64,000 bases of DNA from an uncultured Spirochaetota bacterium (GCA_963734495.1 CAVTHK010000001.1:672001-736000), one strand, 5' to 3'; shown: positions 1 through 64,000, counted from the stretch's first letter. Notes: generated by a model not told the origin, from the letters alone. Numbers and translations are program-made.

Positions 1-588
1 GGCAAGGTCCGGATCAAGGTGCACGTCGGCGACGAGCAGGACGAGAGCGTCCCGGGCGACGGCGGCGGCGAGGACGAGCTCGACGAGCGGCCGCCGATGC
101 AGAAGCAGGACCTCACGCCCGAAGGCGAGACCGAGCCCAAGATGCTCGAGTTCCTCCAGGGCGTCATCGAGCGCATGGGCTACGCCTGCAGGCTCACCCT
201 GAGCGGCCGCGAAAAGGACCGCATCGTGATCGATATCGCGAGCGAGGCGAGCGGCATGATCATCGGCCGCAAGGGCAAGAACCTCGACGCCCTGCAGGTG
301 CTCTGCAACGTGTACGCGGGCCGGATCGCCGGCCGCCACTACAAGGTCGTCCTCGATGCCGAGGACTACCGCAGCCGCCGCGAGCAGAGCCTGGTGCAGC
401 TCGCCAAGCGGACGGGCGAGCAGGTGCGCCGCACGCGGGGCTCGAAGCTGCTGGAGGCGATGAACCCCTTTGAGCGCCGCGTGATCCACACAACCCTCAG
501 CGGCATGAGGGACGTGGCGACCATCAGCGAAGGCGAGGGTCTGTACAAGAAGGTGCGGGTCTTCTACCGCGAGCCTGGCGAAGGCTGA
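1..588 (+). CDS. jag: RNA-binding protein Jag/EloR/KhpB (KH + R3H), 5' end outside window
   Basis: KH motif IIGRKGKNLDALQ; R3H motif MNPFERRVIHTTL; ending TISEGEGLYKKVRV; frame open from base 1. Confidence 0.93.
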   Translation, partial: GKVRIKVHVGDEQDESVPGDGGGEDELDERPPMQKQDLTPEGETEPKMLEFLQGVIERMGYACRLTLSGREKDRIVIDIASEASGMIIGRKGKNLDALQVLCNVYAGRIAGRHYKVVLDAEDYRSRREQSLVQLAKRTGEQVRRTRGSKLLEAMNPFERRVIHTTLSGMRDVATISEGEGLYKKVRVFYREPGEG

Positions 589-680
589 GCGCCCGGGCGG
601 GCAGGCGCCGGCGGGTCGTGGGCGCGACATGCGCCCCGCGCCGGACCGGCGCGGCCGGTCGGGCAAACTGGGAGGTTGCG

Positions 681-1178
681 ATGAGAACAAGAGTGATCTT
701 TGCCGTGGTCCTGGGGCTGCTCGCGAGCGCCGCGCTGCTTCCGGCCCAGTCCGGAGTAGGCCTCGGTCTCTTCGGGGGGATGACGCTGCCCCATGGGGAG
801 ACGACGGACATCCCGTCGAGCAACTGGGAGCCGGCCTTCAACTGGGGCTTTTTTGTCGACATTCCGCTGGTTCAGGCCTTCCACATTGCGACGTCCTCCG
901 AGCTCTACACCCTCGGCAGCGACGCGGCGACGGACATGGCGCTCTCCTTCAAGTTCATAGTCCCCCTGTCCAGCTTCGATCTCTACGCGGGCGTCGTTTC
1001 GGGTCTCACCGCCGTGGGCGACACCATCGCGCCGCACGTCGGCGTGCTCGTGGGCGGAGCCTGGATCCTCGTGAGCAACCTGGACGCCTTTGTTCAGGGC
1101 AAGTACAACGTCGTCCTGGACGGGAGCGAGAACATCCGCGTCCTTCACGTGAATGCAGGGGTGATCTTCCGCTTCTGA
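681..1178 (+). CDS. Putative outer-membrane beta-barrel protein
   Basis: GGAGG SD before ATG 681; signal peptide MRTRVIFAVVLGLLASAALLPA; amphipathic strands; C-terminal Phe (VIFRF). Confidence 0.7.
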   Translation: MRTRVIFAVVLGLLASAALLPAQSGVGLGLFGGMTLPHGETTDIPSSNWEPAFNWGFFVDIPLVQAFHIATSSELYTLGSDAATDMALSFKFIVPLSSFDLYAGVVSGLTAVGDTIAPHVGVLVGGAWILVSNLDAFVQGKYNVVLDGSENIRVLHVNAGVIFRF

Positions 1179-1239
1179 CGCGCGGCCAGGCCCGGCGAGG
1201 CGCGGAGGGCGATCCGCGCGGCTGCCCCCAGAATCCGCT

Positions 1240-2226
1240 CTACCAGAGCTGGTGCACGAGCGGCATGGCCCGTTTCTCGTACACGCGGCGAACGCCCTCC
1301 ATCTGCGCGGCTGTGAGCGGCGGGAGGTCGGAGGCTCGCACGTTGGCGGCCGCCTGCTCCACGCGGCTCGCGCCCGGGATGACGCAGCTGACCTCGGGGA
1401 ACATCAGGATCCAGCGCAGGGCGTATTCCGGCAGGCGATCCGCCCCCCGGAAGAGCGCCTTGAGCTCCTCCACCGCGGCAAGGCCCGTCTCGTAGTCCAC
1501 CCCCGAAAAGGTCTCGCCTTTGTCGAAGCGCTCGCCGTTGCGGTTGAATGCGCGGTGGTCGCTCGCCCCGAACTGCGAGTCCCGGGTGAGCCTGCCCGCG
1601 AGCAGCCCGCTCGCCAACGGCACGCGCACGATGATGCCGACGTTCTTCTGCTTCGCCCTCGGGAACAAGAGCTCCGCCGGCCTCTGGCGGAACATGTTGA
1701 AGATGACCTGGACGGTGGCGACGCCCGGGAACTCGATCGCCTTGAGCCCCTCCTCGATCTTCTCGACGCTGACGCCGTAGGCCCTTATCTTGCCCTCGGC
1801 CTTGAGCCTGTCGAGCGCCTCGAAGACCGCCGGGTTGTAGTAGACGGGCGTAGGCGGGCAGTGGAGCTGGATCAGGTCCAGAGCGTCGCAGCCAGTGTTG
1901 CGCAGGCTGTCTTCGACGAAGCCGCGTATGTTGTCCGGCGTGTACCCCTCGGCCTCGTGCGGGTTCAACCGCCGGCCGCACTTGGTGGCGAAGCGCACCT
2001 TGCCGCGGTAACCGCGCACGACCCGCCCGACGACGCGCTCGCTCATTCCTCCGCCGTAGACATCGGCGGTGTCCACGAACGTGACGCCGCTTTCGATCGC
2101 CTTGGCGAGCGTCTCCTCCGCCGTCTTCTCGTTGAAGGGCTCGCCCCACTTGCCCCCGATCTGCCAGGCGCCGAGCGAGATCTCGGACACTTCGTAGCCG
2201 GTCTTGCCGAGAATCCTGTACTTCAT
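1240..2226 (-). CDS. Aldo/keto reductase
   Basis: MKYRILGKTGYEVSEISLGAWQIGG, DTADVYG, ATKCG, DLIQLH; GGAG SD upstream of 2226. Confidence 0.92.
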   Translation of the reverse strand: MKYRILGKTGYEVSEISLGAWQIGGKWGEPFNEKTAEETLAKAIESGVTFVDTADVYGGGMSERVVGRVVRGYRGKVRFATKCGRRLNPHEAEGYTPDNIRGFVEDSLRNTGCDALDLIQLHCPPTPVYYNPAVFEALDRLKAEGKIRAYGVSVEKIEEGLKAIEFPGVATVQVIFNMFRQRPAELLFPRAKQKNVGIIVRVPLASGLLAGRLTRDSQFGASDHRAFNRNGERFDKGETFSGVDYETGLAAVEELKALFRGADRLPEYALRWILMFPEVSCVIPGASRVEQAAANVRASDLPPLTAAQMEGVRRVYEKRAMPLVHQLW

Positions 2227-2320
2227 CCCTGCTCCTCCCCTGAGCAGGCCCGCGGGCTCGCGGGCCCGATCCACCGTTGTCGCGAGACCACGGCGCGCGC
2301 CCTCGCGAGGCGCTCTGCCG

Positions 2321-3232
2321 TCAGGCCGGCTTCGGCGCTTCCGCGCTGACGCGGTCCAGGGCCGCGAGCTCCTCGGCGCCGAGGCGCGCGTCCGCGGCCG
2401 CCAGGTGCTCGCGCACCTGCTGCGGGCTCTTGGCGCCGACCAGCACGCACGACACCTCGGCGCGCGAGAGACACCAGGCGATCGCGAGCTGCACGAGCGA
2501 GAGGCCCCGCGCCGCCGCCACTTCGCCGGCACGGCCGGCAGCCGCGATGGTGCGGGCGAACAGCTCCCCCTGGAAGCGGGGAAAACGCGAGCGCTCGTCG
2601 TCCTCGGCAAACCTGTGGCCCGGCGCGTAGCGTCCCGTGAGCAGCCCCTTGGCGAGGGGGCTGTGGACCAGGACGCCGATGCCCGAGCGCGCGCAGAAGC
2701 CCAGGTCCTCGCTCTCTATGTCGCGGTCGAAGAGATTGTACCTGACCTGGTTGGACACGACGGGCGCGCAGCGCAGCGCCTCCGACATCTGCGGCGCCTT
2801 GTAGTTGGAAACCCCGATCCAGCGGATCTTCCCCTGCTCCTGGAGCCGCACCAGAGTCTCCATGGCCGCCTGGATCGAGAACTCGGGCTTGAAGCTGTGG
2901 ATCTGGTAGAGGTCGACCCGGTCGGTCCTGAGCGCCGCGAGGCTCGCCTCGAGCGCCGCGGAGATCCCGGCGGGCGAGTAGTCGAAGCTCGCCTTGGTCG
3001 CGAGGAAGCAGCGCTCGCGCCTCCCGCCCGAAAGCGCCTTGCCGATCAGCGCCTCGCTGCCGCGATAGGCCTGGGCCGTATCGACGAGCGTGATGCCCGC
3101 GTCGAGGGCGGCGTGCACCGTGGCGATTGCCGTGCGCTCGTCGACGCCGCCCATTCCGCCGCCGATGGGCCACGCGCCGAAGCCCAGCACCGGGACCTCC
3201 GGCCCCTTGTCCCCCAAACGCCTGGTACGCAA
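2321..3232 (-). CDS. Aldo/keto reductase
   Basis: LGFGAWPIGG, DTAQAY, DLYQIH, GKIRWIGVSN, HSPLAKGLL. Confidence 0.92.
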   Translation of the reverse strand: MRTRRLGDKGPEVPVLGFGAWPIGGGMGGVDERTAIATVHAALDAGITLVDTAQAYRGSEALIGKALSGGRRERCFLATKASFDYSPAGISAALEASLAALRTDRVDLYQIHSFKPEFSIQAAMETLVRLQEQGKIRWIGVSNYKAPQMSEALRCAPVVSNQVRYNLFDRDIESEDLGFCARSGIGVLVHSPLAKGLLTGRYAPGHRFAEDDERSRFPRFQGELFARTIAAAGRAGEVAAARGLSLVQLAIAWCLSRAEVSCVLVGAKSPQQVREHLAAADARLGAEELAALDRVSAEAPKPA

Positions 3233-3337
3233 CTCTCCCTCCGGCGAATCGAATGATAAGCAGCGGCATGGCCGGGGGCAAGAACGATCTTTCGAGGGGC
3301 CTTTCCAGCGGTCCGGTCCCCGGATATATCTTGAAGA

Positions 3338-3648
3338 ATGAAGGCATGCAAGCAGCCGACCATCGCCGCATCGGCCTGGGTCGCGGACACGGCGACCGTC
3401 CGTGCCGACGTGACGCTGTCGCCCGACGCGAGCGTCTGGTTCGGGGCCGTGCTGCGGGGCGATGAGGCGTCGATCCTTGTCGGATCGAGGAGCAACATCC
3501 AGGGATGCGGATCCCGCCGGGCATGCTCGCAGTCGGGGTCCCGGCCGTCATCCGGGGCCCCCTCACCGAAGAGCAGAAGCAGGCGATCATCAGGGGCCGC
3601 GACCACTACCTCGAGCGCAAGGAGCAGTACAGGCGCGGCGAGTACTGA
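3338..3648 (+). pseudogene. Gamma carbonic anhydrase family (YrdA/PaaY-like) gene with internal deletion and frameshift
   Basis: N-terminal ...ASVWFGAVLRGDEASILVGSRSNIQ is joined out of frame at about 3503 to C-terminal GMRIPPGMLAVGVPAVIRGPLTEEQKQAIIRGRDHYLERKEQYRRGEY*; the middle hexapeptide coils are absent. Confidence 0.7.
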
Positions 3649-3664
3649 TGCGCCCCGGCGGCGC

Positions 3665-4186
3665 TCAGCCGCCGAGGAGCGAGCGGATCCTCGCCGTGTC
3701 CAGATCCCCGGCCGCGCCCCACCCCGCTTTGCCGCGGGGGATGGCGGGCCGGAACTGCTCGTAGAGCCCGTAGGCCCGCTCCGCGAGCTCCTCGGGGGCA
3801 AAGGCGGCGGCAAGATCCTCCATCGCCGCCCTTGCCTCGGCGAGGCCGTCGCCGAACTTCGACGCCAGGTACGCGCGCACGCCCTCGGCCTCGACGCGCT
3901 TGTCCCTGACCACGGCGCGGACCCCGGCGGCCGTGCGCTTGACCGGGACGCTGCGGCCGAGAAGCGGCACCCACCCCTCCTCGCCGAGGCCCGCGCGCAG
4001 CGCCGGCTCGCCGTCCGGCCCGGTTGCAGGCTCGTAGATCCCGAGGGTGCGGCCCTTGGCCTGCGCGTTCAGTCCCGCCACGACCTTGCCGAGTGAAAGC
4101 GCCGCATCGGCGTCGTAGCCGAGCTTTTCCGCCACGACCGCGGCCCACAGCGTCATCACGGGAGCGCGGTTGATCTTGATGATCAT
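3665..4186 (-). CDS. Conserved hypothetical protein
   Basis: 173-aa ORF (INRAPVMTLWAAVVAE...YEQFRPAIP...GWGAAG) with host codon usage and an upstream TTGACA promoter. Confidence 0.8.
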   Translation of the reverse strand: MIIKINRAPVMTLWAAVVAEKLGYDADAALSLGKVVAGLNAQAKGRTLGIYEPATGPDGEPALRAGLGEEGWVPLLGRSVPVKRTAAGVRAVVRDKRVEAEGVRAYLASKFGDGLAEARAAMEDLAAAFAPEELAERAYGLYEQFRPAIPRGKAGWGAAGDLDTARIRSLLGG

Positions 4187-4240
4187 CGACTCGAGTGTTC
4201 TGCCTCGGGCGAGGCGCTGTCAACGCGACGCCCCGTAGGA

Positions 4241-4573
4241 TCAGCCGCGGCGATCTGGCCTCCGGGGCCGCAGGTAGCTCCTGAAGGCGCCGGGCGAGCG
4301 GTCCCCGAGGCCGGCCATCACGTGCTCGACGGCGGTGACGTACTGGTCGTAGCGGATCACGAGCCTGCGGTGCAGGGACATCTCGGCAACGACGCGGCGG
4401 GTTTTCGCCTCCGGAAGAAGCTCGAGGACATCGGCGCGGTCCCGGTCGCCCATATACATCATGGAAAGCGCGATCTCCCGATCGCCCAGCCGCATCAGGC
4501 AGTTCTGCGCGGCCACTGGCGGGAGGGAGCGGAGGGCCGCGACGAGGCGGTCGTTGGGTGACTGCGGCCTCAC
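4241..4573 (-). CDS. Hypothetical protein resembling a stand-alone FliG C-terminal domain
   Basis: Pattern LRSLPPVAAQNCLMRLGDREIALSM...VLELLPEAKTRRVVAEM resembles the FliG_C/MgtE-N helical repeat. Confidence 0.5.
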   Translation of the reverse strand: MRPQSPNDRLVAALRSLPPVAAQNCLMRLGDREIALSMMYMGDRDRADVLELLPEAKTRRVVAEMSLHRRLVIRYDQYVTAVEHVMAGLGDRSPGAFRSYLRPRRPDRRG

Positions 4574-4736
4574 GGCGCCAATCTACGACGACGGGACCGA
4601 CCGTGGCCAGGGCCGATCGCAGGACGCCCGGGCGAGGTTGACGAGACGGCGGCTTAGCGTGTATCCCCATTGCGGCCGCCCGGCCCCCGAAGGGGGCTTG
4701 GGACCTGGCGCAGACGCGAAGTCATAGGAGGAGAGC

Positions 4737-5504
4737 ATGTCAGTCAAGGCCCTCAAGCAGGGCAAGAGGATCGTCGGGACCATGATCCGCCTGGTCCGCA
4801 ACCCGGCGATCGCCCGTGTGGCCGCCCACGCCGGTCTGGACTTTGTCATGTTCGACATGGAGCACGGCTCGTACAGCCTCGACGTGCTTTCGGACATCTT
4901 CGCGGTCGCGCGCTCGGTCGGCCTCTCGGGCTTTGTCCGCGTGCCGGAGCTCAGCAAGGGCTACGTCTCGCGCGTGATGGACGCCGGCGCCGTGGGCGTG
5001 ATGGTGCCGATGCTCGAAAGCGTCGAGATGGCCCGCGCGTTCGTCGACTGGGCCAAGTACGCGCCGATCGGCAAGCGCGGGTTCGGCAGCGCGGCAGGCC
5101 ACACCAACTTTGCCGCCGCGACCGACGCCGTGGGCTTCATGAAAGCCGCCAACGAAGAGACGCTGACCATCGCGCAGATCGAGACTGCCCCGGCCGTGGA
5201 GCGGATCGACGCGATCGCGGCGGTCCCGGGCATCGACGCCGTGCTCATCGGGCCGAACGACCTCGCCATCTCCCTCGGGCACCCCGGCGACCTGATGAAC
5301 AAGGCGGTGACCACGGCGATCGCCAAGGTGGCCGAGGCCGCGCGCAAGCACGGCAAGATCTTCGGCATGCACGCCCCCGACCCTCTCACCGAGATGTTCA
5401 TCCCGCAGGGCCTGAGGCTGCTCATGAGCGGCCTGGATCACGGGATGCTGCTTGCGGGCATGAAGGCCGTGGCGACCAAGTGGGCCGAGCCCAAGGCGAA
5501 GTAA
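4737..5504 (+). CDS. HpcH/HpaI aldolase family protein
   Basis: DFVMFDMEHG, VMDAGAVGVMVP, KYAPIGKRG, QIET, IGPNDL; AGGAGG SD. Confidence 0.92.
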   Translation: MSVKALKQGKRIVGTMIRLVRNPAIARVAAHAGLDFVMFDMEHGSYSLDVLSDIFAVARSVGLSGFVRVPELSKGYVSRVMDAGAVGVMVPMLESVEMARAFVDWAKYAPIGKRGFGSAAGHTNFAAATDAVGFMKAANEETLTIAQIETAPAVERIDAIAAVPGIDAVLIGPNDLAISLGHPGDLMNKAVTTAIAKVAEAARKHGKIFGMHAPDPLTEMFIPQGLRLLMSGLDHGMLLAGMKAVATKWAEPKAK

Positions 5505-5517
5505 AGGAGCGAGCAGC

Positions 5518-6486
5518 GTGGCTTACAAGGTGCTGATACCGCAGGACATTGCGGAGGACGGCAAGAAGTTCCTCCGCGACAAGGGCTACCAGGTCAAGCT
5601 GGGCTCCGGGATCTCGCTGGAGCAGATCCTCGCCGACGTCGCGGACTGCGACGCGATCCTCGCGCGCACGGCCCAGTTCCCGCGCAAGGTCTTCGAGGCC
5701 GGCAGCAAGGTGCGCGTCATCGGCCGCCACGGCGTGGGCGTCGACAACATCGACGTCGCCGCGTGCACCGAGCTCGGCGTGTGGGTCACCTACGCGCCGG
5801 AGTCGAACTCGAGCTCGGTCGCCGAGCACACGGTCGGCCTGATCATAGCGGCCGCCCACAACCTCGTGCGCAGCGACCGCGAGTTCCGCTCCGGCAACTT
5901 CGAGATCCGCAACCAGGTCATGGGGGTCGACCTCGAAGGCAAGACCCTGGGCATCCTCGGCCTCGGCCGCATCGGGCGCATGGTGGCCCGCAAGTGCTCG
6001 GTCGGCCTCGGTATGAAGGTCATCGGCTACGACCCGTTCGTGACCGCGCTGCCCGATCTGCCCGAGGTGACGATCGTCAAGGAGTGGGAGCGCGTCTTCC
6101 GTGATTCGGACTTTGTCACGTTGCACCTGCCCTCGAGCAAGGAGACAAGGGGGATCGTCGGCGCGCGCGAGCTCGGCCTGATGAAGCCGACCGCCTACCT
6201 CGTCAACGCAGCGCGCGGCGAGCTCGTCCAGGAGGCGGAGCTCATCAAGGCCCTCAAGGCGAAGAAGATCGCAGGGGCCGCGCTCGACGTATTCGAAAAG
6301 GAGCCGCCGGGCAAGGACAACCCCCTCATGGGGCTCGACAACACCACGCTCTCGCCGCACAACGCGGCCCTCACCAAGGAGGCGGCGCTTCGCATGGCCC
6401 TGCATGCGGCCATGGGCATCGATGACGTGCTTTCGGGCAGAGCTCCCAAGTGGCCGGTCAACAAGCCGGCAAAGCCGCGGAAGTAG
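5518..6486 (+). CDS. D-isomer-specific 2-hydroxyacid dehydrogenase (SerA-like, no ACT domain)
   Basis: RHGVGVDNID, GLGRIG, VNAARG, ALDVFEKEP, SPHNA. Confidence 0.9.
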   Translation: MAYKVLIPQDIAEDGKKFLRDKGYQVKLGSGISLEQILADVADCDAILARTAQFPRKVFEAGSKVRVIGRHGVGVDNIDVAACTELGVWVTYAPESNSSSVAEHTVGLIIAAAHNLVRSDREFRSGNFEIRNQVMGVDLEGKTLGILGLGRIGRMVARKCSVGLGMKVIGYDPFVTALPDLPEVTIVKEWERVFRDSDFVTLHLPSSKETRGIVGARELGLMKPTAYLVNAARGELVQEAELIKALKAKKIAGAALDVFEKEPPGKDNPLMGLDNTTLSPHNAALTKEAALRMALHAAMGIDDVLSGRAPKWPVNKPAKPRK

Positions 6487-6511
6487 CGACGAGGCCGCGG
6501 GGCGGCGCGAG

Positions 6512-6539
6512 AAAGACGGCGGGGCGACCCGCCGTCTTT
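6512..6539. terminator. Bidirectional intrinsic terminator
   Basis: Perfect 12-bp stem AAAGACGGCGGG-GCGA-CCCGCCGTCTTT between convergent genes. Confidence 0.85.
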
Positions 6540-6541
6540 GT

Positions 6542-7600
6542 TTACGGGTACTGCGAGGGGTTGTCGAGCCCCGCGGTCTCGGGCAGGCCGAAGAGACGGT
6601 TCATGTTCTGGATCGCCGAGCCCGCCTGCCCCTTGACCAGGTTGTCGATGTAGGAGATGACGCGGAGGCGGTTCACGCGCTCGTCGACGTCGACGACCAG
6701 GTTGCAGCGGTTGGTCCCGCGGACGTGCATCGAGCCGACGCTCGCTGAGCGGTCGAGCACCCGCACGAAGGGCTGGCCCTTGTAATACTCGCGGTAGAGC
6801 TCGACGGCCTGCGCGCCGGTCATCCTGCCCTTGAGGTCCGCGTACAGCGAGGACATGATGCCGCGTGTCACAGGGACGACCTGCGCCGTGAACGTGACGG
6901 CCACGGGCTCGCCCGCGAGGATCCCGAGCTCGCGCTCGATCTCGCACACGTGCTGGTGGCCGGTGAGGCGATAGGCGTTCATCATGTCGTAGCGCGCGGG
7001 GTAGTGGAACGTGGGGCTCGGCTTCTTGCCCGCGCCCGACACGCCGGTCTTGCAGTCGCAGATGATGCTCTTGAAGTTGATGGCGCGCGCCTTGGCCGCC
7101 GGGGCCAGCCCGAGCAGGCAGCTCACCGCAAAGCAGCCCGGGTTGCCGACGATCATCCGCTCGCCGTTGATCTCGCTGCGGTGCAGCTCCGTGAGGCCGT
7201 AGACGGTCTTGGGCAGCAAGGCCGGCGACGCGTGGGACTGCTCGCGGCCGAGCCGCCGGGCGTACTCCGCGTAATCCGCCTCGGAGTTGAAGCGGAAGTC
7301 TCCGCTGTAGTCGACGACCTTGATCCCGGCGTCCAGGTACGCCGGAGCGAGGTTCATGCCCACCCGGTCGGGCGTCGCCAGGAGCACGACGTCGACCTCG
7401 GCCTGCGCCTTCGGATCCTTCGGATCGAGGAGCGGCATGTCGCAGTAGCCGGCGAGATGCGGGTACAGCCCGCTGATGGGCGTGCCCACGTCGGTCACGT
7501 CCACGAGCGCGGCGAGCTTTGCCTGCGGATGCCGCAGCAGGATCTCGATCGCGCCGACTCCGCCAAAGCCGCCGGCGCCGACCACCTTCACCTTTACCAT
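6542..7600 (-). CDS. argC: N-acetyl-gamma-glutamyl-phosphate reductase
   Basis: VVGAGGFGG, DYSGDFR, VGNPGCF (catalytic Cys), TGVSGAG, IDNLVKGQAG. Confidence 0.95.
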   Translation of the reverse strand: MVKVKVVGAGGFGGVGAIEILLRHPQAKLAALVDVTDVGTPISGLYPHLAGYCDMPLLDPKDPKAQAEVDVVLLATPDRVGMNLAPAYLDAGIKVVDYSGDFRFNSEADYAEYARRLGREQSHASPALLPKTVYGLTELHRSEINGERMIVGNPGCFAVSCLLGLAPAAKARAINFKSIICDCKTGVSGAGKKPSPTFHYPARYDMMNAYRLTGHQHVCEIERELGILAGEPVAVTFTAQVVPVTRGIMSSLYADLKGRMTGAQAVELYREYYKGQPFVRVLDRSASVGSMHVRGTNRCNLVVDVDERVNRLRVISYIDNLVKGQAGSAIQNMNRLFGLPETAGLDNPSQYP

Positions 7601-7608
7601 GGCGACGA

Positions 7609-7638
7609 AGTATGGTCGGCTGCCGACCGGCGTGTCAA
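7609..7638 (-). promoter_or_regulatory. Sigma70-type promoter of argC, probably leaderless
   Basis: TTGACA (7638-7633), 18 bp, CATACT (7614-7609), 8 nt, ATG; no SD. Confidence 0.6.
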
Positions 7639-7660
7639 TATTCGGCGGTGCTCCCCAGCG

Positions 7661-9214
7661 CTACTTGAGCGCCGGAAGCGGGAAGATGCCGCCCCCGAAT
7701 AGCGCCCAGGCGAGGGCGAGGGTCCAGACGACGTTCAGCGCCTGCGCCGCGAGGAACGCGAGCGCGGGCCTTCCGCCTTCCATCTTCACCAGGCCGACGA
7801 AGCGGGTCTCCAGTCCGATCGAGGCAAAGGCAAGCGCGAACCAGGCCGTGCGCAGGCCCGTAAGCAGGCCCTTGGTCTGGGCGACGATTTCGGGGCGGAC
7901 GACGAACGAGAAGAGCAGCGACACCGCGATAAAGCCGAGCACGAACTTGGGGAACCGGTCCCAGATGATGGCGAGCGACGGCCTGTGGCTGCCCTCGACT
8001 GCGGGCGCGGCGGCGGCTCGGCGCTTGGACACCGACCACCATATGGCCATCATGAAGGCCGCCACACCGATCAGGACGTTCTGCGAGAACTTGACGATGG
8101 TGCCGATCTTCATCGCCTTCTCGCTGATGAGCGAGCTCGCCGCCACGACCGAGCCGGTCGTGTCGAGGGTGCCGCCCATCCAGGCGCCCGCGACGAGCTC
8201 GGGGATTCCGAGGAGCCGGGCGACCCAGGGCATGATGATCATCATCGGGACGGCGACGATGAGCACGAGCGAGATGACATAGGAGAGCTTCTTCTTGTCG
8301 CCCTGAATGGCGCCGCAGGCGGCGATGGCGGCCGAGACGCCGCAGATCGCCACGGCCGACGAGAGCATCGCGGCGAACTCGTCGTCCACCTTGAGCTTGC
8401 GGGCGATCCAGAAGCAGGCGTACCAGACGACGACGACGACGAGGACGGCCTGAAGGATCCCCACGGCACCGGCCTGCAGGATGTCGGGAAAGAGGACGCT
8501 CGCGCCGAGGAGCACCAAGCCCGTCTTGATGTAGAACTCGGTGCGCACGGCTTCGCGCAGCCAGTCGGGCACGCCGAAGACGTTGCTGATCAGCAGCCCG
8601 ATGCCCAGCGCGAAGATGACGTACTCGAGGCCGAGATAGCTCACGAAGCTGTTCCCGGCGAGTAGCTGCGCGAGCCAGCTGATCGCGAAGACCACCGGGA
8701 ACCCGAGCAGGAACCGCCCCGCGTGGCCTCCGATCAGTGCGATCCCGATCGTGGCCGTGACGAGACAGGCCACGAGGAGAACCGCCGACAGCGAGAGGTT
8801 CTGCGGCGAGAACACCACTTCGATCCGGGTCTCGGCCGCGTCGCGCACTCGTTTGGACAGGTCGGCGAGCCCGGCGCGCAGGCGTGAGTCGCGCACCCGC
8901 TGCGCGATCGCGGCGAGGCGCGCGGCGAGCTTGCCGGCCCCGGCCCGGTCGTTCTTGACGAGGGCATCCTTGAGGTCGGTCGTGGTCGCAGCCGCGTCCT
9001 TTTCGGCGCGCGCCGCCGCCTCGCTCGCGAGGCGCCCGGCGTGGACAGCGGAGTCCTGGGCCGTCACCTGGAACTCGAGATCGGACAGCCACCTGAACCT
9101 GGGAAGCTGCCACTTGAGCCCGAACACCACGAGAGCAACGATCAACGCCCCCAGGACGACGGGGAGCCATTCCTCGTCGAGCCTGAACGGTTTCCTTCCT
9201 GCAGTGGTGGACAT
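7661..9214 (-). CDS. YeiH / putative sulfate exporter family membrane protein
   Basis: EFYIKTGLVLLGA, AICGVSAAIA, GAWMGGTLDTTGSV, KFSQNVLIG, FPKFVLGF; many TM helices. Confidence 0.88.
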   Translation of the reverse strand: MSTTAGRKPFRLDEEWLPVVLGALIVALVVFGLKWQLPRFRWLSDLEFQVTAQDSAVHAGRLASEAAARAEKDAAATTTDLKDALVKNDRAGAGKLAARLAAIAQRVRDSRLRAGLADLSKRVRDAAETRIEVVFSPQNLSLSAVLLVACLVTATIGIALIGGHAGRFLLGFPVVFAISWLAQLLAGNSFVSYLGLEYVIFALGIGLLISNVFGVPDWLREAVRTEFYIKTGLVLLGASVLFPDILQAGAVGILQAVLVVVVVWYACFWIARKLKVDDEFAAMLSSAVAICGVSAAIAACGAIQGDKKKLSYVISLVLIVAVPMMIIMPWVARLLGIPELVAGAWMGGTLDTTGSVVAASSLISEKAMKIGTIVKFSQNVLIGVAAFMMAIWWSVSKRRAAAAPAVEGSHRPSLAIIWDRFPKFVLGFIAVSLLFSFVVRPEIVAQTKGLLTGLRTAWFALAFASIGLETRFVGLVKMEGGRPALAFLAAQALNVVWTLALAWALFGGGIFPLPALK

Positions 9215-9379
9215 TTCTACCCCCTATGTTGTTGAGCCAATGGCAGACGCGCCGCGGCAGCATTCTTGTGTGCCTGCCGGGGCGCTGTCAACGGCTCGTC
9301 AAAGACTTAATACTCTCATAACAGCAGGTTCTTCGGCCGCATTCTGTGGGAAACAGCGAGCGCGCGCGACCTCTCTCGA

Positions 9380-9955
9380 TCAACTCCAGGAGAAGCCGCC
9401 GCCCATCTCCAGGCCGAGGGTGAGCGCGCGCAGGTTTGCCTCGGCAGCGGGACCGGCAAAGCGGGCCTCGACGGCCTTGCGGAGCGATTCGGGCTTCACG
9501 ATCGCGGTGATCGCGACCAGCGCCCCCAGCATGCAGATGTTCTGGGGCTGCGCCGACCCGAGCTGCTCCAGCGCGGTGCGATGAAAGGGGAGAGACTTCT
9601 GCCGCGCATCGACGTTCGGTTTCTGGCTCACGAAATGGCTGTCGGTGAGCAGGAGGCCTCCCGGCCGGATCAGCCCGGCGTACTGGTCGTAGGCGGCCTG
9701 GCTCAAGGCGACCAGGACGTTGGGCTGCGTGACCTTGGGGAAGTTGATCTCGGCGGGCGATATGATCAAGTCGGATCTCGTGACGCCGCCGCGGGCCTCG
9801 GGGCCGTACATCTGGGTCTGCACCGCGTTCCATCCCTCGTGAAACACTGCCGCCTCGGCAAGGAGAATCGAGGCGGTGATCACGCCCTGGCCTCCCGAGC
9901 CGGAGAAGACCATCCGGTAGCGCTCGCCGCCCCCCGCCTGAGCAGCCTGCGTCAT
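9380..9955 (-). CDS. 2-oxoacid:acceptor oxidoreductase gamma subunit
   Basis: SGSGGQGVI, QMYGPEARGG; ATG at 9955 overlaps the beta-subunit stop. Confidence 0.9.
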   Translation of the reverse strand: MTQAAQAGGGERYRMVFSGSGGQGVITASILLAEAAVFHEGWNAVQTQMYGPEARGGVTRSDLIISPAEINFPKVTQPNVLVALSQAAYDQYAGLIRPGGLLLTDSHFVSQKPNVDARQKSLPFHRTALEQLGSAQPQNICMLGALVAITAIVKPESLRKAVEARFAGPAAEANLRALTLGLEMGGGFSWS

Positions 9956-10755
9956 GGCTGAGCCCCTGCCTTTGCGGCCTCGATCGTCCGGCCGTAGGCG
10001 TCGCAATACTCGGTCCGCTCTTCCTGCGCGAAGATGCCGACGGCGAACTTGCCGGGCCCGGGCGCGCCCTCGCCGAGCGGCACCGCCCGCTCCCTCAGGT
10101 CGGCGAGCATCTCGGCCGCGCTGCCGCGCCTGTTCTTGCGGCCGAAGTAGGTGGGACACGGGCTCATCACTTCGACCACCGCAAACCCCTTGTGGCGGAT
10201 CGCGGCCTCGAGGATGCGGGTCATCTCCCGTGAGTGCCACGCCGTCGTGCGGGCGACGAAGCTCGCGCCCGCGGCCATGGCGAGCGCGGCGACGTCGAAG
10301 CTCCTGTCGATCGTGCCGTAGGGCGCCGTGGTGGCCGTGATGCCGCAGTCGGAGAGCGGCGAGAACTGCCCTCCCGTCATCCCGTAGGTCTGGTTGTTCA
10401 TCACGATGGCGGTCATGTCGATGTTGCGGCGGCAGGCGTGGATAAAGTGATTGCCGCCGATCGCCAGCGCGTCGCCGTCTCCCATCGGAACGAGGATCGT
10501 GAGCTCGGGCCGGCTCAGCTTGACCCCCGTGGCAAAGGCAAGCGCCCTGCCGTGCAGCGTGTGCAGGGTGTGGAAGTCCACGTAGCCCGGCATGCGCGAG
10601 GAGCAGCCGATGCCGGACACCATCACGATGTCGTTCTTCTCCAGGCCCAGCCTTTCGACGGCGCGCAGGAGCGCGCCCAGCACGATCCCGTGGCCGCAGC
10701 CGGCGCACCACAGGTGCGGCATGAAGCGCTGGCGCAGATAGTCCCTGACGGGCAC
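9952..10755 (-). CDS. korB: 2-oxoacid:ferredoxin oxidoreductase beta subunit
   Basis: WCAGCGHG, SGIGCS, HTLHGRA, TPP motif GDGD...NN, YGMTGGQ, CPT. Confidence 0.9.
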   Translation of the reverse strand: MPVRDYLRQRFMPHLWCAGCGHGIVLGALLRAVERLGLEKNDIVMVSGIGCSSRMPGYVDFHTLHTLHGRALAFATGVKLSRPELTILVPMGDGDALAIGGNHFIHACRRNIDMTAIVMNNQTYGMTGGQFSPLSDCGITATTAPYGTIDRSFDVAALAMAAGASFVARTTAWHSREMTRILEAAIRHKGFAVVEVMSPCPTYFGRKNRRGSAAEMLADLRERAVPLGEGAPGPGKFAVGIFAQEERTEYCDAYGRTIEAAKAGAQP

Positions 10756-10757
10756 GG

Positions 10758-11906
10758 CTACACCCCCTTGCCCTGGACGAGCCGCAGGATGTTGCTGATG
10801 TCGTTGGGCCCGATGAGCTCCCCGTCGTAGCGGTTGGCGAGGAAGACCCGCTCGGGCGCGCCCGCGACCCTGCGCACCTCCCGGAGGACCTGGCCCATGT
10901 TCATCTCCACGACGACGACGTACTGGGCGCGGGCGCAGAGCTTGCGCACCTCCTCGGCCGGGAAGGGCCACAGAGTCTGCAGCTCGATCAGCCCGACCGG
11001 CTCGCCCCGCGCCCTGCGGCTCTGCACCAGGTGGCGGGCGGAGCGCGCCGAGGCGCCGTAGGAGACCAGGATCGTCTCCGCGCCGTCGACGTGGAGCGTC
11101 TTGAGGTGGGCCATCTCCTGGGCGTGGCTCTCGATCTTCGTGACCAGGTGCATCAGCAGGTCCTGCGTGACGCGCGGGTGGGTCGTCGGGAAGCCCCACA
11201 TGTCGTGCACCAGGCCCGTGACGTTGTAGCGGTGATAGCCGCCGAAGTCCGACATCGGCAGGCGTCCGTCCTCGCGGGGGAAGTACGGGTGGTAGTCGGT
11301 GCCTTGCGGGACCGAGGTCTTCAGACGCTGGACCAGGGCCAGCTCGCCGGGGGCGGGGATCGCGAGCTTCTCGCGCATGTGGGCGACGACCTCGTCGAGG
11401 AGCAGGATCACCGGCGTACGGTAGGTCTCGGCAATGTTGAAGGCCTCCACCGTCATGGCGAAGACGTCCTGGTGGTTGGAGGCCGTGAGCGCCACGATGC
11501 TGTGCTCCCCGTGCGTGCCCCAGCGCGCCTGCATCACGTCGCCCTGGGCCGGCTGCGTCGGGAGCCCCGTCGACGGCCCGCCCCGCTGCACGTCCACGAT
11601 CACGCAGGGAATCTCGGCCATGACCGCGAAGCCGATCCCTTCCTGCATCAGCGAGAAGCCGGGGCCGCTGGTCGCCGTCATGACCTTGAGCCCCGTGAGC
11701 GAGGCGCCGATGATCGCGCAGATCGAGGCGATCTCGTCCTCCATCTGGATGAAGCGCCCGCCCGTGCGGGGAAGCCTCGCGGCGAGGAGCTCGGCGACCT
11801 CGGAGGAGGGCGTGATCGGGTAGCCGGCGTAGAAATCGAGCCCGGCGTACAGCGCGGCCTCGACGACGGCTTCGTTGCCCTGCAGGAACACCGTCCGCGC
11901 AGGCAT
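10758..11906 (-). CDS. korA: 2-oxoacid:ferredoxin oxidoreductase alpha subunit
   Basis: GYPITPSSE, QMEDEIAS, ATSGPGFSLM, QRGGPSTGLPT, VEMNMGQ. Confidence 0.9.
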   Translation of the reverse strand: MPARTVFLQGNEAVVEAALYAGLDFYAGYPITPSSEVAELLAARLPRTGGRFIQMEDEIASICAIIGASLTGLKVMTATSGPGFSLMQEGIGFAVMAEIPCVIVDVQRGGPSTGLPTQPAQGDVMQARWGTHGEHSIVALTASNHQDVFAMTVEAFNIAETYRTPVILLLDEVVAHMREKLAIPAPGELALVQRLKTSVPQGTDYHPYFPREDGRLPMSDFGGYHRYNVTGLVHDMWGFPTTHPRVTQDLLMHLVTKIESHAQEMAHLKTLHVDGAETILVSYGASARSARHLVQSRRARGEPVGLIELQTLWPFPAEEVRKLCARAQYVVVVEMNMGQVLREVRRVAGAPERVFLANRYDGELIGPNDISNILRLVQGKGV

Positions 11907-11910
11907 TCCG

Positions 11911-12141
11911 CTACCTCTCCCCGCTCAGCGCGCGATCAGCCGAGACCTCGATCGCCAGATCGGGGCAGCGCAGCTCGCAGTCCCGGCACAGCGTGCACTT
12001 GTCGAGCGCGGCGACGACAGCCTTCTCGTGCTCGTCCAGGGCGAGGACGCCTGCGGGGCAGAAGGCGACGCAGATGCCGCACCCCTTGCACCACTCCCTC
12101 TCGATGAGGATGCGCGCCCTTGCCGCGGTCGATCGAGCCAT
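11911..12141 (-). CDS. 2x[4Fe-4S] ferredoxin (oxidoreductase delta subunit)
   Basis: CKGCGICVAFCP and CTLCRDCELRCPDLAI. Confidence 0.9.
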   Translation of the reverse strand: MARSTAARARILIEREWCKGCGICVAFCPAGVLALDEHEKAVVAALDKCTLCRDCELRCPDLAIEVSADRALSGER

Positions 12142-12231
12142 TGTCCCTTGATCGTAGCGCAGGCAGCCGGTCCTATCAAACCGCGCCCCGCGGGCCTTCT
12201 GAAGAAATCCGGTCCTGCCGATTCAGATAGT

Positions 12232-13533
12232 GTGATCCATCCGGAGGAGCCGCTCAAAGCTGCCTGGGACGTGGCGGTGCTGGCCGTCGCGGTGGCGGCC
12301 GCCGTCATTCTGCCGGTGGCGGACGTTTTCGACGATGACGCCGCCGGGCTTCTGGTGCCCCTCGGGTGGATTGCATTCGCCTTCTTCGCGGTCGACATTG
12401 CCGTCTCTCTGAACACGCAGACCCGGATCCGAGGCACGATGGTGGCCGACAGGCGGGAAGTGGGGGGGCGTTACCTGCGGACGTGGCTGCTGCTCGACCT
12501 GTTCGCGGCACTCCCCCTGGGTCCGGTCGTCTCCGCGCTGGCCTTTCCTTCGACCACGCTGGTCAGGCTGATTCGCCTGAATCCGCTGCTGAAGCTCCTG
12601 CCCGCCTCGCGGACCCTCCGGCGGGCGCACGCCACCGGGATCAACCCGGCGATCCTGCGCCTTTCGACGCTCGTCTTCTGGATTCTGCTCGCGATGCACT
12701 GGATCGCATGCGGATGGATCGTCGTTGCGCCCGAAGAGCTCGACCCGGTCTCGCGCTACATCCGGGCCTTCTACTGGACGATCACCACGGTGGCGACCAT
12801 CGGCTACGGCGACATCACCCCGGTGGGCAACCTGCAAACGCTCTATGCCATCCTGATCGAGGTCACCGGGGCGGCGATGTACGGCATGGTGATTGCCAAC
12901 ATTGCGGCGCTGGTGGCCAACATAGACATCGCGAAGGTGGCCCACCGCGAAAAAGTCGACAGGGTAAACGCCTTTCTGTCCTATCGCGCCATCCCCGCGG
13001 CCCTCCGCAAGAAGATCAACGAATACTACGAGTACCTCTGGGAGAGCCGCCGGGGCCATGACGAATCGTCGGTTCTCTCAGACCTCCCCAACCCGCTGCG
13101 TCTGTCCGTTTCCCTGTTTCTCAACCAGGGGACCATCGGCAAGGTGCCGATCTTCGAGAAGGCCGGCGAAGACCTCATCCGCGACATCGTAATGAACCTC
13201 GAGCCCGTGGTGTTCACTCCGGGCGACGTCGTGGTTCGGGCGGGCGAGGTGGGGTTCGACATGTACTTCATCAGCCGCGGCTCGGTCGAGGTGCTCTCCG
13301 CGGACGGCAAGCGCGTCTTTGTCGCGCTGGGCGAGGGTCAGTTCTTCGGGGAGATCGCCCTCCTGCTCAGCACTCCCCGGACCGCGACGGTGCGCGCCCG
13401 CGAGTACTGCGACCTGTACCGGCTCGACAAGCGCACCTTTGACCAGGTGATCACGCGCTACCCGGAGTTCGCGGCCAACATCAAGCGGCTCGCCAACCAG
13501 AGGCGTTCGGAGCTCGACGCTTCGCTGGCGTGA
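12232..13533 (+). CDS. Cyclic-nucleotide-gated K+ channel (SthK-like)
   Basis: Six TM segments, S4 RLIRLNPLLK, filter TIGYGD, C-linker, CNBD motif FFGEIALL...PRTATVRA; start taken at GTG 12232 (uncertain). Confidence 0.92.
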   Translation: MIHPEEPLKAAWDVAVLAVAVAAAVILPVADVFDDDAAGLLVPLGWIAFAFFAVDIAVSLNTQTRIRGTMVADRREVGGRYLRTWLLLDLFAALPLGPVVSALAFPSTTLVRLIRLNPLLKLLPASRTLRRAHATGINPAILRLSTLVFWILLAMHWIACGWIVVAPEELDPVSRYIRAFYWTITTVATIGYGDITPVGNLQTLYAILIEVTGAAMYGMVIANIAALVANIDIAKVAHREKVDRVNAFLSYRAIPAALRKKINEYYEYLWESRRGHDESSVLSDLPNPLRLSVSLFLNQGTIGKVPIFEKAGEDLIRDIVMNLEPVVFTPGDVVVRAGEVGFDMYFISRGSVEVLSADGKRVFVALGEGQFFGEIALLLSTPRTATVRAREYCDLYRLDKRTFDQVITRYPEFAANIKRLANQRRSELDASLA

Positions 13534-13661
13534 CAGCGGCCCCGCGTAAATGCGGAACGCGACGGCTGCGCCTCGCCTGACGGGGGCGCGGCGGCCGGGC
13601 GCCTTGATCTTTTCGCGGCCGCGGGCGAGACTCCCCGGCGGCGGCTTGCCGCGCATCGGGG

Positions 13662-14090
13662 GTGCGAGTGCTCGTCTCCATCGTCGTGTTTCTCGCTTTC
13701 GTGGCGCTGTTCACGCTCGCGTTCCGCTACACGACGCGCACCATCGGGCAGCGGGTCGGAGAGTGGGTCGACCGGCGTCACCGGGCCGCCGAGGAGATCC
13801 TCGACTCCGGCTGCGCGCCGCGGGCCTGGGTCGAGATGCTCGGCAGCCGGTTTCCGGGCATCGGGGCCGGCGACGTCGTCCCCGGGAGGGAGCGGGCTCT
13901 GAAGCGCAGGCTTCTGCGCGAGCTGCGCAGCCTGGAGAAGTACTTCGAGCGCAGCCCCCTCGTGGACACGGAGGAGACCCGCCGCGTGCTGGTCGCGGAG
14001 CTCCGCGAGGTCAGACAGAAGTGGCAGGCGGCCGCGGTCACGGAGCTGATCGCCCCTGGATCTTCAGGCGGCGGCGGGAGCGCGGAATGA
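13662..14090 (+). CDS. Hypothetical membrane-anchored protein
   Basis: N-terminal TM helix, 142 aa, host codon usage. Confidence 0.65.
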   Translation: MRVLVSIVVFLAFVALFTLAFRYTTRTIGQRVGEWVDRRHRAAEEILDSGCAPRAWVEMLGSRFPGIGAGDVVPGRERALKRRLLRELRSLEKYFERSPLVDTEETRRVLVAELREVRQKWQAAAVTELIAPGSSGGGGSAE

Positions 14091-14132
14091 GCGACCTGCG
14101 GGAGCGCTTCTCGCGGGCGGGATGGCTGCCTT

Positions 14133-15359
14133 CTAGAAATCCCAGTCCGGTTTCGGCTCGGGGAGCCTCAGGAGGTCGTCGAGCTCGTCGAGCAGCTCGC
14201 GCGGGCCGGCGAGCCGATCCGTCACCGCGAGCCCGGAAGCGGGGCGGACGCCGAGCCAGAGGCGCGTAAAGGCCCCGACTCCCGCGCGCAGCGTCGGCAG
14301 CGAGGCGTCGCTGCCCGGCTCCACGCCCGAGGCAGGGCCGAGGCTCACGACGTAGCGGCCCGCCACGCCGCGCCACGGGGCCGAGTCGTCGAGGAAGCGC
14401 TCGATCGGGTCCTCGAGGTCGAGGTTGAAGCGGATCTCCCGCGCGAAACGCGCCGAGGCCACGCAGGCGGGCAGGTCGCAGATCCGCATCTGCCAGTAGG
14501 CGCGGGCGTCGTTCTTCAGCTCGAAGCGGGAGCCGCTGCTGCGGGCGTAGCCGCGGAAGGGCCGCTCGAGGAGGTCCTGGAGCTGCACCCCGGGCGGCTC
14601 GCGCAGACGCACGAGCAGCGCCTGGTCGCTGAAGTCGCGGAGCAGGGCGACGAGCTCCTTGAGCTGCTCGCCGGTCTGGTACGCCATCCAGGTGACGCGG
14701 AAGGGGCCCGCGTTGCGGTTGTCGGTCTCGGGCTGACACCAGAAATGGTGCGTCAGCACCCCGCCGGAGAGATAGCCGAGGCCGAAGCCGTACTCGGACT
14801 TGAGCATGTCGGCCCGCGACACTTCGGGCGCGTCGAAGTCGAGGCTTCCGTGGCCCTTCGCCCGCTGGAGGCGGCAGGCGTGGACCAGCTCCCAATGCTC
14901 CTGGCCGAGACGGACCGGCTTGCGCGGATTCGCATCGACCCGGATGGCCATGGGGTCGATCGAAATCCAGTGCTCGTATCCGCCGGAGCCGAACCCGAGC
15001 TTGTTGTAGTAGCCCTGGTCGAAGATGCCCAGGCCCGCCACCGCTATCCCCGAGGCGGCATCGGCGGCCACGGCCTCCGCGGTCAGCCTTCCCGCGAGCC
15101 CCTGCCGCCTGCCCACCCGGCTCGTGGTGACCGCCATGACGCCGCTGAAGGGGACCTGGCGCGCCTGGTAACGCAGTCGGCCGTGGGAGGTCAGGACGAG
15201 GCACTCGACCTCGCCGTCGAGCTCGGCCACGAGGGCATGGTCGCGGGCCGCGGCGGCGTCGAAGGCCTGGGGCCTGTCCGGCCGGATCCAGCCGGTCTCG
15301 CACCAGATTCGGAAGGCCTGCTCATGGTCCCGTTCGGGCTGATAGGGGCGGCCGATCAT
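14133..15359 (-). CDS. GNAT family acetyltransferase (Eis-like)
   Basis: VTTSRVGRRQGLAGRL acetyl-CoA motif, YYNKLGFG, about 400 aa ending DWDF. Confidence 0.8.
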   Translation of the reverse strand: MIGRPYQPERDHEQAFRIWCETGWIRPDRPQAFDAAAARDHALVAELDGEVECLVLTSHGRLRYQARQVPFSGVMAVTTSRVGRRQGLAGRLTAEAVAADAASGIAVAGLGIFDQGYYNKLGFGSGGYEHWISIDPMAIRVDANPRKPVRLGQEHWELVHACRLQRAKGHGSLDFDAPEVSRADMLKSEYGFGLGYLSGGVLTHHFWCQPETDNRNAGPFRVTWMAYQTGEQLKELVALLRDFSDQALLVRLREPPGVQLQDLLERPFRGYARSSGSRFELKNDARAYWQMRICDLPACVASARFAREIRFNLDLEDPIERFLDDSAPWRGVAGRYVVSLGPASGVEPGSDASLPTLRAGVGAFTRLWLGVRPASGLAVTDRLAGPRELLDELDDLLRLPEPKPDWDF

Positions 15360-15445
15360 GGGGCAAGTCTACCACGCGGTCGGCGGCGGGGTCCAAAGGA
15401 CGCGCCGGCTGCGGCGCGCTCGAGCGCCCTCGAGCGGGTCCGCTC

Positions 15446-15474
15446 TTGCCGCCCCGCCGTCCGCAGGCTACTGT
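15446..15474 (+). promoter_or_regulatory. Sigma70-type promoter of nth, probably leaderless
   Basis: TTGCCG, 17 bp, TACTGT, 7 nt, ATG 15482. Confidence 0.55.
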
Positions 15475-15481
15475 CTCCGCG

Positions 15482-16144
15482 ATGCAGAGGCGCGCGCAAT
15501 ACTGGGACAGGACCCTGGCTGCCATCGCGGGCCATCTCGAGGACGCAGGGCTCCCTTCGGTGACGGCAATCGCTCAAGAGCGTCACGATCCCTTCCACGT
15601 CCTCGTGTCGACCGTGATCTCGCTGCGCACCAAGGACCAGGTCACGGACGCGGCTTCGCGCAGGCTCCTGGCGAGGGCTCCGGGGCCCTCCGAGCTCGCG
15701 AGGCTGCCGCGGAGGTCGATCGAGACGCTCATCTATCCGGCGGGCTTCTACCGGACGAAGGCCAGGCACCTGCGGGAGATCGCCGGTCTCCTCATCGAGC
15801 GGCACGGGGGCAAGGTCCCTTCTGGAATGGACGCCCTGCTCGAGCTGCCGGGAGTGGGACGCAAGACGGCCAACCTGGTGCGCAACCTCGGCTTCGGTCT
15901 CGAGGGCATCTGCGTCGACACCCACGTCCATCGGATCTCCAACAGGCTGGGCTGGGTGGCGACGCGCGACCCGGCCGGGACGGAAAAGGCGCTGGGGGCG
16001 GTCCTTCCGAGGAAGCATTGGATCGCCATCAACACGATCCTGGTGCAGTTCGGCCAGACGACCTGCACGCCCGTTTCCCCGTTCTGCTCCCGGTGCCCGC
16101 TGGCGAAAGGCTGCCCGCGAGTCGGCGTGGCCAAGTCCAGATGA
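15482..16144 (+). CDS. nth: Endonuclease III
   Basis: HhH motif LPGVGRKTAN, VDTHVHR, Fe-S motif CTPVSPFCSRCPLAKGC. Confidence 0.95.
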   Translation: MQRRAQYWDRTLAAIAGHLEDAGLPSVTAIAQERHDPFHVLVSTVISLRTKDQVTDAASRRLLARAPGPSELARLPRRSIETLIYPAGFYRTKARHLREIAGLLIERHGGKVPSGMDALLELPGVGRKTANLVRNLGFGLEGICVDTHVHRISNRLGWVATRDPAGTEKALGAVLPRKHWIAINTILVQFGQTTCTPVSPFCSRCPLAKGCPRVGVAKSR

Positions 16145-16149
16145 ATGGC

Positions 16150-16459
16150 TGTGAACGGCCTGTGGAAAACCTGCGAGACTCCGGCGCATGCTCAGGGCAG
16201 CCCGCTGCTCGCCTGCGGGCGGCGCCTCGTGCCTGAGCGGCCGAACTGAGCTTCGGCCGTGATTCTGTCTATCCAGGTTGACTTTATCTCTAAAAGATCT
16301 ACACAAAGCCGCGGTCAGAGACCGTATTTCTGGACCGCTTCTTGCTGATTTCCGTCATATCTCGATATTGCCGCTAATCTATGGATCAAGCCGTCGAACG
16401 CCCGCAACTGCGCGAGGCCCGTCGCTGGAGGGGTCTGCCTGTGGACAATCTGTTGACAC
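16150..16459. other. DnaA-box-like cluster with AT-rich core (candidate oriC or DnaA-titration site)
   Basis: TGTGGAAAA 16161-69, TGTGGACAA 16440-48, weaker boxes at 16150, 16380 and 16451; lies between convergent genes. Confidence 0.45.
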
Positions 16460-16492
16460 CGCGCCTAACTTTCGTTGCGGGGATGGATTGGT

Positions 16493-17488
16493 CTACGGGC
16501 CCCGATCAACGCCGGCGACGGCGGTCGCCGAAGCGGTTGCCCGGTAGATGAAGAGCTCCAGCATCAGCCGGTGGGTCTCGGAGCGCCCCGTGCGGATGCG
16601 GCGGTCGGTATCGGCGATCAGGACGATCAGGCCCTGGGTCTCCTCCCTCGAGAAGCGGCGCTTCGCCTCGAGGTAGACCTTCTGGCTCCTCTTGCTGCGC
16701 ACATTGAGCCTGGCGAGGGCCTCTTCAGGCTGGTAGTTCTCCGCGAGGAGCTCGTGCAGGGCAGCGAGCTTGCGCACCTGCCAGAGCAGGCCGCCCAGGA
16801 TGGCGAACGGCTCCGACTCGCGGGCGAGAAGGATCTTGTCCAGAACCTCCTGGGAACCGCCGAAATCCCGCTCCGCCAGCCTCTCGAACAGGGTAAAGAC
16901 GTTCTCCTCGCGGCTGTGGTAGAGGTAGGTCTGGACCTGCTCCAGCCCGAGCCTGCCTTCGGATGAGAAGTAGTCCGCGAGCCTGCCGCACTCCAGGTCG
17001 AGGTCGTGTGTGTTGTTCTCTACCATCTCCAGGATGAAGTCGACCGCATCCTGCTCGATTTCGATGCGTCTCTTGCGGAAAAAGGCCTTGATCCACTCGA
17101 CCTTGCGGCCTTCGAACATCTCCCAGAAGATCTTCTGCCGCTCTTTCGGCACGGCTTTCGTGATGCGAGATGACACGTCGCCGATCTGGTCCGAGAGCAG
17201 GAAGAGCGTTGCGTCCACCGACGGCGTGCCGCAGTAGTCGGCGAGCAGCGCCAAGTCCCCCTGGCCTTTGATGCCTTCGACGTTGGACAGGATCACGACC
17301 TTGTGCGAGGCGAACAGCGACCCGTTGCGCAGAAGCGCGACGAGGTCGACCATGCGCGTGTCGAAGGGGTAGGCGCGGTGGATCTCGGGCTCCGAGCCCG
17401 AGGACTTCTTCAGGCCGGCGATCGCGGCCTCGACAAAGGCCTCCTTCTCGCCTCTCTCGGGGCCGAGGAGGAGCCAGACGCCGCCCAT
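16493..17488 (-). CDS. holA: DNA polymerase III delta subunit
   Basis: WLLLGPERG, NGSLFASHKVVIL, EENVFTLFE; 331 aa; spirochaete context. Confidence 0.85.
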   Translation of the reverse strand: MGGVWLLLGPERGEKEAFVEAAIAGLKKSSGSEPEIHRAYPFDTRMVDLVALLRNGSLFASHKVVILSNVEGIKGQGDLALLADYCGTPSVDATLFLLSDQIGDVSSRITKAVPKERQKIFWEMFEGRKVEWIKAFFRKRRIEIEQDAVDFILEMVENNTHDLDLECGRLADYFSSEGRLGLEQVQTYLYHSREENVFTLFERLAERDFGGSQEVLDKILLARESEPFAILGGLLWQVRKLAALHELLAENYQPEEALARLNVRSKRSQKVYLEAKRRFSREETQGLIVLIADTDRRIRTGRSETHRLMLELFIYRATASATAVAGVDRGP

Positions 17489-17498
17489 AGTCGGGTGC

Positions 17499-18104
17499 CT
17501 ATGCGTATTGCCGCACGATGCACGCGAGACGCCCGAGGATGCGCGCGTCCTGCGTGTAGATCGGGGGGAACGACTCGTTTTCGGCCCGGAGCTGGATCCG
17601 GTTCCTCTCGACGAACAGCCGCTTGAGCGTGACCGCGTCGCCCACCATGGCTACGACGATCTCGCCGTTGTCCGCGGTGGCCTGATGGCGGATGATCGCG
17701 ACGTCGCCGCTGAGGATCCCGGCGCCCTGCATGCTGTCGCCCTTGACCCGCAGCGCGAAGAAGCGCCCCTCGCTGCTGAGCAGGGACTCCGGCACCGGGA
17801 TGGCGCCCTCGAAGTTCTCCTCGGCGAACAGAGGCCGGCCCGCGGCCACGCTGCCGAGCAGCGGCACCTCCCTGACCCCGGACCGCGCGCTCTCCTTGCA
17901 CAGGACGCGGATGGCCCGCGAGCGCCCGGGACCGCACGAGATCTGTCCCTTCTTCTCGAGGGCCTTGATGTGGTCGTAGCCGCCTTTGACGGAGATGGCG
18001 AACTGGTTGGCGACCTCGCGCACGGTCGGCGGGTAACCCATTTCTTCGACTGTCCGACTGATGAAGTCCAGGATCTCTTTCTGTCGGGCTGTCAGTCGCT
18101 TCAT
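17499..18104 (-). CDS. lexA: LexA repressor
   Basis: LTARQKEIL, YPPTVREVA, cleavage site VAAG, catalytic VKGDSM and VTLKRL. Confidence 0.95.
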   Translation of the reverse strand: MKRLTARQKEILDFISRTVEEMGYPPTVREVANQFAISVKGGYDHIKALEKKGQISCGPGRSRAIRVLCKESARSGVREVPLLGSVAAGRPLFAEENFEGAIPVPESLLSSEGRFFALRVKGDSMQGAGILSGDVAIIRHQATADNGEIVVAMVGDAVTLKRLFVERNRIQLRAENESFPPIYTQDARILGRLACIVRQYA

Positions 18105-19468
18105 GGCCTGCCGATTTTGATTCCGTACTTTCGGATGCGGCTGTGGAGGCTGCTCGGATACATGCCCAGCTGCTCCGCGGTCCGCGTGATGTTGTTCCCG
18201 TTTTCCCTGAGCCTGGTCTCGATCAGCTCTCTCTCGAAGCTGTCCCGCGCCTGGGCGAGGGTCATCGCGGAGTACCTGCCCAGGGCCGACGCCTCCGGCT
18301 CCGTGTCCCTTCGCCCGAGAAAGCGTTCGACGTGCTCCCGTGTGATCGTTTCCTCGGCAACCATTATGTTAATCCGTTCGATGAAGTTTTTCAATTCCCG
18401 GATGTTGCCCGGCCACGCGTAGGCCGCGAGCTCCTGCATGGCGGCCTCATCCAGACGCTTCACGGGGCCCTGCGCGGGATGCTTGAACTTGTCCATGAAG
18501 TACGCGACGAGGTCCGGCAGGTCCTCGATCCGCTCCTGCAGCGACGGCACGCGGATCGGGACGACGGCGAGGCGGAAGTAGAGGTCCTCGCGGAAGCGCC
18601 CGGCCCGGACCTCCTCCTCCAGTTCCTTGTTGGTGGCCGCGACGATGCGGACGTCCACCTGGATCGACTCCTCGCCGCCGATGCGCTCGAACTTCAGCTC
18701 CTGGGTGGCGCGGAGGACCTTGGCCTGGGTGGACAGCGACATGTCGGCGATCTCGTCGAGAAACAGCGTTCCCGTGTGGGCGAGCTCGAACTTGCCTCGC
18801 CGCGAGGCGACCGCGTGGGTGAATGCGCCCTTCTCGTGCCCGAAGAGCTCGCTCTCGATCAGGCTCTCGGGGATGGCGGCGCAGTTGACCTCGATAAAGG
18901 GCCCCGCGGCCCTGCGGCTCTGCCTGTGGATCTCGCGGGCGACCAGCTCCTTGCCCGTGCCGTTGGCGCCGGCGATCAGGATGCGGCTGTCGCTCGCCGC
19001 GCTCTGCGCGATGAGCTCGCGGACGCGCTGCATCGGCTCGCTCGAGCCGATCATGCGGTCGTCCACGAACAGGCTCGCCTTGAGCGCCCGGTTCTCGCTG
19101 CGGAGGGTCCGCAGCTTGGCCGCGTTGGCCACGGTCGTCGCCGTCTTGTGCAGGTCCAGCGGCTTCTCGAGGAAATCGAAGGCGCCCATCTTGACCGCGT
19201 GCACCGCAAGGTCGATGTTGGCGTGACCGGAGATCATGATCGTTTCGGTGTCCGGATGCTTCTCGCGGATCGCTGCGAGCACGTCGATGCCGCCCATGTT
19301 GGGCAGACGCACATCGAGGAGCACGACGTCGACCGCGTTCTCGTCCAGCGTCGTGAGCCCCTGAAAGCCGTCCTCGGCCGTCAGGACCGTGTGACCCTCG
19401 TCCTCCATGGCGTCGCGCAGCACTTCGCGGATGCCGGGCTCGTCGTCGATGATGAGAACGCGGCTCAC
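18101..19468 (-). CDS. Sigma54-dependent response regulator (NtrX/NtrC family)
   Basis: Receiver domain, [30 protein letters not shown], Fis-type HTH. Confidence 0.92.
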
Positions 19469-21342
19469 CCTTTCAGCTCCTGCCTGCCCGCCGCGGCGGC
19501 CCGGGTTGCCGTGCCCGCCGCAGCTCCGCTCGAAGACCCCGCGGAGGACCAGCCCTGGCTCGCCTGCGGCTGCGGCGCGGCGGCCGGCCGGGACACGGGC
19601 AGGTCCACGAAGAAGGTGGTCCCCCTCCCGCGCTCGGTCTCGAACCAGATGCGGCCGTTGTGATCAAAGACGATGCGCTCGACGATGGCGAGCCCGAGGC
19701 CGGAGCCCTCCTTCTTGGTGGTGAAATAGGGCTCGAAGGCCTTTTCGCGGGCCTCCTCGTCCATCCCCTGCCCCGTGTCCTGAATTCGGACCCTAAGGTA
19801 TTCGGTCTGGTCCTTGGTGACAAGATCCGTGCTCACGATGACGCGGCCGCCGTCGGGCATCGCCTGGATCGCGTTCTTGATGAGGTTGGCAAAGGCCTGC
19901 CGGGTCTGGTCCCGGTCGGCCACGATGTGGTGATCCTCCGCCTGGTAACGGCACTCGAAGCTGACGCTGGACGACATGTTGCGGTAGACCGAGAGCACCT
20001 CCTCCATGAGGGCGCGGACGTCGACGGGCTCCGGCTTGAGGTCGGGAAGCCGCGTGAACTCGCGGAACTCGACGAGCAGCTTGTTGAGGTTGTCGACCTC
20101 CTTGACGATGGCGCTCACCGCCGGCTCGAGCACCTCGCGCAGCTCGTCGGAGGCCGAAGCCTCCGCCTTGCGGAGGATGCGCTGGGCCGAGAGCTTGATG
20201 GGGGTGAGGGGGTTGCGGATCTCGTGGGCCAGCCGCTGCGCGATCTCCTTCCACGTCTCGATCTTCTCGGCCTGCACGAGCTTGCGGCGCGAGCTCTCGA
20301 GCTCCGCGATCATGCGGTTGAACGAGGCCACCAGGGCGGCCAGCTCGTCGTTGCGGCGGGCGAGCAGGCGGAACGAGAAGTCGCCCTCGGCCACGCGGCG
20401 GGTCGCCTCCTCGAGGTGCACGATCGGCCGGATGATGTCGTCGGTCAGCAGGAAGCTCACCAGGATCGCGAGGAGCAGGATCGGGATCGAGAAGACGGCG
20501 TAGAACAGGACGACGACCACGCGGAAGACCTGCTGGTAGTCCGCCAGCTGCCGCGAGACGCGGCGCGCGGCCGTGATGCGGCTCGCGATCTCGTCGAACG
20601 TGCGCGGGTACACGATCCCGAGCACGACGGTGCGGGTCAGGGGCACCGTGACGCGCAGGATCGTGGTGTCGCCGTTGGTCTTGCGGACGGGCACGCCCGG
20701 CGGGTCGCGCCGCAGCGAGGCGGGGTCGTCCACCCGCGCCTTCTCGTCGCCGCGGAAGAAGAGCTCGCGGCCGGACGAGTCTGAACACCTGCATCAGGCT
20801 GATCTCCGGGTCCGCCGAGGTGATGCTCCGCCAGGCCTGCTCCGGGTTGCGGTCCACGTCCCTGAGCATCCCCGCGAGCACCGGTCCCGAGGCGAAGGCG
20901 CGGAGGTTCCGCACCTTGTCCGTGTGGTAGGCGAGCGAGATCGTGAGGCTGCCTTCGAGCGCGTCCCCCACGCCGGCGCTCACCCAGTAGTTGATCGCAG
21001 AGTTGATGAACGTGGTCGAAAGGAGCGCCTGCAGGCACGAGCGCCAGGAGGGCGACGAACACGAAGAACAGGAGGAGCCGGGTCTTCAGGCGCGCGCCCG
21101 CCCGCCGCTGCGCCCGCTCGCGGAAGAGCCGGACGAGGTTCACCACGATGGCGGCGAGCAGGGCGAGGGGCAGCACGACCGTCACCGCGGCGGTGCCGGC
21201 GCCCGCCAGCGGGCCCGGCCGTGCTCAGGTCGGAGACGATTTCCCTCGAAAACACGACGATGAGCGCGACCAGCAGCAGGTAGAGGAGCACGAGCGTGAG
21301 CAGGCCCGCCAGCCCGCTCGCCGCCTCATTCCTCAGCCTCAC
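19465..21342 (-). CDS. NtrY-like HAMP sensor histidine kinase (about three indels, probably assembly errors)
   Basis: WKEIAQRLAHEIRNPLTPIKLSAQR, N/G1/F/G2 boxes; TM and periplasmic parts lie in shifted frames with breaks near 21225, 21030 and 20780. Confidence 0.85.
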
Positions 21343-21891
21343 GGCTGCTGCGCCCACCGCGCCCGCGATCTCGACGCGGTGCCATGCGGTCACGGACGAC
21401 GTGGGCCTGAAGAGGGTGACGATGTGCAGCGGCGCCTCCAGGCGGACATACTCCACCCGCGCCCGCGAGATCAGGTAGGTCCTGGAGTCGGCGGGCCAGG
21501 CGAGGCGAAGGGACCGGACTGTGAGGAAGTCGCGCAAGAAGTCCTCGACTGCGGTATGGCGGCGGGTCTCGCCCCCTACGTCGAGGAGTATATAGCGGTC
21601 GTCGAGGAAGTCCATGGATGCCCGCCTCTGCACCGTGAGCTGCGCGACGACGCGGTCGCCGAGAAGGGCGCGCAGCCCGGTCGTCCGGCGGTACAGGCGG
21701 AACTCGAACGTCACCGAAGCCTCGAGGCCTTCGGCGAGCGAGGCGAGCAGGCGCGGGCGGTCGACGCCGGTGATCTCCGCGTTCACCTCGACCGAGCCCG
21801 ACGGGTCGGCGGACGCCGCCAGCTCGACCTCTTCGGACCGCGCAGCCGCGCACGCGAGGAAGCAGGCAAGCAGGGCCGCGAGCAGCCGCAT
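21339..21891 (-). CDS. Exported protein, DUF4390-like
   Basis: Signal peptide, LAEGLEASVTFEFRLYR; position just upstream of ntrY-like kinase; 3' end inferred from GTGA overlap (one indel). Confidence 0.6.
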
Positions 21892-22160
21892 TACGATTCT
21901 TCTTCGAATTTCTTCTCGAACAGCTCAGCCAGGGCGTCCACGGCCTGCTTCTCGTCTTCGCCGTCGGCGATGATCGAGATCTCGGATTCGTAGGTCGCTC
22001 CCAGCGTGATGATGCCCATGATGGACTTGCCGTTGATCCGCTCGGAATCCTTTTCGAAATAGATGTCCGACGCGAACCTGTTGGCCGTCTGCACTAGCAT
22101 CGCCGCGGGTCGGGCATGGATGCCCGCCCTGTTGGTGATCGTGATCCTGCGCTGTGTCAT
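21891..22160 (-). CDS. ptsH: Phosphocarrier protein HPr
   Basis: GIHARPAA (His15) and NGKSIMG (Ser46). Confidence 0.95.
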   Translation of the reverse strand: MTQRRITITNRAGIHARPAAMLVQTANRFASDIYFEKDSERINGKSIMGIITLGATYESEISIIADGEDEKQAVDALAELFEKKFEEES

Positions 22161-22165
22161 GAGAG

Positions 22166-23149
22166 CTACAGCTCGCCGTCCTCGCCGAGAAAGAGGCTGC
22201 GGGCGCGCTTCTTTTCGAGCCAGGTCATGACGTTTTTCTGGAACTCCTGGGAGGAGTCGAAGCCCAGCTTCTTGAGACGCTCGTTCATGGCTCCCGTCTC
22301 CACGATGATCGCGACGTTGCGCCCCGGCTTGATCGGGATCAGAAGGTACGGCAGGCGCACGCCCATGATCTCCGTGGTCCCCGTCTCGCCCCCGACCCGG
22401 TCGTAGTTCCGCTTGGGGTCCCACTCCTCGAGGCGCACGATCATCTGAACGCGCTTCTCGTCGCGCACCGCGCCGACGCCGAACAGGTGCGTGATGTTGA
22501 TGATGCCGAGGCCGCGGATCTCCATGTGGTGGCTGGTCACCGGGTTCGTGCCCTTGCCGAGCACCACGTTGCCGCTCACGCATCGGATCTCGACGACGTC
22601 GTCGGCGACGAGGCGGTGGCCGCGTTCGATGAGGGCGAGGGCGCATTCGCTCTTTCCGACGCCGCTCGGCCCCTGGATGAGCATGCCCAGGCCGAAGACC
22701 TCCATCAGCACCCCGTGCACCGTCTCGCGCGGGGCGAACACGTCGGTCAGGACGCGCAGGAGGCGCGAGGAGAACTCCGCGGAGCTCAGGTCCGTCTGGA
22801 GGATCGGGCACTGGTGCTCGTTGGCGAGCTCGTAGACGATGCGGATCGGCTCGATGCCGTAGGCGAACACGCAGCAGGGCAGGTCGTAGGAGAAGATCTT
22901 GCGGATGGTGTCGTAGCGGCGCTCGGCATCCAGCTTGGCGAGGTAGGCGGTCTCGCCGCGCCCGAACACCTGGATGCGCTGGTGAGCGAAGCTGTCGAAG
23001 AACCCCGCGAGCTCGAGCCCCGGGCGGTCGATCTCGGCGACGGTGATCGCCCGCGTCAGCCCCGGCCTGCCGGCTATGCAGCGCAGGTTCAGCGCGTCAT
23101 GCTCCTTGAGATCCATCCGCAGAAGGTCGAGTACCGTGAACTTGTCCAT
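22166..23149 (-). CDS. hprK: HPr(Ser) kinase/phosphorylase
   Basis: RPGLELAG, GPSGVGKSE, LVADD, MEIRGLGII, PGRN. Confidence 0.96.
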   Translation of the reverse strand: MDKFTVLDLLRMDLKEHDALNLRCIAGRPGLTRAITVAEIDRPGLELAGFFDSFAHQRIQVFGRGETAYLAKLDAERRYDTIRKIFSYDLPCCVFAYGIEPIRIVYELANEHQCPILQTDLSSAEFSSRLLRVLTDVFAPRETVHGVLMEVFGLGMLIQGPSGVGKSECALALIERGHRLVADDVVEIRCVSGNVVLGKGTNPVTSHHMEIRGLGIINITHLFGVGAVRDEKRVQMIVRLEEWDPKRNYDRVGGETGTTEIMGVRLPYLLIPIKPGRNVAIIVETGAMNERLKKLGFDSSQEFQKNVMTWLEKKRARSLFLGEDGEL

Positions 23150-23168
23150 AGACCGCCGCTTCGGGGCG

Positions 23169-23480
23169 CTACTCCTCCGGCTGGGGCCGCGTCCCGTGCT
23201 CCTGGATCCGCTGCTTCTCCTTGGTCACCTTGGCGTCGATCTTGTGGAACAGCGAATCGATCCCTTCAAATATATCGAAGCTCGCAACGCTGATGTGCGC
23301 CGAGGTCCCCCACCGGAAGTTCATGGTGGACTCCACCTTGTAGCCCTTGTCCTTGGTGATCGTGATCAACAGATCGATGATCATGTCCTTGGCGTAGTCG
23401 AGGTGCGGGAGCCGCTGGTCGACGTGCTCCTTCATCTTGTCGGTGACTTCGAGATGAACGCCCTTGATCTCGACGTGCAT
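23169..23480 (-). CDS. hpf: Ribosome hibernation promoting factor (HPF/RaiA, short form)
   Basis: MHVEIKGVHLEVT..., DIFEGIDSL; lies directly downstream of rpoN. Confidence 0.85.
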   Translation of the reverse strand: MHVEIKGVHLEVTDKMKEHVDQRLPHLDYAKDMIIDLLITITKDKGYKVESTMNFRWGTSAHISVASFDIFEGIDSLFHKIDAKVTKEKQRIQEHGTRPQPEE

Positions 23481-23499
23481 AGCCCCTCCCGGTTGCGGC

Positions 23500-24888
23500 T
23501 CATCTGTGGAATGAGGAACCGATGTCCAGTTCCTTGCGGTATTTGGATACCGTGCGGCGCGCGAGGTCGATGCCTTTCTCGTGCAGGATGTCGGCGATCT
23601 CGCGGTCAGAGAGCTGCTTGTGCCCCTCCTCTGCGAGGATTTCGCGGATGATCTCCTTGACCCCCTCCTTGGAGAACCGGCTCCCCGACGACCCCGAGCC
23701 GGAAATGGAATTGGTGAAGAAATACTTCAGCTCGAAGATACCCCACTCGGTCTGTATGTACTTGGCGGACGTGATGCGGGAGACGGTCGCCTCGTGGACC
23801 CCGATCTCGGCGGCGATGTCCTTGAGCGTGAGCGGGGCGAGGTACTTGGGGCCGCGGCGGAAGAACTCCCGCTGGAACTCGACGATCGTCTTGACCGTCT
23901 TGAGCAGGGTCTGGTTGCGCTGGTTGATGCTGCGGATGAACCAGCGCGCGTCGTTGAGCTTTCCCTTGACGAAACGCGAGAGATCCTTGGCTCCGCCCTT
24001 GCCGTCGCTCTTCCCGTCGCCCTTGCCGTCCGCGATCCTGGCAAAGCCGGAGTTGATGCTGAGCACCGGGATCTCCTCGTCGTTGAGCACGATGACGAAC
24101 TCGCCGTCGCGCAGCTGCACCATCACGTCGGGGATCACGTACTGGGCCTCGCCCGCGTAGTTGCGTCCCGGCATCGGGTCCAGCGTCTGGAGGAACTCCA
24201 CCGCCTTCGCGATCTCGGCCTCGCTCGTGTGCAGCTTGCGGGCGATCTCCCCGTTCTTCCCGCGCTCGAGGAGCTCCAGGTACTTTTCGACCAGGGCCTT
24301 CGCCAGCGGGTGCGGCTCGGGGTGGTCGGCGATCTGCACGAGCAGGCTCTCCTGGTAGCCCGCGGTGCAGCAGCCCGGCGGGTCGAGGCGCTGGATGAGC
24401 CGCATCATCTCGCGCATGACCGGCAGGTCCTTTTCGCCGACGAGCGTCTCGGGCGGCTCGATGTGGAAGCCGTTCTCGTCGAGGTTGCGGATCAGCAGCT
24501 CGCCGATCTCGAATGAGCGCTGCGGCAGCGGGTGCAGCCGCAGCTGCCACACCAGGTGGTCGCGCAGGCTCTCAGGCCGCGAAAGCGTGCCTTCGATGAA
24601 CTGCTGCTTCTGGTCGCTCGCCTCCTGGCCGTCGCGGCGGGAGTACCCGGGGTCCGACGACTCCTCGAACACGCTGTAGTCCGTGTCGGTGCCGGCCGAG
24701 AGCTGGTCGATCGAGACTTCGGACGGGTCCTCGATCACCTCGAGCGCGGGGTTCTTCTCCAGCTCTTCCTCGATCTTGAGGCGCAGGTCCTGAATCGGCA
24801 GCGCCATGATCTGGATGGCCTGCACGAGCTGCGGTGTGAGCTTGAGTCTCTGTTCCTGCCTGAGGACAGGCTTTTGATACTGCTGCAA
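23500..24888 (-). CDS. rpoN: RNA polymerase sigma-54 factor
   Basis: Gln-rich region I, HEATVSR, ELKYFF, RpoN box ARRTVSKYR. Confidence 0.96.
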   Translation of the reverse strand: MQQYQKPVLRQEQRLKLTPQLVQAIQIMALPIQDLRLKIEEELEKNPALEVIEDPSEVSIDQLSAGTDTDYSVFEESSDPGYSRRDGQEASDQKQQFIEGTLSRPESLRDHLVWQLRLHPLPQRSFEIGELLIRNLDENGFHIEPPETLVGEKDLPVMREMMRLIQRLDPPGCCTAGYQESLLVQIADHPEPHPLAKALVEKYLELLERGKNGEIARKLHTSEAEIAKAVEFLQTLDPMPGRNYAGEAQYVIPDVMVQLRDGEFVIVLNDEEIPVLSINSGFARIADGKGDGKSDGKGGAKDLSRFVKGKLNDARWFIRSINQRNQTLLKTVKTIVEFQREFFRRGPKYLAPLTLKDIAAEIGVHEATVSRITSAKYIQTEWGIFELKYFFTNSISGSGSSGSRFSKEGVKEIIREILAEEGHKQLSDREIADILHEKGIDLARRTVSKYRKELDIGSSFHR

Positions 24889-25064
24889 AGGGTCTGCCCT
24901 TGCCTATGTCGGGCGCGGCCCATGCCGGGCATGGGGCCGGCGTCCAGACCCGCCGCGGCGGCGGGTGACGACGGCCTGCCGCAAATCCGACCGGCTCCTA
25001 GAAGTCTCCGGCATGGCCGGTGGCCTTGTCAAATCCGCTCGTGTCACCGGGCGATCGTTTCCCC

Positions 25065-25790
25065 TCACATCCGGAAGTCATGCCCGAGGTAAGTTTCCCG
25101 GGCCACCGGGCTCGCCAGCAGCTCGTCACGCGCGCCGCTGGCCACGATCAACCCGAGGTCGATTATATAGGATCGATGCGTTATTTCAAGGGTATCGCGG
25201 ACGTTGTGGTCCGTGATCAGGACGCCGATGCCCGAGGCGGCGAGCCGCTGCACGATGCGCTTGATCTCCGTGACGGCCTTGGGGTCGATGCCCGCGAACG
25301 GCTCATCCATCAGCAGGAAGGTGGGCTCGAGGGCGAGCGAGCGCGCGATCTCGGTGCGTCTGCGCTCGCCGCCGGAGAGCGTGTGGGCCTTCTGCCGCCG
25401 CACCGCGGAGAGCCCGAGGTCCGCGATCAGCCGCTCCAGGCGCTCGCGCTTGGCCGCCTCGGGGATGTCGCGCCGGGTCTCGAGGATCGCCCACACGTTC
25501 TTCTCCACCGAGAGCTGGCGGAACACGGAGGGCTCCTGCGGCAGGTAGGCGATCCCCTTGCGGGCGCGGCGGTGCATGGGAAAGGCGGTGATGTCGAGCT
25601 CGTCGAGGATCACGCGGCCGCTCGTCGGCCGGATGAATCCGACGATGGCGTAGAAGACCGTGGTCTTTCCAGCGCCGTTGGGGCCGAGCAACCCGACGAT
25701 CTCGCCGGGCTCCATCGCGAAGCTCACGTCCTGAACCGCGGCCTTGCGGCCGTAGAGCTTCTGCAGGTTCTCGACGGCGAGGCGGCTCAC
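25065..25790 (-). CDS. lptB: LPS export ABC ATPase
   Basis: GLLGPNGAGKTT, YLPQEPSVFR, LSGGERRR, DEPFAGIDP, ITDHNVR. Confidence 0.95.
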   Translation of the reverse strand: MSRLAVENLQKLYGRKAAVQDVSFAMEPGEIVGLLGPNGAGKTTVFYAIVGFIRPTSGRVILDELDITAFPMHRRARKGIAYLPQEPSVFRQLSVEKNVWAILETRRDIPEAAKRERLERLIADLGLSAVRRQKAHTLSGGERRRTEIARSLALEPTFLLMDEPFAGIDPKAVTEIKRIVQRLAASGIGVLITDHNVRDTLEITHRSYIIDLGLIVASGARDELLASPVARETYLGHDFRM

Positions 25791-26692
25791 CTGGGCGCCT
25801 CCGGGACGCGCGCGGGCGGGTCGACAGGGGCTGAAGGCGCGGGCGTCATGGGCGACGGGGCGGGGCGCGGCGCCGGGGCGGGGCCCGGGGCCGGCGTCGT
25901 GGGCGCGGGCGCCGGCGGGGGCGTGCCCGGCTCAGCCGGACCCGCGGCGGCCGGGGGCGCCGACTCGGTGGGGGCGGGTTTTTCGGGAGCCGCGGCGCCC
26001 GCGGGCGTTCCGCCTTCACCTTGTTTCTTTTCCTCGTAGCTCACCTCGCCCGAGACCGCGCCTTCGAGCTGGATCTTGTCGGACTTGAGGTCGACGTTGA
26101 TGCGCGCGGCACGGTAGGTGTCGCCCTTCCACCTGACGACCGGGAGGCCCGAGAGCTCGAGGCGGTCCTCGTCGCGGAAGTAGCGCGCCATCTGCGAGCG
26201 GCTCGCGAGGTCCTTCTTGAGGATGCGCACGCCGATCTGGATGAGCGTGACGCCCTCCTTGTCGCGGTTCTCGAGGAGCTCGCCCTTGATCACCATCTCG
26301 TGCTTGCGATCCTCCATCACCGCGTTTCCCTGCAGGCGGATGACCCTCTCCTTGCGGTCGTAGTCCACCCCGTCGCAGGTAAAGGTGGTGTCGTTCTTCG
26401 TGTCGGTGATCCGCACGCCTCCCCGGCAGAGGGCCAGGTTGAAGTCTTCGCCGTAAAGCTCGATGCTGTTGGCCTCGATGGTGAACTGATCCGAAACGAG
26501 CCGGGCGTGGCCCGCGAGGACCGTGCGCTCGCGTCCCTTGGCGAGCTCGGCGTCGAGGCGGTCGCCGGAGAAGCTGAAGGTGTCGGCGGCCGATGCCCCC
26601 GCGGCGAACGTGGCAAGGAGCGTCACAAGAGCGAGCGCGCCTCGCGCGACGCGGTGCGGCCGGCGCGGTCCATGTGCCGAGCCGCGGCTCAC
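25787..26692 (-). CDS. lptA: LptA/OstA family protein with Pro/Ala-rich tail
   Basis: Signal peptide, beta-jellyroll-type sequence (FSFSGDRL...IEANSIELYG), upstream of lptB; GTG at 26692 overlaps the lptC stop. Confidence 0.75.
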   Translation of the reverse strand: MSRGSAHGPRRPHRVARGALALVTLLATFAAGASAADTFSFSGDRLDAELAKGRERTVLAGHARLVSDQFTIEANSIELYGEDFNLALCRGGVRITDTKNDTTFTCDGVDYDRKERVIRLQGNAVMEDRKHEMVIKGELLENRDKEGVTLIQIGVRILKKDLASRSQMARYFRDEDRLELSGLPVVRWKGDTYRAARINVDLKSDKIQLEGAVSGEVSYEEKKQGEGGTPAGAAAPEKPAPTESAPPAAAGPAEPGTPPPAPAPTTPAPGPAPAPRPAPSPMTPAPSAPVDPPARVPEAPR

Positions 26693-27343
26693 GGCGGCCC
26701 TTCCTTTGTTTCGGCGGTCTTTTCGGCGGCCTTCTCCGTGGCCTTTTCGCTGGTCTTTTGCGTGACGACTGTCCCGCTCACGCCGGCGCCGAAGCGGATC
26801 GTGCGCGTGCGGAAGTCCGCCTCGAAGCCCTTTCCCGTGATGCGGGAGCCGTCGTCCTTCTCGACCTGCACCGCGTCCTCCGGACCGCCGCGGACAAACC
26901 GGTGCTGCGCGGTCCCAGTCGAGCGCGGTGGCCTTGAGCCTGGCCTTGTCCCGCGCGGAGTACAGCTCGATCCCGCCGGAGAACTCGGCGTTCTCGGTGT
27001 CGCTGTGAAAGACGACCCGCTCCGCGCGGCCGTCGATGGAGAGCTCGCCGGCGGAGTCGAACTCCCGGAAGCGCGCGCTGGAGAGCAGGACGCGGCTGCT
27101 GGCGCTGTAGGTCTTCGCCTCGCGCGCCTCGAGCACGAGCTGCGGCTTCCCGTCCCTCACCACCGTCTGCGAGAAGTTCTCGAGGATCGTGTCGGGGATC
27201 TCCTGGCCGAAGCTTTCGGCGACGGTGGCGGGCTCGTAGTTGAAGCTGCAGGCTGGCGAGCGCGCGAGGATCGCCGCGCGGCCGCCGCGCCGCGGGCCGC
27301 CGCCCGCGCCCCGGGCTCTCCGCAACCCGCCTCGCGCTTCCAT
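26689..27343 (-). CDS. lptC: LptC family lipoprotein (indel near 26910)
   Basis: ACSFNY...LENFSQTVVRDGK...LDWD, then shifted frame VQVEKDDGSRITGKGFEADF; between pyrG and lptA. Confidence 0.7.
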
Positions 27344-28951
27344 CAGCCTGCCTGACCCGCCAGGCAGGCCCCGATGAAGCTGCTGAACAGGGGGTGCGCC
27401 TCGCAGGGGCTTGGAGCGGAACTCCGGGTGGAACTGCACGCCGATCCCCCACGGGTGGTCGGGCCATTCGACGGCCTCCACCAGCGACTCGTCGGGATAC
27501 ATCGCGGAGACCGCGAGGCCGGCCTTCTCGAGCTGCGGCGTGTAGGCGTCGGAGATCTCGTAGCGGTGCCTGTGGCGCTCGTGGATCACGGGCTCGCCGT
27601 AGATCGCCCGCAGGTGAGTCCCGTCGCGGAGATCCGCCCGCATGGCGCCCAGCCGCATCGTGCCCCCGAGCCGCGTGACTTCCCGCTGCTCCTCCAGCAG
27701 CGCCACGACCGGGTGAGGCGTCTCCGGGTCGATCTCGGTGCTGTTGGCCCCCTGGAGCCCGAGCACATTGCGGGCGTACTCGATCACCATCATGTGCATG
27801 CCGAAGCAGATGCCGAAGTACGGCTTGCCGTGCTCCCGGGCCCAGCGGCAGGCGAGGATCATGCCTTCGATCCCCCGCGCGCCGAAGCCGCCGGGCACGA
27901 GGAAGCCGTCGACCTCGCGGAGGCGCGGATCTTCGCCGCCGGTCTTCTCCAGCGACTCGGCGTCGACCTTGACGAGCTCGACGCGGGCGGCGTTGGCGAG
28001 GCCCCCGTGGAACAGCGCCTCGAAGACGCTCTTGTACGAGTCGTGGAGCTCCAGGTACTTGCCGACGAAGCCCACCTTGACCGTGCGCGTGGCGTTGCGG
28101 TGCGTCTCCGTGATCCCCCGCCAGGCCGCGAGGTCGCGGTCCGCGCCGGAGAGGCCGAGCTTTTTCATGATGATCTCGTCGAGCTTCTGGTCCGCGAAGG
28201 CGATCGGGATCTCGTAGATGTTCGCCCCCACGTCGTACGCCGAGATGACGGCCTCGTCCTCCACGTTGGTGAACAGCGCGATCTTGCTGCGCAGCGGCTC
28301 CGAGAGCGGCTTGGCCGCCCGGCACAGCAGGATGTCGGGCTGGATGCCGAGCTCGAGCAGCGCATGGGCCGAGTGCTGCGTGGGCTTGGTCTTGTACTCG
28401 CCGCGGCCCACGAGCGGGACGAGCGTGAGGTGGACAAAGAGCACCTTGTCCCGACCCACGTCGTGGATGAACTGGCGCGCCGCCTCCAGGAACGGAATCG
28501 ACTCGATGTCGCCGACGGTGCCGCCGATCTCGATGATGGTGACGTCGACGCCCTTCTGATCGCCGATCTCGCGGATGCGTTTCTTGATGTGGTCGGTGAT
28601 GTGCGGGATCACCTGCACGCACCGGCCGAGGTAGCGGCCTTCGCGCTCCCGCTGGATCACCTCCTGGTAGATCTGGCCGGTGGTGATCGAGTTCTGCCTG
28701 GAGAGCGGAGCGGACGTGAAGCGCGCGTAGTTGCCGAGGTCGAGGTCGGTCTCCGCGCCGTCGTCGGTCACGTAGACTTCGCCGTGCTGATACGGGTTCA
28801 TGGTCCCCGCGTCGACGTTGATGTAGGGATCGACCTTGATCATGCGGACCGTGAGCCCCCTGGATTCCAGAAGGCTCCCGATCGAGCTCGCCGCCACGCC
28901 CTTGCCGAGGCTGGAACACACGCCCCCGGTCACGAAGATGTACTTGGGCAT
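27343..28951 (-). CDS. pyrG: CTP synthase (one indel near 27405)
   Basis: KYIFVTGGVCSSLGKG, HGEVYVTDDG, GICFGM, QFHPEF; C-terminus EAHPLFSSFIGACLAGQAG* is in a shifted frame ending at 27343. Confidence 0.95.
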
Positions 28952-28959
28952 GGGACGAT

Positions 28960-28988
28960 ATTATCCGTCCGTGCCCGAAGGGTGTCAA
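28960..28988 (-). promoter_or_regulatory. Sigma70 promoter of pyrG, leaderless
   Basis: TTGACA (28988-83), 17 bp, GATAAT (28965-60), ATCGTCCC, ATG. Confidence 0.75.
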
Positions 28989-29108
28989 CGCGGGGGAGTA
29001 GGCCGCGCTGCCCCTCGGGGGGCGATCCGCCTGTGAGGGGGTGAGGAGAATGATGTTGAAGGCGGACATCGGGCGCCCTCGACGGACGCCGGCGCCGCAG
29101 CGGCGCGC

Positions 29109-29567
29109 CTACAGCCGCGCGCTGCCGGCGGTGGCGCAGCTGCTCAGCTCGCCGACGGCAGCGTCCGCCGGCGCGATCCGCAGGATCTCCGGCAGGTTGC
29201 CGCCGGAGCGGCCGCGGAGCCAGGCGATGCCGAAGCCGACCGCGAGCCCGCCGACACCCGCCAGCACCTTGAGGGGATCGCCCTGCACTCCCAGCGCGCC
29301 GGCTGCCAGGTAAGCGCCGAGGAACAGGAACAGCGGAACGATCAGCACCATGAAGCCCGCGCGCACCGCCTTGCCCGGGGCGAAGCCCACCTCGACCACG
29401 TCGCCCGGCCGCAGGGAGATCCCGTGCGGGTTGCCCGCTCGCAGGACCTGCGGGCTGCTCTGGGCAAACGCTCCGCAGGCGGTGCAGCCGCCGCAAGCCG
29501 CGAGCGAGCCCAGCTCCACCTTGACTTCATTATTGCTCACTTGCTGAACTGTCGCCCGCTCGATCAT
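29109..29567 (-). CDS. RseC/MucC family protein
   Basis: MIERATV...ACGGCTACG...GDVVEV, two C-terminal TM helices; GGAGG SD. Confidence 0.8.
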   Translation of the reverse strand: MIERATVQQVSNNEVKVELGSLAACGGCTACGAFAQSSPQVLRAGNPHGISLRPGDVVEVGFAPGKAVRAGFMVLIVPLFLFLGAYLAAGALGVQGDPLKVLAGVGGLAVGFGIAWLRGRSGGNLPEILRIAPADAAVGELSSCATAGSARL

Positions 29568-30354
29568 GGGGGACCTCCGTGCACTCGCGCCTGACGCGTT
29601 CAATGTAGACAGCCTTGCCGTCTTCTGCAATATCCACGAGCACGCCCTGGAGCTCGAGCTTGCGCCACGAGGGCTTGGAGTTCTCGGGAACCTGCGTGAG
29701 GAACTTGCGGATCTCGATCTCCGGCTCGAAGCCGCCCACCGAGTCGAAGCTCCCCGTCCGCCCGACGTCCGTGATCACGGCGGTGCCGTCGAGCAGGCGC
29801 TCGTCGGCGGTCTGGATCCGCTGGTGCGTTCCGATGACCGCGCTCACCTGGCCCTTGAGGTAATAGAAGAGGGCCGCCTTTTCCGCCGTCGTCGTCGCGT
29901 GGTAGTCGACGATGATCCTGCGCGTGTCGCGCCTGACCCGCTCGAGCAGGCCCGGCAGCACGTGGAAGGGATTCGCCAGGTGGACGCGCCCGAACCCCGC
30001 CTGGCCGAGCACGCTGATCACCGCGACCTTCTGGGCGTCGGGGCCTGCCAGCAGCCAGCCCCTGCCGGGATTGTCCCATGGGTAGTTGCTGGGCCGCAGC
30101 ATGTAGCGCGCCTTGGAGAGGTGCTCGACGATGTCCTTTTTGTAGTAGGCGCACTCGCCGGTGGTGATGACGTCGACGCCCAGCTTGTGCAGGTAGATCG
30201 CGTGGCTCCGGCCGATGCCGAAGCCGCCGGTGGCCCCTTCGCCGTCGGCGATCACGAGCGCGACGCCGAGCTGCTCCCTGAGCGCGGGCAGCACGCTCTT
30301 GACCACGAACACGCCCGAGGAGCCGACGATCTCGCCGATGAACAGGATCTTCAG
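29530..30354 (-). CDS. ymdB: TIGR00282/YmdB family metallophosphoesterase
   Basis: KILFIGEIVG, DGEGATGGFG, LRPSNY, VDYHA, IGTH, TDVGRTG; start uncertain (CTG 30354 with SD, or GTG 30408). Confidence 0.85.
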   Translation of the reverse strand: MKILFIGEIVGSSGVFVVKSVLPALREQLGVALVIADGEGATGGFGIGRSHAIYLHKLGVDVITTGECAYYKKDIVEHLSKARYMLRPSNYPWDNPGRGWLLAGPDAQKVAVISVLGQAGFGRVHLANPFHVLPGLLERVRRDTRRIIVDYHATTTAEKAALFYYLKGQVSAVIGTHQRIQTADERLLDGTAVITDVGRTGSFDSVGGFEPEIEIRKFLTQVPENSKPSWRKLELQGVLVDIAEDGKAVYIERVRRECTEVPHDRAGDSSASEQ

Positions 30355-30475
30355 GTCGCGGCTCCTCTCCCGGCGCCCCGTGCGGCAGGGCCCGCTGCAC
30401 GCTACCACGAAACGCGGCCGCTGTGCAGGCGCGCAGGTGCGGCCTTTGATACCGGCCTCTCGGCCTCCGGCGCCT

Positions 30476-30505
30476 TTGACAAGCCGCTCGCGGTCGCGTT
30501 ACTAT
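30476..30505 (+). promoter_or_regulatory. Sigma70 promoter of tRNA-Leu
   Basis: TTGACA, 18 bp, TACTAT upstream of the tRNA. Confidence 0.6.
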
Positions 30506-30518
30506 ACGTGTCACATCC

Positions 30519-30604
30519 GCCCGGATGGTGGAATTTGGTAGACACGCTAGATTCAGGGTCTAGTCCGCAATACGCGGGTGGAGGTTCAAGTCCTCTTCCG
30601 GGCA
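30519..30604 (+). tRNA. tRNA-Leu(CAG), class II, CCA not encoded
   Basis: Acceptor stem GCCCGGA/TCCGGGC, D-loop GG, anticodon arm CTAGA-TTCAGGG-TCTAG, long variable arm, T-loop GGTTCAAGTCC. Confidence 0.97.
30551..30604 (+). repeat. attL core (3' part of tRNA-Leu)
   Basis: ATTCAGGGTC...CTTCCGGGCA, identical to 45337-45390. Confidence 0.95.
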
Positions 30605-30628
30605 AGAGTTACTGAAACGGCCCTTTTC

Positions 30629-30651
30629 CAGGGTACCAGCCAGGGTACCAG
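30629..30651 (+). repeat. Tandem CAGGGTACCAG repeats, putative integrase arm-type sites
   Basis: Two copies with 12-bp period; the 20-mer CAGGGTACCAGCCAGGGTAC recurs at 45196-45215. Confidence 0.8.
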
Positions 30652-30708
30652 GACGCCACAGAACACCACTCATCCGGGACCGGCCGCCAGGCCGTGAAGG
30701 GGGACGAG

Positions 30709-31878
30709 ATGGCGAAGAAGGCGTTCTACCTGGTCAAGCGCGGCGATCGAATCACCGAAGGCAAGCCTACCTACTACGCACGCTTCCGCACCGATGACGG
30801 CACGCTGCTCCCGTGGCAGAGCACAGGCGAGACCGTGAAGACCCGCGCAGAGCTGTGGGCGCTCAAGCGCATCAAGAGCGGCGTGGTCGGCGCCGGCGAC
30901 CGACAGACTTTTGGCAGGTTCGCTGAGGGCTGGTGGAAGCCTGAGCACCCGTACGTGCGCGGCCGGCTCGCCCGTGGCCGGCGGCTCGTGCCGACCTACC
31001 TCGTGGTCATGCAGGGCTACCTTAAGAACCACGTCCTTCCCTATTTCAGGGACCGCCGTCTCGGAGCGATTAGCCCGCGCCAGATCGAGGACTGGCTGCT
31101 CAAGCTGCGCGGCGAGGGCAAGCTGTCGGCCGCCAGCATCAATCACGCCCTGCGCTGTCTGAAGATCATGCTCCGTGAAGCCGCACGGGTCGGCCTGATT
31201 GCGCGCGACCCCTCTGCCTTCATCGGCGGATTCGCCCAAGAGGCCCCCGAGCGCGGCATCCTCACGGGACCCGAGTTGGTAGCGCTGTTCGCTGACCGAA
31301 CCATCCAGAAGGTTTGGGACGGCGACCGACTGCACTACACGTTGAACATGGTCGCAGCTTCCACCGGGCTGCGCATGGGCGAGCTGCAGGCGCTTTCCGT
31401 CGGCGCGGTCCGCCCGGGCCACCTATCGGTAACTCGCGCCTGGGAACGCCGCGGCGGCCTGCGCGAAGGGACCAAGACCGGCCGCGGGCGAATCGTGCCT
31501 GTGCCTTCGAAGGTCTCGGCCGCCCTGAACGAGCTGATCGCTGCCTCGCCCTTCCGGGAGCCTGACGACTTGGTCTTCCACAATGGCGAGGACCGGAAGA
31601 CGCCCGTCGATCAACATGACATCCTGCGCGTGTTCTATCGCGCCCTCGAGCGCATCGGCATCGAGCCGGAGCAGCGCGGAGCCCGCCGCTTGGTGTTCCA
31701 CAGCTACCGGCACGGCCTCAATACGCTTCTGCGGGCCGCCAAGGTATCGGACGCGCTCGTGCAGCGCGTGACGGGCCACCGCACCGACGCGATGACGGAG
31801 CACTACTCGCACTTCGCACTTGCTGACTTCGCCGACGTGGCGAAGGTGCAGGAGCGATTGTTCGAGGACGCACGATGA
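30709..31878 (+). CDS. int: Tyrosine recombinase/integrase
   Basis: TGLRMGEL (R), GTKT (K), FHSYRH (HxxR), TGHRT (H), EHYSH (Y); intact ORF. Confidence 0.95.
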   Translation: MAKKAFYLVKRGDRITEGKPTYYARFRTDDGTLLPWQSTGETVKTRAELWALKRIKSGVVGAGDRQTFGRFAEGWWKPEHPYVRGRLARGRRLVPTYLVVMQGYLKNHVLPYFRDRRLGAISPRQIEDWLLKLRGEGKLSAASINHALRCLKIMLREAARVGLIARDPSAFIGGFAQEAPERGILTGPELVALFADRTIQKVWDGDRLHYTLNMVAASTGLRMGELQALSVGAVRPGHLSVTRAWERRGGLREGTKTGRGRIVPVPSKVSAALNELIAASPFREPDDLVFHNGEDRKTPVDQHDILRVFYRALERIGIEPEQRGARRLVFHSYRHGLNTLLRAAKVSDALVQRVTGHRTDAMTEHYSHFALADFADVAKVQERLFEDAR

Positions 31879-32479
31879 GCAAGCCCAAAGAGCGGCCAGC
31901 CCCGCGACCGCCCGCGCCGATCACAGACAGGGCCTTCAGCCGCATCGCTGATGTCGGCAAAGTCAGACTGAGTAGCGAGCAGAAGGCGCTGATTCGCGAC
32001 CTATTGGGTCGGCTAAGCTTTGACGAGACCACAGCCCCGCCCACTCACGCTGCCATGAGGGCCAGCATGCGGCGGGCTGCGCGTGCATGTGCCGGGTGCG
32101 CCGACGTCCTGGCCGAGCTACTGCCCACGGGAGCGCGCTACGGCCTGCCCGTTGAGTTGGAAACGCTGATGCGCGACGTGCGCGATGTCGGCGAGATACT
32201 GGGGCGCGCGCTGCAGGGCTCCGCGACCATGCCGGGAACAAGGGCAACGCCGTTGCGCGAGGCGCCTTTCACCTGGGATTGTGGACAGTGTTCCGGGAGG
32301 CCGGCGGTCGCGGGCCGCGCGGCGGGTCGGGACGACCGTATTGGGCCGCGTCCAGGGCTCGCAGCGGGTTCAGCGGGTCGTTTCTCGAATTCGTCGAGGC
32401 AGTGCTCAAGGCGGGCGGGTTCGCGGTGCAATCGCGCGATGCTCTCGCTCAAGAAATACTCAAGGCCCTAAGAGGATGA
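31875..32479 (+). CDS. Hypothetical protein (probable indel near 32265)
   Basis: ATGA overlap with int; a more protein-like C-terminus (LWTVFREAGG...FLEFVEAVLK...LRG*) is in the shifted frame ending 32479. Confidence 0.55.
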
Positions 32480-32573
32480 CAATCGCTCGCGAGGTGCGGG
32501 CCGATTTCTATCCGTCCCGAAGTGTCGAAATCGTGGTTCCCTGTTGTTGCCCAAGAGGCAAGGAGAGGGAACT

Positions 32574-32843
32574 GTGTCGACAAAGGCGATTCAGGACAGC
32601 GCGATAGAGCTCCCGGAAGACCCGGCGGTATCACTGTCGGTCCGGCAGGCCGCAGCACTGCTCGGCCTACGCGAACCGACAATCCGCAAGCTCACCTGTT
32701 TGCGGTCGCTCCCGTTCTACAAGCTTGGCGGCCGGGTCGTGTTTGACCGCGAGGAGCTTCTGGCATGGCGGGCCGCCCGCCGTATCCCGACGCTCGATGA
32801 AGGCACCCCCGGTGTTGCGCGTGGCCGCAGGGGCGCTTCATGA
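32574..32843 (+). CDS. Excisionase-like helix-turn-helix protein
   Basis: LSVRQAAALLGLREPTIRKL...LPFYKLGGRVVFDREELLAW; AGGAG SD upstream of GTG. Confidence 0.88.
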   Translation: MSTKAIQDSAIELPEDPAVSLSVRQAAALLGLREPTIRKLTCLRSLPFYKLGGRVVFDREELLAWRAARRIPTLDEGTPGVARGRRGAS

Positions 32844-34389
32844 GCGGCCCCGTCCTGGAGTACGAGCAGCGGCTACTCGGTGCGGCCCTGTTCAATCCTG
32901 ACCTACTGGACTGCGGGGATATCGAGCCGCGGCTGTTCGGCGACAGGCGCAACGCCTTGATCGCCGAGACGATGCTGAGCCGAAGACGCGAGGGGAAGCC
33001 GGTCGACTTGCTCACGGTCACCGAGACGCTTAGGGGCGCGGGCCGGCTCGACGGTGCGGGCGGAGCGGCCTACGTGACCGAGCTGACCAACAACGGCGGA
33101 GTGGCGGCCCCGAACGCGAGCTACTACATCAAGGAGCTGCACGAGGCCGCGGCCCGCCGCGGGTTGGAGAAGCTGGGATCGGCGCTCACCCTGGGCTCGA
33201 GAGACGGGCGCACCGTCGAGGACCTGCTCGCCGACGCGCGCGAGTGTCTGGTGGCCGTGGCGGAGAACCTGGCCGGCGCCCGGGCGAGCGACGGGCTCAC
33301 CGTGACACGCGCGGCGGACGTGGAGCGCAAGGAACTGCGCTGGCTCTGGCAGGACCGGATACCGCTCGGCAGCTTCTCGAACTCCTCGCCGGCGACCCCG
33401 GGCTCGGCAAGAGCACTCTGACGCTCGACCTTGCCGCGCGCGTGTCGCGGGCGGCGACGTTCCCGGACGGCTCGTTGGCGCCCGCAGGCGACGTGCTCCT
33501 GCTCTCGGCCGAGGATGATCCGGGCGATACCATCCGGCCGCGACTGGAGGCCGCCGGCGCCGACCTGGGCCGAGTCTCCATCGTCATGGGGATGCGCCGC
33601 GGCGGCCGTGAAGGCTCGTTCTCACTCGTCGAGGACCTGGGCCGCCTGGAAGACGTGCTCGCCACGATGAATGCCCCGGCGCTCATCGTGATCGACCCGA
33701 TAGCCGCCTACTTGGACGGCACGGACTCGCACAAGAACGCCGACGTTCGGTGTGTGCTCGCCCCACTGGCGGCTCTCGCGGCAAAGCATGGTGTCACGGT
33801 GCTCGCGATCCACCACCTGAACAAGGGGCAGGGGCCGGCGCTCTACCGACTGTCCGGCTCTCTCGCCTTCATGGCCGCCGCTCGTGCGGTCTGGGGAGTC
33901 TGTCGCGACCCCGAGGGCGGCGAGGCCCGGCTCTTCGTACCCCCTCAAGATGAACCTTCGCTAGGGAGGCCGCAGGCTTCCGCTTCGAGGTGGCGGACGG
34001 GCCGCGCATCAAGTGGGGCGATGCGGTGTCCGCGCAGGACGCCGACCAGCTCCTGTCGAGCGAGGAGCCGGAGGAGGCGATCCCAACGTCAGGAAGCGAG
34101 CGAGTGGCTCCGGGACAGGCTGGCCGCCGGACCTGTGGCCGCACAGGAGGTAGCGCGGGCCGCACGGGCGGCCGGGATCGCAAAGCGCACGCTGGACCGC
34201 GCAAAGACAGGGCTGGGGATCATGTCGGTCAAAGACGACTTCTCCGGTCCTTGGCGTTGGGCGCTGCCCGAGCATCAGCCGCCGAAGACTGCCACCACGG
34301 CTCAAGAATGCCAAGAATCACACCGTGGCAATGTCGGCAATGTTGGGGGCTCTTGGCAACCTTCGACAAGCGCGAGGGTGCCGGTATGA
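32840..34389 (+). CDS. Replication protein: DnaB N-terminal-like domain + AAA_25/RecA-fold helicase + C-terminal winged helix (three indels)
   Basis: EQRLLGAAL...PVDLLTV...AGGAAYVTEL; RWLWQDRIP; Walker A GDPGLGKS; LSAEDD; IVIDP; IHHLNK; breaks near 33378, 33945 and 34083. Confidence 0.8.
34285..34363. repeat. Direct and inverted short iterons (putative element origin)
   Basis: AAGACTGCCA 34285 and AAGAATGCCA 34304 face TGGCAATGTC 34326, GGCAATGTT 34336 and TGGCAACCTT 34354. Confidence 0.55.
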
Positions 34390-34898
34390 CCGCCGTCGAG
34401 GGCCTGCGGAGCCGCCTGGAGGCGGCTGGTTGCCGGCTGGAACTGGCCGGCGAAGGGCTCGACATCGCAGGGGACACGGGGCGCCTCGCCCCGGAGCTGG
34501 TCGCCGAGGCCCGCCGGATCAAGCCCGCTCTGATTGTCGAGCTGCTCCGCGAGAACGTCCGGGTGCTCGCTGCCTTTATCGACGGGGACACGCGACTTGC
34601 CGAGCGACAGGCACGACTACCGGAGTACCTGGAGACGGTGGACCGGCTAACCGCAGCTGAGCAACGGCTCTTCGCTTGGTGGCGCGAGGCGGGCTTCCGC
34701 ACCTTCTGGAGCGGACTTGTCGAGGAGCTGATCCTTGTGGGCGAAGGCCTGCCACCGGCCGGTAGCGAAGCTTACACGGTCTACACCTGGCCCGAGGTCG
34801 CAGCGCTCAAGGACAGGAGTCCGGAGGACGTCGCACAGGCGCACCGGGTCAGGAAGGTCTTCCGCGGCACCGTACGCACGGCCGGGCGCGCTGGCTGA
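34386..34898 (+). CDS. Hypothetical protein with TubC-N-like N-terminus (phage replication-module type)
   Basis: ATGA overlap; LRSRLEAAGCRLELAGEGL...LAPELVAEARRIKPALI pattern. Confidence 0.65.
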   Translation: MTAVEGLRSRLEAAGCRLELAGEGLDIAGDTGRLAPELVAEARRIKPALIVELLRENVRVLAAFIDGDTRLAERQARLPEYLETVDRLTAAEQRLFAWWREAGFRTFWSGLVEELILVGEGLPPAGSEAYTVYTWPEVAALKDRSPEDVAQAHRVRKVFRGTVRTAGRAG

Positions 34899-35053
34899 GC
34901 GCATGACACAACCGGCGCCTACCAAGGTTGAGTGATTGCTGCCGCGAGCCGGACAGGGCTCTTGGCAGTCTGCTATGACGGGCATGAGGCCGCGACAACG
35001 CTCCGAGCACCGGGAATCCTGAGTCCTGGCACGGCGTAGCGCAGGGAGGACAA

Positions 35054-35521
35054 ATGAGTGAACATCGGCAGGTATCAGTCAAGCATCCGGACGGCAGCTA
35101 CATACCCATCGACGAAGACATCGCACTCCTGATCGAGTCTCTATGGTCGCTCGGCATGGCGACGACCCTCTCGTGCCAGGAGGACAGATCAGGCCTGCTC
35201 TGCGTTGTGTTCCGCAGCAGCCGCGACGTGGAGCGCTTCCTAACCATCGTAATGAGAGCCGCCGCGGGAAATGCGGAGAGGGAGCGCGTGCAAGGACGGT
35301 GGGTCTACTGCGAGGGCGATTGCCCGGAAGGCTGGTGGGTTCTCAAGCTTCTTGTTAGGGATGAGTCGGCCGTCTACGTCGGCAACACGGCGGTGGCGTT
35401 CGCAGGACCCGCGAAGGCCAGCGTCGACGTCGGTGTTTGGTTTCCTGTGTACGACTACGAATGGGTTCTCGAGGCAATGCTGGACGAGATCGAACGCCGC
35501 CGGACGCGCAGGAGGGCGTAG
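35054..35521 (+). CDS. Hypothetical protein with TYW3/Taw3-like N-terminal motif
   Basis: GGAGGA SD; IDEDIALLIESLWSLGMATTLSCQ. Confidence 0.6.
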   Translation: MSEHRQVSVKHPDGSYIPIDEDIALLIESLWSLGMATTLSCQEDRSGLLCVVFRSSRDVERFLTIVMRAAAGNAERERVQGRWVYCEGDCPEGWWVLKLLVRDESAVYVGNTAVAFAGPAKASVDVGVWFPVYDYEWVLEAMLDEIERRRTRRRA

Positions 35522-35840
35522 GGACATTTCTCTCCCACGCTCGACCGCCCGCGCGAGAATCGCTCCTGCGCCGCCTTGGGTTCGCTAGCGAGTCGCACGC
35601 ACGTCCGGCTGTGCACGACGTTTGCCGGTGCGTGGAGCCACGTGCTTGTCCCCAATCATGACCTCTGCTACGCTGGAGTGGTGATATGTTCCCCACGGGA
35701 CTGCTGTAGCAAAGAGGCGCATATTTGGGCTGTTGTGAGTGAGCAGTCCGGTCAGACGGTCGCTTCGACAACTGACTTACGGAGAACGCCGGCGGAAGCG
35801 TCTTGGAGAACTCTGCGTACAAGCCCGACTGTGACGTGAA

Positions 35841-37337
35841 ATGCCCCTGACTCTTCAAGACCTCAAATCCCACCTCTGGAACTGCGCCGAGATCCTGCGC
35901 GGCAGCGCCGTCGATCGCACGGACTGGAAGGCCTACATCCTGCCGCTGCTCTTCTTCAAGCGGATCTGCGACGTCTGGGACGAGGAGACGGCCGAGGCCG
36001 CCGAGCTCTTCGGCGACGTCGACCCCGTCGACTTCCCCGAGGTCCACCGCTTCAACGTCCCCGAGGGCTGCCACTGGCGGGACGTCCGCGAGACCCCGGC
36101 CAACATCGGCGCCGCGCTCTCGCACGCCATGCGCGAGATCGAGCGAGCCAACCCCGACACTCTCTACCGCGTCTTCGGCGCCGCCGACTGGGGCAACCGC
36201 GAGATGCTCACCGACGAGATCCTCAAGGACCTCATCGAAGGGCTCTCGGAGGTCTCGCTCGGCAACACGGCCGTCAGCTCCGACATCCTCGGCGACGCCT
36301 ACGAGTACCTGATCGGCAAGTTCGCCGACATCACCAAGCGCAAGAAGGCCGGCGAGTTCTACACCCCGCGCAGCGTCGTGCGGATGATGGTCGACATCCT
36401 CGACCCGAAGGAGGGCGAGAGCATCTACGACCCGGCCTGCGGCACGGGCGGCATGCTGCTCGGGGCGATCGAGCACGTGCAGCGCGCCGGCGGCGATCCG
36501 CGCACTTTCTTCGGCAAGATCTACGGCCAGGAGAAGAACCTCACGACCTCGTCCATCGCCCGCATGAACCTCGTGCTCCACGGCATCGAGGACTTCCAGA
36601 TCGTGCGCGAGGACACGCTCCGCAGCCCGGCCTTCACGGACTCGAGCACCGGCGGTCTCGCCACCTTCGACTGCGTGATCGCCAATCCGCCCTTCTCGCT
36701 CAAGGAATGGGGCCGCGAGATCTGGGAGGCCGACCCGTGGGGCCGTGCCGCCTTCGGCCTCCCGCCGGAGAGCTACGGCGACTACGCCTGGGTCCAGCAC
36801 ATGGTCGCTCGATGGCCGCGGGCACCGGCCGCATGGCGGTGGTGCTCCCGCAGGGGGCGCTCTTCCGCAAGGGCGCGGAAGGCAGAATCCGCAGGCGCTC
36901 CTGGAGCAGGACCTCATCGAGGCCGTCATCGGCCTCGCCCCGAACATCTTCTACGGCACCGGTCTCGCGCCGGCCGTCGTGATCCTCCGCCGCACGAAGC
37001 CCGCCGACGCGGAAGGAGAAGGTCTGATCATCGACGCCTCGAGCCTCTTCCGCAAGGGCCGCGCCCAGAACTTCCTCGACCCCGAGCACGCCGAGCAGAT
37101 CGTCGCCTGGGTGCGCGCCTTCGAGGATGTGGAGGACCGCGCCAAGGTCGTCAGCCTCGACGAGATCAAGGCCGAGGACTGGACGCTCAACATCTCCCGC
37201 TACGTGCTGCCGCCCATCGGCGAGGAGATCCCGCCGCTGCCGGAGGCCGTCGCCGCCTTCAAGCAGGCGCTCGCCGAGGCCCGGCGGCCGAGGACCACCT
37301 GCGCGAGGTCCTGACCGAGGGAGGCTGGCTCGCATGA
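35841..37337 (+). CDS. hsdM: Type I R-M methyltransferase subunit M1 (NPPF, predicted m6A); indels in the 3' third
   Basis: LWNCAEILRG, GEFYTPR, YDPACGTGG, ANPPF; VVLPQGALFR and IEAVIGL lie in shifted frames. Confidence 0.9.
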   Translation: MPLTLQDLKSHLWNCAEILRGSAVDRTDWKAYILPLLFFKRICDVWDEETAEAAELFGDVDPVDFPEVHRFNVPEGCHWRDVRETPANIGAALSHAMREIERANPDTLYRVFGAADWGNREMLTDEILKDLIEGLSEVSLGNTAVSSDILGDAYEYLIGKFADITKRKKAGEFYTPRSVVRMMVDILDPKEGESIYDPACGTGGMLLGAIEHVQRAGGDPRTFFGKIYGQEKNLTTSSIARMNLVLHGIEDFQIVREDTLRSPAFTDSSTGGLATFDCVIANPPFSLKEWGREIWEADPWGRAAFGLPPESYGDYAWVQHMVARWPRAPAAWRWCSRRGRSSARARKAESAGAPGAGPHRGRHRPRPEHLLRHRSRAGRRDPPPHEARRRGRRRSDHRRLEPLPQGPRPELPRPRARRADRRLGARLRGCGGPRQGRQPRRDQGRGLDAQHLPLRAAAHRRGDPAAAGGRRRLQAGARRGPAAEDHLREVLTEGGWLA

Positions 37338-38854
37338 GCAAGGCCCCCGAACACCTGAGCCAGCAGGAACTCGAGTCCTACCTCTGGGGCGCGGCCAAGC
37401 TGCTGCGGGGCCTGATCGACGCCGGCGACTACAAGCAGTACGTCTTCCCGCTGCTCTTCTTCAAGCGGCTCTCCGACGTGTGGGACGAGGAGTACCAGAG
37501 CCGCCCTCGACGAGACCGGCGACGCGGCCTACGCCCGCGCGACGGCCGACGACCGCTTCGCGATCCCCGACGGCGCGCACTGGTCCGACGTGCGCAGCGC
37601 CTCCCGCGACGTCGGCCGGGCGCTGCTGAACGCCTTCCGCGCCATCGAGGCGGCCAACCCGGAGCGCCTGTCCGGCGTCTTCGGCAACGCCTCCTGGACC
37701 GACAAGGCGCAGCTGCCCGACGAGACGCTCAAGAACCTGATCGAGCACTTCTCGCAGCACACGCTGAGCCTGGCCGCCGTCCCCGAGGACGAGCTCGGCA
37801 ACGGCTACGAGTACCTGATCAAGCAGTTCGCCGACGACAGCGGCCACACGGCGCAGGAGTTCTACACCAACCGCACGCTCGTCCACCTGATGACGCAGAT
37901 GCTCGAGCCGCAGGCCGGGCGAGCGCATCTACGACCCCACCGTCGGCACCGGCGGCATGCTCATCTCGGCGCTGGCCGAGGTGAAGCGCCGGGGCGGCGA
38001 CACGCGCACGCTCGGCCTCTACGGCCAGGAGCTGATCCACATCACGGCCGCCATCGCCCGGATGAACCTCGTGCTGCACGGCGTCGAGGACTTCGAGATC
38101 GTCGCCGGCAACACGCTGAGCAACCCGGCCTTCATCGAGCGCGACCGCCTGCGGACCTTCGACGTGGTCCTCGCCAATCCGCCGTACTCGATCAAGAAGT
38201 GGAACCGCGAGGCGTGGCAGAGCGATCCCTGGGGCCGCAACTTCCTCGGCACGCCGCCCCAGGGCCGCGCCGACTACGCCTTCTTCCAGCACATCCTGAA
38301 GAGCCTGGACCCGAAGACCGGCCGCTGCGCGATCCTCTTCCCGCACGGCGTGCTCTTCCGCAACGAAGAGGCGGAGATGCGGCGCAAGCTCGTCGAGTCG
38401 GACCTGCTCGAGTGCGTCCTCGGCCTGGGGCCGAACCTCTTCTACAACTCGCCGATGGAAGCCTGCGTCGTGATCTGCCGGACGCAGAAGCCCGCCGACC
38501 GCCAAGGGAAGATCCTCTTCATCGACGCCGTGCACGAGGTGGCGCGGGAGCGGGCGCAGAGCTTCCTGAAGCCGGAGCACCAGGAGCGGATCCTGGCGGC
38601 CTATCAGGCGTTCGCCGACGAGCCCGGCTTCGCCACGGTCGCGACGATCGCGGAGGTGCTCGCAGAAGGACGGCAACCTGTCGATCCCGCGCTACGTCAG
38701 GCCGATCGGGAATGGGGCAGGCAACGGTGGCGACCAGGACCTGAAGACGGCGTGGGCCGCATTCGACGCCAGCGGGCGGGAGTTCTGGCAGCAGATGGAC
38801 GCGCTGGTGGACATGCTCGACGGCGTCGTCGCCGAGGAGGCGCACGATGCCTGA
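37334..38854 (+). CDS. hsdM: Type I R-M methyltransferase subunit M2 (NPPY, predicted m4C); indels near 37500, 37920 and 38665
   Basis: LWGAAKLLRG, AQEFYTNR, YDPTVGTGG, ANPPY, FPHGVLFR. Confidence 0.9.
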
Positions 38855-40074
38855 GATCGCGTCCAAGAAGCGGGTGGACCCGCGTCGCCTTCGGCGATGT
38901 CGTGCGACAGGTCAGGGACCGCGTCGATCCCGGACGAAGCCGGACTTGACCGCTACGTCGGCCGGCGAGCACATGGACACCGACGATCTGCGGATTCGAC
39001 GGTGGGGGACGATCGGCGACGGCTATCTCGGACCGCATTTCACATGCGCTTCAAGCCGGGGCACGTCCTCTATCGGATCGCGCCGGACCTATCAGCGCAA
39101 GGTCGCCGTCGCCGACTTCGATGGCGTATCTCGGCGAACACGACCTATCGTCCTCGAGCCGAAGGACCCGAAGTCCTGCTGCCCGAGTTGCTGCCGTTCA
39201 TCATGCAGACCGAGTCCTTCCACGAGCACTCGGTCGAGCAATCGAAGGGCTCGCTCAATCGCCTATGATCAACTGGTCAGACCTCGCGTGGTACGAGTTC
39301 GCCCTGCCGCCGCTGGAGGAGCAGCGGCGGATTGCGCAGACTGCTGCGCGCGGCCACGGATGTGGCCCAGTATCATGATGAGGCGGCTGCGCGTGTTCAG
39401 ATGGTCTCCGAGAGCATGCTGCTCCGATACTTTCAGGGAGCCCACCTCGGGGGCTTGATCCACGACGAGCGATTCGGCCGATACTCTCCCAGTCTGCCTC
39501 TCACACCTGTCGGAGAACTGTTGGTCGCGACGCAGTACGGGCTTTCGATGCCCTCCACCACAGGCGGCAGTTCCGGATGCTCCGCATGATGGATATGTCG
39601 GATGGCTCGGCAACTGACGACAGTCTCTGTTCCGTGGACCTGTCCGATGAAGATTTCAGTCGATACCGGCTTGAGCACGGCGATTTGCTCTTCAATCGCA
39701 CAAACAGTCATGAGCTGGTCGGACGTACCGGTGTTTACAGATTGGAGGGAGATCACGTGTTCGCCTCGTACCTTGTTCGTTTGAAGACCGACGCGAGCGC
39801 GCTCCTACCGGACTATCTCTGTGCCTTCCTAATGCTCCACTTGGGCGTCGACAAGTCATGCGATTTGCAACACGCGGCGTTAGCCAGACGAACGTCAATA
39901 CATCGAATCTGCGGAAAGTGCTGATTCCATTGCCGCCGATTGCGTATCAGCATACGGTTGTCGAGCGGATTGAGCGCCTGCGATGTGCGCGTCGATCTCA
40001 TCAGAGGAGAGCTAATCAAGCGCGAAGGCTCGCGGCGCAGGCTCGGGAACGACTTCTTGGGGACGACACGATGA
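38847..40074 (+). CDS. hsdS: Type I R-M specificity subunit (many indels)
   Basis: Reconstructed WTRVAFGDVV...FALPPLEEQRRIA (TRD1 + conserved helix) and GDLLFNRTNS...IPLPPIAYQ (TRD2). Confidence 0.85.
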
Positions 40075-43039
40075 CCTTCAACGAAGCCAACACCGTCGAA
40101 GCCTTCATCCGCGACCGACTCTGCGGCGGCATCACCCACCACACCGCCGTCGGTCCCGGCCTCGCCCGCCGCCACGGCCAGATCTCCGGCCTCGGCTGGC
40201 ACTTCCTCGCCCCGCAGAACCTTCCGCGCCAGCCGCACGAAGTCCTCGTCGAGGATCACCTGCGCGAGGCGCTGATCCGGCTGAACCCGGAGATCGCCGC
40301 CCAGCCCGACCGGGCCGACGATGTGCTCTACAAGCTGCGCGCCATCATCATGGGCGTGCGCAGCGACGGCCTCGTCAAGGCCAACGAGGAGTTCGCCGCC
40401 TGGCTCACCGGCGAGCGGTCGATGCCCTTCGGCGAGAACGGCGAGCATGTCACCATCCGCCTGATCGACTTCGCCGATCTCGAGCAGAACCAGTACGTCG
40501 TCACCACGCAGTACACCGTACCGCGCCGGGGCCACCGAGAAGCGGGCCGACCTCGTGCTGCTCGTCAACGGCATCCCGCTGGTCGTGATCGAGGCGAAGA
40601 CGCCGTCCGCGCGAGCCAGAGCTGGCTCGACGGGGCGCTCCAGGTGCACGACGACTACGAGCGCAACGTCCCCGAGCTGTTCGTGCCGAACGTGTTCTCC
40701 GTCGCCACCGAGGGCAAGGAGTTCCGCTACGGCTCGATCGGGCTGCCGGTCGAGCTCTGGGGACCGTGGCGGATCGAGGCCGACACGAAGACGCCGGCCC
40801 TGCAGCAGATCGAGAAGGCGGTCGCGTCGATGCTGCGGCCGCACGTCGTGCTCGACCTGCTCGCCAACTTCACCGCCTACGCCACCGACAAGAAGAAGCG
40901 CCGCATCAAGATCATCGCCCGCTACCAGCAGTACGACGGCGCGAACAAGATCGTCGAGCGCGTGGTGGCCGGGCACCCGAAGAAGGGCCTGATCTGGCAC
41001 TTCCAGGGCTCGGGCAAGTCGCTGCTGATGCTCTTCGCGGCGCGCAAGCTGCGCCTGCACCCGGCGCTCAAGAATCCGACCGTGATGATCGTGGTGGACC
41101 GCATCGATCTCGACACCCAGATCTCCGAGCACCTTCTACGCCGCCGACACGCCGAACCTGGTGAAGGCCGACAGCCGCGCCGAGCTGCAGCGGCTGCTGG
41201 CGCAGGACGTGCGCAAGATCATCATCACGACGATCTTCAAGTTCGGCGAGGCCGACGGCGTCCTCAACGACCGCAGCAACATCATCGCCATGGTCGACGA
41301 GGCCCACCGCACGCAGGAAGGCGACCTCGGCCGCAAGATGCGCGAGGCGCTGCCCAACGCGTTCCTGTTCGGCCTGACCGGCACGCCGATCAACCGCGCC
41401 GACCGCAACACCTTCTACGCCTTCGGCGCCGACGAGGACGAGCGCGGCTACATGAGCCGCTACGGCTTCGAGGAGTCGATCCGCGACGGCGCCACGATGC
41501 CGCTGCACTTCGAGCCGCGCCTGCTCGAGCTGCACATCGACAAGGAGGCGATCGACGAGGCCTTCAAGGAGCTGACCGGCGGCCTGAGCGACCTCGACAA
41601 GGACCAGCTCGCCAAGACCGCCGCGAAGATGGCCGTGCTGGTGAAGTCGCCGGAGCGCATCCAGAAGATCTGCGCGGACATCGCCCAGCACTTCCAGGAG
41701 AAGGTCGCGCCCGAACGGCTTCGGGGCGCAGGTCGTCACCTTCGACCGCGAGAGCTGCGTGCTCTACAAGAAGGCGCTCGACGAGCACCTGCCGCCGGAG
41801 GTCTCCGACATCGTCATGACGGTGAACAGCGGCGAGGACGAGTACGCGCCCTACCGCCGCGAGCGGGACGCCGAGGAGAAGCTCCTCGACCGCTTCCGCG
41901 ACCCGGCCGATCCGCTGAAGATCCTGATCGTCACCTCGAAGCTGCTGACCGGCTTCGACGCGCCGATCCTGCAGGCGATGTACCTCGACAAGCCGCTGCG
42001 CGACCACACGCTGCTGCAGGCCATCTGCCGCACGAACCGCCCCTACGGCGAGGCGAAGACCCACGGCCTGATCGTCGACTACCTCGGCGTCTTCGACGAC
42101 GTGGCCCAGGCGATCCAGTTCGACGAGGAGGGCATCACCCGGGTCGTCACCAACATCAACGAACTCGTCGGCAAGCTGCCCGAGGCCATGCAGAAGTGCC
42201 TGGCCTACTTCCCGGGCGTCGATCGCACCGTCACCGGCTACGAGGGGCTGATCGCCGCGCAGGACTGCCTGCCCAACAACGACACGCGCGACCGCTTCGC
42301 CGCCGACTACAGCTACCTGAGCCGCCTCTGGGAGGCGATCTCGCCCGATCCGGTCCTGAGCCAGTACGAGACCGACTACCGCTGGCTGTCGCAGGTCTAC
42401 GAGTCGGTGAAGCCCTCGACCGGCACGGGCAAGCTGCTCTGGCACGCGCTCGGGCCGAAGACGATCGAGCTGATCCACGAGCACGTCCACGTCGACGCGA
42501 TCCGCGACGACCTCGACACGCTGGTCCTGGACGCCGACCTGCTCGAAGCCGTGCTCGGCACGCCCGACCCGGACAAGAAGGCCAAGGAGATCGAGATCAA
42601 GGTCGCCCGGCGCCTGCGCAAGCGGCTGCACGACCCGCGCTTCAAGGCGCTCGGCGAGCGGCTCGAGGCCCTGAAGGAGCGGCACGAGCAGGGGCTGCTC
42701 CTCAGCATCGACTTCCTGAAGGCGCTGCTCGAGCTGGCCCGCGACGTCGTCGCCGCCGAGCAGGCCGCCGAGCCCATCGACGACGAGACGCTCGGCAAGG
42801 CCGCGCTCACCGAGCTCTTCGAGGAGGCGAAGAACGACGAGACGCCGATCATGGTCGAGCGCGTCGTCAACGACATCGACGAGATCGTGCGCTACGTCCG
42901 CTTCGACGGCTGGCAGAACACCCACGCCGGCGAGCGCGAGGTCAAGATGGCGCTGCGCAAGACGCTGTTCAAGTACAAGCTCCACCAGGATCAGGAGCTG
43001 TTCGACCGGGCCTACGGGTACATCCGGCAGTACTACTGA
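40071..43039 (+). CDS. hsdR: Type I R-M restriction subunit (indels near 40520, 40605, 41128 and 41715)
   Basis: VNGIPLVVIEAK, HFQGSGKS, VDEAHR, LTGTP, LLTGFDAP, QAICRTNR. Confidence 0.92.
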
Positions 43040-43223
43040 CCGACCGGGCGGAAGTAGCTGTCCGAGGCGTGGGCGATAGCCTGACGCCGGCTACGGTTCG
43101 TCCTTCCCATTGTGTTTCTGGAGTTCGGCAATGTAGGCGACCGGGTGCTGCGCCCCGCAGGGCTGCCTCTACGAGAGTGAGCGTCAAAGAGAACACCCGA
43201 TACGCCAATGCACTGGGGGGTGT

Positions 43224-43252
43224 TTGCAGTGTGACGATACTCGTAGTAGACT
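43224..43252 (+). promoter_or_regulatory. Sigma70-type promoter of the TA pair
   Basis: TTGCAG, 17 bp, TAGACT; inverted repeat CACTG-N11-CAGTG (43211-43231) overlaps the -35. Confidence 0.55.
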
Positions 43253-43295
43253 TTGACTGTCGAAACTCCCAAGCCACACGGGCGGGGCGGAAATC

Positions 43296-43853
43296 ATGTT
43301 CCAGTACAACGCTGAGAGGACTGCCCAAGCCGCGGCCCATCTGATCCGGCGCGCGGGCGGCCGTATCAACTACATGAAGCTCATCAAGCTCCTCTACATG
43401 GCTGATCGCGGCTCCTTGGCGAGGTGGGGTCAGCCGATCACAGGTGACCGCTTCGTGTCGATGCCGCACGGCCCTGTTCTGACCCGCGTGTACGATCAGA
43501 TCACCACGGGACCGGACCCAGCCGTGTCACTCGCCCCGTGGTTTCGACTGATCGAGCGCGAAGGCTACGATGCGAGGAATGTCTCAGACGATCCGGCTAC
43601 CGACGAACTGAGCCGCCGCGAAGTGGCGCTCCTGGACTCCGTCTTCGACGAGTTCCGAGACATGGACCAGTGGCAAATGCGTGACTATTGCCACGCCGAG
43701 TTGCCCGAGTGGCAAGACCCACAAGGGTCGAGCTATCCCATCCCCTTCGAGCGGGTCCTACAAGTGCTTGGCAAGAGCGCCGAGGAAATCCGCGAGGCCC
43801 ACGAGGAAGCTGCCTTCATGGACTTCGCGCGCGAAGCTCTCGGCGCGGAATGA
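43296..43853 (+). CDS. Panacea-domain (DUF4065/SocA-like) antitoxin
   Basis: MKLIKLLYMADR...GQPITGDRFVSMPHGPV...YCHAELPEW. Confidence 0.88.
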   Translation: MFQYNAERTAQAAAHLIRRAGGRINYMKLIKLLYMADRGSLARWGQPITGDRFVSMPHGPVLTRVYDQITTGPDPAVSLAPWFRLIEREGYDARNVSDDPATDELSRREVALLDSVFDEFRDMDQWQMRDYCHAELPEWQDPQGSSYPIPFERVLQVLGKSAEEIREAHEEAAFMDFAREALGAE

Positions 43854-44212
43854 ATGTAGGTGACACTTTCCTCATGGAGCACCCCAGGGGGCGCCGGAAG
43901 CACCTGTTCTTCGTGGTGTTCAAGACAGAGACCGACCGGCTACTGCTTGTTCATGTTTCCTCCATTAAGCTCGGGCGCGACTGCGACACGAGCTGCGTTG
44001 TTCGACGCGGCGAGCACCCCTTCATCAAGCACGATTCCTTCGTGGTGTACTCGGCGGCCATGTTTGCCATAGAGAGTCATGTCGAGGCACAGATTCGTGC
44101 TGGAATCTGTCGACCGCAAGCGTCCGCAAGCCCGGCGCTGCTCAAGCGCATCAGCGACGGCGCACACGTCTCAGCGGCACTGCCTGGGAAATATGCGTCC
44201 TACTTCCCGTGA
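43850..44212 (+). CDS. Putative toxin, PemK/MazF-like fold
   Basis: ATGA overlap with Panacea gene; VGDTFL...KHLFFVV...VHVSS...GEHPFIKHDSFVVY. Confidence 0.6.
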   Translation: MNVGDTFLMEHPRGRRKHLFFVVFKTETDRLLLVHVSSIKLGRDCDTSCVVRRGEHPFIKHDSFVVYSAAMFAIESHVEAQIRAGICRPQASASPALLKRISDGAHVSAALPGKYASYFP

Positions 44213-44285
44213 CGGTAGCGATGCCAAGACACGACTGGGGTGCCGCCGGTCGGCTGTTCACAGGGGAGGACTCGGCCGCGGCGTG

Positions 44286-44816
44286 TCACTTGTCGCACGC
44301 TATGGTCACAACGCCAGCCACTGCACCGAGGCAGATGATCAACGTAATGCCCAAGGCCATCCAGCAGTTGCGCGCGAAGCGCTCGACCACGAGCCGAGGC
44401 GCGCAGGTCTTGCCCAACCGCTTCGCCTTCTCTTCCCGGCTGAGATACAGTGATCGCCACGACCAATTGAACCTGCTCAGGTCGCCCAGGGTGCTGAATT
44501 GCACGTACACGCCGTGAGCCGCGGTGAACATAATCAGCATAAATGCCACCCATTTCACGATCGCGTAGAACGGAGGCGGCAGGTATGGGTGTTGGCTCTG
44601 GAAAAGAAGCACGCAGCTGCCGTCTATGAGGAGAGCGTAGTAGGCGGCCTGCTTGTGGTTGGTCTTGACCCACTGGATTTCTGCCTGGCCGGGTCCCGTG
44701 TCCTGCCCCGCGACGCGCTCCGGGATACGCTCCCTGTTGCGTTCGACCCAGCGCCTGTGCGTGCGCGTCCAGAGCCGGTCCGACCTCTTGGTCGCTCGCG
44801 TCCGCCTGTTCGCCAT
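44286..44816 (-). CDS. Hypothetical membrane protein (2-3 TM)
   Basis: 176-aa ORF with hydrophobic segments; own promoter TTGACG, 17 bp, GATGAT, 5 nt, ATG (44850-44822). Confidence 0.6.
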   Translation of the reverse strand: MANRRTRATKRSDRLWTRTHRRWVERNRERIPERVAGQDTGPGQAEIQWVKTNHKQAAYYALLIDGSCVLLFQSQHPYLPPPFYAIVKWVAFMLIMFTAAHGVYVQFSTLGDLSRFNWSWRSLYLSREEKAKRLGKTCAPRLVVERFARNCWMALGITLIICLGAVAGVVTIACDK

Positions 44817-45148
44817 AGGACATCATCGGAGCGACGGTCGGACCCGTCAAGGCAGTAGCATCGCCGCCGGAGAGCGTGGCGGCGGCCTTGTAGCGCTTCC
44901 GAGGTAGGGCTTGCCACGTGAAAGCGAGGCCGCGATCGCGCGTGAAGCGATGTTGCCCGGCGACCGACTTTTGGCAGATTATTGGCGCTCAGGTCGAGCT
45001 TCGAGCGCAGCCGCGGCAGACACGCGTAGCGGCCCGAGAACCCGTCCGGGGTATTAGGACGCGGCAAACGTCCCGCCGACGCGCTGGTGGCCCGCGATCA
45101 CGTGGGCCGGGGCACTCTCGCACACGGTTCGGGACTCCGCTTTGAGTT

Positions 45149-45215
45149 TGGTACCCTGAGCGTTCGCAAAGCCATATGAAATCAACGTCTCGAATCAGGG
45201 TACCAGCCAGGGTAC
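45149..45215. repeat. Arm-type repeats on the attR side
   Basis: Inverted copy TGGTACCCTG 45149-58; tandem CAGGGTACCAGCCAGGGTAC 45196-45215; IHF-like AATCAAcgtcTCG 45180-92 between them. Confidence 0.75.
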
Positions 45216-45257
45216 TAAAATCGTAGAAATGTCCGTAGACGTCAGTATCGGCCTGTA

Positions 45258-45286
45258 TTGACAAGACACTGTAAAATACCTACGTT
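45258..45286 (+). promoter_or_regulatory. Outward-facing sigma70-type promoter in the attR arm
   Basis: TTGACA, 17 bp, TACGTT. Confidence 0.5.
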
Positions 45287-45336
45287 TGTATCACCATGGA
45301 TCGAGTGGTCAATGATGGTACAAGGGGGCCGATTAC

Positions 45337-45390
45337 ATTCAGGGTCTAGTCCGCAATACGCGGGTGGAGGTTCAAGTCCTCTTCCGGGCA
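45337..45390 (+). repeat. attR core (duplicated tRNA-Leu 3' half)
   Basis: 54/54 identity to 30551-30604; the 5' half of the tRNA is absent. Confidence 0.95.
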
Positions 45391-45507
45391 GTCTTAATCC
45401 CTTGTTTGTAACGAATTAGAAGAACGCCCCCAACTCCCCGGGTTTACAGAACCCGGATCTGGTCTATGCTTTGGTTTTCAAGAGTGAGACTGAAGGAGGC
45501 CGGGGCA

Positions 45508-45901
45508 TGCGAAGAAGCCCTTCCAGGTTCTTCGCCACAGCGCCAAGGCCTCCAGGCATGCGTTCTACGTGTCCTTCCGCGTGCCCGACGGCACCGTCGC
45601 CTCGCCGCGTACCAGCCGCCAGACCTCGCGAGGAGCGGCGGAGACTTGGGCCATCCAGCAGATCAACGAGGGCAAGATCCCAGTCGTCCAGAAGGCCGCC
45701 CCCCGGGAACGTCCGTGAAACTTGTGGCGTCTCCTCACGGATTTCTGGGACTACGACACGTCCAGGCACGTTCGTGGCAAGCTCGCCCGAGGTGGGAGGA
45801 TGAGCTTGACTAGCGACACACACCCGGGGGTCGAAGCCGTCGAGGTCGAGGAGCCTGCGGAACTCCTCGACGGTGAGCGTGCCCCGCTTGCCGCGGCCCA
45901 T
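45508..45901 (+). pseudogene. Degenerate second integrase (N-terminal part on +, internal fragment inverted)
   Basis: + strand AKKPFQVL...FYVSFRVPDG...AETWAIQQI...DFWDYDTSRHVRGKLARG aligns by eye with the intact Int N-terminus; - strand 45901-45812 KRGTLTVEEFRRLL resembles Int ERGILTGPELVAL. Confidence 0.75.
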
Positions 45902-46065
45902 GATCTTGCAGTAGAGCCACCCGCCACAAATCGGCGCCTTTCGTCCGCCATTTCACAATTGACGCGATATCGGGGCAGTCACTAATCTAGACGCATCGTG
46001 ATCTCACTTGACGGCAGTCGGTGGAGGGCATCGCCGGAATGTGAGCAAGCGACGAGGAGCGGAAG

Positions 46066-46758
46066 TTGAGAAAGTCAGCGTTCATTCTGGGCTGTGGCCT
46101 GCTAGTGGCCGCATGCGGTCGGTCGATGGAGCTGAAGGGGACAACCCTGAATTCCCCACGGCTCGCGTCTGACTTCGCACTCGTCGACCAGCACGGCAAG
46201 CCGTTCCGCCTGGCTGATGCGCGCGGAAAGGTCGTGGTCCTTTCGTTCCTCTACACCCATTGTACAGACGTCTGTCCCTTCGAGGCGCTGAAGATCAAGG
46301 CCGCGATTCCCCTGCTTGGCTCCGACGTCAACGATGTCGCTTTTGTGGCCGTGACGACAGATCCCGAACGCGACACGCAGCAGGTCATGGCTGACTACAG
46401 CCGTGAGGCAGGGCTTTTCGACAGTTGGCACTTCCTCACAGGACCAGTCAAAGACGTCAAACAGGTCTGGGCCGACTACGGCATCGGCGTGGCTGTGAGC
46501 AAGGAGGACCACGACACCGGCGGTTCGGCCGCCGGCAAATCCCAGGGTCGCGAAGAGCCCCCCACACAGGGATTGACTAACGATGACCTCAATACTGCAG
46601 GTCGATTGATCGACCGTTTCGGCGGCGGATATGAAGTGTCACACAGCGCCCCGTACTGGTTCATTGATCGATCAGGAAAGCTTTGCGCGACCATGGACGC
46701 CGACGTGCTGCCCGGCGATATCGCGTACAATGTGCGGGTACTTCTGCACGGACGATAG
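46066..46758 (+). CDS. SCO1/SenC family lipoprotein
   Basis: Lipobox LVAAC, YTHCTDVCP, TDPERDT, WHFLTG, VSHS. Confidence 0.9.
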   Translation: MRKSAFILGCGLLVAACGRSMELKGTTLNSPRLASDFALVDQHGKPFRLADARGKVVVLSFLYTHCTDVCPFEALKIKAAIPLLGSDVNDVAFVAVTTDPERDTQQVMADYSREAGLFDSWHFLTGPVKDVKQVWADYGIGVAVSKEDHDTGGSAAGKSQGREEPPTQGLTNDDLNTAGRLIDRFGGGYEVSHSAPYWFIDRSGKLCATMDADVLPGDIAYNVRVLLHGR

Positions 46759-46781
46759 ACTCACCCGGACTTAGTAGTGCT

Positions 46782-47648
46782 GTGCGCCACGCGCTTGTCG
46801 CCTTTGCCCTGATCCTCTTGCCGTTCGCGCGCTCGAAAGCGGATGGCAACGTGGCGCAGCGCTCGATCGGTATCGACCAGAGGCTTGGGAACGAAGTCCC
46901 GCGCGATGTTGTCTTCACCGATAGCGACGGCGCACGGCTCTCTCTTGGGTCGCTGCTGGGCAGGCCGACCCTTCTTACGTTGGTTTACTATCACTGCCCA
47001 AACATCTGCGACTACCTCCTGACCAACGTGGCGGGCGCATTGACCGCGTTGGCTGCAGACGCGGGCACCTTCTACAACGTCGTGTCCATCAGTATCAACG
47101 ACGCGGAGACCCCCGCTGATGCCGCAAAGGCTAAGCACATCGCCCTTGAGACGATCGAGGCGCCTTTCCCGCCGGCGGCATGGCGGTTTCTGGTCGGAGA
47201 CGAGGCTGGCATCCGCTCCGTGGCGGATGCGGTGGGCTTCAGCTTTCAGCGCAACGGCGACTACTTCGATCACCCGGTGGCGATCGTCATCCTCTCCCCT
47301 TCGGGCAAGGTTGTCCGATACATGTACGGGGCTTCGTTCCTCCCGGCGGAACTGAAGCTGGCCTTTCTGCAGGCCCGCCAGGGAGTCATCGGCGTGAGCG
47401 TCGCGCGCCTCCTCCAGGTGTGCTTCGCGCGCGACCCAGTCAGTCACAGGTTTGTGTTCCGGACACTCCAGGTTGTGGCTACGGTGACCATTCTCATCGC
47501 GGCCGCTTTCGTTGTGTTTCTGGTTCTGTCCTCACAGGCCAGGCGTCGCTTGGGCCAAGAGACTCGCGCTGGTACAAATAGCAGCGAACATGAGGCGACG
47601 ACCGTTCAAGAAGGGCCAAAGCAGGAATCCTCGGGGTCGACCGCGTAG
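46782..47648 (+). CDS. SCO1/SenC family protein with C-terminal TM helix
   Basis: GIDQRLG, YYHCPNIC, WRFLVG, FDHP, VRYMYG; start uncertain. Confidence 0.88.
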   Translation: MRHALVAFALILLPFARSKADGNVAQRSIGIDQRLGNEVPRDVVFTDSDGARLSLGSLLGRPTLLTLVYYHCPNICDYLLTNVAGALTALAADAGTFYNVVSISINDAETPADAAKAKHIALETIEAPFPPAAWRFLVGDEAGIRSVADAVGFSFQRNGDYFDHPVAIVILSPSGKVVRYMYGASFLPAELKLAFLQARQGVIGVSVARLLQVCFARDPVSHRFVFRTLQVVATVTILIAAAFVVFLVLSSQARRRLGQETRAGTNSSEHEATTVQEGPKQESSGSTA

Positions 47649-47833
47649 GGGTGACAGCGTTGCCGAACTGCTACGGGCCGGACGAGCGCGGCCTTGATCG
47701 ACGAACTCGGCGCCAGCAGATCGCCTACGTGCCGATTGCCGGGGCGATCGCCGGCGGTGTAGCGGCGGCCGGGCTGGCGATCGACCGCACGGAGGGCCGC
47801 GCGCCGTTGGCCGTGGCGCCCGCGTCCTCCTGA
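47590..47833 (+). pseudogene. DUF5681-like (phage-associated) remnant
   Basis: MRRRPFKKGQSRNPRGRPRRG...LL, then shifted frame AIAGGVAAAGLAIDRTEGR; overlaps the 3' end of the SCO gene. Confidence 0.6.
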
Positions 47834-48141
47834 GCGCCCTCGGCGTCAACCAGTGAGGATGTGTAAGCCCTTGGCAGTTCCGCATGTGATGACCCTGTCG
47901 CAGCCGCGAAAGTCATCCACTTCGCTTCATGACACTCCTGGGAAATGCGTCTGGCAAGGACATGAGGACCCTGACTTGGGGGACCGTCAGGAAGATTGCG
48001 GCTGCTCCTGCGCCGACCGCGCCCGAACAAGGCCGACCTGGCAAGACACGCTCCCGTGACGCGCGTGGAGGTTGAGCATTTGCATCGACCGCCCGGTCGC
48101 CCAATAATGCCCGCGGGTCGCCCGGTGGAAGGAGCAACTGA

Positions 48142-48504
48142 GTGAATAAGGCAGAGTCCGACAATCGCCCCGGAACGGCGGGTCTTCGACCGAAGGTCGT
48201 GCATATCGATCCCGAAGTACGGGACAGCCAGCGACTGCTCGGTGGTCCCCCGGAGACCGCGACGATGCGGTCGGGTCTCGTTGTGCTCGAGCCGTCCCGG
48301 TCGATCGGCGTTCACACGACAGGAGACTACGAGGAAGTCGTCGTCGTCCTCTCGGGTGTCGGTGAGATGCGGTTGGCGGACGAGACGGCCCTGGGGCTGG
48401 CAGGGGGCTCCATCGCCTATTGCCCGCCGGCGACGGAGCACGATGTCGTCAACACGGGCTCCGAGCCACTGCGGTATGTCTACGTGGTGGCAAAGGCGCG
48501 GTAG
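48142..48504 (+). CDS. Cupin domain protein
   Basis: GVHTTGDYEEVVVVLSG...PPATEHDVVNTGSEPL; AGGAG SD; TTGCAT-17-AATAAT at 48080-48108. Confidence 0.88.
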   Translation: MNKAESDNRPGTAGLRPKVVHIDPEVRDSQRLLGGPPETATMRSGLVVLEPSRSIGVHTTGDYEEVVVVLSGVGEMRLADETALGLAGGSIAYCPPATEHDVVNTGSEPLRYVYVVAKAR

Positions 48505-48738
48505 ACGTCCCCTGCAGCGCGTTCGTAGTCGTTTGGGTACGAAATGCGGGCGAGCCCACGCATGGCTTCATCAGAACTGGTCGACGCGAACGCCCAGTTG
48601 CCAACAGTTGTCCGCCGCCTGCGCTCAAGAGACGAAGCCTCTTCGGCGGCTCGCGGCGGCTCCCAGCCTCGGGCGATACGGTTGCGAAGGGCCTGCTCCG
48701 AGACGGAGGCTGGCGCGCGCTGGTCCTTCCTGCCGCTT

Positions 48739-50325
48739 TCAGGCGATCCCGATGCGCCTCTTGACCCGCGGTTCGGTTTCGATGATCCGGTCGAGCAACT
48801 GCCGGCACAGGCGCGCGCGCACGTCGGCCACGCGCTGGTCGGCGAACAGGTTGCGCCGCTCGTCCGGGTCGTTGCGCAGGTCGATCAGCATGCCGTCGTC
48901 CCTGCCCGCAAGGAGCGTCAGCTTGAAGTCCCGCGTCACGAGCGTGCGCAGGCACAGCCCGCGGATGTCATCGTCGTCTTCGACGAGCACCGAATCCTGA
49001 ACGCTCGCGGCCTTGCCTTCGAGGATGGGCCGCAGCGACCGGCCCGGCAAGCGGCTCACGCCTTTGTAGATCCCGCCATCCGCATAGTCGCGGTGGTCCT
49101 TGAACGGGCCGGGCCAGTCGGGCACGTGGCCCTGCGGGACCTCGACGCCGCACACGTCGAGGACCGTTGGCACAAAGTCCAGCAGGCTTGCGAGCGCGGT
49201 CGTTCGGTATCCGCCCGGGATGAGCCTTGGCAGGTGGAAGAACAGCGGCACGCGGATAAGGCTCTCGTAGTGGAACGGCCCTTTGCAGAACAGGCCGTGG
49301 TCGCCCATCAGCTCGCCGTGGTCGGCGAGGAACACGATCAGCGTGTTTTCGTACAGCCCCTTGCGCTTGAGGTGCTCGACGATCCTGCCCACACTCTTGT
49401 CCAGCAGGCTGATCATCCCGTAGACCAGAGCCTTTGTCTCTTTTATCTGTTGAAGGCTCCGGAGGTCCGGACCGCCGTCGGTGGAGTGGATGCCACGATC
49501 GCGGTACCAGCTCGTGTGGTAAAAGCCGGGCATGTCCGCGCGGGGGTCGTCGAAAGCGACCGGGTCCGGCACCTGGTCGGCGTGGTACATCTGCGACCAC
49601 GGCGCCGGAGGGCCAAATGGGAAGTGCGGGTCCGGGTTCGAGCACCACAGAAAAAACGGACGGTCCGGATCCCTGGCGTCGATGCTTTCGATGGTGCGCC
49701 GCGTTATCCACTCGGTGTAGTACAGCTCCTCCGGGACCGTGGAGAAGTACGTGTTCGGGCAGAGCGTCGGTTGCGTGCTCTCCTGGGCCCGCAGGGCAGC
49801 GGCGACCTGGGGATGCTCTTCCTGCAACCCGTTGAAGTACTCGCCAAAGCAGTAGCTGCCGTGGCCACCGAGGAAATGCGTCTTGTCGAGCCCCATGAAT
49901 CCTTTGGGCAGCCGCGTGATGGTGCCCCGCTTCCACGGGGTTTCGCACTCCGGCAGCAGGACCGGATCGTAGTCCGTGACCTGGGGGCTCTTCTCCGGCG
50001 CCAGGTGCCAGGACTTGACGTGGATCTTGCCCACGGAGATCGTCTGGTATCCCGCGGAGCCGAGCAAGCGCGGCAGGGTGAGAGCGTCGTCGTCAAGATC
50101 GACGCCGTTGGTGCGCACGCCGTGGCCGCGCGGTGTCTGGCCCGTCCAGAGTGTGGCGCGCGAAGGCATGCACAAAGGCGTTTCGCAGTAGGCGTTCTCG
50201 AATATCAGCCCGCCGGCGGCAAGGTCGTCCAGCGCCGGCGTTTTGAGCACCGGATCGCCCGCGTAGCCCATCCATCGAAAGCAGTGCTGGTCGGTGACAA
50301 AGACAAGGATGTTGGGCTTGGACAC
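48739..50325 (-). CDS. Cys-type sulfatase
   Basis: PNILVFVTDQH, CMPSRATLWTG, GKIH, ADHG. Confidence 0.92.
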   Translation of the reverse strand: MSKPNILVFVTDQHCFRWMGYAGDPVLKTPALDDLAAGGLIFENAYCETPLCMPSRATLWTGQTPRGHGVRTNGVDLDDDALTLPRLLGSAGYQTISVGKIHVKSWHLAPEKSPQVTDYDPVLLPECETPWKRGTITRLPKGFMGLDKTHFLGGHGSYCFGEYFNGLQEEHPQVAAALRAQESTQPTLCPNTYFSTVPEELYYTEWITRRTIESIDARDPDRPFFLWCSNPDPHFPFGPPAPWSQMYHADQVPDPVAFDDPRADMPGFYHTSWYRDRGIHSTDGGPDLRSLQQIKETKALVYGMISLLDKSVGRIVEHLKRKGLYENTLIVFLADHGELMGDHGLFCKGPFHYESLIRVPLFFHLPRLIPGGYRTTALASLLDFVPTVLDVCGVEVPQGHVPDWPGPFKDHRDYADGGIYKGVSRLPGRSLRPILEGKAASVQDSVLVEDDDDIRGLCLRTLVTRDFKLTLLAGRDDGMLIDLRNDPDERRNLFADQRVADVRARLCRQLLDRIIETEPRVKRRIGIA

Positions 50326-50346
50326 GCTGAAGCCTTTCTCGCCGGC

Positions 50347-50416
50347 ATTGTCGGGGCGGGCGCCGCCATGTCAAGGGTTCGTTGCCGTTGACGCGGCTCG
50401 GGGTTGCCCCTAAGAT
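50347..50416. promoter_or_regulatory. Back-to-back sigma70-type promoters
   Basis: + strand TTGACG (50388), 17 bp, TAAGAT, 7 nt, ATG 50424; - strand TTGACA (50374), 16 bp, GACAAT. Confidence 0.6.
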
Positions 50417-50423
50417 CGCGGCT

Positions 50424-51344
50424 ATGCTCAGGACCGCAACTACCGGCACCCTGGCCCGTAGCCTCGTCAAGCACCGCTACATCTACCTGATGGTCCTCCC
50501 CGTCCTGATTTACTACACGCTGTTCCACTACGTCCCGATGGGCGGCGCCGTGATCGCGTTCCAGGACTACAACCCCGCCAAGGGCTTCGCGGGCAGCCGC
50601 TGGATCGGCTGGGAGAACTTCAGGGACTTTCTGTGGGGACACTACGCGTGGCGGCTCATCCGCAACACGGTGCTGCTCAACGTGTACCAGATCGTCTTTG
50701 GCTTTCCCGCGCCGATCGTCCTCGCGCTCCTGATCAACGAGATGAAGACCGGCATGTTCAAGAAGTCCATGCAGACCATCAGCTACATGCCGCACTTTAT
50801 CTCGATCGTGGTCGTGTGCGGGATGCTCGTGGATTTCTCGCGGACCGACGGTTTCTTCAACGACGTGATCGTCGCCATGGGGGGCGAGCGGACCAGCCTC
50901 CTCGCCCGGGCGGAGCTGTTCCGTACGATCTTTACCGCAAGCGGGGTCTGGCAGGGGGTGGGATGGGGCAGCATCATCTACCTCGCCACGCTCTCCACGG
51001 TCGACCCCAACCTGCAGGAGGCCGCGGTCATCGACGGCGCCAGCCGCGTCCAGCGGATGATCCACATCTCGCTGACCGCGATCATCCCGGTGATCGTGAT
51101 CCAGCTCATCATGCGCGTCGGCAACATCATGACCCAGGGCTTTGAAAAGGTGATCCTGCTCTACAGCCCGCTCACCTACGAGACGGCCGACGTGATCTCC
51201 AGCTACGTATACCGGCGCGGGCTCGTGGAGATGGACTACAGCTTTGGCGCGGCGGTCGGGATCTTCAACTCGATCGTCAACCTGTCGGTCCTCTGGGCGG
51301 CCAATTCCCTCGCCCGGCGGATGTCCAGCGAGAGCCTCTGGTAG
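50424..51344 (+). CDS. Carbohydrate ABC transporter permease (LplB-like)
   Basis: YVPMGG..IAFQDY, SYMPHFIS, EAA loop QEAAVIDGA. Confidence 0.93.
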   Translation: MLRTATTGTLARSLVKHRYIYLMVLPVLIYYTLFHYVPMGGAVIAFQDYNPAKGFAGSRWIGWENFRDFLWGHYAWRLIRNTVLLNVYQIVFGFPAPIVLALLINEMKTGMFKKSMQTISYMPHFISIVVVCGMLVDFSRTDGFFNDVIVAMGGERTSLLARAELFRTIFTASGVWQGVGWGSIIYLATLSTVDPNLQEAAVIDGASRVQRMIHISLTAIIPVIVIQLIMRVGNIMTQGFEKVILLYSPLTYETADVISSYVYRRGLVEMDYSFGAAVGIFNSIVNLSVLWAANSLARRMSSESLW

Positions 51345-51356
51345 GGCGGGAAACCG

Positions 51357-52232
51357 ATGGTCGAGCGAAACAGTCGGGGCGACACGATCTTTCTCGCGAC
51401 CGACTACGTGCTTGTCACGCTGGTCTGCCTCCTGTGCCTGTACCCCATGGTGCACGTGCTGTTCTCCTCGATCAGCAATCCCATCCGGCTCATGCAGCAC
51501 TCGGGCATCATGCTGTGGCCCGTGGGCTTTTCGCTCAAGGGCTACTCGATGGTGTTTGCCAACCCCAACATCCTGAGCGGGTACGGGAACACGTTCATCT
51601 ACACGACCGCCGGCACGGCGCTCAACCTTCTCATGAGCGCGCTCGGCGCCTATTCCCTGTCGCGCAAGGACTACCCGGGCAAGACCGCGATCACGCTTCT
51701 CATCGTCTTCACCATGTACTTTTCCGGCGGGCTGATCCCGCACTTTCTGCTGGTCAAGGGCCTGGGCATGTTCAACTCGCGCCTCGCGCTGATCATCCCG
51801 CCGGCGATCAACACCTGGAACCTGATCGTGATGCGGACCTCGTTCAGGCAGATCCCGGACAGCCTCGAGGAATCCGCCAAGATGGACGGCGCCAACGACT
51901 TTGTGATCCTGTTCCGGATCTTTCTGCCCGTGGCCAAAGCGACGATGGCGGTCATGGCCCTGTTCTACGGGGTGGCCCACTGGAACTCGTGGTTCAGCGC
52001 GATGATCTTTCTCCAGGAGCGCTCGCTGTACCCGCTGCAGCTCTTTCTGCGCGAGATCCTGATCTCCAGCTCGGTGGCCGGGAACATCGCGCAGGACTCC
52101 GACGTCTTTTTCATGGAGGCGCTTATCAAGAACACGACGATCGTCATCGCGACGGTGCCGATCCTGTGCGCCTACCCGTTCGCGCAGAGGTACTTTATGC
52201 GGGGCCTGATGCTCGGATCGCTCAAGGAGTAG
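51357..52232 (+). CDS. Carbohydrate ABC transporter permease (LplC-like)
   Basis: TMYFSGGLIP, LEESAKMDGA, HWNSWF, YPFAQRYF. Confidence 0.93.
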   Translation: MVERNSRGDTIFLATDYVLVTLVCLLCLYPMVHVLFSSISNPIRLMQHSGIMLWPVGFSLKGYSMVFANPNILSGYGNTFIYTTAGTALNLLMSALGAYSLSRKDYPGKTAITLLIVFTMYFSGGLIPHFLLVKGLGMFNSRLALIIPPAINTWNLIVMRTSFRQIPDSLEESAKMDGANDFVILFRIFLPVAKATMAVMALFYGVAHWNSWFSAMIFLQERSLYPLQLFLREILISSSVAGNIAQDSDVFFMEALIKNTTIVIATVPILCAYPFAQRYFMRGLMLGSLKE

Positions 52233-52284
52233 GGATCAAGGCGGCCTGCGCCGCAACATGGGAATCGTTCGAGGAGGAGGAGAC

Positions 52285-53895
52285 ATGCTGAAGAAGACGC
52301 TGTGCTACGCGCTCGTGGTCCTGCTCGCTGCAGCGGCCGCGTTCGCGAGCGGGAGCGCCGACACCGGCAAGAGCGCCTCGGCGCTCACCACCGAGGGGGC
52401 GCCGATCCGCGAGTACCCGATCAAGACCGAAAAGCCGGTCACGCTGAGCTTCTGGATGCCGATCCAGGCGTCGGCGGCCAAGTTCATCTCGTCGTTCAAG
52501 GACAACCCGGCGCTGGTCCAGATGGAAAAGGACACCGGGGTCACGATCAAGTGGCTCCATCCCGCGGTCGGCCAGGAGCAGGAGCAGTTCAACCTGCTGA
52601 TGGCCTCGGGCGACCTGCCCGACCTGCTCGGCGCGGCCACCATGTACAAGGGAGGCGAGTTCAAGGGCATGCTCGACGGCGCGTTCCAGGACCTGACCCC
52701 TATGCTCGCCAAGTACGCCCCCGACTACGTCGAGCTCATCAAGAAGGACACTGAGTTCTTTCGCGAGGTGAGCGATCCCGACGGCCGGGTCTGCGCGTTC
52801 TATGCCTACAAGCCGCAGGGGGACCCCCCGTACCGCCGCTTTATCCTGCGCGAGGACGTGCTCGCCGACCTCAAGCTGGAGATCCCCAGGACGATCGCCG
52901 AGTGGGAAAAGGTCTTCGAGGCGATGAAGAACGCCGGGATGGCTCCCTATGCTCTCATCTCCAACGGATACGAGGAGCAGTTCATCGGGCCGTTCGGGAT
53001 CTACGCGGCGCCGACGACGTTCTACAAGGACGCCGCGGGCAAGGTCCATTTCGGGCAGGTCGACCCCGAGTTCAAGCAGTACCTGCAGCTCATGAGCGAC
53101 TGGTACAAGAAAGGCTACATATCCAAGGACTTTACCAGCCTCAACGGCACGCAGATCCGAACGCTCTTCGACACCAAGAAGATCGGCACGATGGTCGACG
53201 CGATCGTCGCGAACTTCAACCGTGGACTCACCCTCAAGATCCCGGTCACGTCGGCACCCTACCCGCGCCTCAAGCTCGGGGACAAGCTGCACTACGAGTT
53301 CACGGACATCTGGCCCCGCATGCCCCAGAGGGAGACGGTGGCAGTCGTGACCAAGGCGTGCAAGACGCCGGACATCGCGGTGCGTTTCCTCAACTACGGC
53401 TACACGCAAAAGGGCTTTGACCTCCTCAACTGGGGCGTCGAAGGCGTCAACTGGACGATGCAGAACGGCAAGCATGTCTACAACGACCTCATGCTGAACA
53501 ACCCGAAGTTCGGCACCGAGGAGGCGAGCTACATCTACAAGACCCACTTCTTCCCCAAGTTGACCGGCCTCGACACGGTGGTCCACGCGAACCTGCTCAA
53601 GAGCCCGGCCTCGCTGGCGTCGCGGCAAAAGTGGGCGACGGATCCCGACATGGACTCGCTCCACAAACTGCCGCCCTACCAGCTGCCCGCCGACGACCTC
53701 TCGCGCTTCACCAGGGTGATGTCGGAGGTCGACACCTACGCCAACGAGATGGTCCTCAAGTTCATCGTGGGCAACGAGCCGCTGGCGAACTTTGACAAGT
53801 TCGTGGCGACGATCAAGTCGATGGGCATCGACGACGCAATCAAGATGCAGCAGGCCGCGTACGACAAGTACATGGCCAAGAAGTCCAAGTTCTAG
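52285..53895 (+). CDS. Carbohydrate ABC transporter solute-binding protein
   Basis: Spirochaete-type signal ...AAAFASG, NLLMASGDLPDL, WGVEG; GGAGGAG SD. Confidence 0.9.
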   Translation: MLKKTLCYALVVLLAAAAAFASGSADTGKSASALTTEGAPIREYPIKTEKPVTLSFWMPIQASAAKFISSFKDNPALVQMEKDTGVTIKWLHPAVGQEQEQFNLLMASGDLPDLLGAATMYKGGEFKGMLDGAFQDLTPMLAKYAPDYVELIKKDTEFFREVSDPDGRVCAFYAYKPQGDPPYRRFILREDVLADLKLEIPRTIAEWEKVFEAMKNAGMAPYALISNGYEEQFIGPFGIYAAPTTFYKDAAGKVHFGQVDPEFKQYLQLMSDWYKKGYISKDFTSLNGTQIRTLFDTKKIGTMVDAIVANFNRGLTLKIPVTSAPYPRLKLGDKLHYEFTDIWPRMPQRETVAVVTKACKTPDIAVRFLNYGYTQKGFDLLNWGVEGVNWTMQNGKHVYNDLMLNNPKFGTEEASYIYKTHFFPKLTGLDTVVHANLLKSPASLASRQKWATDPDMDSLHKLPPYQLPADDLSRFTRVMSEVDTYANEMVLKFIVGNEPLANFDKFVATIKSMGIDDAIKMQQAAYDKYMAKKSKF

Positions 53896-53919
53896 ATAGT
53901 AGATAGAAGAAGAAGGCCC

Positions 53920-53958
53920 GGGCCCGCGACGCTTCCCGGGGCGCCGCGGGCCCTTTCT
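53920..53958 (+). terminator. GC-rich hairpin after the binding-protein gene (terminator or mRNA stabiliser)
   Basis: GGGCCCGCGACGC pairs with GCGCCGCGGGCCC (one mismatch), followed by TTTCT. Confidence 0.55.
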
Positions 53959-53980
53959 CCGCGGGGCATCGCCCCGGAGC

Positions 53981-55432
53981 ATGCGCGTGGAAAGACCCCC
54001 GATCGTACTGATCACCCTCGACGAGCTGCTGCGCGAGTCTCTGGGCTGCTACGGCGGCCTGGCCGCCCAGACCCCGAACATCGACCGGCTGGCCGGCGAG
54101 AGCATCCGCTTTACGCGCGCCCACACGGTGAGCCCGTGGTGCCTGCCCGCCCGCTGCTCGATCCTCACCGGGCTTCTGCCCCACAACAGCGGCGCCTACA
54201 GCAACTTTCGCAAGTGCGCGCTCGACGCGGGCGTGCCCAATCTTTACAAGGAGCTGCGCAGCCTCGGCTACAGCACGGCGCACGTCGGCAAGTGCCACTA
54301 CGCGCCCGTGCCTTACGACGAGCCGCGGCCCGACGTCACGCTGCCCTACGACGAGTTCCGCGACTACTACGTGCGCCTCGGTCTCGACCACCTCGACCTG
54401 CAGGACGACAAGCAGGTCTCGGTGTGGTTCTACGACGACTACTCCAAGGAGCTCGACGCCGCCGGTCACCTCAAGGCCTACCGCGATGCGACATGGGCGC
54501 GCGTGGAAAACGGCAGGGTTTTCCCGTTCCCCGCGCCCGCGGAGTGGCATCCGGACAGCTGGGTGGGGCGCAAGGCCGTGGAGTACATCCAGGGCTACCG
54601 GGGCGAGCGGTCGCCCTTCCTCTGGGTGTCGTTCAGCGGCCCGCACTACCCCATCGACCCGCCCGCCGAGTACCTCGACCGCGTGGACATGGGCCGCGAC
54701 GCGGCGCGGGCGCTCCGTGCGGGCGAGCTCGATGACACCACGCGCATCCACCACAAGAGCTGGCGCGGGCCCGGCGGTATCGACGGCTGCGCCGGCGCCG
54801 AGGGCGGCGCGTGCGCCCGATACGACGAGGCGTACTGGAAGCGCCACCGCCATCACTACTTTGCCAACGTCACGCAGGTCGACGAGTGGGTCGGCCGCAT
54901 CCTCGAAACCGTCGAGCGACGGTGGGGCGACGCGCTCGTGATCCTGCTCGCCGATCACGGCGAGATGCTCGGCAACCACGGCCTGTGGGGCAAGCACAAC
55001 TGCGCCTACGAAGAAGTGTGGGGCATCCCCCTGCTCGTGCGCTATCCCGGCGAAAAGCGCGGGAGCACCTGTGACTTGCTCGTGACCAACGCTGACATCA
55101 TGGCGACCTGCCAGCGCGCCGCGGGCAGGCCCGAGCCCGCCTGGGGCGACGGCCTGGACTACCGCGCGCTCGCAGAGCGCGGCGGCTACAGGCACGTGTT
55201 CGCCGAAGGCGAGGGCTATCTCGCGGTCACCGACGGCACAATCAAGCTGGTGCGCATCCAGCAGCCACAGCGGCGCGGCGGTGCGGAGCTCAGTGTGTTC
55301 GACGAGCTCTATGACCGAGACGAGGACCCGCACGAGCACGAGAACCGGATCCACGATCCGCGCTACGCCTCCCGCGTGGCCGAGTTGCGCGGTGCCACGC
55401 AGGCGATGCTGATGCGCAAGGCCCTGCCGTGA
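53981..55432 (+). CDS. Cys-type sulfatase
   Basis: IVLITLDE, CLPARCSILTG, GKCH, PHYP, ADHG. Confidence 0.9.
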   Translation: MRVERPPIVLITLDELLRESLGCYGGLAAQTPNIDRLAGESIRFTRAHTVSPWCLPARCSILTGLLPHNSGAYSNFRKCALDAGVPNLYKELRSLGYSTAHVGKCHYAPVPYDEPRPDVTLPYDEFRDYYVRLGLDHLDLQDDKQVSVWFYDDYSKELDAAGHLKAYRDATWARVENGRVFPFPAPAEWHPDSWVGRKAVEYIQGYRGERSPFLWVSFSGPHYPIDPPAEYLDRVDMGRDAARALRAGELDDTTRIHHKSWRGPGGIDGCAGAEGGACARYDEAYWKRHRHHYFANVTQVDEWVGRILETVERRWGDALVILLADHGEMLGNHGLWGKHNCAYEEVWGIPLLVRYPGEKRGSTCDLLVTNADIMATCQRAAGRPEPAWGDGLDYRALAERGGYRHVFAEGEGYLAVTDGTIKLVRIQQPQRRGGAELSVFDELYDRDEDPHEHENRIHDPRYASRVAELRGATQAMLMRKALP

Positions 55433-56946
55433 CCGCGGCTGGCCGGAGCGACGGGCCGAACATTCTTCTCATCACAACCGACTCGCAACGTTGCGACACG
55501 CTGCGCTGCATGGGCTCCTCGTTTGCCCGCTCCCCCGCGCTCGACCGCCTGGCGTCGGAGGGCGTTCTGTTCGAGCAGGCGCACGCGTCGTCGCCGGTCT
55601 GCGCGCCCTCCCGTTGCAGCCTGCTCACCGGCGTGCACACTCCGATCCACGGCTGCATCGAAAACGGCATCGACCGACGCGCCGGCGTCCCGGTGTTCCC
55701 GGATGCGCTGCAGGCCGCCGGCTACTACAACATCATGGTGGGCAAGACCCACTATGGGCCCGTGCCGCAGTCGTTCGCCGTAGCGCACCTGCTCAAGGGC
55801 GAAAAGGGCGCCGATGTCGACGACTTTTACGCCGAGCACATCCGCGGCCGCGGCTACGGACGGGCGAGCGGCCACCCCAATCCGGTCCCGCCCGCGTTGT
55901 TCATGGACGCTCACCTCGCCGACGTGACGATCCGGGAGATCGAGAGGGCAGTCGCTGAGAGGCATGGTCCGTTCTTCGCATGGTGCTCTCTGCCGAGCCC
56001 GCACTCGCCCGTCGACCCGCCCGGCGAGTGGGTGCACGCCTACGACGGCGTCAGCCTGCCGCCCTTCAACCATGAGGCGGGCGAAATCAGCCGCCAGCCT
56101 GTGCACCTGCGCCGCCTCGTCGGCACTCTCGATCCTGCGGCCACTGCCGCGGAGCCCCGCCAGGGCGGGGAGCACGGCGAGCTCGCGCAGGTGGCCGAAG
56201 CCGTGGGCAACACGCTCGACCGCGCCGACCCTGCGGTGCTCGACCTGTATCGCCGCCTCTACTACGGCCTCGCTGCCTACTGCGATGCCCAGGTCGGGCG
56301 CCTGCTTGGCTTTCTCGACTCCGCTGGCTTGCGCGAGAGCACGCTCGTGATCTTTACGTCCGACCACGGGCTGCAGCTCTTTGATCACGGCTTCAACGAC
56401 AAGCACTGCTGGTACGACGAGTCGTGGCGCGTGCCACTGCTGCTCTCGCAGCCGGGCACTCTGCCGTGCGGCGCGCGCGCCGGTTTTGCGGTCGGAAACG
56501 ACATCACCGCGACCATCCTGGCCGCCGCGGGCGCCGAGATGCCGGGCGTGCAGGGCTTCGACCTCCGGGGTCCGCTCTCGCGCGGAGAGCCCTTGCCTCG
56601 GGGCTGCGCGGTCGGGACGCTCTACCGCTCAGCAGCGCTGGTCACGAAGCGCTACAAGCTGGAGTACTACTACGACGAAGGCGAAGGCCGCCTCTACGAC
56701 CGCGCCGCCGATCCTTCCGAGCAGCACGACCTGTTCGTCGAGCCGGCGCATCGCCGCTCGCGCGACGGCCTGCTCGCAGCCCTGCTGGCCTGGCGGGGTG
56801 ACATCGCCGACGTGGACCACCTTTCGCGCGCCACGCGCGGTGGTGGGCCGGTCGCCAACCGGATCGCCGGCTACACGCGCGCCATGCGCGGGGCCGACTC
56901 CGAGCTGCGCCTCAACGAGCGGGTCGCACGGGTCACGGACCGATGA
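55429..56946 (+). CDS. Cys-type sulfatase
   Basis: PNILLITTDSQ, CAPSRCSLLTG, GKTH, PHSP, SDHG. Confidence 0.9.
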   Translation: MTAAGRSDGPNILLITTDSQRCDTLRCMGSSFARSPALDRLASEGVLFEQAHASSPVCAPSRCSLLTGVHTPIHGCIENGIDRRAGVPVFPDALQAAGYYNIMVGKTHYGPVPQSFAVAHLLKGEKGADVDDFYAEHIRGRGYGRASGHPNPVPPALFMDAHLADVTIREIERAVAERHGPFFAWCSLPSPHSPVDPPGEWVHAYDGVSLPPFNHEAGEISRQPVHLRRLVGTLDPAATAAEPRQGGEHGELAQVAEAVGNTLDRADPAVLDLYRRLYYGLAAYCDAQVGRLLGFLDSAGLRESTLVIFTSDHGLQLFDHGFNDKHCWYDESWRVPLLLSQPGTLPCGARAGFAVGNDITATILAAAGAEMPGVQGFDLRGPLSRGEPLPRGCAVGTLYRSAALVTKRYKLEYYYDEGEGRLYDRAADPSEQHDLFVEPAHRRSRDGLLAALLAWRGDIADVDHLSRATRGGGPVANRIAGYTRAMRGADSELRLNERVARVTDR

Positions 56947-57271
56947 CCACCCGCTCAGCGCCGCACCCGGGGCCCGGGGTCCAGGCCTCGTCCGGCATCA
57001 ATTCCCAGAGTCGGCGTTCTGCGGCCTGTCAGGCGTGTAGCACAAATGCAGCAAAGTGTGCGCTTCAGACCGCCACACAACGCCACGGTGTGCGTAGGGA
57101 TCGTTGAGCCGAACGCTACACAGCTACACATAGGCACGCACGGCCACAGACCGGCGTGCAATGCGGAAGTCGCCGGAGGCACCGACGAGCTCGCAACTAT
57201 GGTGATGGACCTGACGGCCTGCGGCTGCCGAGCAACGAGAGACTCGCCTCGTGCCGCCCCCCTGCCGCGCG

Positions 57272-58660
57272 CTACAGCCGCGCGTGGGCCTTGAGGATGC
57301 TCGCCAGCCTTTCGCGCACTGCGCAGTTGCGGAAGGCGAACGAGGAGGCGAGGTCGTCGACCTTCGCCTCGCTCGCGCCCTCGAACAGCTTGCCGAACTC
57401 CGGCACCAGCGGCTCGGCGAAGAGGATCTCTCTCACGAGACGGCAGATCTGCCAGGACGCGCCCGACGGGAACGGGTTGTAGCCCGGGAACTCCCTCTCC
57501 ATCAGCGCTTCGATCGGCCCGATGACCTCCCGGATGTGCTCGTCCGTCGCACCCCAGCGGTCCACCCCGAGCCTGGCCTTCTTCTCAGTGATCGGGCGCA
57601 GGAAAGTGTTCCATGGGCTGTCCGCCTTCGTGCAGGCCAGCCCTTGGCCTCCGATGTCCTTGTAAGTCCAGATCGCCCAGCTCGCTTTGTGCTCGTCGTA
57701 GATCTCGAGCTGGTCCTCCAGCACCCGGTAGCGCATCGCATCCTTCTCCGGGTCGCCGGTGTACACGGGTCCGAACTCGCCGACCCAGATCGGAAGGTCT
57801 CGCGACAGCATGAACTCGCTCCGCTGCAGGAACGTGTCGCGCAGCGCCTTCCGGTCCACGTAGCGGCCGCGCGAGACCCCCGGGTATGGGCCGCCGTCGA
57901 CAAAGCCCGGAAGGGCGTAGTCGTGGTTGGTGTACACGACGTTGGGGATCACGTGCTTGAACATGAAGAAGTCGCGCGAGTAGCAGTTGCCCTCGAGGAA
58001 GATGATGTGGTCGGAGTCGACCGCCCGGATCTCCGCGGTGATCTCGTCGTAGTAGTCGGCCACGTACGACTCGCCCGGATCGGCCGGTTCGTTCATGGGG
58101 TTGTAGCCGGCGACCCACGGGTTGCCCTTGTAGCGCGCCGCCATCGCGCGCCAGATGGCGTTGACGCGCTCCTGGAAGTGACGGTGCTCCCAGAACAGTG
58201 CCTTGTGCGTGGCATTGTCCGAGTGCCACGCCTGGTTCTGACCGCCGGGCAGCGAATGCAGGTCGAGGATCGTGTAGATGCCGCGCTCCGCGCACAACGA
58301 CACGGCGCGGTCGATGTGGCGGAAGCCTTCATCCTTGATGACGAAGGGCTGCATGTCGTCCTCGAGGTGGCGGTAGTTGATTGGGATCCGCACCAGGTTC
58401 ATCCCGAGGGACTTGATGAAATCGACGTCCGCCTCCGAGAAGAAATCGGCGAGCAGCCGGTCGAAGAATCGTCGGCACTTTTCCGGTCCGACTGCCTTGA
58501 GGATCGCGGCGCGGTGAGCATGCTCCGAGGACGGGTAGCCCGTGATGAAGTTCTCCATGTTCAGCCAGCCGCCGAGGCAGACGCCGCGCAGCAGGACGGG
58601 CTCGCCCGACCCGTTGACCATGTTCCTGCCCGCGACCTTGAGAAACGGGGTCTTGTCCAT
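57272..58660 (-). CDS. Glycoside hydrolase family 5
   Basis: LRGVCLGGWLNME, VRIPINY, LDLH, acid/base MNEP, nucleophile WVGEFG. Confidence 0.9.
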   Translation of the reverse strand: MDKTPFLKVAGRNMVNGSGEPVLLRGVCLGGWLNMENFITGYPSSEHAHRAAILKAVGPEKCRRFFDRLLADFFSEADVDFIKSLGMNLVRIPINYRHLEDDMQPFVIKDEGFRHIDRAVSLCAERGIYTILDLHSLPGGQNQAWHSDNATHKALFWEHRHFQERVNAIWRAMAARYKGNPWVAGYNPMNEPADPGESYVADYYDEITAEIRAVDSDHIIFLEGNCYSRDFFMFKHVIPNVVYTNHDYALPGFVDGGPYPGVSRGRYVDRKALRDTFLQRSEFMLSRDLPIWVGEFGPVYTGDPEKDAMRYRVLEDQLEIYDEHKASWAIWTYKDIGGQGLACTKADSPWNTFLRPITEKKARLGVDRWGATDEHIREVIGPIEALMEREFPGYNPFPSGASWQICRLVREILFAEPLVPEFGKLFEGASEAKVDDLASSFAFRNCAVRERLASILKAHARL

Positions 58661-58740
58661 GCGCTCTTCGTACCACGTCTCCCGCGGCGGCGCAATCGGT
58701 CGGCACCGACCGCGAGCGCGCGCAGCCCTCGCTGCGGCTG

Positions 58741-59808
58741 TCAGGAGCGGGGGTTGATGAGGATCTTGAGGTGCTCGCGGTTGCGCTTCAGGAGCGAGTC
58801 CAGTCCCCCGGTGACGGCTTCGTCGAGCGGGATGCGGGCGGTGATCAGGCTTTCGGGCTGGAGCTTCCCCTCCCCGATCCACTCGACGGCCTGCTTGAAG
58901 TCTTCGTCGAAGACGTGGGAGAACGAGCCCACGATTTCGGTTTCGTCACAGACCACGGGAAACAGGTTGATCCCCACAGGCTCGTTGTGGAGCCCTGTGA
59001 TGACTACCAGCCCCTTCTTGCGCGCCAGCCGCGGCGCGAGCGCCAGCGTCGTCTGGTTGCCTCCGCACTCGATGACCCGGTCGACGCCGCGGCCGCCGGT
59101 GAGCTCGAAGACCGCGTCGCGGGGATCGACCTCGTCGGGATCGAGCGCCCGCTCCGCCCCGAAGCGCAGGGCAAGCTTCCGACGCGCCTCGAGGGGCTCC
59201 ACGATGAAGATACGCGAGGCGCCGGCCAGCCTGACCACCTGCAGCGTCAGAAGCCCGATTGTCCCGGCGCCGACGATGGCCACCGTGTCTCCGATCCGCA
59301 TTCGGGACCGTCGCACCGCGTGGACGCAGACCGAAGCAGGCTCCGAGAGCGCCCCTACCTCCGTGGGCACGTGCGCGGGGAGTTTGAAGCAGACCTTGGC
59401 CAGTGTGTTGACGTACTCCGCCAACCCGCCGTGGGTGGTGAGCCCCAGGTGAGCCATGCTCTCGCACAGGTGGACATCGTGGCGCTCGCAGTGGCGGCAG
59501 TGGCCGCAGAAGATGATGGGGTCGGGAGCGACGCGGTCGCCGGCCCGGAGACTCGTCACGCCCCTGCCCACCTGCGACACGGTCCCGACGATCTCGTGTC
59601 CGAGGACCATCGGCGCGACCGCGCCGGTGAGCGGATTCGGCCTGTCCACCGGAATGTAGAGCGGCCCGTGAACGTACTCCTCCACGTCGGTTCCGCAGAT
59701 GCCGCACCACTCCACGCGAATCTGGACCTCGCCTTCGCCGGGAGGCGGGGGGTCGGGCACCTCCTCAACTCGCACGTCGTTCCGTTTGTGCCAGACACAA
59801 GCCTTCAC
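58741..59808 (-). CDS. Zn-dependent dehydrogenase (2,3-butanediol/sorbitol dehydrogenase-like)
   Basis: CGICGTD, GHE, CGHCRHC...C, GAGTIG. Confidence 0.92.
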   Translation of the reverse strand: MKACVWHKRNDVRVEEVPDPPPPGEGEVQIRVEWCGICGTDVEEYVHGPLYIPVDRPNPLTGAVAPMVLGHEIVGTVSQVGRGVTSLRAGDRVAPDPIIFCGHCRHCERHDVHLCESMAHLGLTTHGGLAEYVNTLAKVCFKLPAHVPTEVGALSEPASVCVHAVRRSRMRIGDTVAIVGAGTIGLLTLQVVRLAGASRIFIVEPLEARRKLALRFGAERALDPDEVDPRDAVFELTGGRGVDRVIECGGNQTTLALAPRLARKKGLVVITGLHNEPVGINLFPVVCDETEIVGSFSHVFDEDFKQAVEWIGEGKLQPESLITARIPLDEAVTGGLDSLLKRNREHLKILINPRS

Positions 59809-59817
59809 GCTTTCCTC

Positions 59818-60699
59818 CTATCCACGGTAGACGCCGGCGGGTACTCCCGCGACATCCATGCGCGCCAGGAAGAGACTCCCCGCGTCCGGGTGCTCGCTCC
59901 AGTCAGCGTCGCGGTAGCCGCATGAGGCGGTGGTGATGTAGAGGTCCCGCAGATCGGCGCCTCCAAAGGCGCATGAGGTCACAAGATTCGCGCGCGGCAC
60001 GAGCACGGTGCCCAGCAGCTTCCCGCTCCTGGGATCGTAGCGGTTGATCTTCCCCCCGCCATAGAGGGCCACCCAGAGCATGCCCTCGCAGTCCATCGTC
60101 ATCCCGTCGGGAAAGCCGACGGGCTTCGGGATCTCCACCGCCGGACGCCGGCGGCTGATGGCGCCCGAGTCGACGTCGTAATCGAAGGCGTCCACCCGCT
60201 GCGTGACGCTGTCGATGTAGTACATGGTCCGGGCATCCGAGGACCACACGATCCCGTTGGAGCACGAGACGTGCTCGAGCACGCGGGTGACCTTGGCGTT
60301 TCGATCGAGGAAGTACAGCGCCCCTTTGCCGGCGGCCAGGTCGAAGTCCATCGTGCCCGCCCAGAACCGTCCCGCCGGGTCGCACTTGCCGTCGTTGAAC
60401 CGATTGGACGTCACCTCGGCCTCGACCTGCGCGACTACATTCGCCTTGCCGCTTTCCAGGTTCAGCTCGGCGAACCCGCTCTCCACGGTGATCATGACGC
60501 CGCCGCCGGAGCGAGGCACGATCGTGCTCGGGTAATGGTCGAGCGGGATTTCCCGGTTCGACGCCGTCGCCGGGTCAAAGACCATGACCCGCCTGTCGAG
60601 GATGTCGACCCAATAGAGCCGGTCGGCCTCACGGGCCCACAGGGCCCCCTCGCCGAGGTTGGACCGTCGCGCGAACAACCGCTCTGCTCGTTTCTCCAC
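59818..60699 (-). CDS. SMP-30/gluconolactonase family sugar lactonase
   Basis: LGEGALW, NRFNDGKCDPAGRFW, SNGIVW, PDGM, TSCAFGG. Confidence 0.92.
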   Translation of the reverse strand: MEKRAERLFARRSNLGEGALWAREADRLYWVDILDRRVMVFDPATASNREIPLDHYPSTIVPRSGGGVMITVESGFAELNLESGKANVVAQVEAEVTSNRFNDGKCDPAGRFWAGTMDFDLAAGKGALYFLDRNAKVTRVLEHVSCSNGIVWSSDARTMYYIDSVTQRVDAFDYDVDSGAISRRRPAVEIPKPVGFPDGMTMDCEGMLWVALYGGGKINRYDPRSGKLLGTVLVPRANLVTSCAFGGADLRDLYITTASCGYRDADWSEHPDAGSLFLARMDVAGVPAGVYRG

Positions 60700-60794
60700 G
60701 GCTTCCTCCTTGGCCTTCGCCAGCCCCGCGCTCCGCAGGCCTCCCCGTACCTCTAGGTTGATCGCTTCGCCGCCGCTGCCTTATAGTGACGCCC

Positions 60795-61568
60795 ATGGAA
60801 TACGAGACGACGAGCATGTTCGGGATCGCAGGCGAGGTGGCGATCCTCACGGGCGCCGGCGGAGGCATCGGACGGGAGGTGGCGCGCGGTATGGGCCGTC
60901 TCGGCGCCCGGTTGGTGCTCGCCGATCTCGACGAGGCCACGATCGCGCGGGCGGCGGGCGAGCTCGGGGCACAGGGCGTCGACGTGCTGGCGGTGCCGAC
61001 AGACGTCACCAGCGAGCCGAGCGTCGAGGCCATGGCCGCACGCACGGTCGAACGGTACGGCCGCATCGACATCCTGGTCAACTGCGCCGGCCTGCTCCAG
61101 AACCAGACGGCGCTCGACTTCGACATGAACACATGGCAGCGTGTGATGGACGTCAACGTGAAAGGCACCTTCCTCGCGTGCCGGGCGGCCGGCCGGCATA
61201 TGCTGGCGAGGAAGAAGGGGCGCATCGTCAACTTCTCCTCGATCCGGGGAGTGCAGGGCAAGGAGAAGTACCACGCGTACGGTCCCAGCAAGGGGGCGAT
61301 CGACATGTTGACCCGCACGCTGGCGGTCGAGTGGGCAAAGGATGGCATCAATGTCAACGCCGTAGCGCCGACCTTCACACTGACTGACATGAACCGCGCG
61401 TTGCTCGCGGACAAGCGCATGCTCGATTGGGTCCTCAGCCGCATCCCGCAGGGCCGTCTCGGCGAGCCGCAGTGGTTCGTGGGTCCCGTCGTCTTTCTGT
61501 GCTCGCCGTCCGCCGAGTTCATCACCGGGGCGATCCTCTACGTGGACGGAGGCTGGACTGCCGCGTAA
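60795..61568 (+). CDS. SDR family oxidoreductase
   Basis: TGAGGGIG, VNCAG, YGPSK, VDGG; TATAGT 7 nt before ATG 60795. Confidence 0.92.
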   Translation: MEYETTSMFGIAGEVAILTGAGGGIGREVARGMGRLGARLVLADLDEATIARAAGELGAQGVDVLAVPTDVTSEPSVEAMAARTVERYGRIDILVNCAGLLQNQTALDFDMNTWQRVMDVNVKGTFLACRAAGRHMLARKKGRIVNFSSIRGVQGKEKYHAYGPSKGAIDMLTRTLAVEWAKDGINVNAVAPTFTLTDMNRALLADKRMLDWVLSRIPQGRLGEPQWFVGPVVFLCSPSAEFITGAILYVDGGWTAA

Positions 61569-61598
61569 GCAGCCGCATCCGGGCTCGGCGCCGCTCGC

Positions 61599-62297
61599 CT
61601 ACCAGGCCATTCGCTGCCCGGTGTTGTCGACGAAGATCGGGCCGGCAATGTCCCAGGAGCGCTGCGTGAGCGCGAAGAGTTTCTCGGCCACCTCGGAAGG
61701 CTCCGTCACTGCGTTCGGCCCGCCCATGTCGGTCTTCATCCACCCCGGATGGACCGCCAGCACCTTGATCCCTTCGGGCATCAGATAGTTCTGCAGGATC
61801 TTGCTCTGCATGTTCACCGCGACCTTCGACATGCAGTAGCCGACACGGTGCTTGTACTTGCATTCCTCCAGGCGCGCCGCCTCGGAGGAGATGTTCAGCA
61901 GCAGTTTCCGGGAGCCCTTGCGCAACAACGGCAGAAACTTGATCGACACGCGCAGTGTGCCGAAGGCGTTGACGTTCATCATCGGGGCCAGGTTCTCGAA
62001 AATGGTTTCCTCGAGAGGAGGCTCCGGCCGCGACTCGAGCAGGACCCCCGCGTTGTTGATGAGGATGTCGAGGCCTTCTGTCTGCGACGCGATCGCTCGC
62101 TCGGCCTTTTCCACGGAGGTCATGTCGGCGATGTCCAGAGGCACGACAGCCACGTTGGATCCTCCGACCTGCCGCGCGATCGCGGACCGTCGATCGTATT
62201 GGCCGGCGAAGACCCTGCAGCCCGCAGCCGCGAATCGCCGCACGAGCTCGAGCCCCAGGCCCTTGTCGGCTCCCGTCACGAACACCGATTGCGCCAC
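61599..62297 (-). CDS. SDR family oxidoreductase (C-factor-like)
   Basis: TGADKGLG, INNAG, YCMSK, HPGWMKTDMGG. Confidence 0.9.
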   Translation of the reverse strand: MAQSVFVTGADKGLGLELVRRFAAAGCRVFAGQYDRRSAIARQVGGSNVAVVPLDIADMTSVEKAERAIASQTEGLDILINNAGVLLESRPEPPLEETIFENLAPMMNVNAFGTLRVSIKFLPLLRKGSRKLLLNISSEAARLEECKYKHRVGYCMSKVAVNMQSKILQNYLMPEGIKVLAVHPGWMKTDMGGPNAVTEPSEVAEKLFALTQRSWDIAGPIFVDNTGQRMAW

Positions 62298-62482
62298 GGC
62301 TTCCCCGCCCCTTCACGCCGCCCGTCGGACGCATGCCGGGGCGCGGGGCCACGAGCGAACCTCGCACCCGACGGCGTGACGGCAAGGTAGCGCGCCGGCA
62401 GCGGGCGGTCAAGGTGACGCACCGGGACTCCGGGCCGCGGGATTCTGGTCGAACTGGATCTCGGCTGAGGCAATGCGATCTC

Positions 62483-62511
62483 TTGACAGCAGGAATAGCG
62501 CGAAGTAGCCT
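62483..62511 (+). promoter_or_regulatory. Sigma70 promoter of the sugar ABC operon
   Basis: TTGACA, 17 bp, TAGCCT; followed by repeat GTTTCTAGT/GTTTCCAGT (possible operator). Confidence 0.6.
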
Positions 62512-62548
62512 AGTTTCTAGTGTTTCCAGTCTTTTCAGGGAGGTAACT

Positions 62549-63616
62549 ATGAGGAAAGTAACGGCTCTTGTCGTTTCACTGCTGCTGGTCGTCAGCCTCG
62601 GCCTTCTGGCCGGCTGCGCAGGAAAGAAGCCTCCGACAGTGGCGTTCCTTCTCCCGGAGAACGTGACGCCCCGATGGGAGGGAGCTGACGCGCCGCTGTT
62701 CAAGGCGGCGATGCAGAAGCTGATCCCGAACGTTCAGGTTGACGTCCTGAATGCGCTGAACGATCCGAGCAAGCAGCAGTCCCAGGCCGAAGCGGAGCTC
62801 ACGAAGGGCGCCAAGGTGCTCGTGGTCGCGGCTGTGGACCAGAAGGCTGCCGCGGTCATCGTCAACGCGGCGAACAAGCAGAAGGTCCCGGTGATCGCGT
62901 ATGACCGGCTGATCCGAGAGTCGCCGCTTGACTACTATGTCTCATTCGACAGCGTCGCCGTCGGCAAAGCAGAAGCGCAGTGGATAGCTGACAACACGAA
63001 GCAGGGCGCTCGGCTTGTGATCATCAACGGATCGCCGACGGACGACAACGCGCACCTGGTGAATCAGGGCATCCACGCGGTGCTCGATCCGCTGTTCAGC
63101 TCGAAGGCGCGCGTTTTGGTCGATGAGCAGTGGACGCCGGGCTGGGATCCCAGCAAGGCCCAGAATGAGATGGAGCAGATCCTGACAAAGGCCAACAACA
63201 AGGTCGACGGGGTCGTCTCGGCGAATGACGGAATGGCGGGCGGCATCATCGCCGCGCTCAAGGCACAGAAGCTCGCGGGCAAGGTCAAGACGACCGGCCA
63301 GGACGCTTCTCTCGAGGGCGTGCAGAACGTGCTCCTCGGATACCAGGGAACGACGGTGTTCAAGGACTTCCGGCTGCAGGCTCCGGCAGCGGCTGACATC
63401 GCGGCTGCGATCGTGCTAGGGAAGAAGCCCACGAGCACGAACGCGACGGTCAAGAATGGCCAGGTGGACGTGCCGTCGGTCATGCTGCAGGTGGTTCCCA
63501 TAGACCAGGGCAATGTCAAGACGCTCGCTACCAACGGCTGGATAGACAGCCAGTTCGGAGGGGTCAGCAAGGTCATGACTGGCCTGCCAGCGGACGCAGG
63601 CAAGTTGCTGCAGTAG
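62549..63616 (+). CDS. Monosaccharide ABC transporter binding lipoprotein (XylF-like)
   Basis: Lipobox [40 protein letters not shown]. Confidence 0.9.
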
Positions 63617-63638
63617 CCCACCATTGCCTGGCACCACG

Positions 63639-64000
63639 ATGACACAGGAGGAAGGAGGCGGCCGACCGGCCGCCTCCTCCGCGCGCACGCCGATTCTCAA
63701 GATGCGCGGGATCTCGAAGCGGTATGGCGCTGTGCAGGCCCTCACGAAGGTCGACTTCGAAGTCTACGCAGGCGAAGTCGTGGCGCTCGTCGGCGACAAC
63801 GGAGCAGGGAAGTCCACCCTGATCAAATGCGTCGCCGGGACGCACACTCCCGATGAGGGGACGATACTGTTCGACGGGAAGGAGGTCCATCTCCATATGC
63901 CGAGCGATGCCACGCGGCTCGGCATCGAGACCGTCTACCAGGATCTGGCGGTCTGCGACAATTTGGACGTCGTTCAGAATATGTTCCTCGGGCGGGAGCG
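63639..64000 (+). CDS. Sugar ABC transporter ATP-binding protein, truncated by window end
   Basis: [11 protein letters not shown]...[19 protein letters not shown]...[10 protein letters not shown] read directly from the sequence. Confidence 0.9.

Follow-up and report, generated by a model that had tools for sequence, protein, structure and literature searches.

Gene content of the locus

We analysed a 64,000-nt stretch of DNA (the window) from an uncultured Spirochaetota bacterium (GCA_963734495.1 CAVTHK010000001.1:672001-736000), in which an element had been read from the sequence alone. Exact 54-bp direct repeats, predicted at the outset and confirmed here, are the cores of a 57-nt direct repeat with one mismatch and flank an element of ~14.8 kb (Table 1). 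On the left, the repeat forms the 3' part of tRNA-Leu(CAG), the sole tRNA in the window, which adjoins the same metallophosphoesterase gene in all five order-level relatives examined. Arm-type sites carrying the 8-mer CAGGGTAC lie inside both repeats, the right-hand group 122-186 bp inside attR. All five copies of this 8-mer in the window are at the element ends (expected 0.53; 0 of 100 shuffles reached five). The counterpart arm pair of a syntenic relative, L088, lies 141-142 bp from its right repeat, with the same spacing as here.

Table 1 Features of the element and its integration site, in positions of the window
Feature	Position	Strand	Evidence or remark
tRNA-Leu(CAG)	30519..30604	+	Integration target; ARAGORN
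attL core	30551..30604	.	54 bp exact repeat
Two tandem 12-bp arm-type repeats	30628..30651	+	Each with CAGGGTAC
Tyrosine integrase (int)	30694..31878	+	One open frame; PF00589 1.3e-18; phrog_1 8.5e-42
orf198	31875..32471	+	Start overlaps int stop by ATGA; no family (Pfam, PHROGs)
HTH_17 excisionase/AlpA-type regulator	32544..32843	+	PF12728 2.5e-11; TIGR01764 2e-10
DnaB_N + AAA_25 replicative helicase	32840..34389	+	DnaB_N 5.8e-15; AAA_25 6.6e-30; frame shifts near 33377-33381, 33945, 33965, 34085
orf170 (170 aa)	34386..34898	+	Start overlaps helicase stop; N-terminal beta-hairpin docking-type fold
orf155	35054..35521	+	Not conserved; phrog_6638 1.8e-5 only
hsdM1, type I methyltransferase	35841..37337	+	Frame shifts ~36807, ~36879
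hsdM2, tandem paralogue of hsdM1	37340..38850	+	Frame shifts ~37500, ~37914, ~38661
hsdS, specificity subunit	38850..40060	+	At least four pieces; PADLOC Specificity_I; NF007278
hsdR, restriction subunit	40060..43039	+	Frame shifts ~40515, ~40599, ~41133, ~41706
Panacea-domain (PanA/SocA-type) antitoxin	43296..43853	+	PF13274 1e-22; phrog_1281
Panacea partner (120 aa), candidate toxin	43850..44212	+	phrog_19071 7.4e-19
orf176 (176 aa), probable membrane protein	44286..44816	-	Two hydrophobic stretches
Three arm-type sites (one inverted, two tandem)	45151..45215	.	Each CAGGGTAC
attR core	45337..45390	.	54 bp exact repeat

Integration and replication genes

The integrase, the excisionase-like gene and the DnaB_N/AAA_25 helicase of the original prediction were all recovered by Pfam, PHROGs and TIGR01764 matches. 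The integrase is 63% identical over 367 aa to that of L088, and the HTH_17 gene is 45% identical to the L088 gene at the same position; its HTH gives the single phrog_57 match in the element (2.5e-4). The helicase is a single gene in relatives. Here it falls into four frame pieces, with the DnaB_N and AAA_25 domains in different frames, and no primase domain or primase partner, origin or iterons were recognised in the element. orf170 is kept beside the helicase in the closest relatives (50-59% identity in L086, L087 and L088). Its predicted model (pLDDT 86.6) has a first ~55 residues that fold like NRPS beta-hairpin docking domains, superimposing on 5t81 with an rmsd of 1.4 over 53 columns; the family is rare (49 representatives). 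The label "TubC-N-like" earlier given to this gene had no Pfam match even at E<=10, and its basis is the docking-domain fold match and an Atlas lead.

The backbone originally predicted had six genes. Four of them (int, the HTH gene, the helicase and the 170-aa gene) make up the backbone common to the closest relatives as judged from gene comparisons, whereas none of the related loci has a counterpart of orf198 or orf155. The second half of orf198 is apparently out of frame. orf155 had neither a Pfam match nor a homologue and gave a poor single-sequence structure model (pLDDT 54.6), and its "TYW3-like" label, which traces solely to an Atlas lead of 0.80, was not upheld.

Defence cargo

The remaining genes are the cargo named in the original prediction, namely a type I restriction-modification (R-M) system, a Panacea toxin-antitoxin pair and a membrane orphan. 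In this assembly the R-M genes are broken across frames. hsdM, hsdS and hsdR stand together, with PADLOC matches to MTase_I (twice), Specificity_I and REase_I and further matches to TIGR00497 and TIGR00348; the Specificity_I pieces of hsdS lie in ORFs of three frames. The tandem hsdM genes share 73-83% nucleotide identity, and contigs from three soil runs bridged their junction. None of the read runs searched was the source sample (best share of words 0.10), and the matched soil-run contigs are R-M genes of other organisms.

The gene for the 120-aa protein overlaps the Panacea stop by ATGA and matched no Pfam or PADLOC family. A Panacea protein with a coupled partner gene has the PanA-PanT layout, and on this arrangement the partner is a candidate toxin. 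orf176, with hydropathy peaks at residues 82-103 and 148-176, belonged to no family in Pfam, PHROGs, NCBIfam or PADLOC. Scans of the ORFs with these four collections likewise found no capsid, terminase, portal, tail, relaxase, T4SS or cI-type family, upholding the absences (portal apart) that had been noted from the sequence. The evidence supports an integrative element that is discrete, lacks a capsid and combines a replication module with defence genes as cargo.

A widespread family of small tRNA islands

Helicase homologues numbered 1724 at E<=1e-5 among 8000 scored, and a search of genome contigs placed relatives of the helicase at 527 loci across many phyla, and the family is not specific to spirochaetes; in the phylum sample the helicase is rare (2 of 400). 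A homologous integrase lies within 10 kb of the helicase in 46 of 80 other loci, and tRNA-derived repeats of 22-50 nt bound 12 of 82 loci, giving sizes of 5.7-14.8 kb. L088 has 52-bp repeats 7592 bp apart, similar arm repeats and different cargo, with a helicase about 50% and an orf170 50% identical to those here. In the spirochaete L186, int, an overlapping ORF, the helicase and ParA directly follow the orthologous tRNA-Leu(CAG). Of 91 other genomes in the order, 11 contain a relative (nine of these 11 are among the 21 genomes of one genus), and none was found in the single same-genus genome examined (99% complete).

The expected recurrence of the backbone with other cargo at tRNAs was thus found, as small tRNA-bounded elements and in spirochaetes too (L009, L186, L088), and the backbone is not always embedded in prophages or ICEs. 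As judged by shared genes, the element belongs to a family of small tRNA islands (about 6-15 kb) that is very widespread and whose core consists of a tyrosine integrase, an HTH_17 excisionase/AlpA-type protein and a DnaB_N/AAA_25 helicase.

Proposed working and mode of transfer

We consider it probable that the locus is a site-specific integrative element of ~14.8 kb in tRNA-Leu(CAG), a cargo-carrying, self-replicating tRNA island of this family. The integrase would bind the 54-bp core and, at each end, the CAGGGTAC arm sites. Joined by the HTH protein, and perhaps by orf198 with its int overlap, it would excise the element as a circle, which the helicase and its coupled 170-aa partner may then replicate. 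The cargo (a type I R-M system with two M genes, the Panacea antitoxin with its coupled partner, and the membrane ORF) would, from the functions of these families, shield the host cell and stabilise the element. For transfer between cells, hitch-hiking in helper-phage capsids is the leading candidate, and should be taken only as such.

The original prediction went further and proposed a minimalist satellite. In the form considered here, a helper phage would trigger the HTH/AlpA protein, the element would excise and replicate, and helper capsids would package it without any packaging or capsid-remodelling gene of its own, as was shown for PICMI. We hold this reading tentatively, as a possibility on the doubtful side. 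The replication module and defence cargo stand, as does an order resembling PICMI115: int, an ATGA-overlapping gene, an alpA-type HTH, a replication gene and a defence hotspot before the far att (PMC10803314, in the portion of that source used here). Relatives also speak for it. Within 8.5-14.8 kb, four to five of the 12 repeat-bounded relatives have a terminase or capsid gene, namely TerL and a scaffold protein (L013), TerL (L020), a capsid-protease fusion and TerS (L054), TerS (L076) and, in L079, a weak TerS-like match; eight carry no packaging or capsid gene (L008, L009, L023, L035, L059, L062, L067, L088). In a Spirochaetaceae MAG (L007), genes for a prohead protease and an HK97 capsid stand immediately after the helicase, and the helicase tree mixes cargo-only and packaging-bearing members as close relatives, with L008 and L013 as sisters (support 100/99). 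What lacks support is the packaging itself: the element has no recognised TerS, capsid, Sid/Cpm-like gene or pac/cos feature, and no packaging gene was found in the closest relatives, L086-L088. No helper phage was found, and the host's own genome (83% complete) gave no match to the HK97 capsid, TerL_ATPase or portal families. The predicted attP junction was absent from IMG/VR and from the own assembly, and the SatelliteFinder authors, in the passages drawn on here, judge int, alpA and a replicase alone to be unreliable (PMC10085698).

A broader form of the satellite reading, to which we give somewhat less credence, makes the DnaB_N/AAA_25-helicase tRNA islands one pan-bacterial helper-dependent lineage in which packaging-less members such as this element still ride phage capsids. 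Were it true, Spirochaetota would gain its first phage satellite lineage, a PICMI-like minimalist whose excision is aided by the int-overlapping gene and whose helicase is recruited via the beta-hairpin docking protein orf170. Our literature search found no paper joining "phage satellite" with "spirochaet". Close kin of such islands carry capsid or terminase genes, and the helicase family is therefore a handle for satellites in phyla without described ones.

On another view, which we rate as unlikely, the island is an integrative plasmid-like element that excises, replicates episomally and spreads by vesicles, transformation or conjugative mobilisation, with no phage link. The island brings a helicase module of its own, its relative at the same tRNA (L186) encodes a ParA-type partition ATPase, and L013 has a NikA-like mobilisation protein; tycheposons have, moreover, been reported from both vesicles and capsids (10.1101/2020.12.28.424599, as far as the account used here extends). 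Plasmid genes named "AAA family ATPase", in 20 records, also match the AAA_25 core, but these matches span just 41-60% of the query at 29-44% identity, and the element itself is without a relaxase, oriT, T4CP or partition gene.

If the self-replicating tRNA island is active, uncultured free-living spirochaetes would trade defence systems on small islands of a kind known from marine cyanobacteria and vibrios.

Frame shifts as probable assembly noise

At least 13 single-base frame shifts, none with an in-frame stop beside it, interrupt the helicase, hsdM1, hsdM2 and hsdR, and hsdM1, hsdM2, hsdS and hsdR each occupy two to four frames, whereas int, the HTH gene, orf170 and the Panacea gene (~2.9 kb together) contain none. 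This uneven distribution, and flanking host genes that appeared clean on initial inspection, would suit a decaying immobile relic with real shifts, in which the helicase and every R-M gene are inactive and the sole survivors are int, the HTH gene and the toxin-antitoxin pair. Genome-wide, however, an indirect test gave 1337 frame-switch candidates (2.5 per 10 kb), and the 7 per 10 kb of the element is ordinary for this genome, 10.8% of whose 10-kb segments reach the same density. In a random draw of strong candidates, five of six were single genes split over two frames, including gyrB, secD and acrB; the detector was thus wrong for one of the six checked, and also for at least one of six flagged in the window flanks. 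The changes in the element are indels only, and the amino-acid sequence is well preserved in each shifted piece. Because gyrB, secD and acrB, the first two of them essential genes, are broken alike elsewhere in the assembly, the most likely source of the frame shifts in the helicase and R-M genes is consensus error rather than decay, and we regard a relic as improbable. Single-base indels pervade this assembly, and any "pseudogene" call in it is therefore unsafe.

A prophage remnant left by deletion of structural genes is the least credible alternative, and very improbable: distant helicase relatives (32-57% identity) do occur on predicted viral contigs, of at least 30 kb for 30 of the 80 matches listed, and primase/helicases of Microbacterium phages match the AAA_25 core, but exact att repeats enclose the element at its present extent, all twelve relatives with their own tRNA repeats measure 5.7-14.8 kb, L088 holds the same backbone in 7.6 kb, and Pfam and PHROGs found no structural-gene fragments.

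Comparison with known systems

Unlike ICEs and IMEs, the element has no relaxase, coupling protein or T4SS. It differs from P4-like satellites in that the psu, delta, sid, epsilon and alpha primase families are absent (Pfam/PHROGs) and only int and the alpA-type gene are present. The capsid, portal, head-tail adaptor/connector and terminase genes of cfPICIs are missing too, although its relatives L054, L013 and L007 carry capsid, scaffold or terminase genes.

With PICIs it shares an integrase, an alpA-type regulator and a replication gene, co-oriented next to the att site, and defence cargo, but the small terminase and a capsid-morphogenesis gene are absent; on the terminase side, the one phrog_57 match is the excisionase HTH. 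The SatelliteFinder PICI model, to the extent of the source text used, has five core components (PMC10085698), of which the element offers at most three, corresponding to the Type C that its authors set aside. The integrase matches PF00589 and phrog_1; the alpA/merR/stl regulator was scored by PF12728 and TIGR01764 in place of SatelliteFinder's alpA profile; and for the primase-replicase slot, examined with Pfam and PHROGs, the element offers a DnaB_N + AAA_25 helicase with no primase domain recognised.

PICMI, in the sections of its description used here, is ~6 kb, lies beside fis in Vibrionaceae, has a DUF3987/DUF5906 primase and was demonstrated to undergo helper-dependent excision and packaging, though it has no packaging or capsid-remodelling gene; type I R-M is among the cargo listed for PICMI-like elements (PMC10803314). 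Our element resembles it in gene order, in its direct repeat and in having no such gene, and contains the co-localised int and AlpA (PF05930 or PF12728) by which PICMIs are recognised, through PF12728. By contrast, it is 14.8 kb, lies in tRNA-Leu(CAG) and carries the DnaB_N/AAA_25 helicase; Pfam scans of its ORFs matched neither DUF3987 (PF13148) nor DUF5906 (PF19263).

Tycheposons were described from Prochlorococcus and other marine bacteria (Hackl et al., 10.1101/2020.12.28.424599), and the likeness to them is one of layout. There too, a tyrosine integrase targets the 3' part of a tRNA, partial tRNA copies stand at both ends, and excisionase and helicase/primase genes accompany variable cargo; replication genes and a cargo module are both present here. 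Integration and replication modules are common to cargo-only and PICI-like (terS or capsid gene) tycheposons, and such sharing between cargo-only and packaging-bearing members is seen in the helicase family as well. The differences lie in the host, here a high-GC uncultured spirochaete, and in the cargo, which is defence (R-M and toxin-antitoxin) rather than nutrient genes. Rather than a demonstrated satellite, the element would by analogy be of the cargo-only type, like the cargo-carrying tycheposons and PICMI-like islands.

Boundaries and gene content of the element

The island in tRNA-Leu(CAG) is a real, well-bounded integrative element; its general kind is known, and it is probably intact. 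Its boundaries are formed by a direct repeat of 57 nt with one mismatch, within which the 54 bp named in the original prediction are exact, and the left copy is the stretch of the tRNA that starts at the anticodon loop and runs through its 3' end. Rfam at gathering thresholds gave zero matches over 29000-47000, including at the tRNA-Leu called by ARAGORN. The 8-mer CAGGGTAC occurred five times in the 64 kb, every time inside the element ends, compared to an expectation of 0.53 in the window, and 0 of 100 shuffles reached five copies. A tandem pair lies 25 bp inside attL and the other three copies lie 122-186 bp inside attR, an arrangement in the sequence that makes them look like candidate arm-type integrase sites. 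When the non-coding stretches of the element were searched for repeats indicative of iterons or an origin, these arm sites were all that was returned. The predicted attP junction (right-arm end, 54 N, left-arm start) had 0 matches in IMG/VR and 0 in the element's own assembly. When the sole same-genus genome was compared as a possible empty site, it had other DNA around its tRNA-Leu and lacked the window's right-flank genes within 10 kb.

Two further observations concern integration elsewhere. Contig C7 of the same genome encodes, near its end, another tyrosine integrase of 32% identity (G000:C7:459873-460571), which may mark a further island. At a locus in another genome of the host's order (L188, G411:C13), the 3' end of tRNA-Leu(CAG) recurs exactly over 18 nt (8969-8986) about 170 bp from the tRNA (9155-9238), and this copy may be the scar of a past integration.

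Features of the element (window positions) and checked frame-switch examples from the rest of the genome (contig positions)
Feature	Position	Strand	Remark
tRNA-Leu(CAG)	30519-30604		ARAGORN
Left copy of 54-bp repeat	30551-30604
Tyrosine integrase (int)	30694-31878	+
orf198	31875-32471	+	start overlaps int stop by ATGA
HTH_17/excisionase	32544-32843	+
DnaB_N + AAA_25 helicase	32840-34389	+
orf170	34386-34898	+	start overlaps helicase stop
orf155	35054-35521	+
hsdM1, hsdM2, hsdS, hsdR	35841-43039	+
Panacea-domain gene	43296-43853	+
120-aa partner of Panacea gene	43850-44212	+	ATGA overlap
orf176	44286-44816	-	two hydrophobic stretches
Right copy of 54-bp repeat	45337-45390
Checked frame switches (L166-L171)	C7:251070-252384; C2:153421-154795; C9:160578-162375; C1:663050-664655; C1:511134-512850

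As had been predicted from the sequence, none of the element ORFs matched capsid, terminase, tail, relaxase, T4SS or cI-type families, or portal families, in Pfam, PHROGs, NCBIfam or PADLOC. The GC content at third codon positions was 0.97-1.0 in the R-M genes, 0.84-0.89 in the integrase and helicase, and about 0.77-0.82 in the TA region, and these differences indicate that the cargo is a mosaic. The hsdM1 and hsdM2 genes (35841-38850) are tandem paralogues with 73-83% nucleotide identity. Their junction was bridged by contigs of three soil metagenome runs from three studies, and the tandem pair is therefore a conserved feature of this R-M type. Sequences 85-99% like the element's R-M genes were abundant in soil and sediment runs; in Logan contigs of four runs, coverage fell mainly on the R-M genes, with this same likeness, and came from other organisms. 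When sequencing runs were searched with 32800-42799, the best share of words was 0.10.

Frame shifts most likely reflect the assembly

The DnaB_N and AAA_25 domains lie in one protein in relatives of the helicase (P0005, P0037, P0116), and a single frame runs through the helicase of the metagenome contig L088. In the window the helicase shifts frame near 33377-33381 and at three further points from 33940 to 34090, with the conserved amino-acid sequence resuming in every new frame. A codon-position GC model placed shifts in hsdM1 (36807, 36879), hsdM2 (37500, 37914, 38661) and hsdR (40515, 40599, 41133, 41706), and hsdS was read in at least four pieces. The element has at least 13 frame shifts in total, and an in-frame stop stands beside none of them.

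The flanks at first looked clean, as if the shifts were special to the element; this explanation was dropped after a genome-wide count and examination of split genes. The spirochaete genome (18 contigs, 5.38 Mb, 67.6% GC, rated 83% complete; the window is C1:672001-736000) was scanned for frame switches on the same strand that lack a stop within 150 nt, a detector with which false positives occur. This yielded 1337 candidates, or 2.5 per 10 kb, spread very unevenly (per 10 kb, median 1, 95th percentile 9, maximum 22), and the value of the element, 7 per 10 kb, was reached by 10.8% of genome windows. Twelve candidates were drawn at random from 200 strong ones, and those six in which neither piece contained a stop were taken to Pfam. 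Five of these were single genes read over two frames (pyrimidine nucleoside phosphorylase, secD, U32 peptidase, gyrB and acrB), and the sixth was a true gene boundary. Because gyrB and secD cannot be broken in a living cell, the assembly must carry consensus indels. We infer, with considerable confidence, that the frame shifts of the element are of this same kind. Evidence that the assembly is riddled with indels is among the most useful by-products of this analysis: both pseudogene calls in this genome and its completeness rating should be read with pervasive single-base frame shifts in mind.

Outside the element, a 1054-aa ORF (25787-28951, minus strand) encodes a complete CTP synthase and, after it, LptC-like and LptA-like parts, and lptB adjoins it. 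The frame model switches within this ORF at 26019, 26625 and 26907, and it is probably pyrG and lptC/lptA joined by assembly indels, not a fusion.

Closest relatives and the conserved backbone

The helicases of L086 and L087 were about 65% identical to that of the window, and 84% over the core; L086 was its sole pairing in the helicase tree. The 10.3-kb metagenome contig L088 carries 52-bp exact repeats 7592 bp apart and arm repeats similar to those of the element, whose distance from the right repeat, 141-142 bp, is also the same. Identity to the element was 63% for the integrase, 45% for the HTH protein, about 50% for the helicase and 50% for the orf170 product, and the cargo differs, consisting of an anti-repressor-like ORF6N gene and genes for two small secreted proteins. 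ARAGORN found no complete tRNA at either L088 repeat (440-660, 8040-8140); the contig may represent a tandem array of islands with the tRNA beyond its end. Counterparts of orf198 and orf155 were absent from all related loci compared, and we therefore define the backbone as int, HTH, helicase and orf170. Thus four genes of the six-gene backbone proposed from the sequence are kept in L088, whereas orf198 and orf155 drop out. The orf155 product had no homologue and no Pfam match at E<=10, and its single-sequence model was poor.

The orf170 family is rare, with 49 representatives at E<=0.001 among 1.84 billion. In its confidently predicted model (pLDDT 86.6), the first ~55 residues resembled the beta-hairpin docking domains of NRPS (Foldseek against PDB: 5t81, probability 1.00, E 0.056, rmsd 1.4 across 53 columns). 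The PDB search gave no match beyond this short domain, and a Foldseek search of viral structures gave none at E<=0.001. Its gene coupling to the helicase suggests that orf170 encodes a replication accessory. Complex prediction with the L088 helicase and L088 orf170 scored 0.01, which speaks neither for nor against an interaction. A short repeated Gly-Asn/Pro-Leu/Val motif ends the helicases of the window (34300-34389), L088 (5100-5212), P0001, P0005 and P0037, and was considered as the docking partner of orf170; this was dropped, as the motif occurs in only three of the 120 best helicase homologues and is absent in the other 117.

A helicase lineage shared by cargo islands and elements with packaging genes

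Homologues of the helicase numbered 1724 proteins at E<=1e-5 among 8000 scored, with 527 loci in genome contigs (Patescibacteria, Planctomycetota, Acidobacteriota, Pseudomonadota and others), 431 relatives in metagenome contigs and 164 in IMG/VR, where 30 among the 80 listed were on contigs of at least 30 kb. In the host phylum the helicase was rare (2 of 400 sampled genomes at E<=1e-10), and the family is thus not the spirochaete satellite family originally proposed. Within the host's order it was present in 11 of 91 other genomes, nine of them among the 21 genomes of a single genus, and in 0 of 1 genomes of the host's own genus.

The genus with nine such genomes includes G428, a member of a different family of the order from the host's. 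In its locus L186 (G428:C9:153100-171100) an integrase directly follows the orthologous tRNA-Leu(CAG). After int come an ORF that overlaps its end, an AAA_25 helicase of 680 aa, a ParA-type ATPase and unrelated cargo; genes on this island include those for a peptidase of M48/U49 type and a Ser/Thr kinase, and a radical SAM and DUF6375 pair. No structural gene was present in the 18 kb, and a second repeat was not found. In G422, of the same genus, the helicase is 6.4 kb from the same flanking gene. Two other genomes of the order, G463 and G424, carry L007 and L009. L009 is a 10.2-kb island in tRNA-Thr and, with L186, provides a related backbone with different cargo at spirochaete tRNAs, which the original prediction had suggested looking for. 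At L007 the helicase is directly followed by genes for a prohead protease (9.3e-39) and a capsid protein of HK97 type (2.5e-33); the contig is only 6.3 kb, and the locus may therefore be an island or a prophage.

A homologous tyrosine integrase lay within 10 kb of the helicase in 46 of 80 other loci, with a large serine recombinase instead in 12. Boundaries were examined at 82 loci, three being skipped because no helicase ORF was called. Twelve loci were bounded by a tRNA-derived repeat of 22-50 nt and spanned 5.7-14.8 kb; another three, whose repeats were just 15-16 nt long, were left out. The backbone is therefore not always embedded in prophages or ICEs; constant embedding would have marked the element as a deletion remnant. 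Among the bounded loci, Pfam and PHROGs showed that L013 encodes TerL plus a scaffold protein, L020 TerL, L054 TerS together with a capsid-protease fusion, and L076 TerS, and gave a weak TerS-like match in L079; terminase- and capsid-type genes were absent in L008, L009, L023, L035, L059, L062 and L067. BLAST with the TerS and capsid genes located more copies near helicases in L015, L048, L036, L060 and L066. Further cargo included a Dcm/Vsr system in L035, a nuclease of Mrr type in L009 and a PIN/DUF433 pair in L013, and HsdR homologues lay near the helicase in L011, L030 and L073. In the helicase tree (31 rows), cargo-only and packaging-bearing elements were intermixed, with L008 and L013 as sisters (100/99). 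Across many phyla, a single helicase lineage thus connects cargo islands with mini-elements that bear terminase or capsid genes and with contigs of phage size.

Four unannotated 4-6-kb 'Bacteriophage sp.' records from animal or human faecal viromes (MT839352, MT838296, MT837713, MT839393) have an AAA_25 core 34-38% identical to that of the element's helicase, and may belong to the wider family as small packaged elements.

Comparison with known satellites

The prediction of a satellite-like element holds in that the element is bounded, capsid-less and integrative, but its carriage in helper-phage capsids, argued by analogy and from the gene content of relatives, is possible and rather doubtful. 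PF05065, PF03354 and PF04860, sought as signs of a helper prophage, had no match in the element's own genome, which is incomplete and frame-shifted. The host phylum is new for this general kind of element; a search for literature joining 'phage satellite' with 'spirochaet', its coverage excluding most subscription journals, found none.

In the SatelliteFinder model, PICI have five core components (PMC10085698), of which the element has at most three, integrase, AlpA and primase/replicase; its authors warn that these alone ('Type C') are perhaps defective or other elements. In PICMI (PMC10803314), int is followed by a gene that overlaps it and is required for excision, then by alpA, a primase gene and a defence hotspot. 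The element has this same gene order, but differs in replication protein, integration site, size and host, and any dependence on a helper is putative. Tycheposons (10.1101/2020.12.28.424599) target tRNAs, and those that carry cargo have integration and replication modules in common with the PICI-like ones, much as modules are common to cargo-only and packaging-bearing members within the helicase family of the element.
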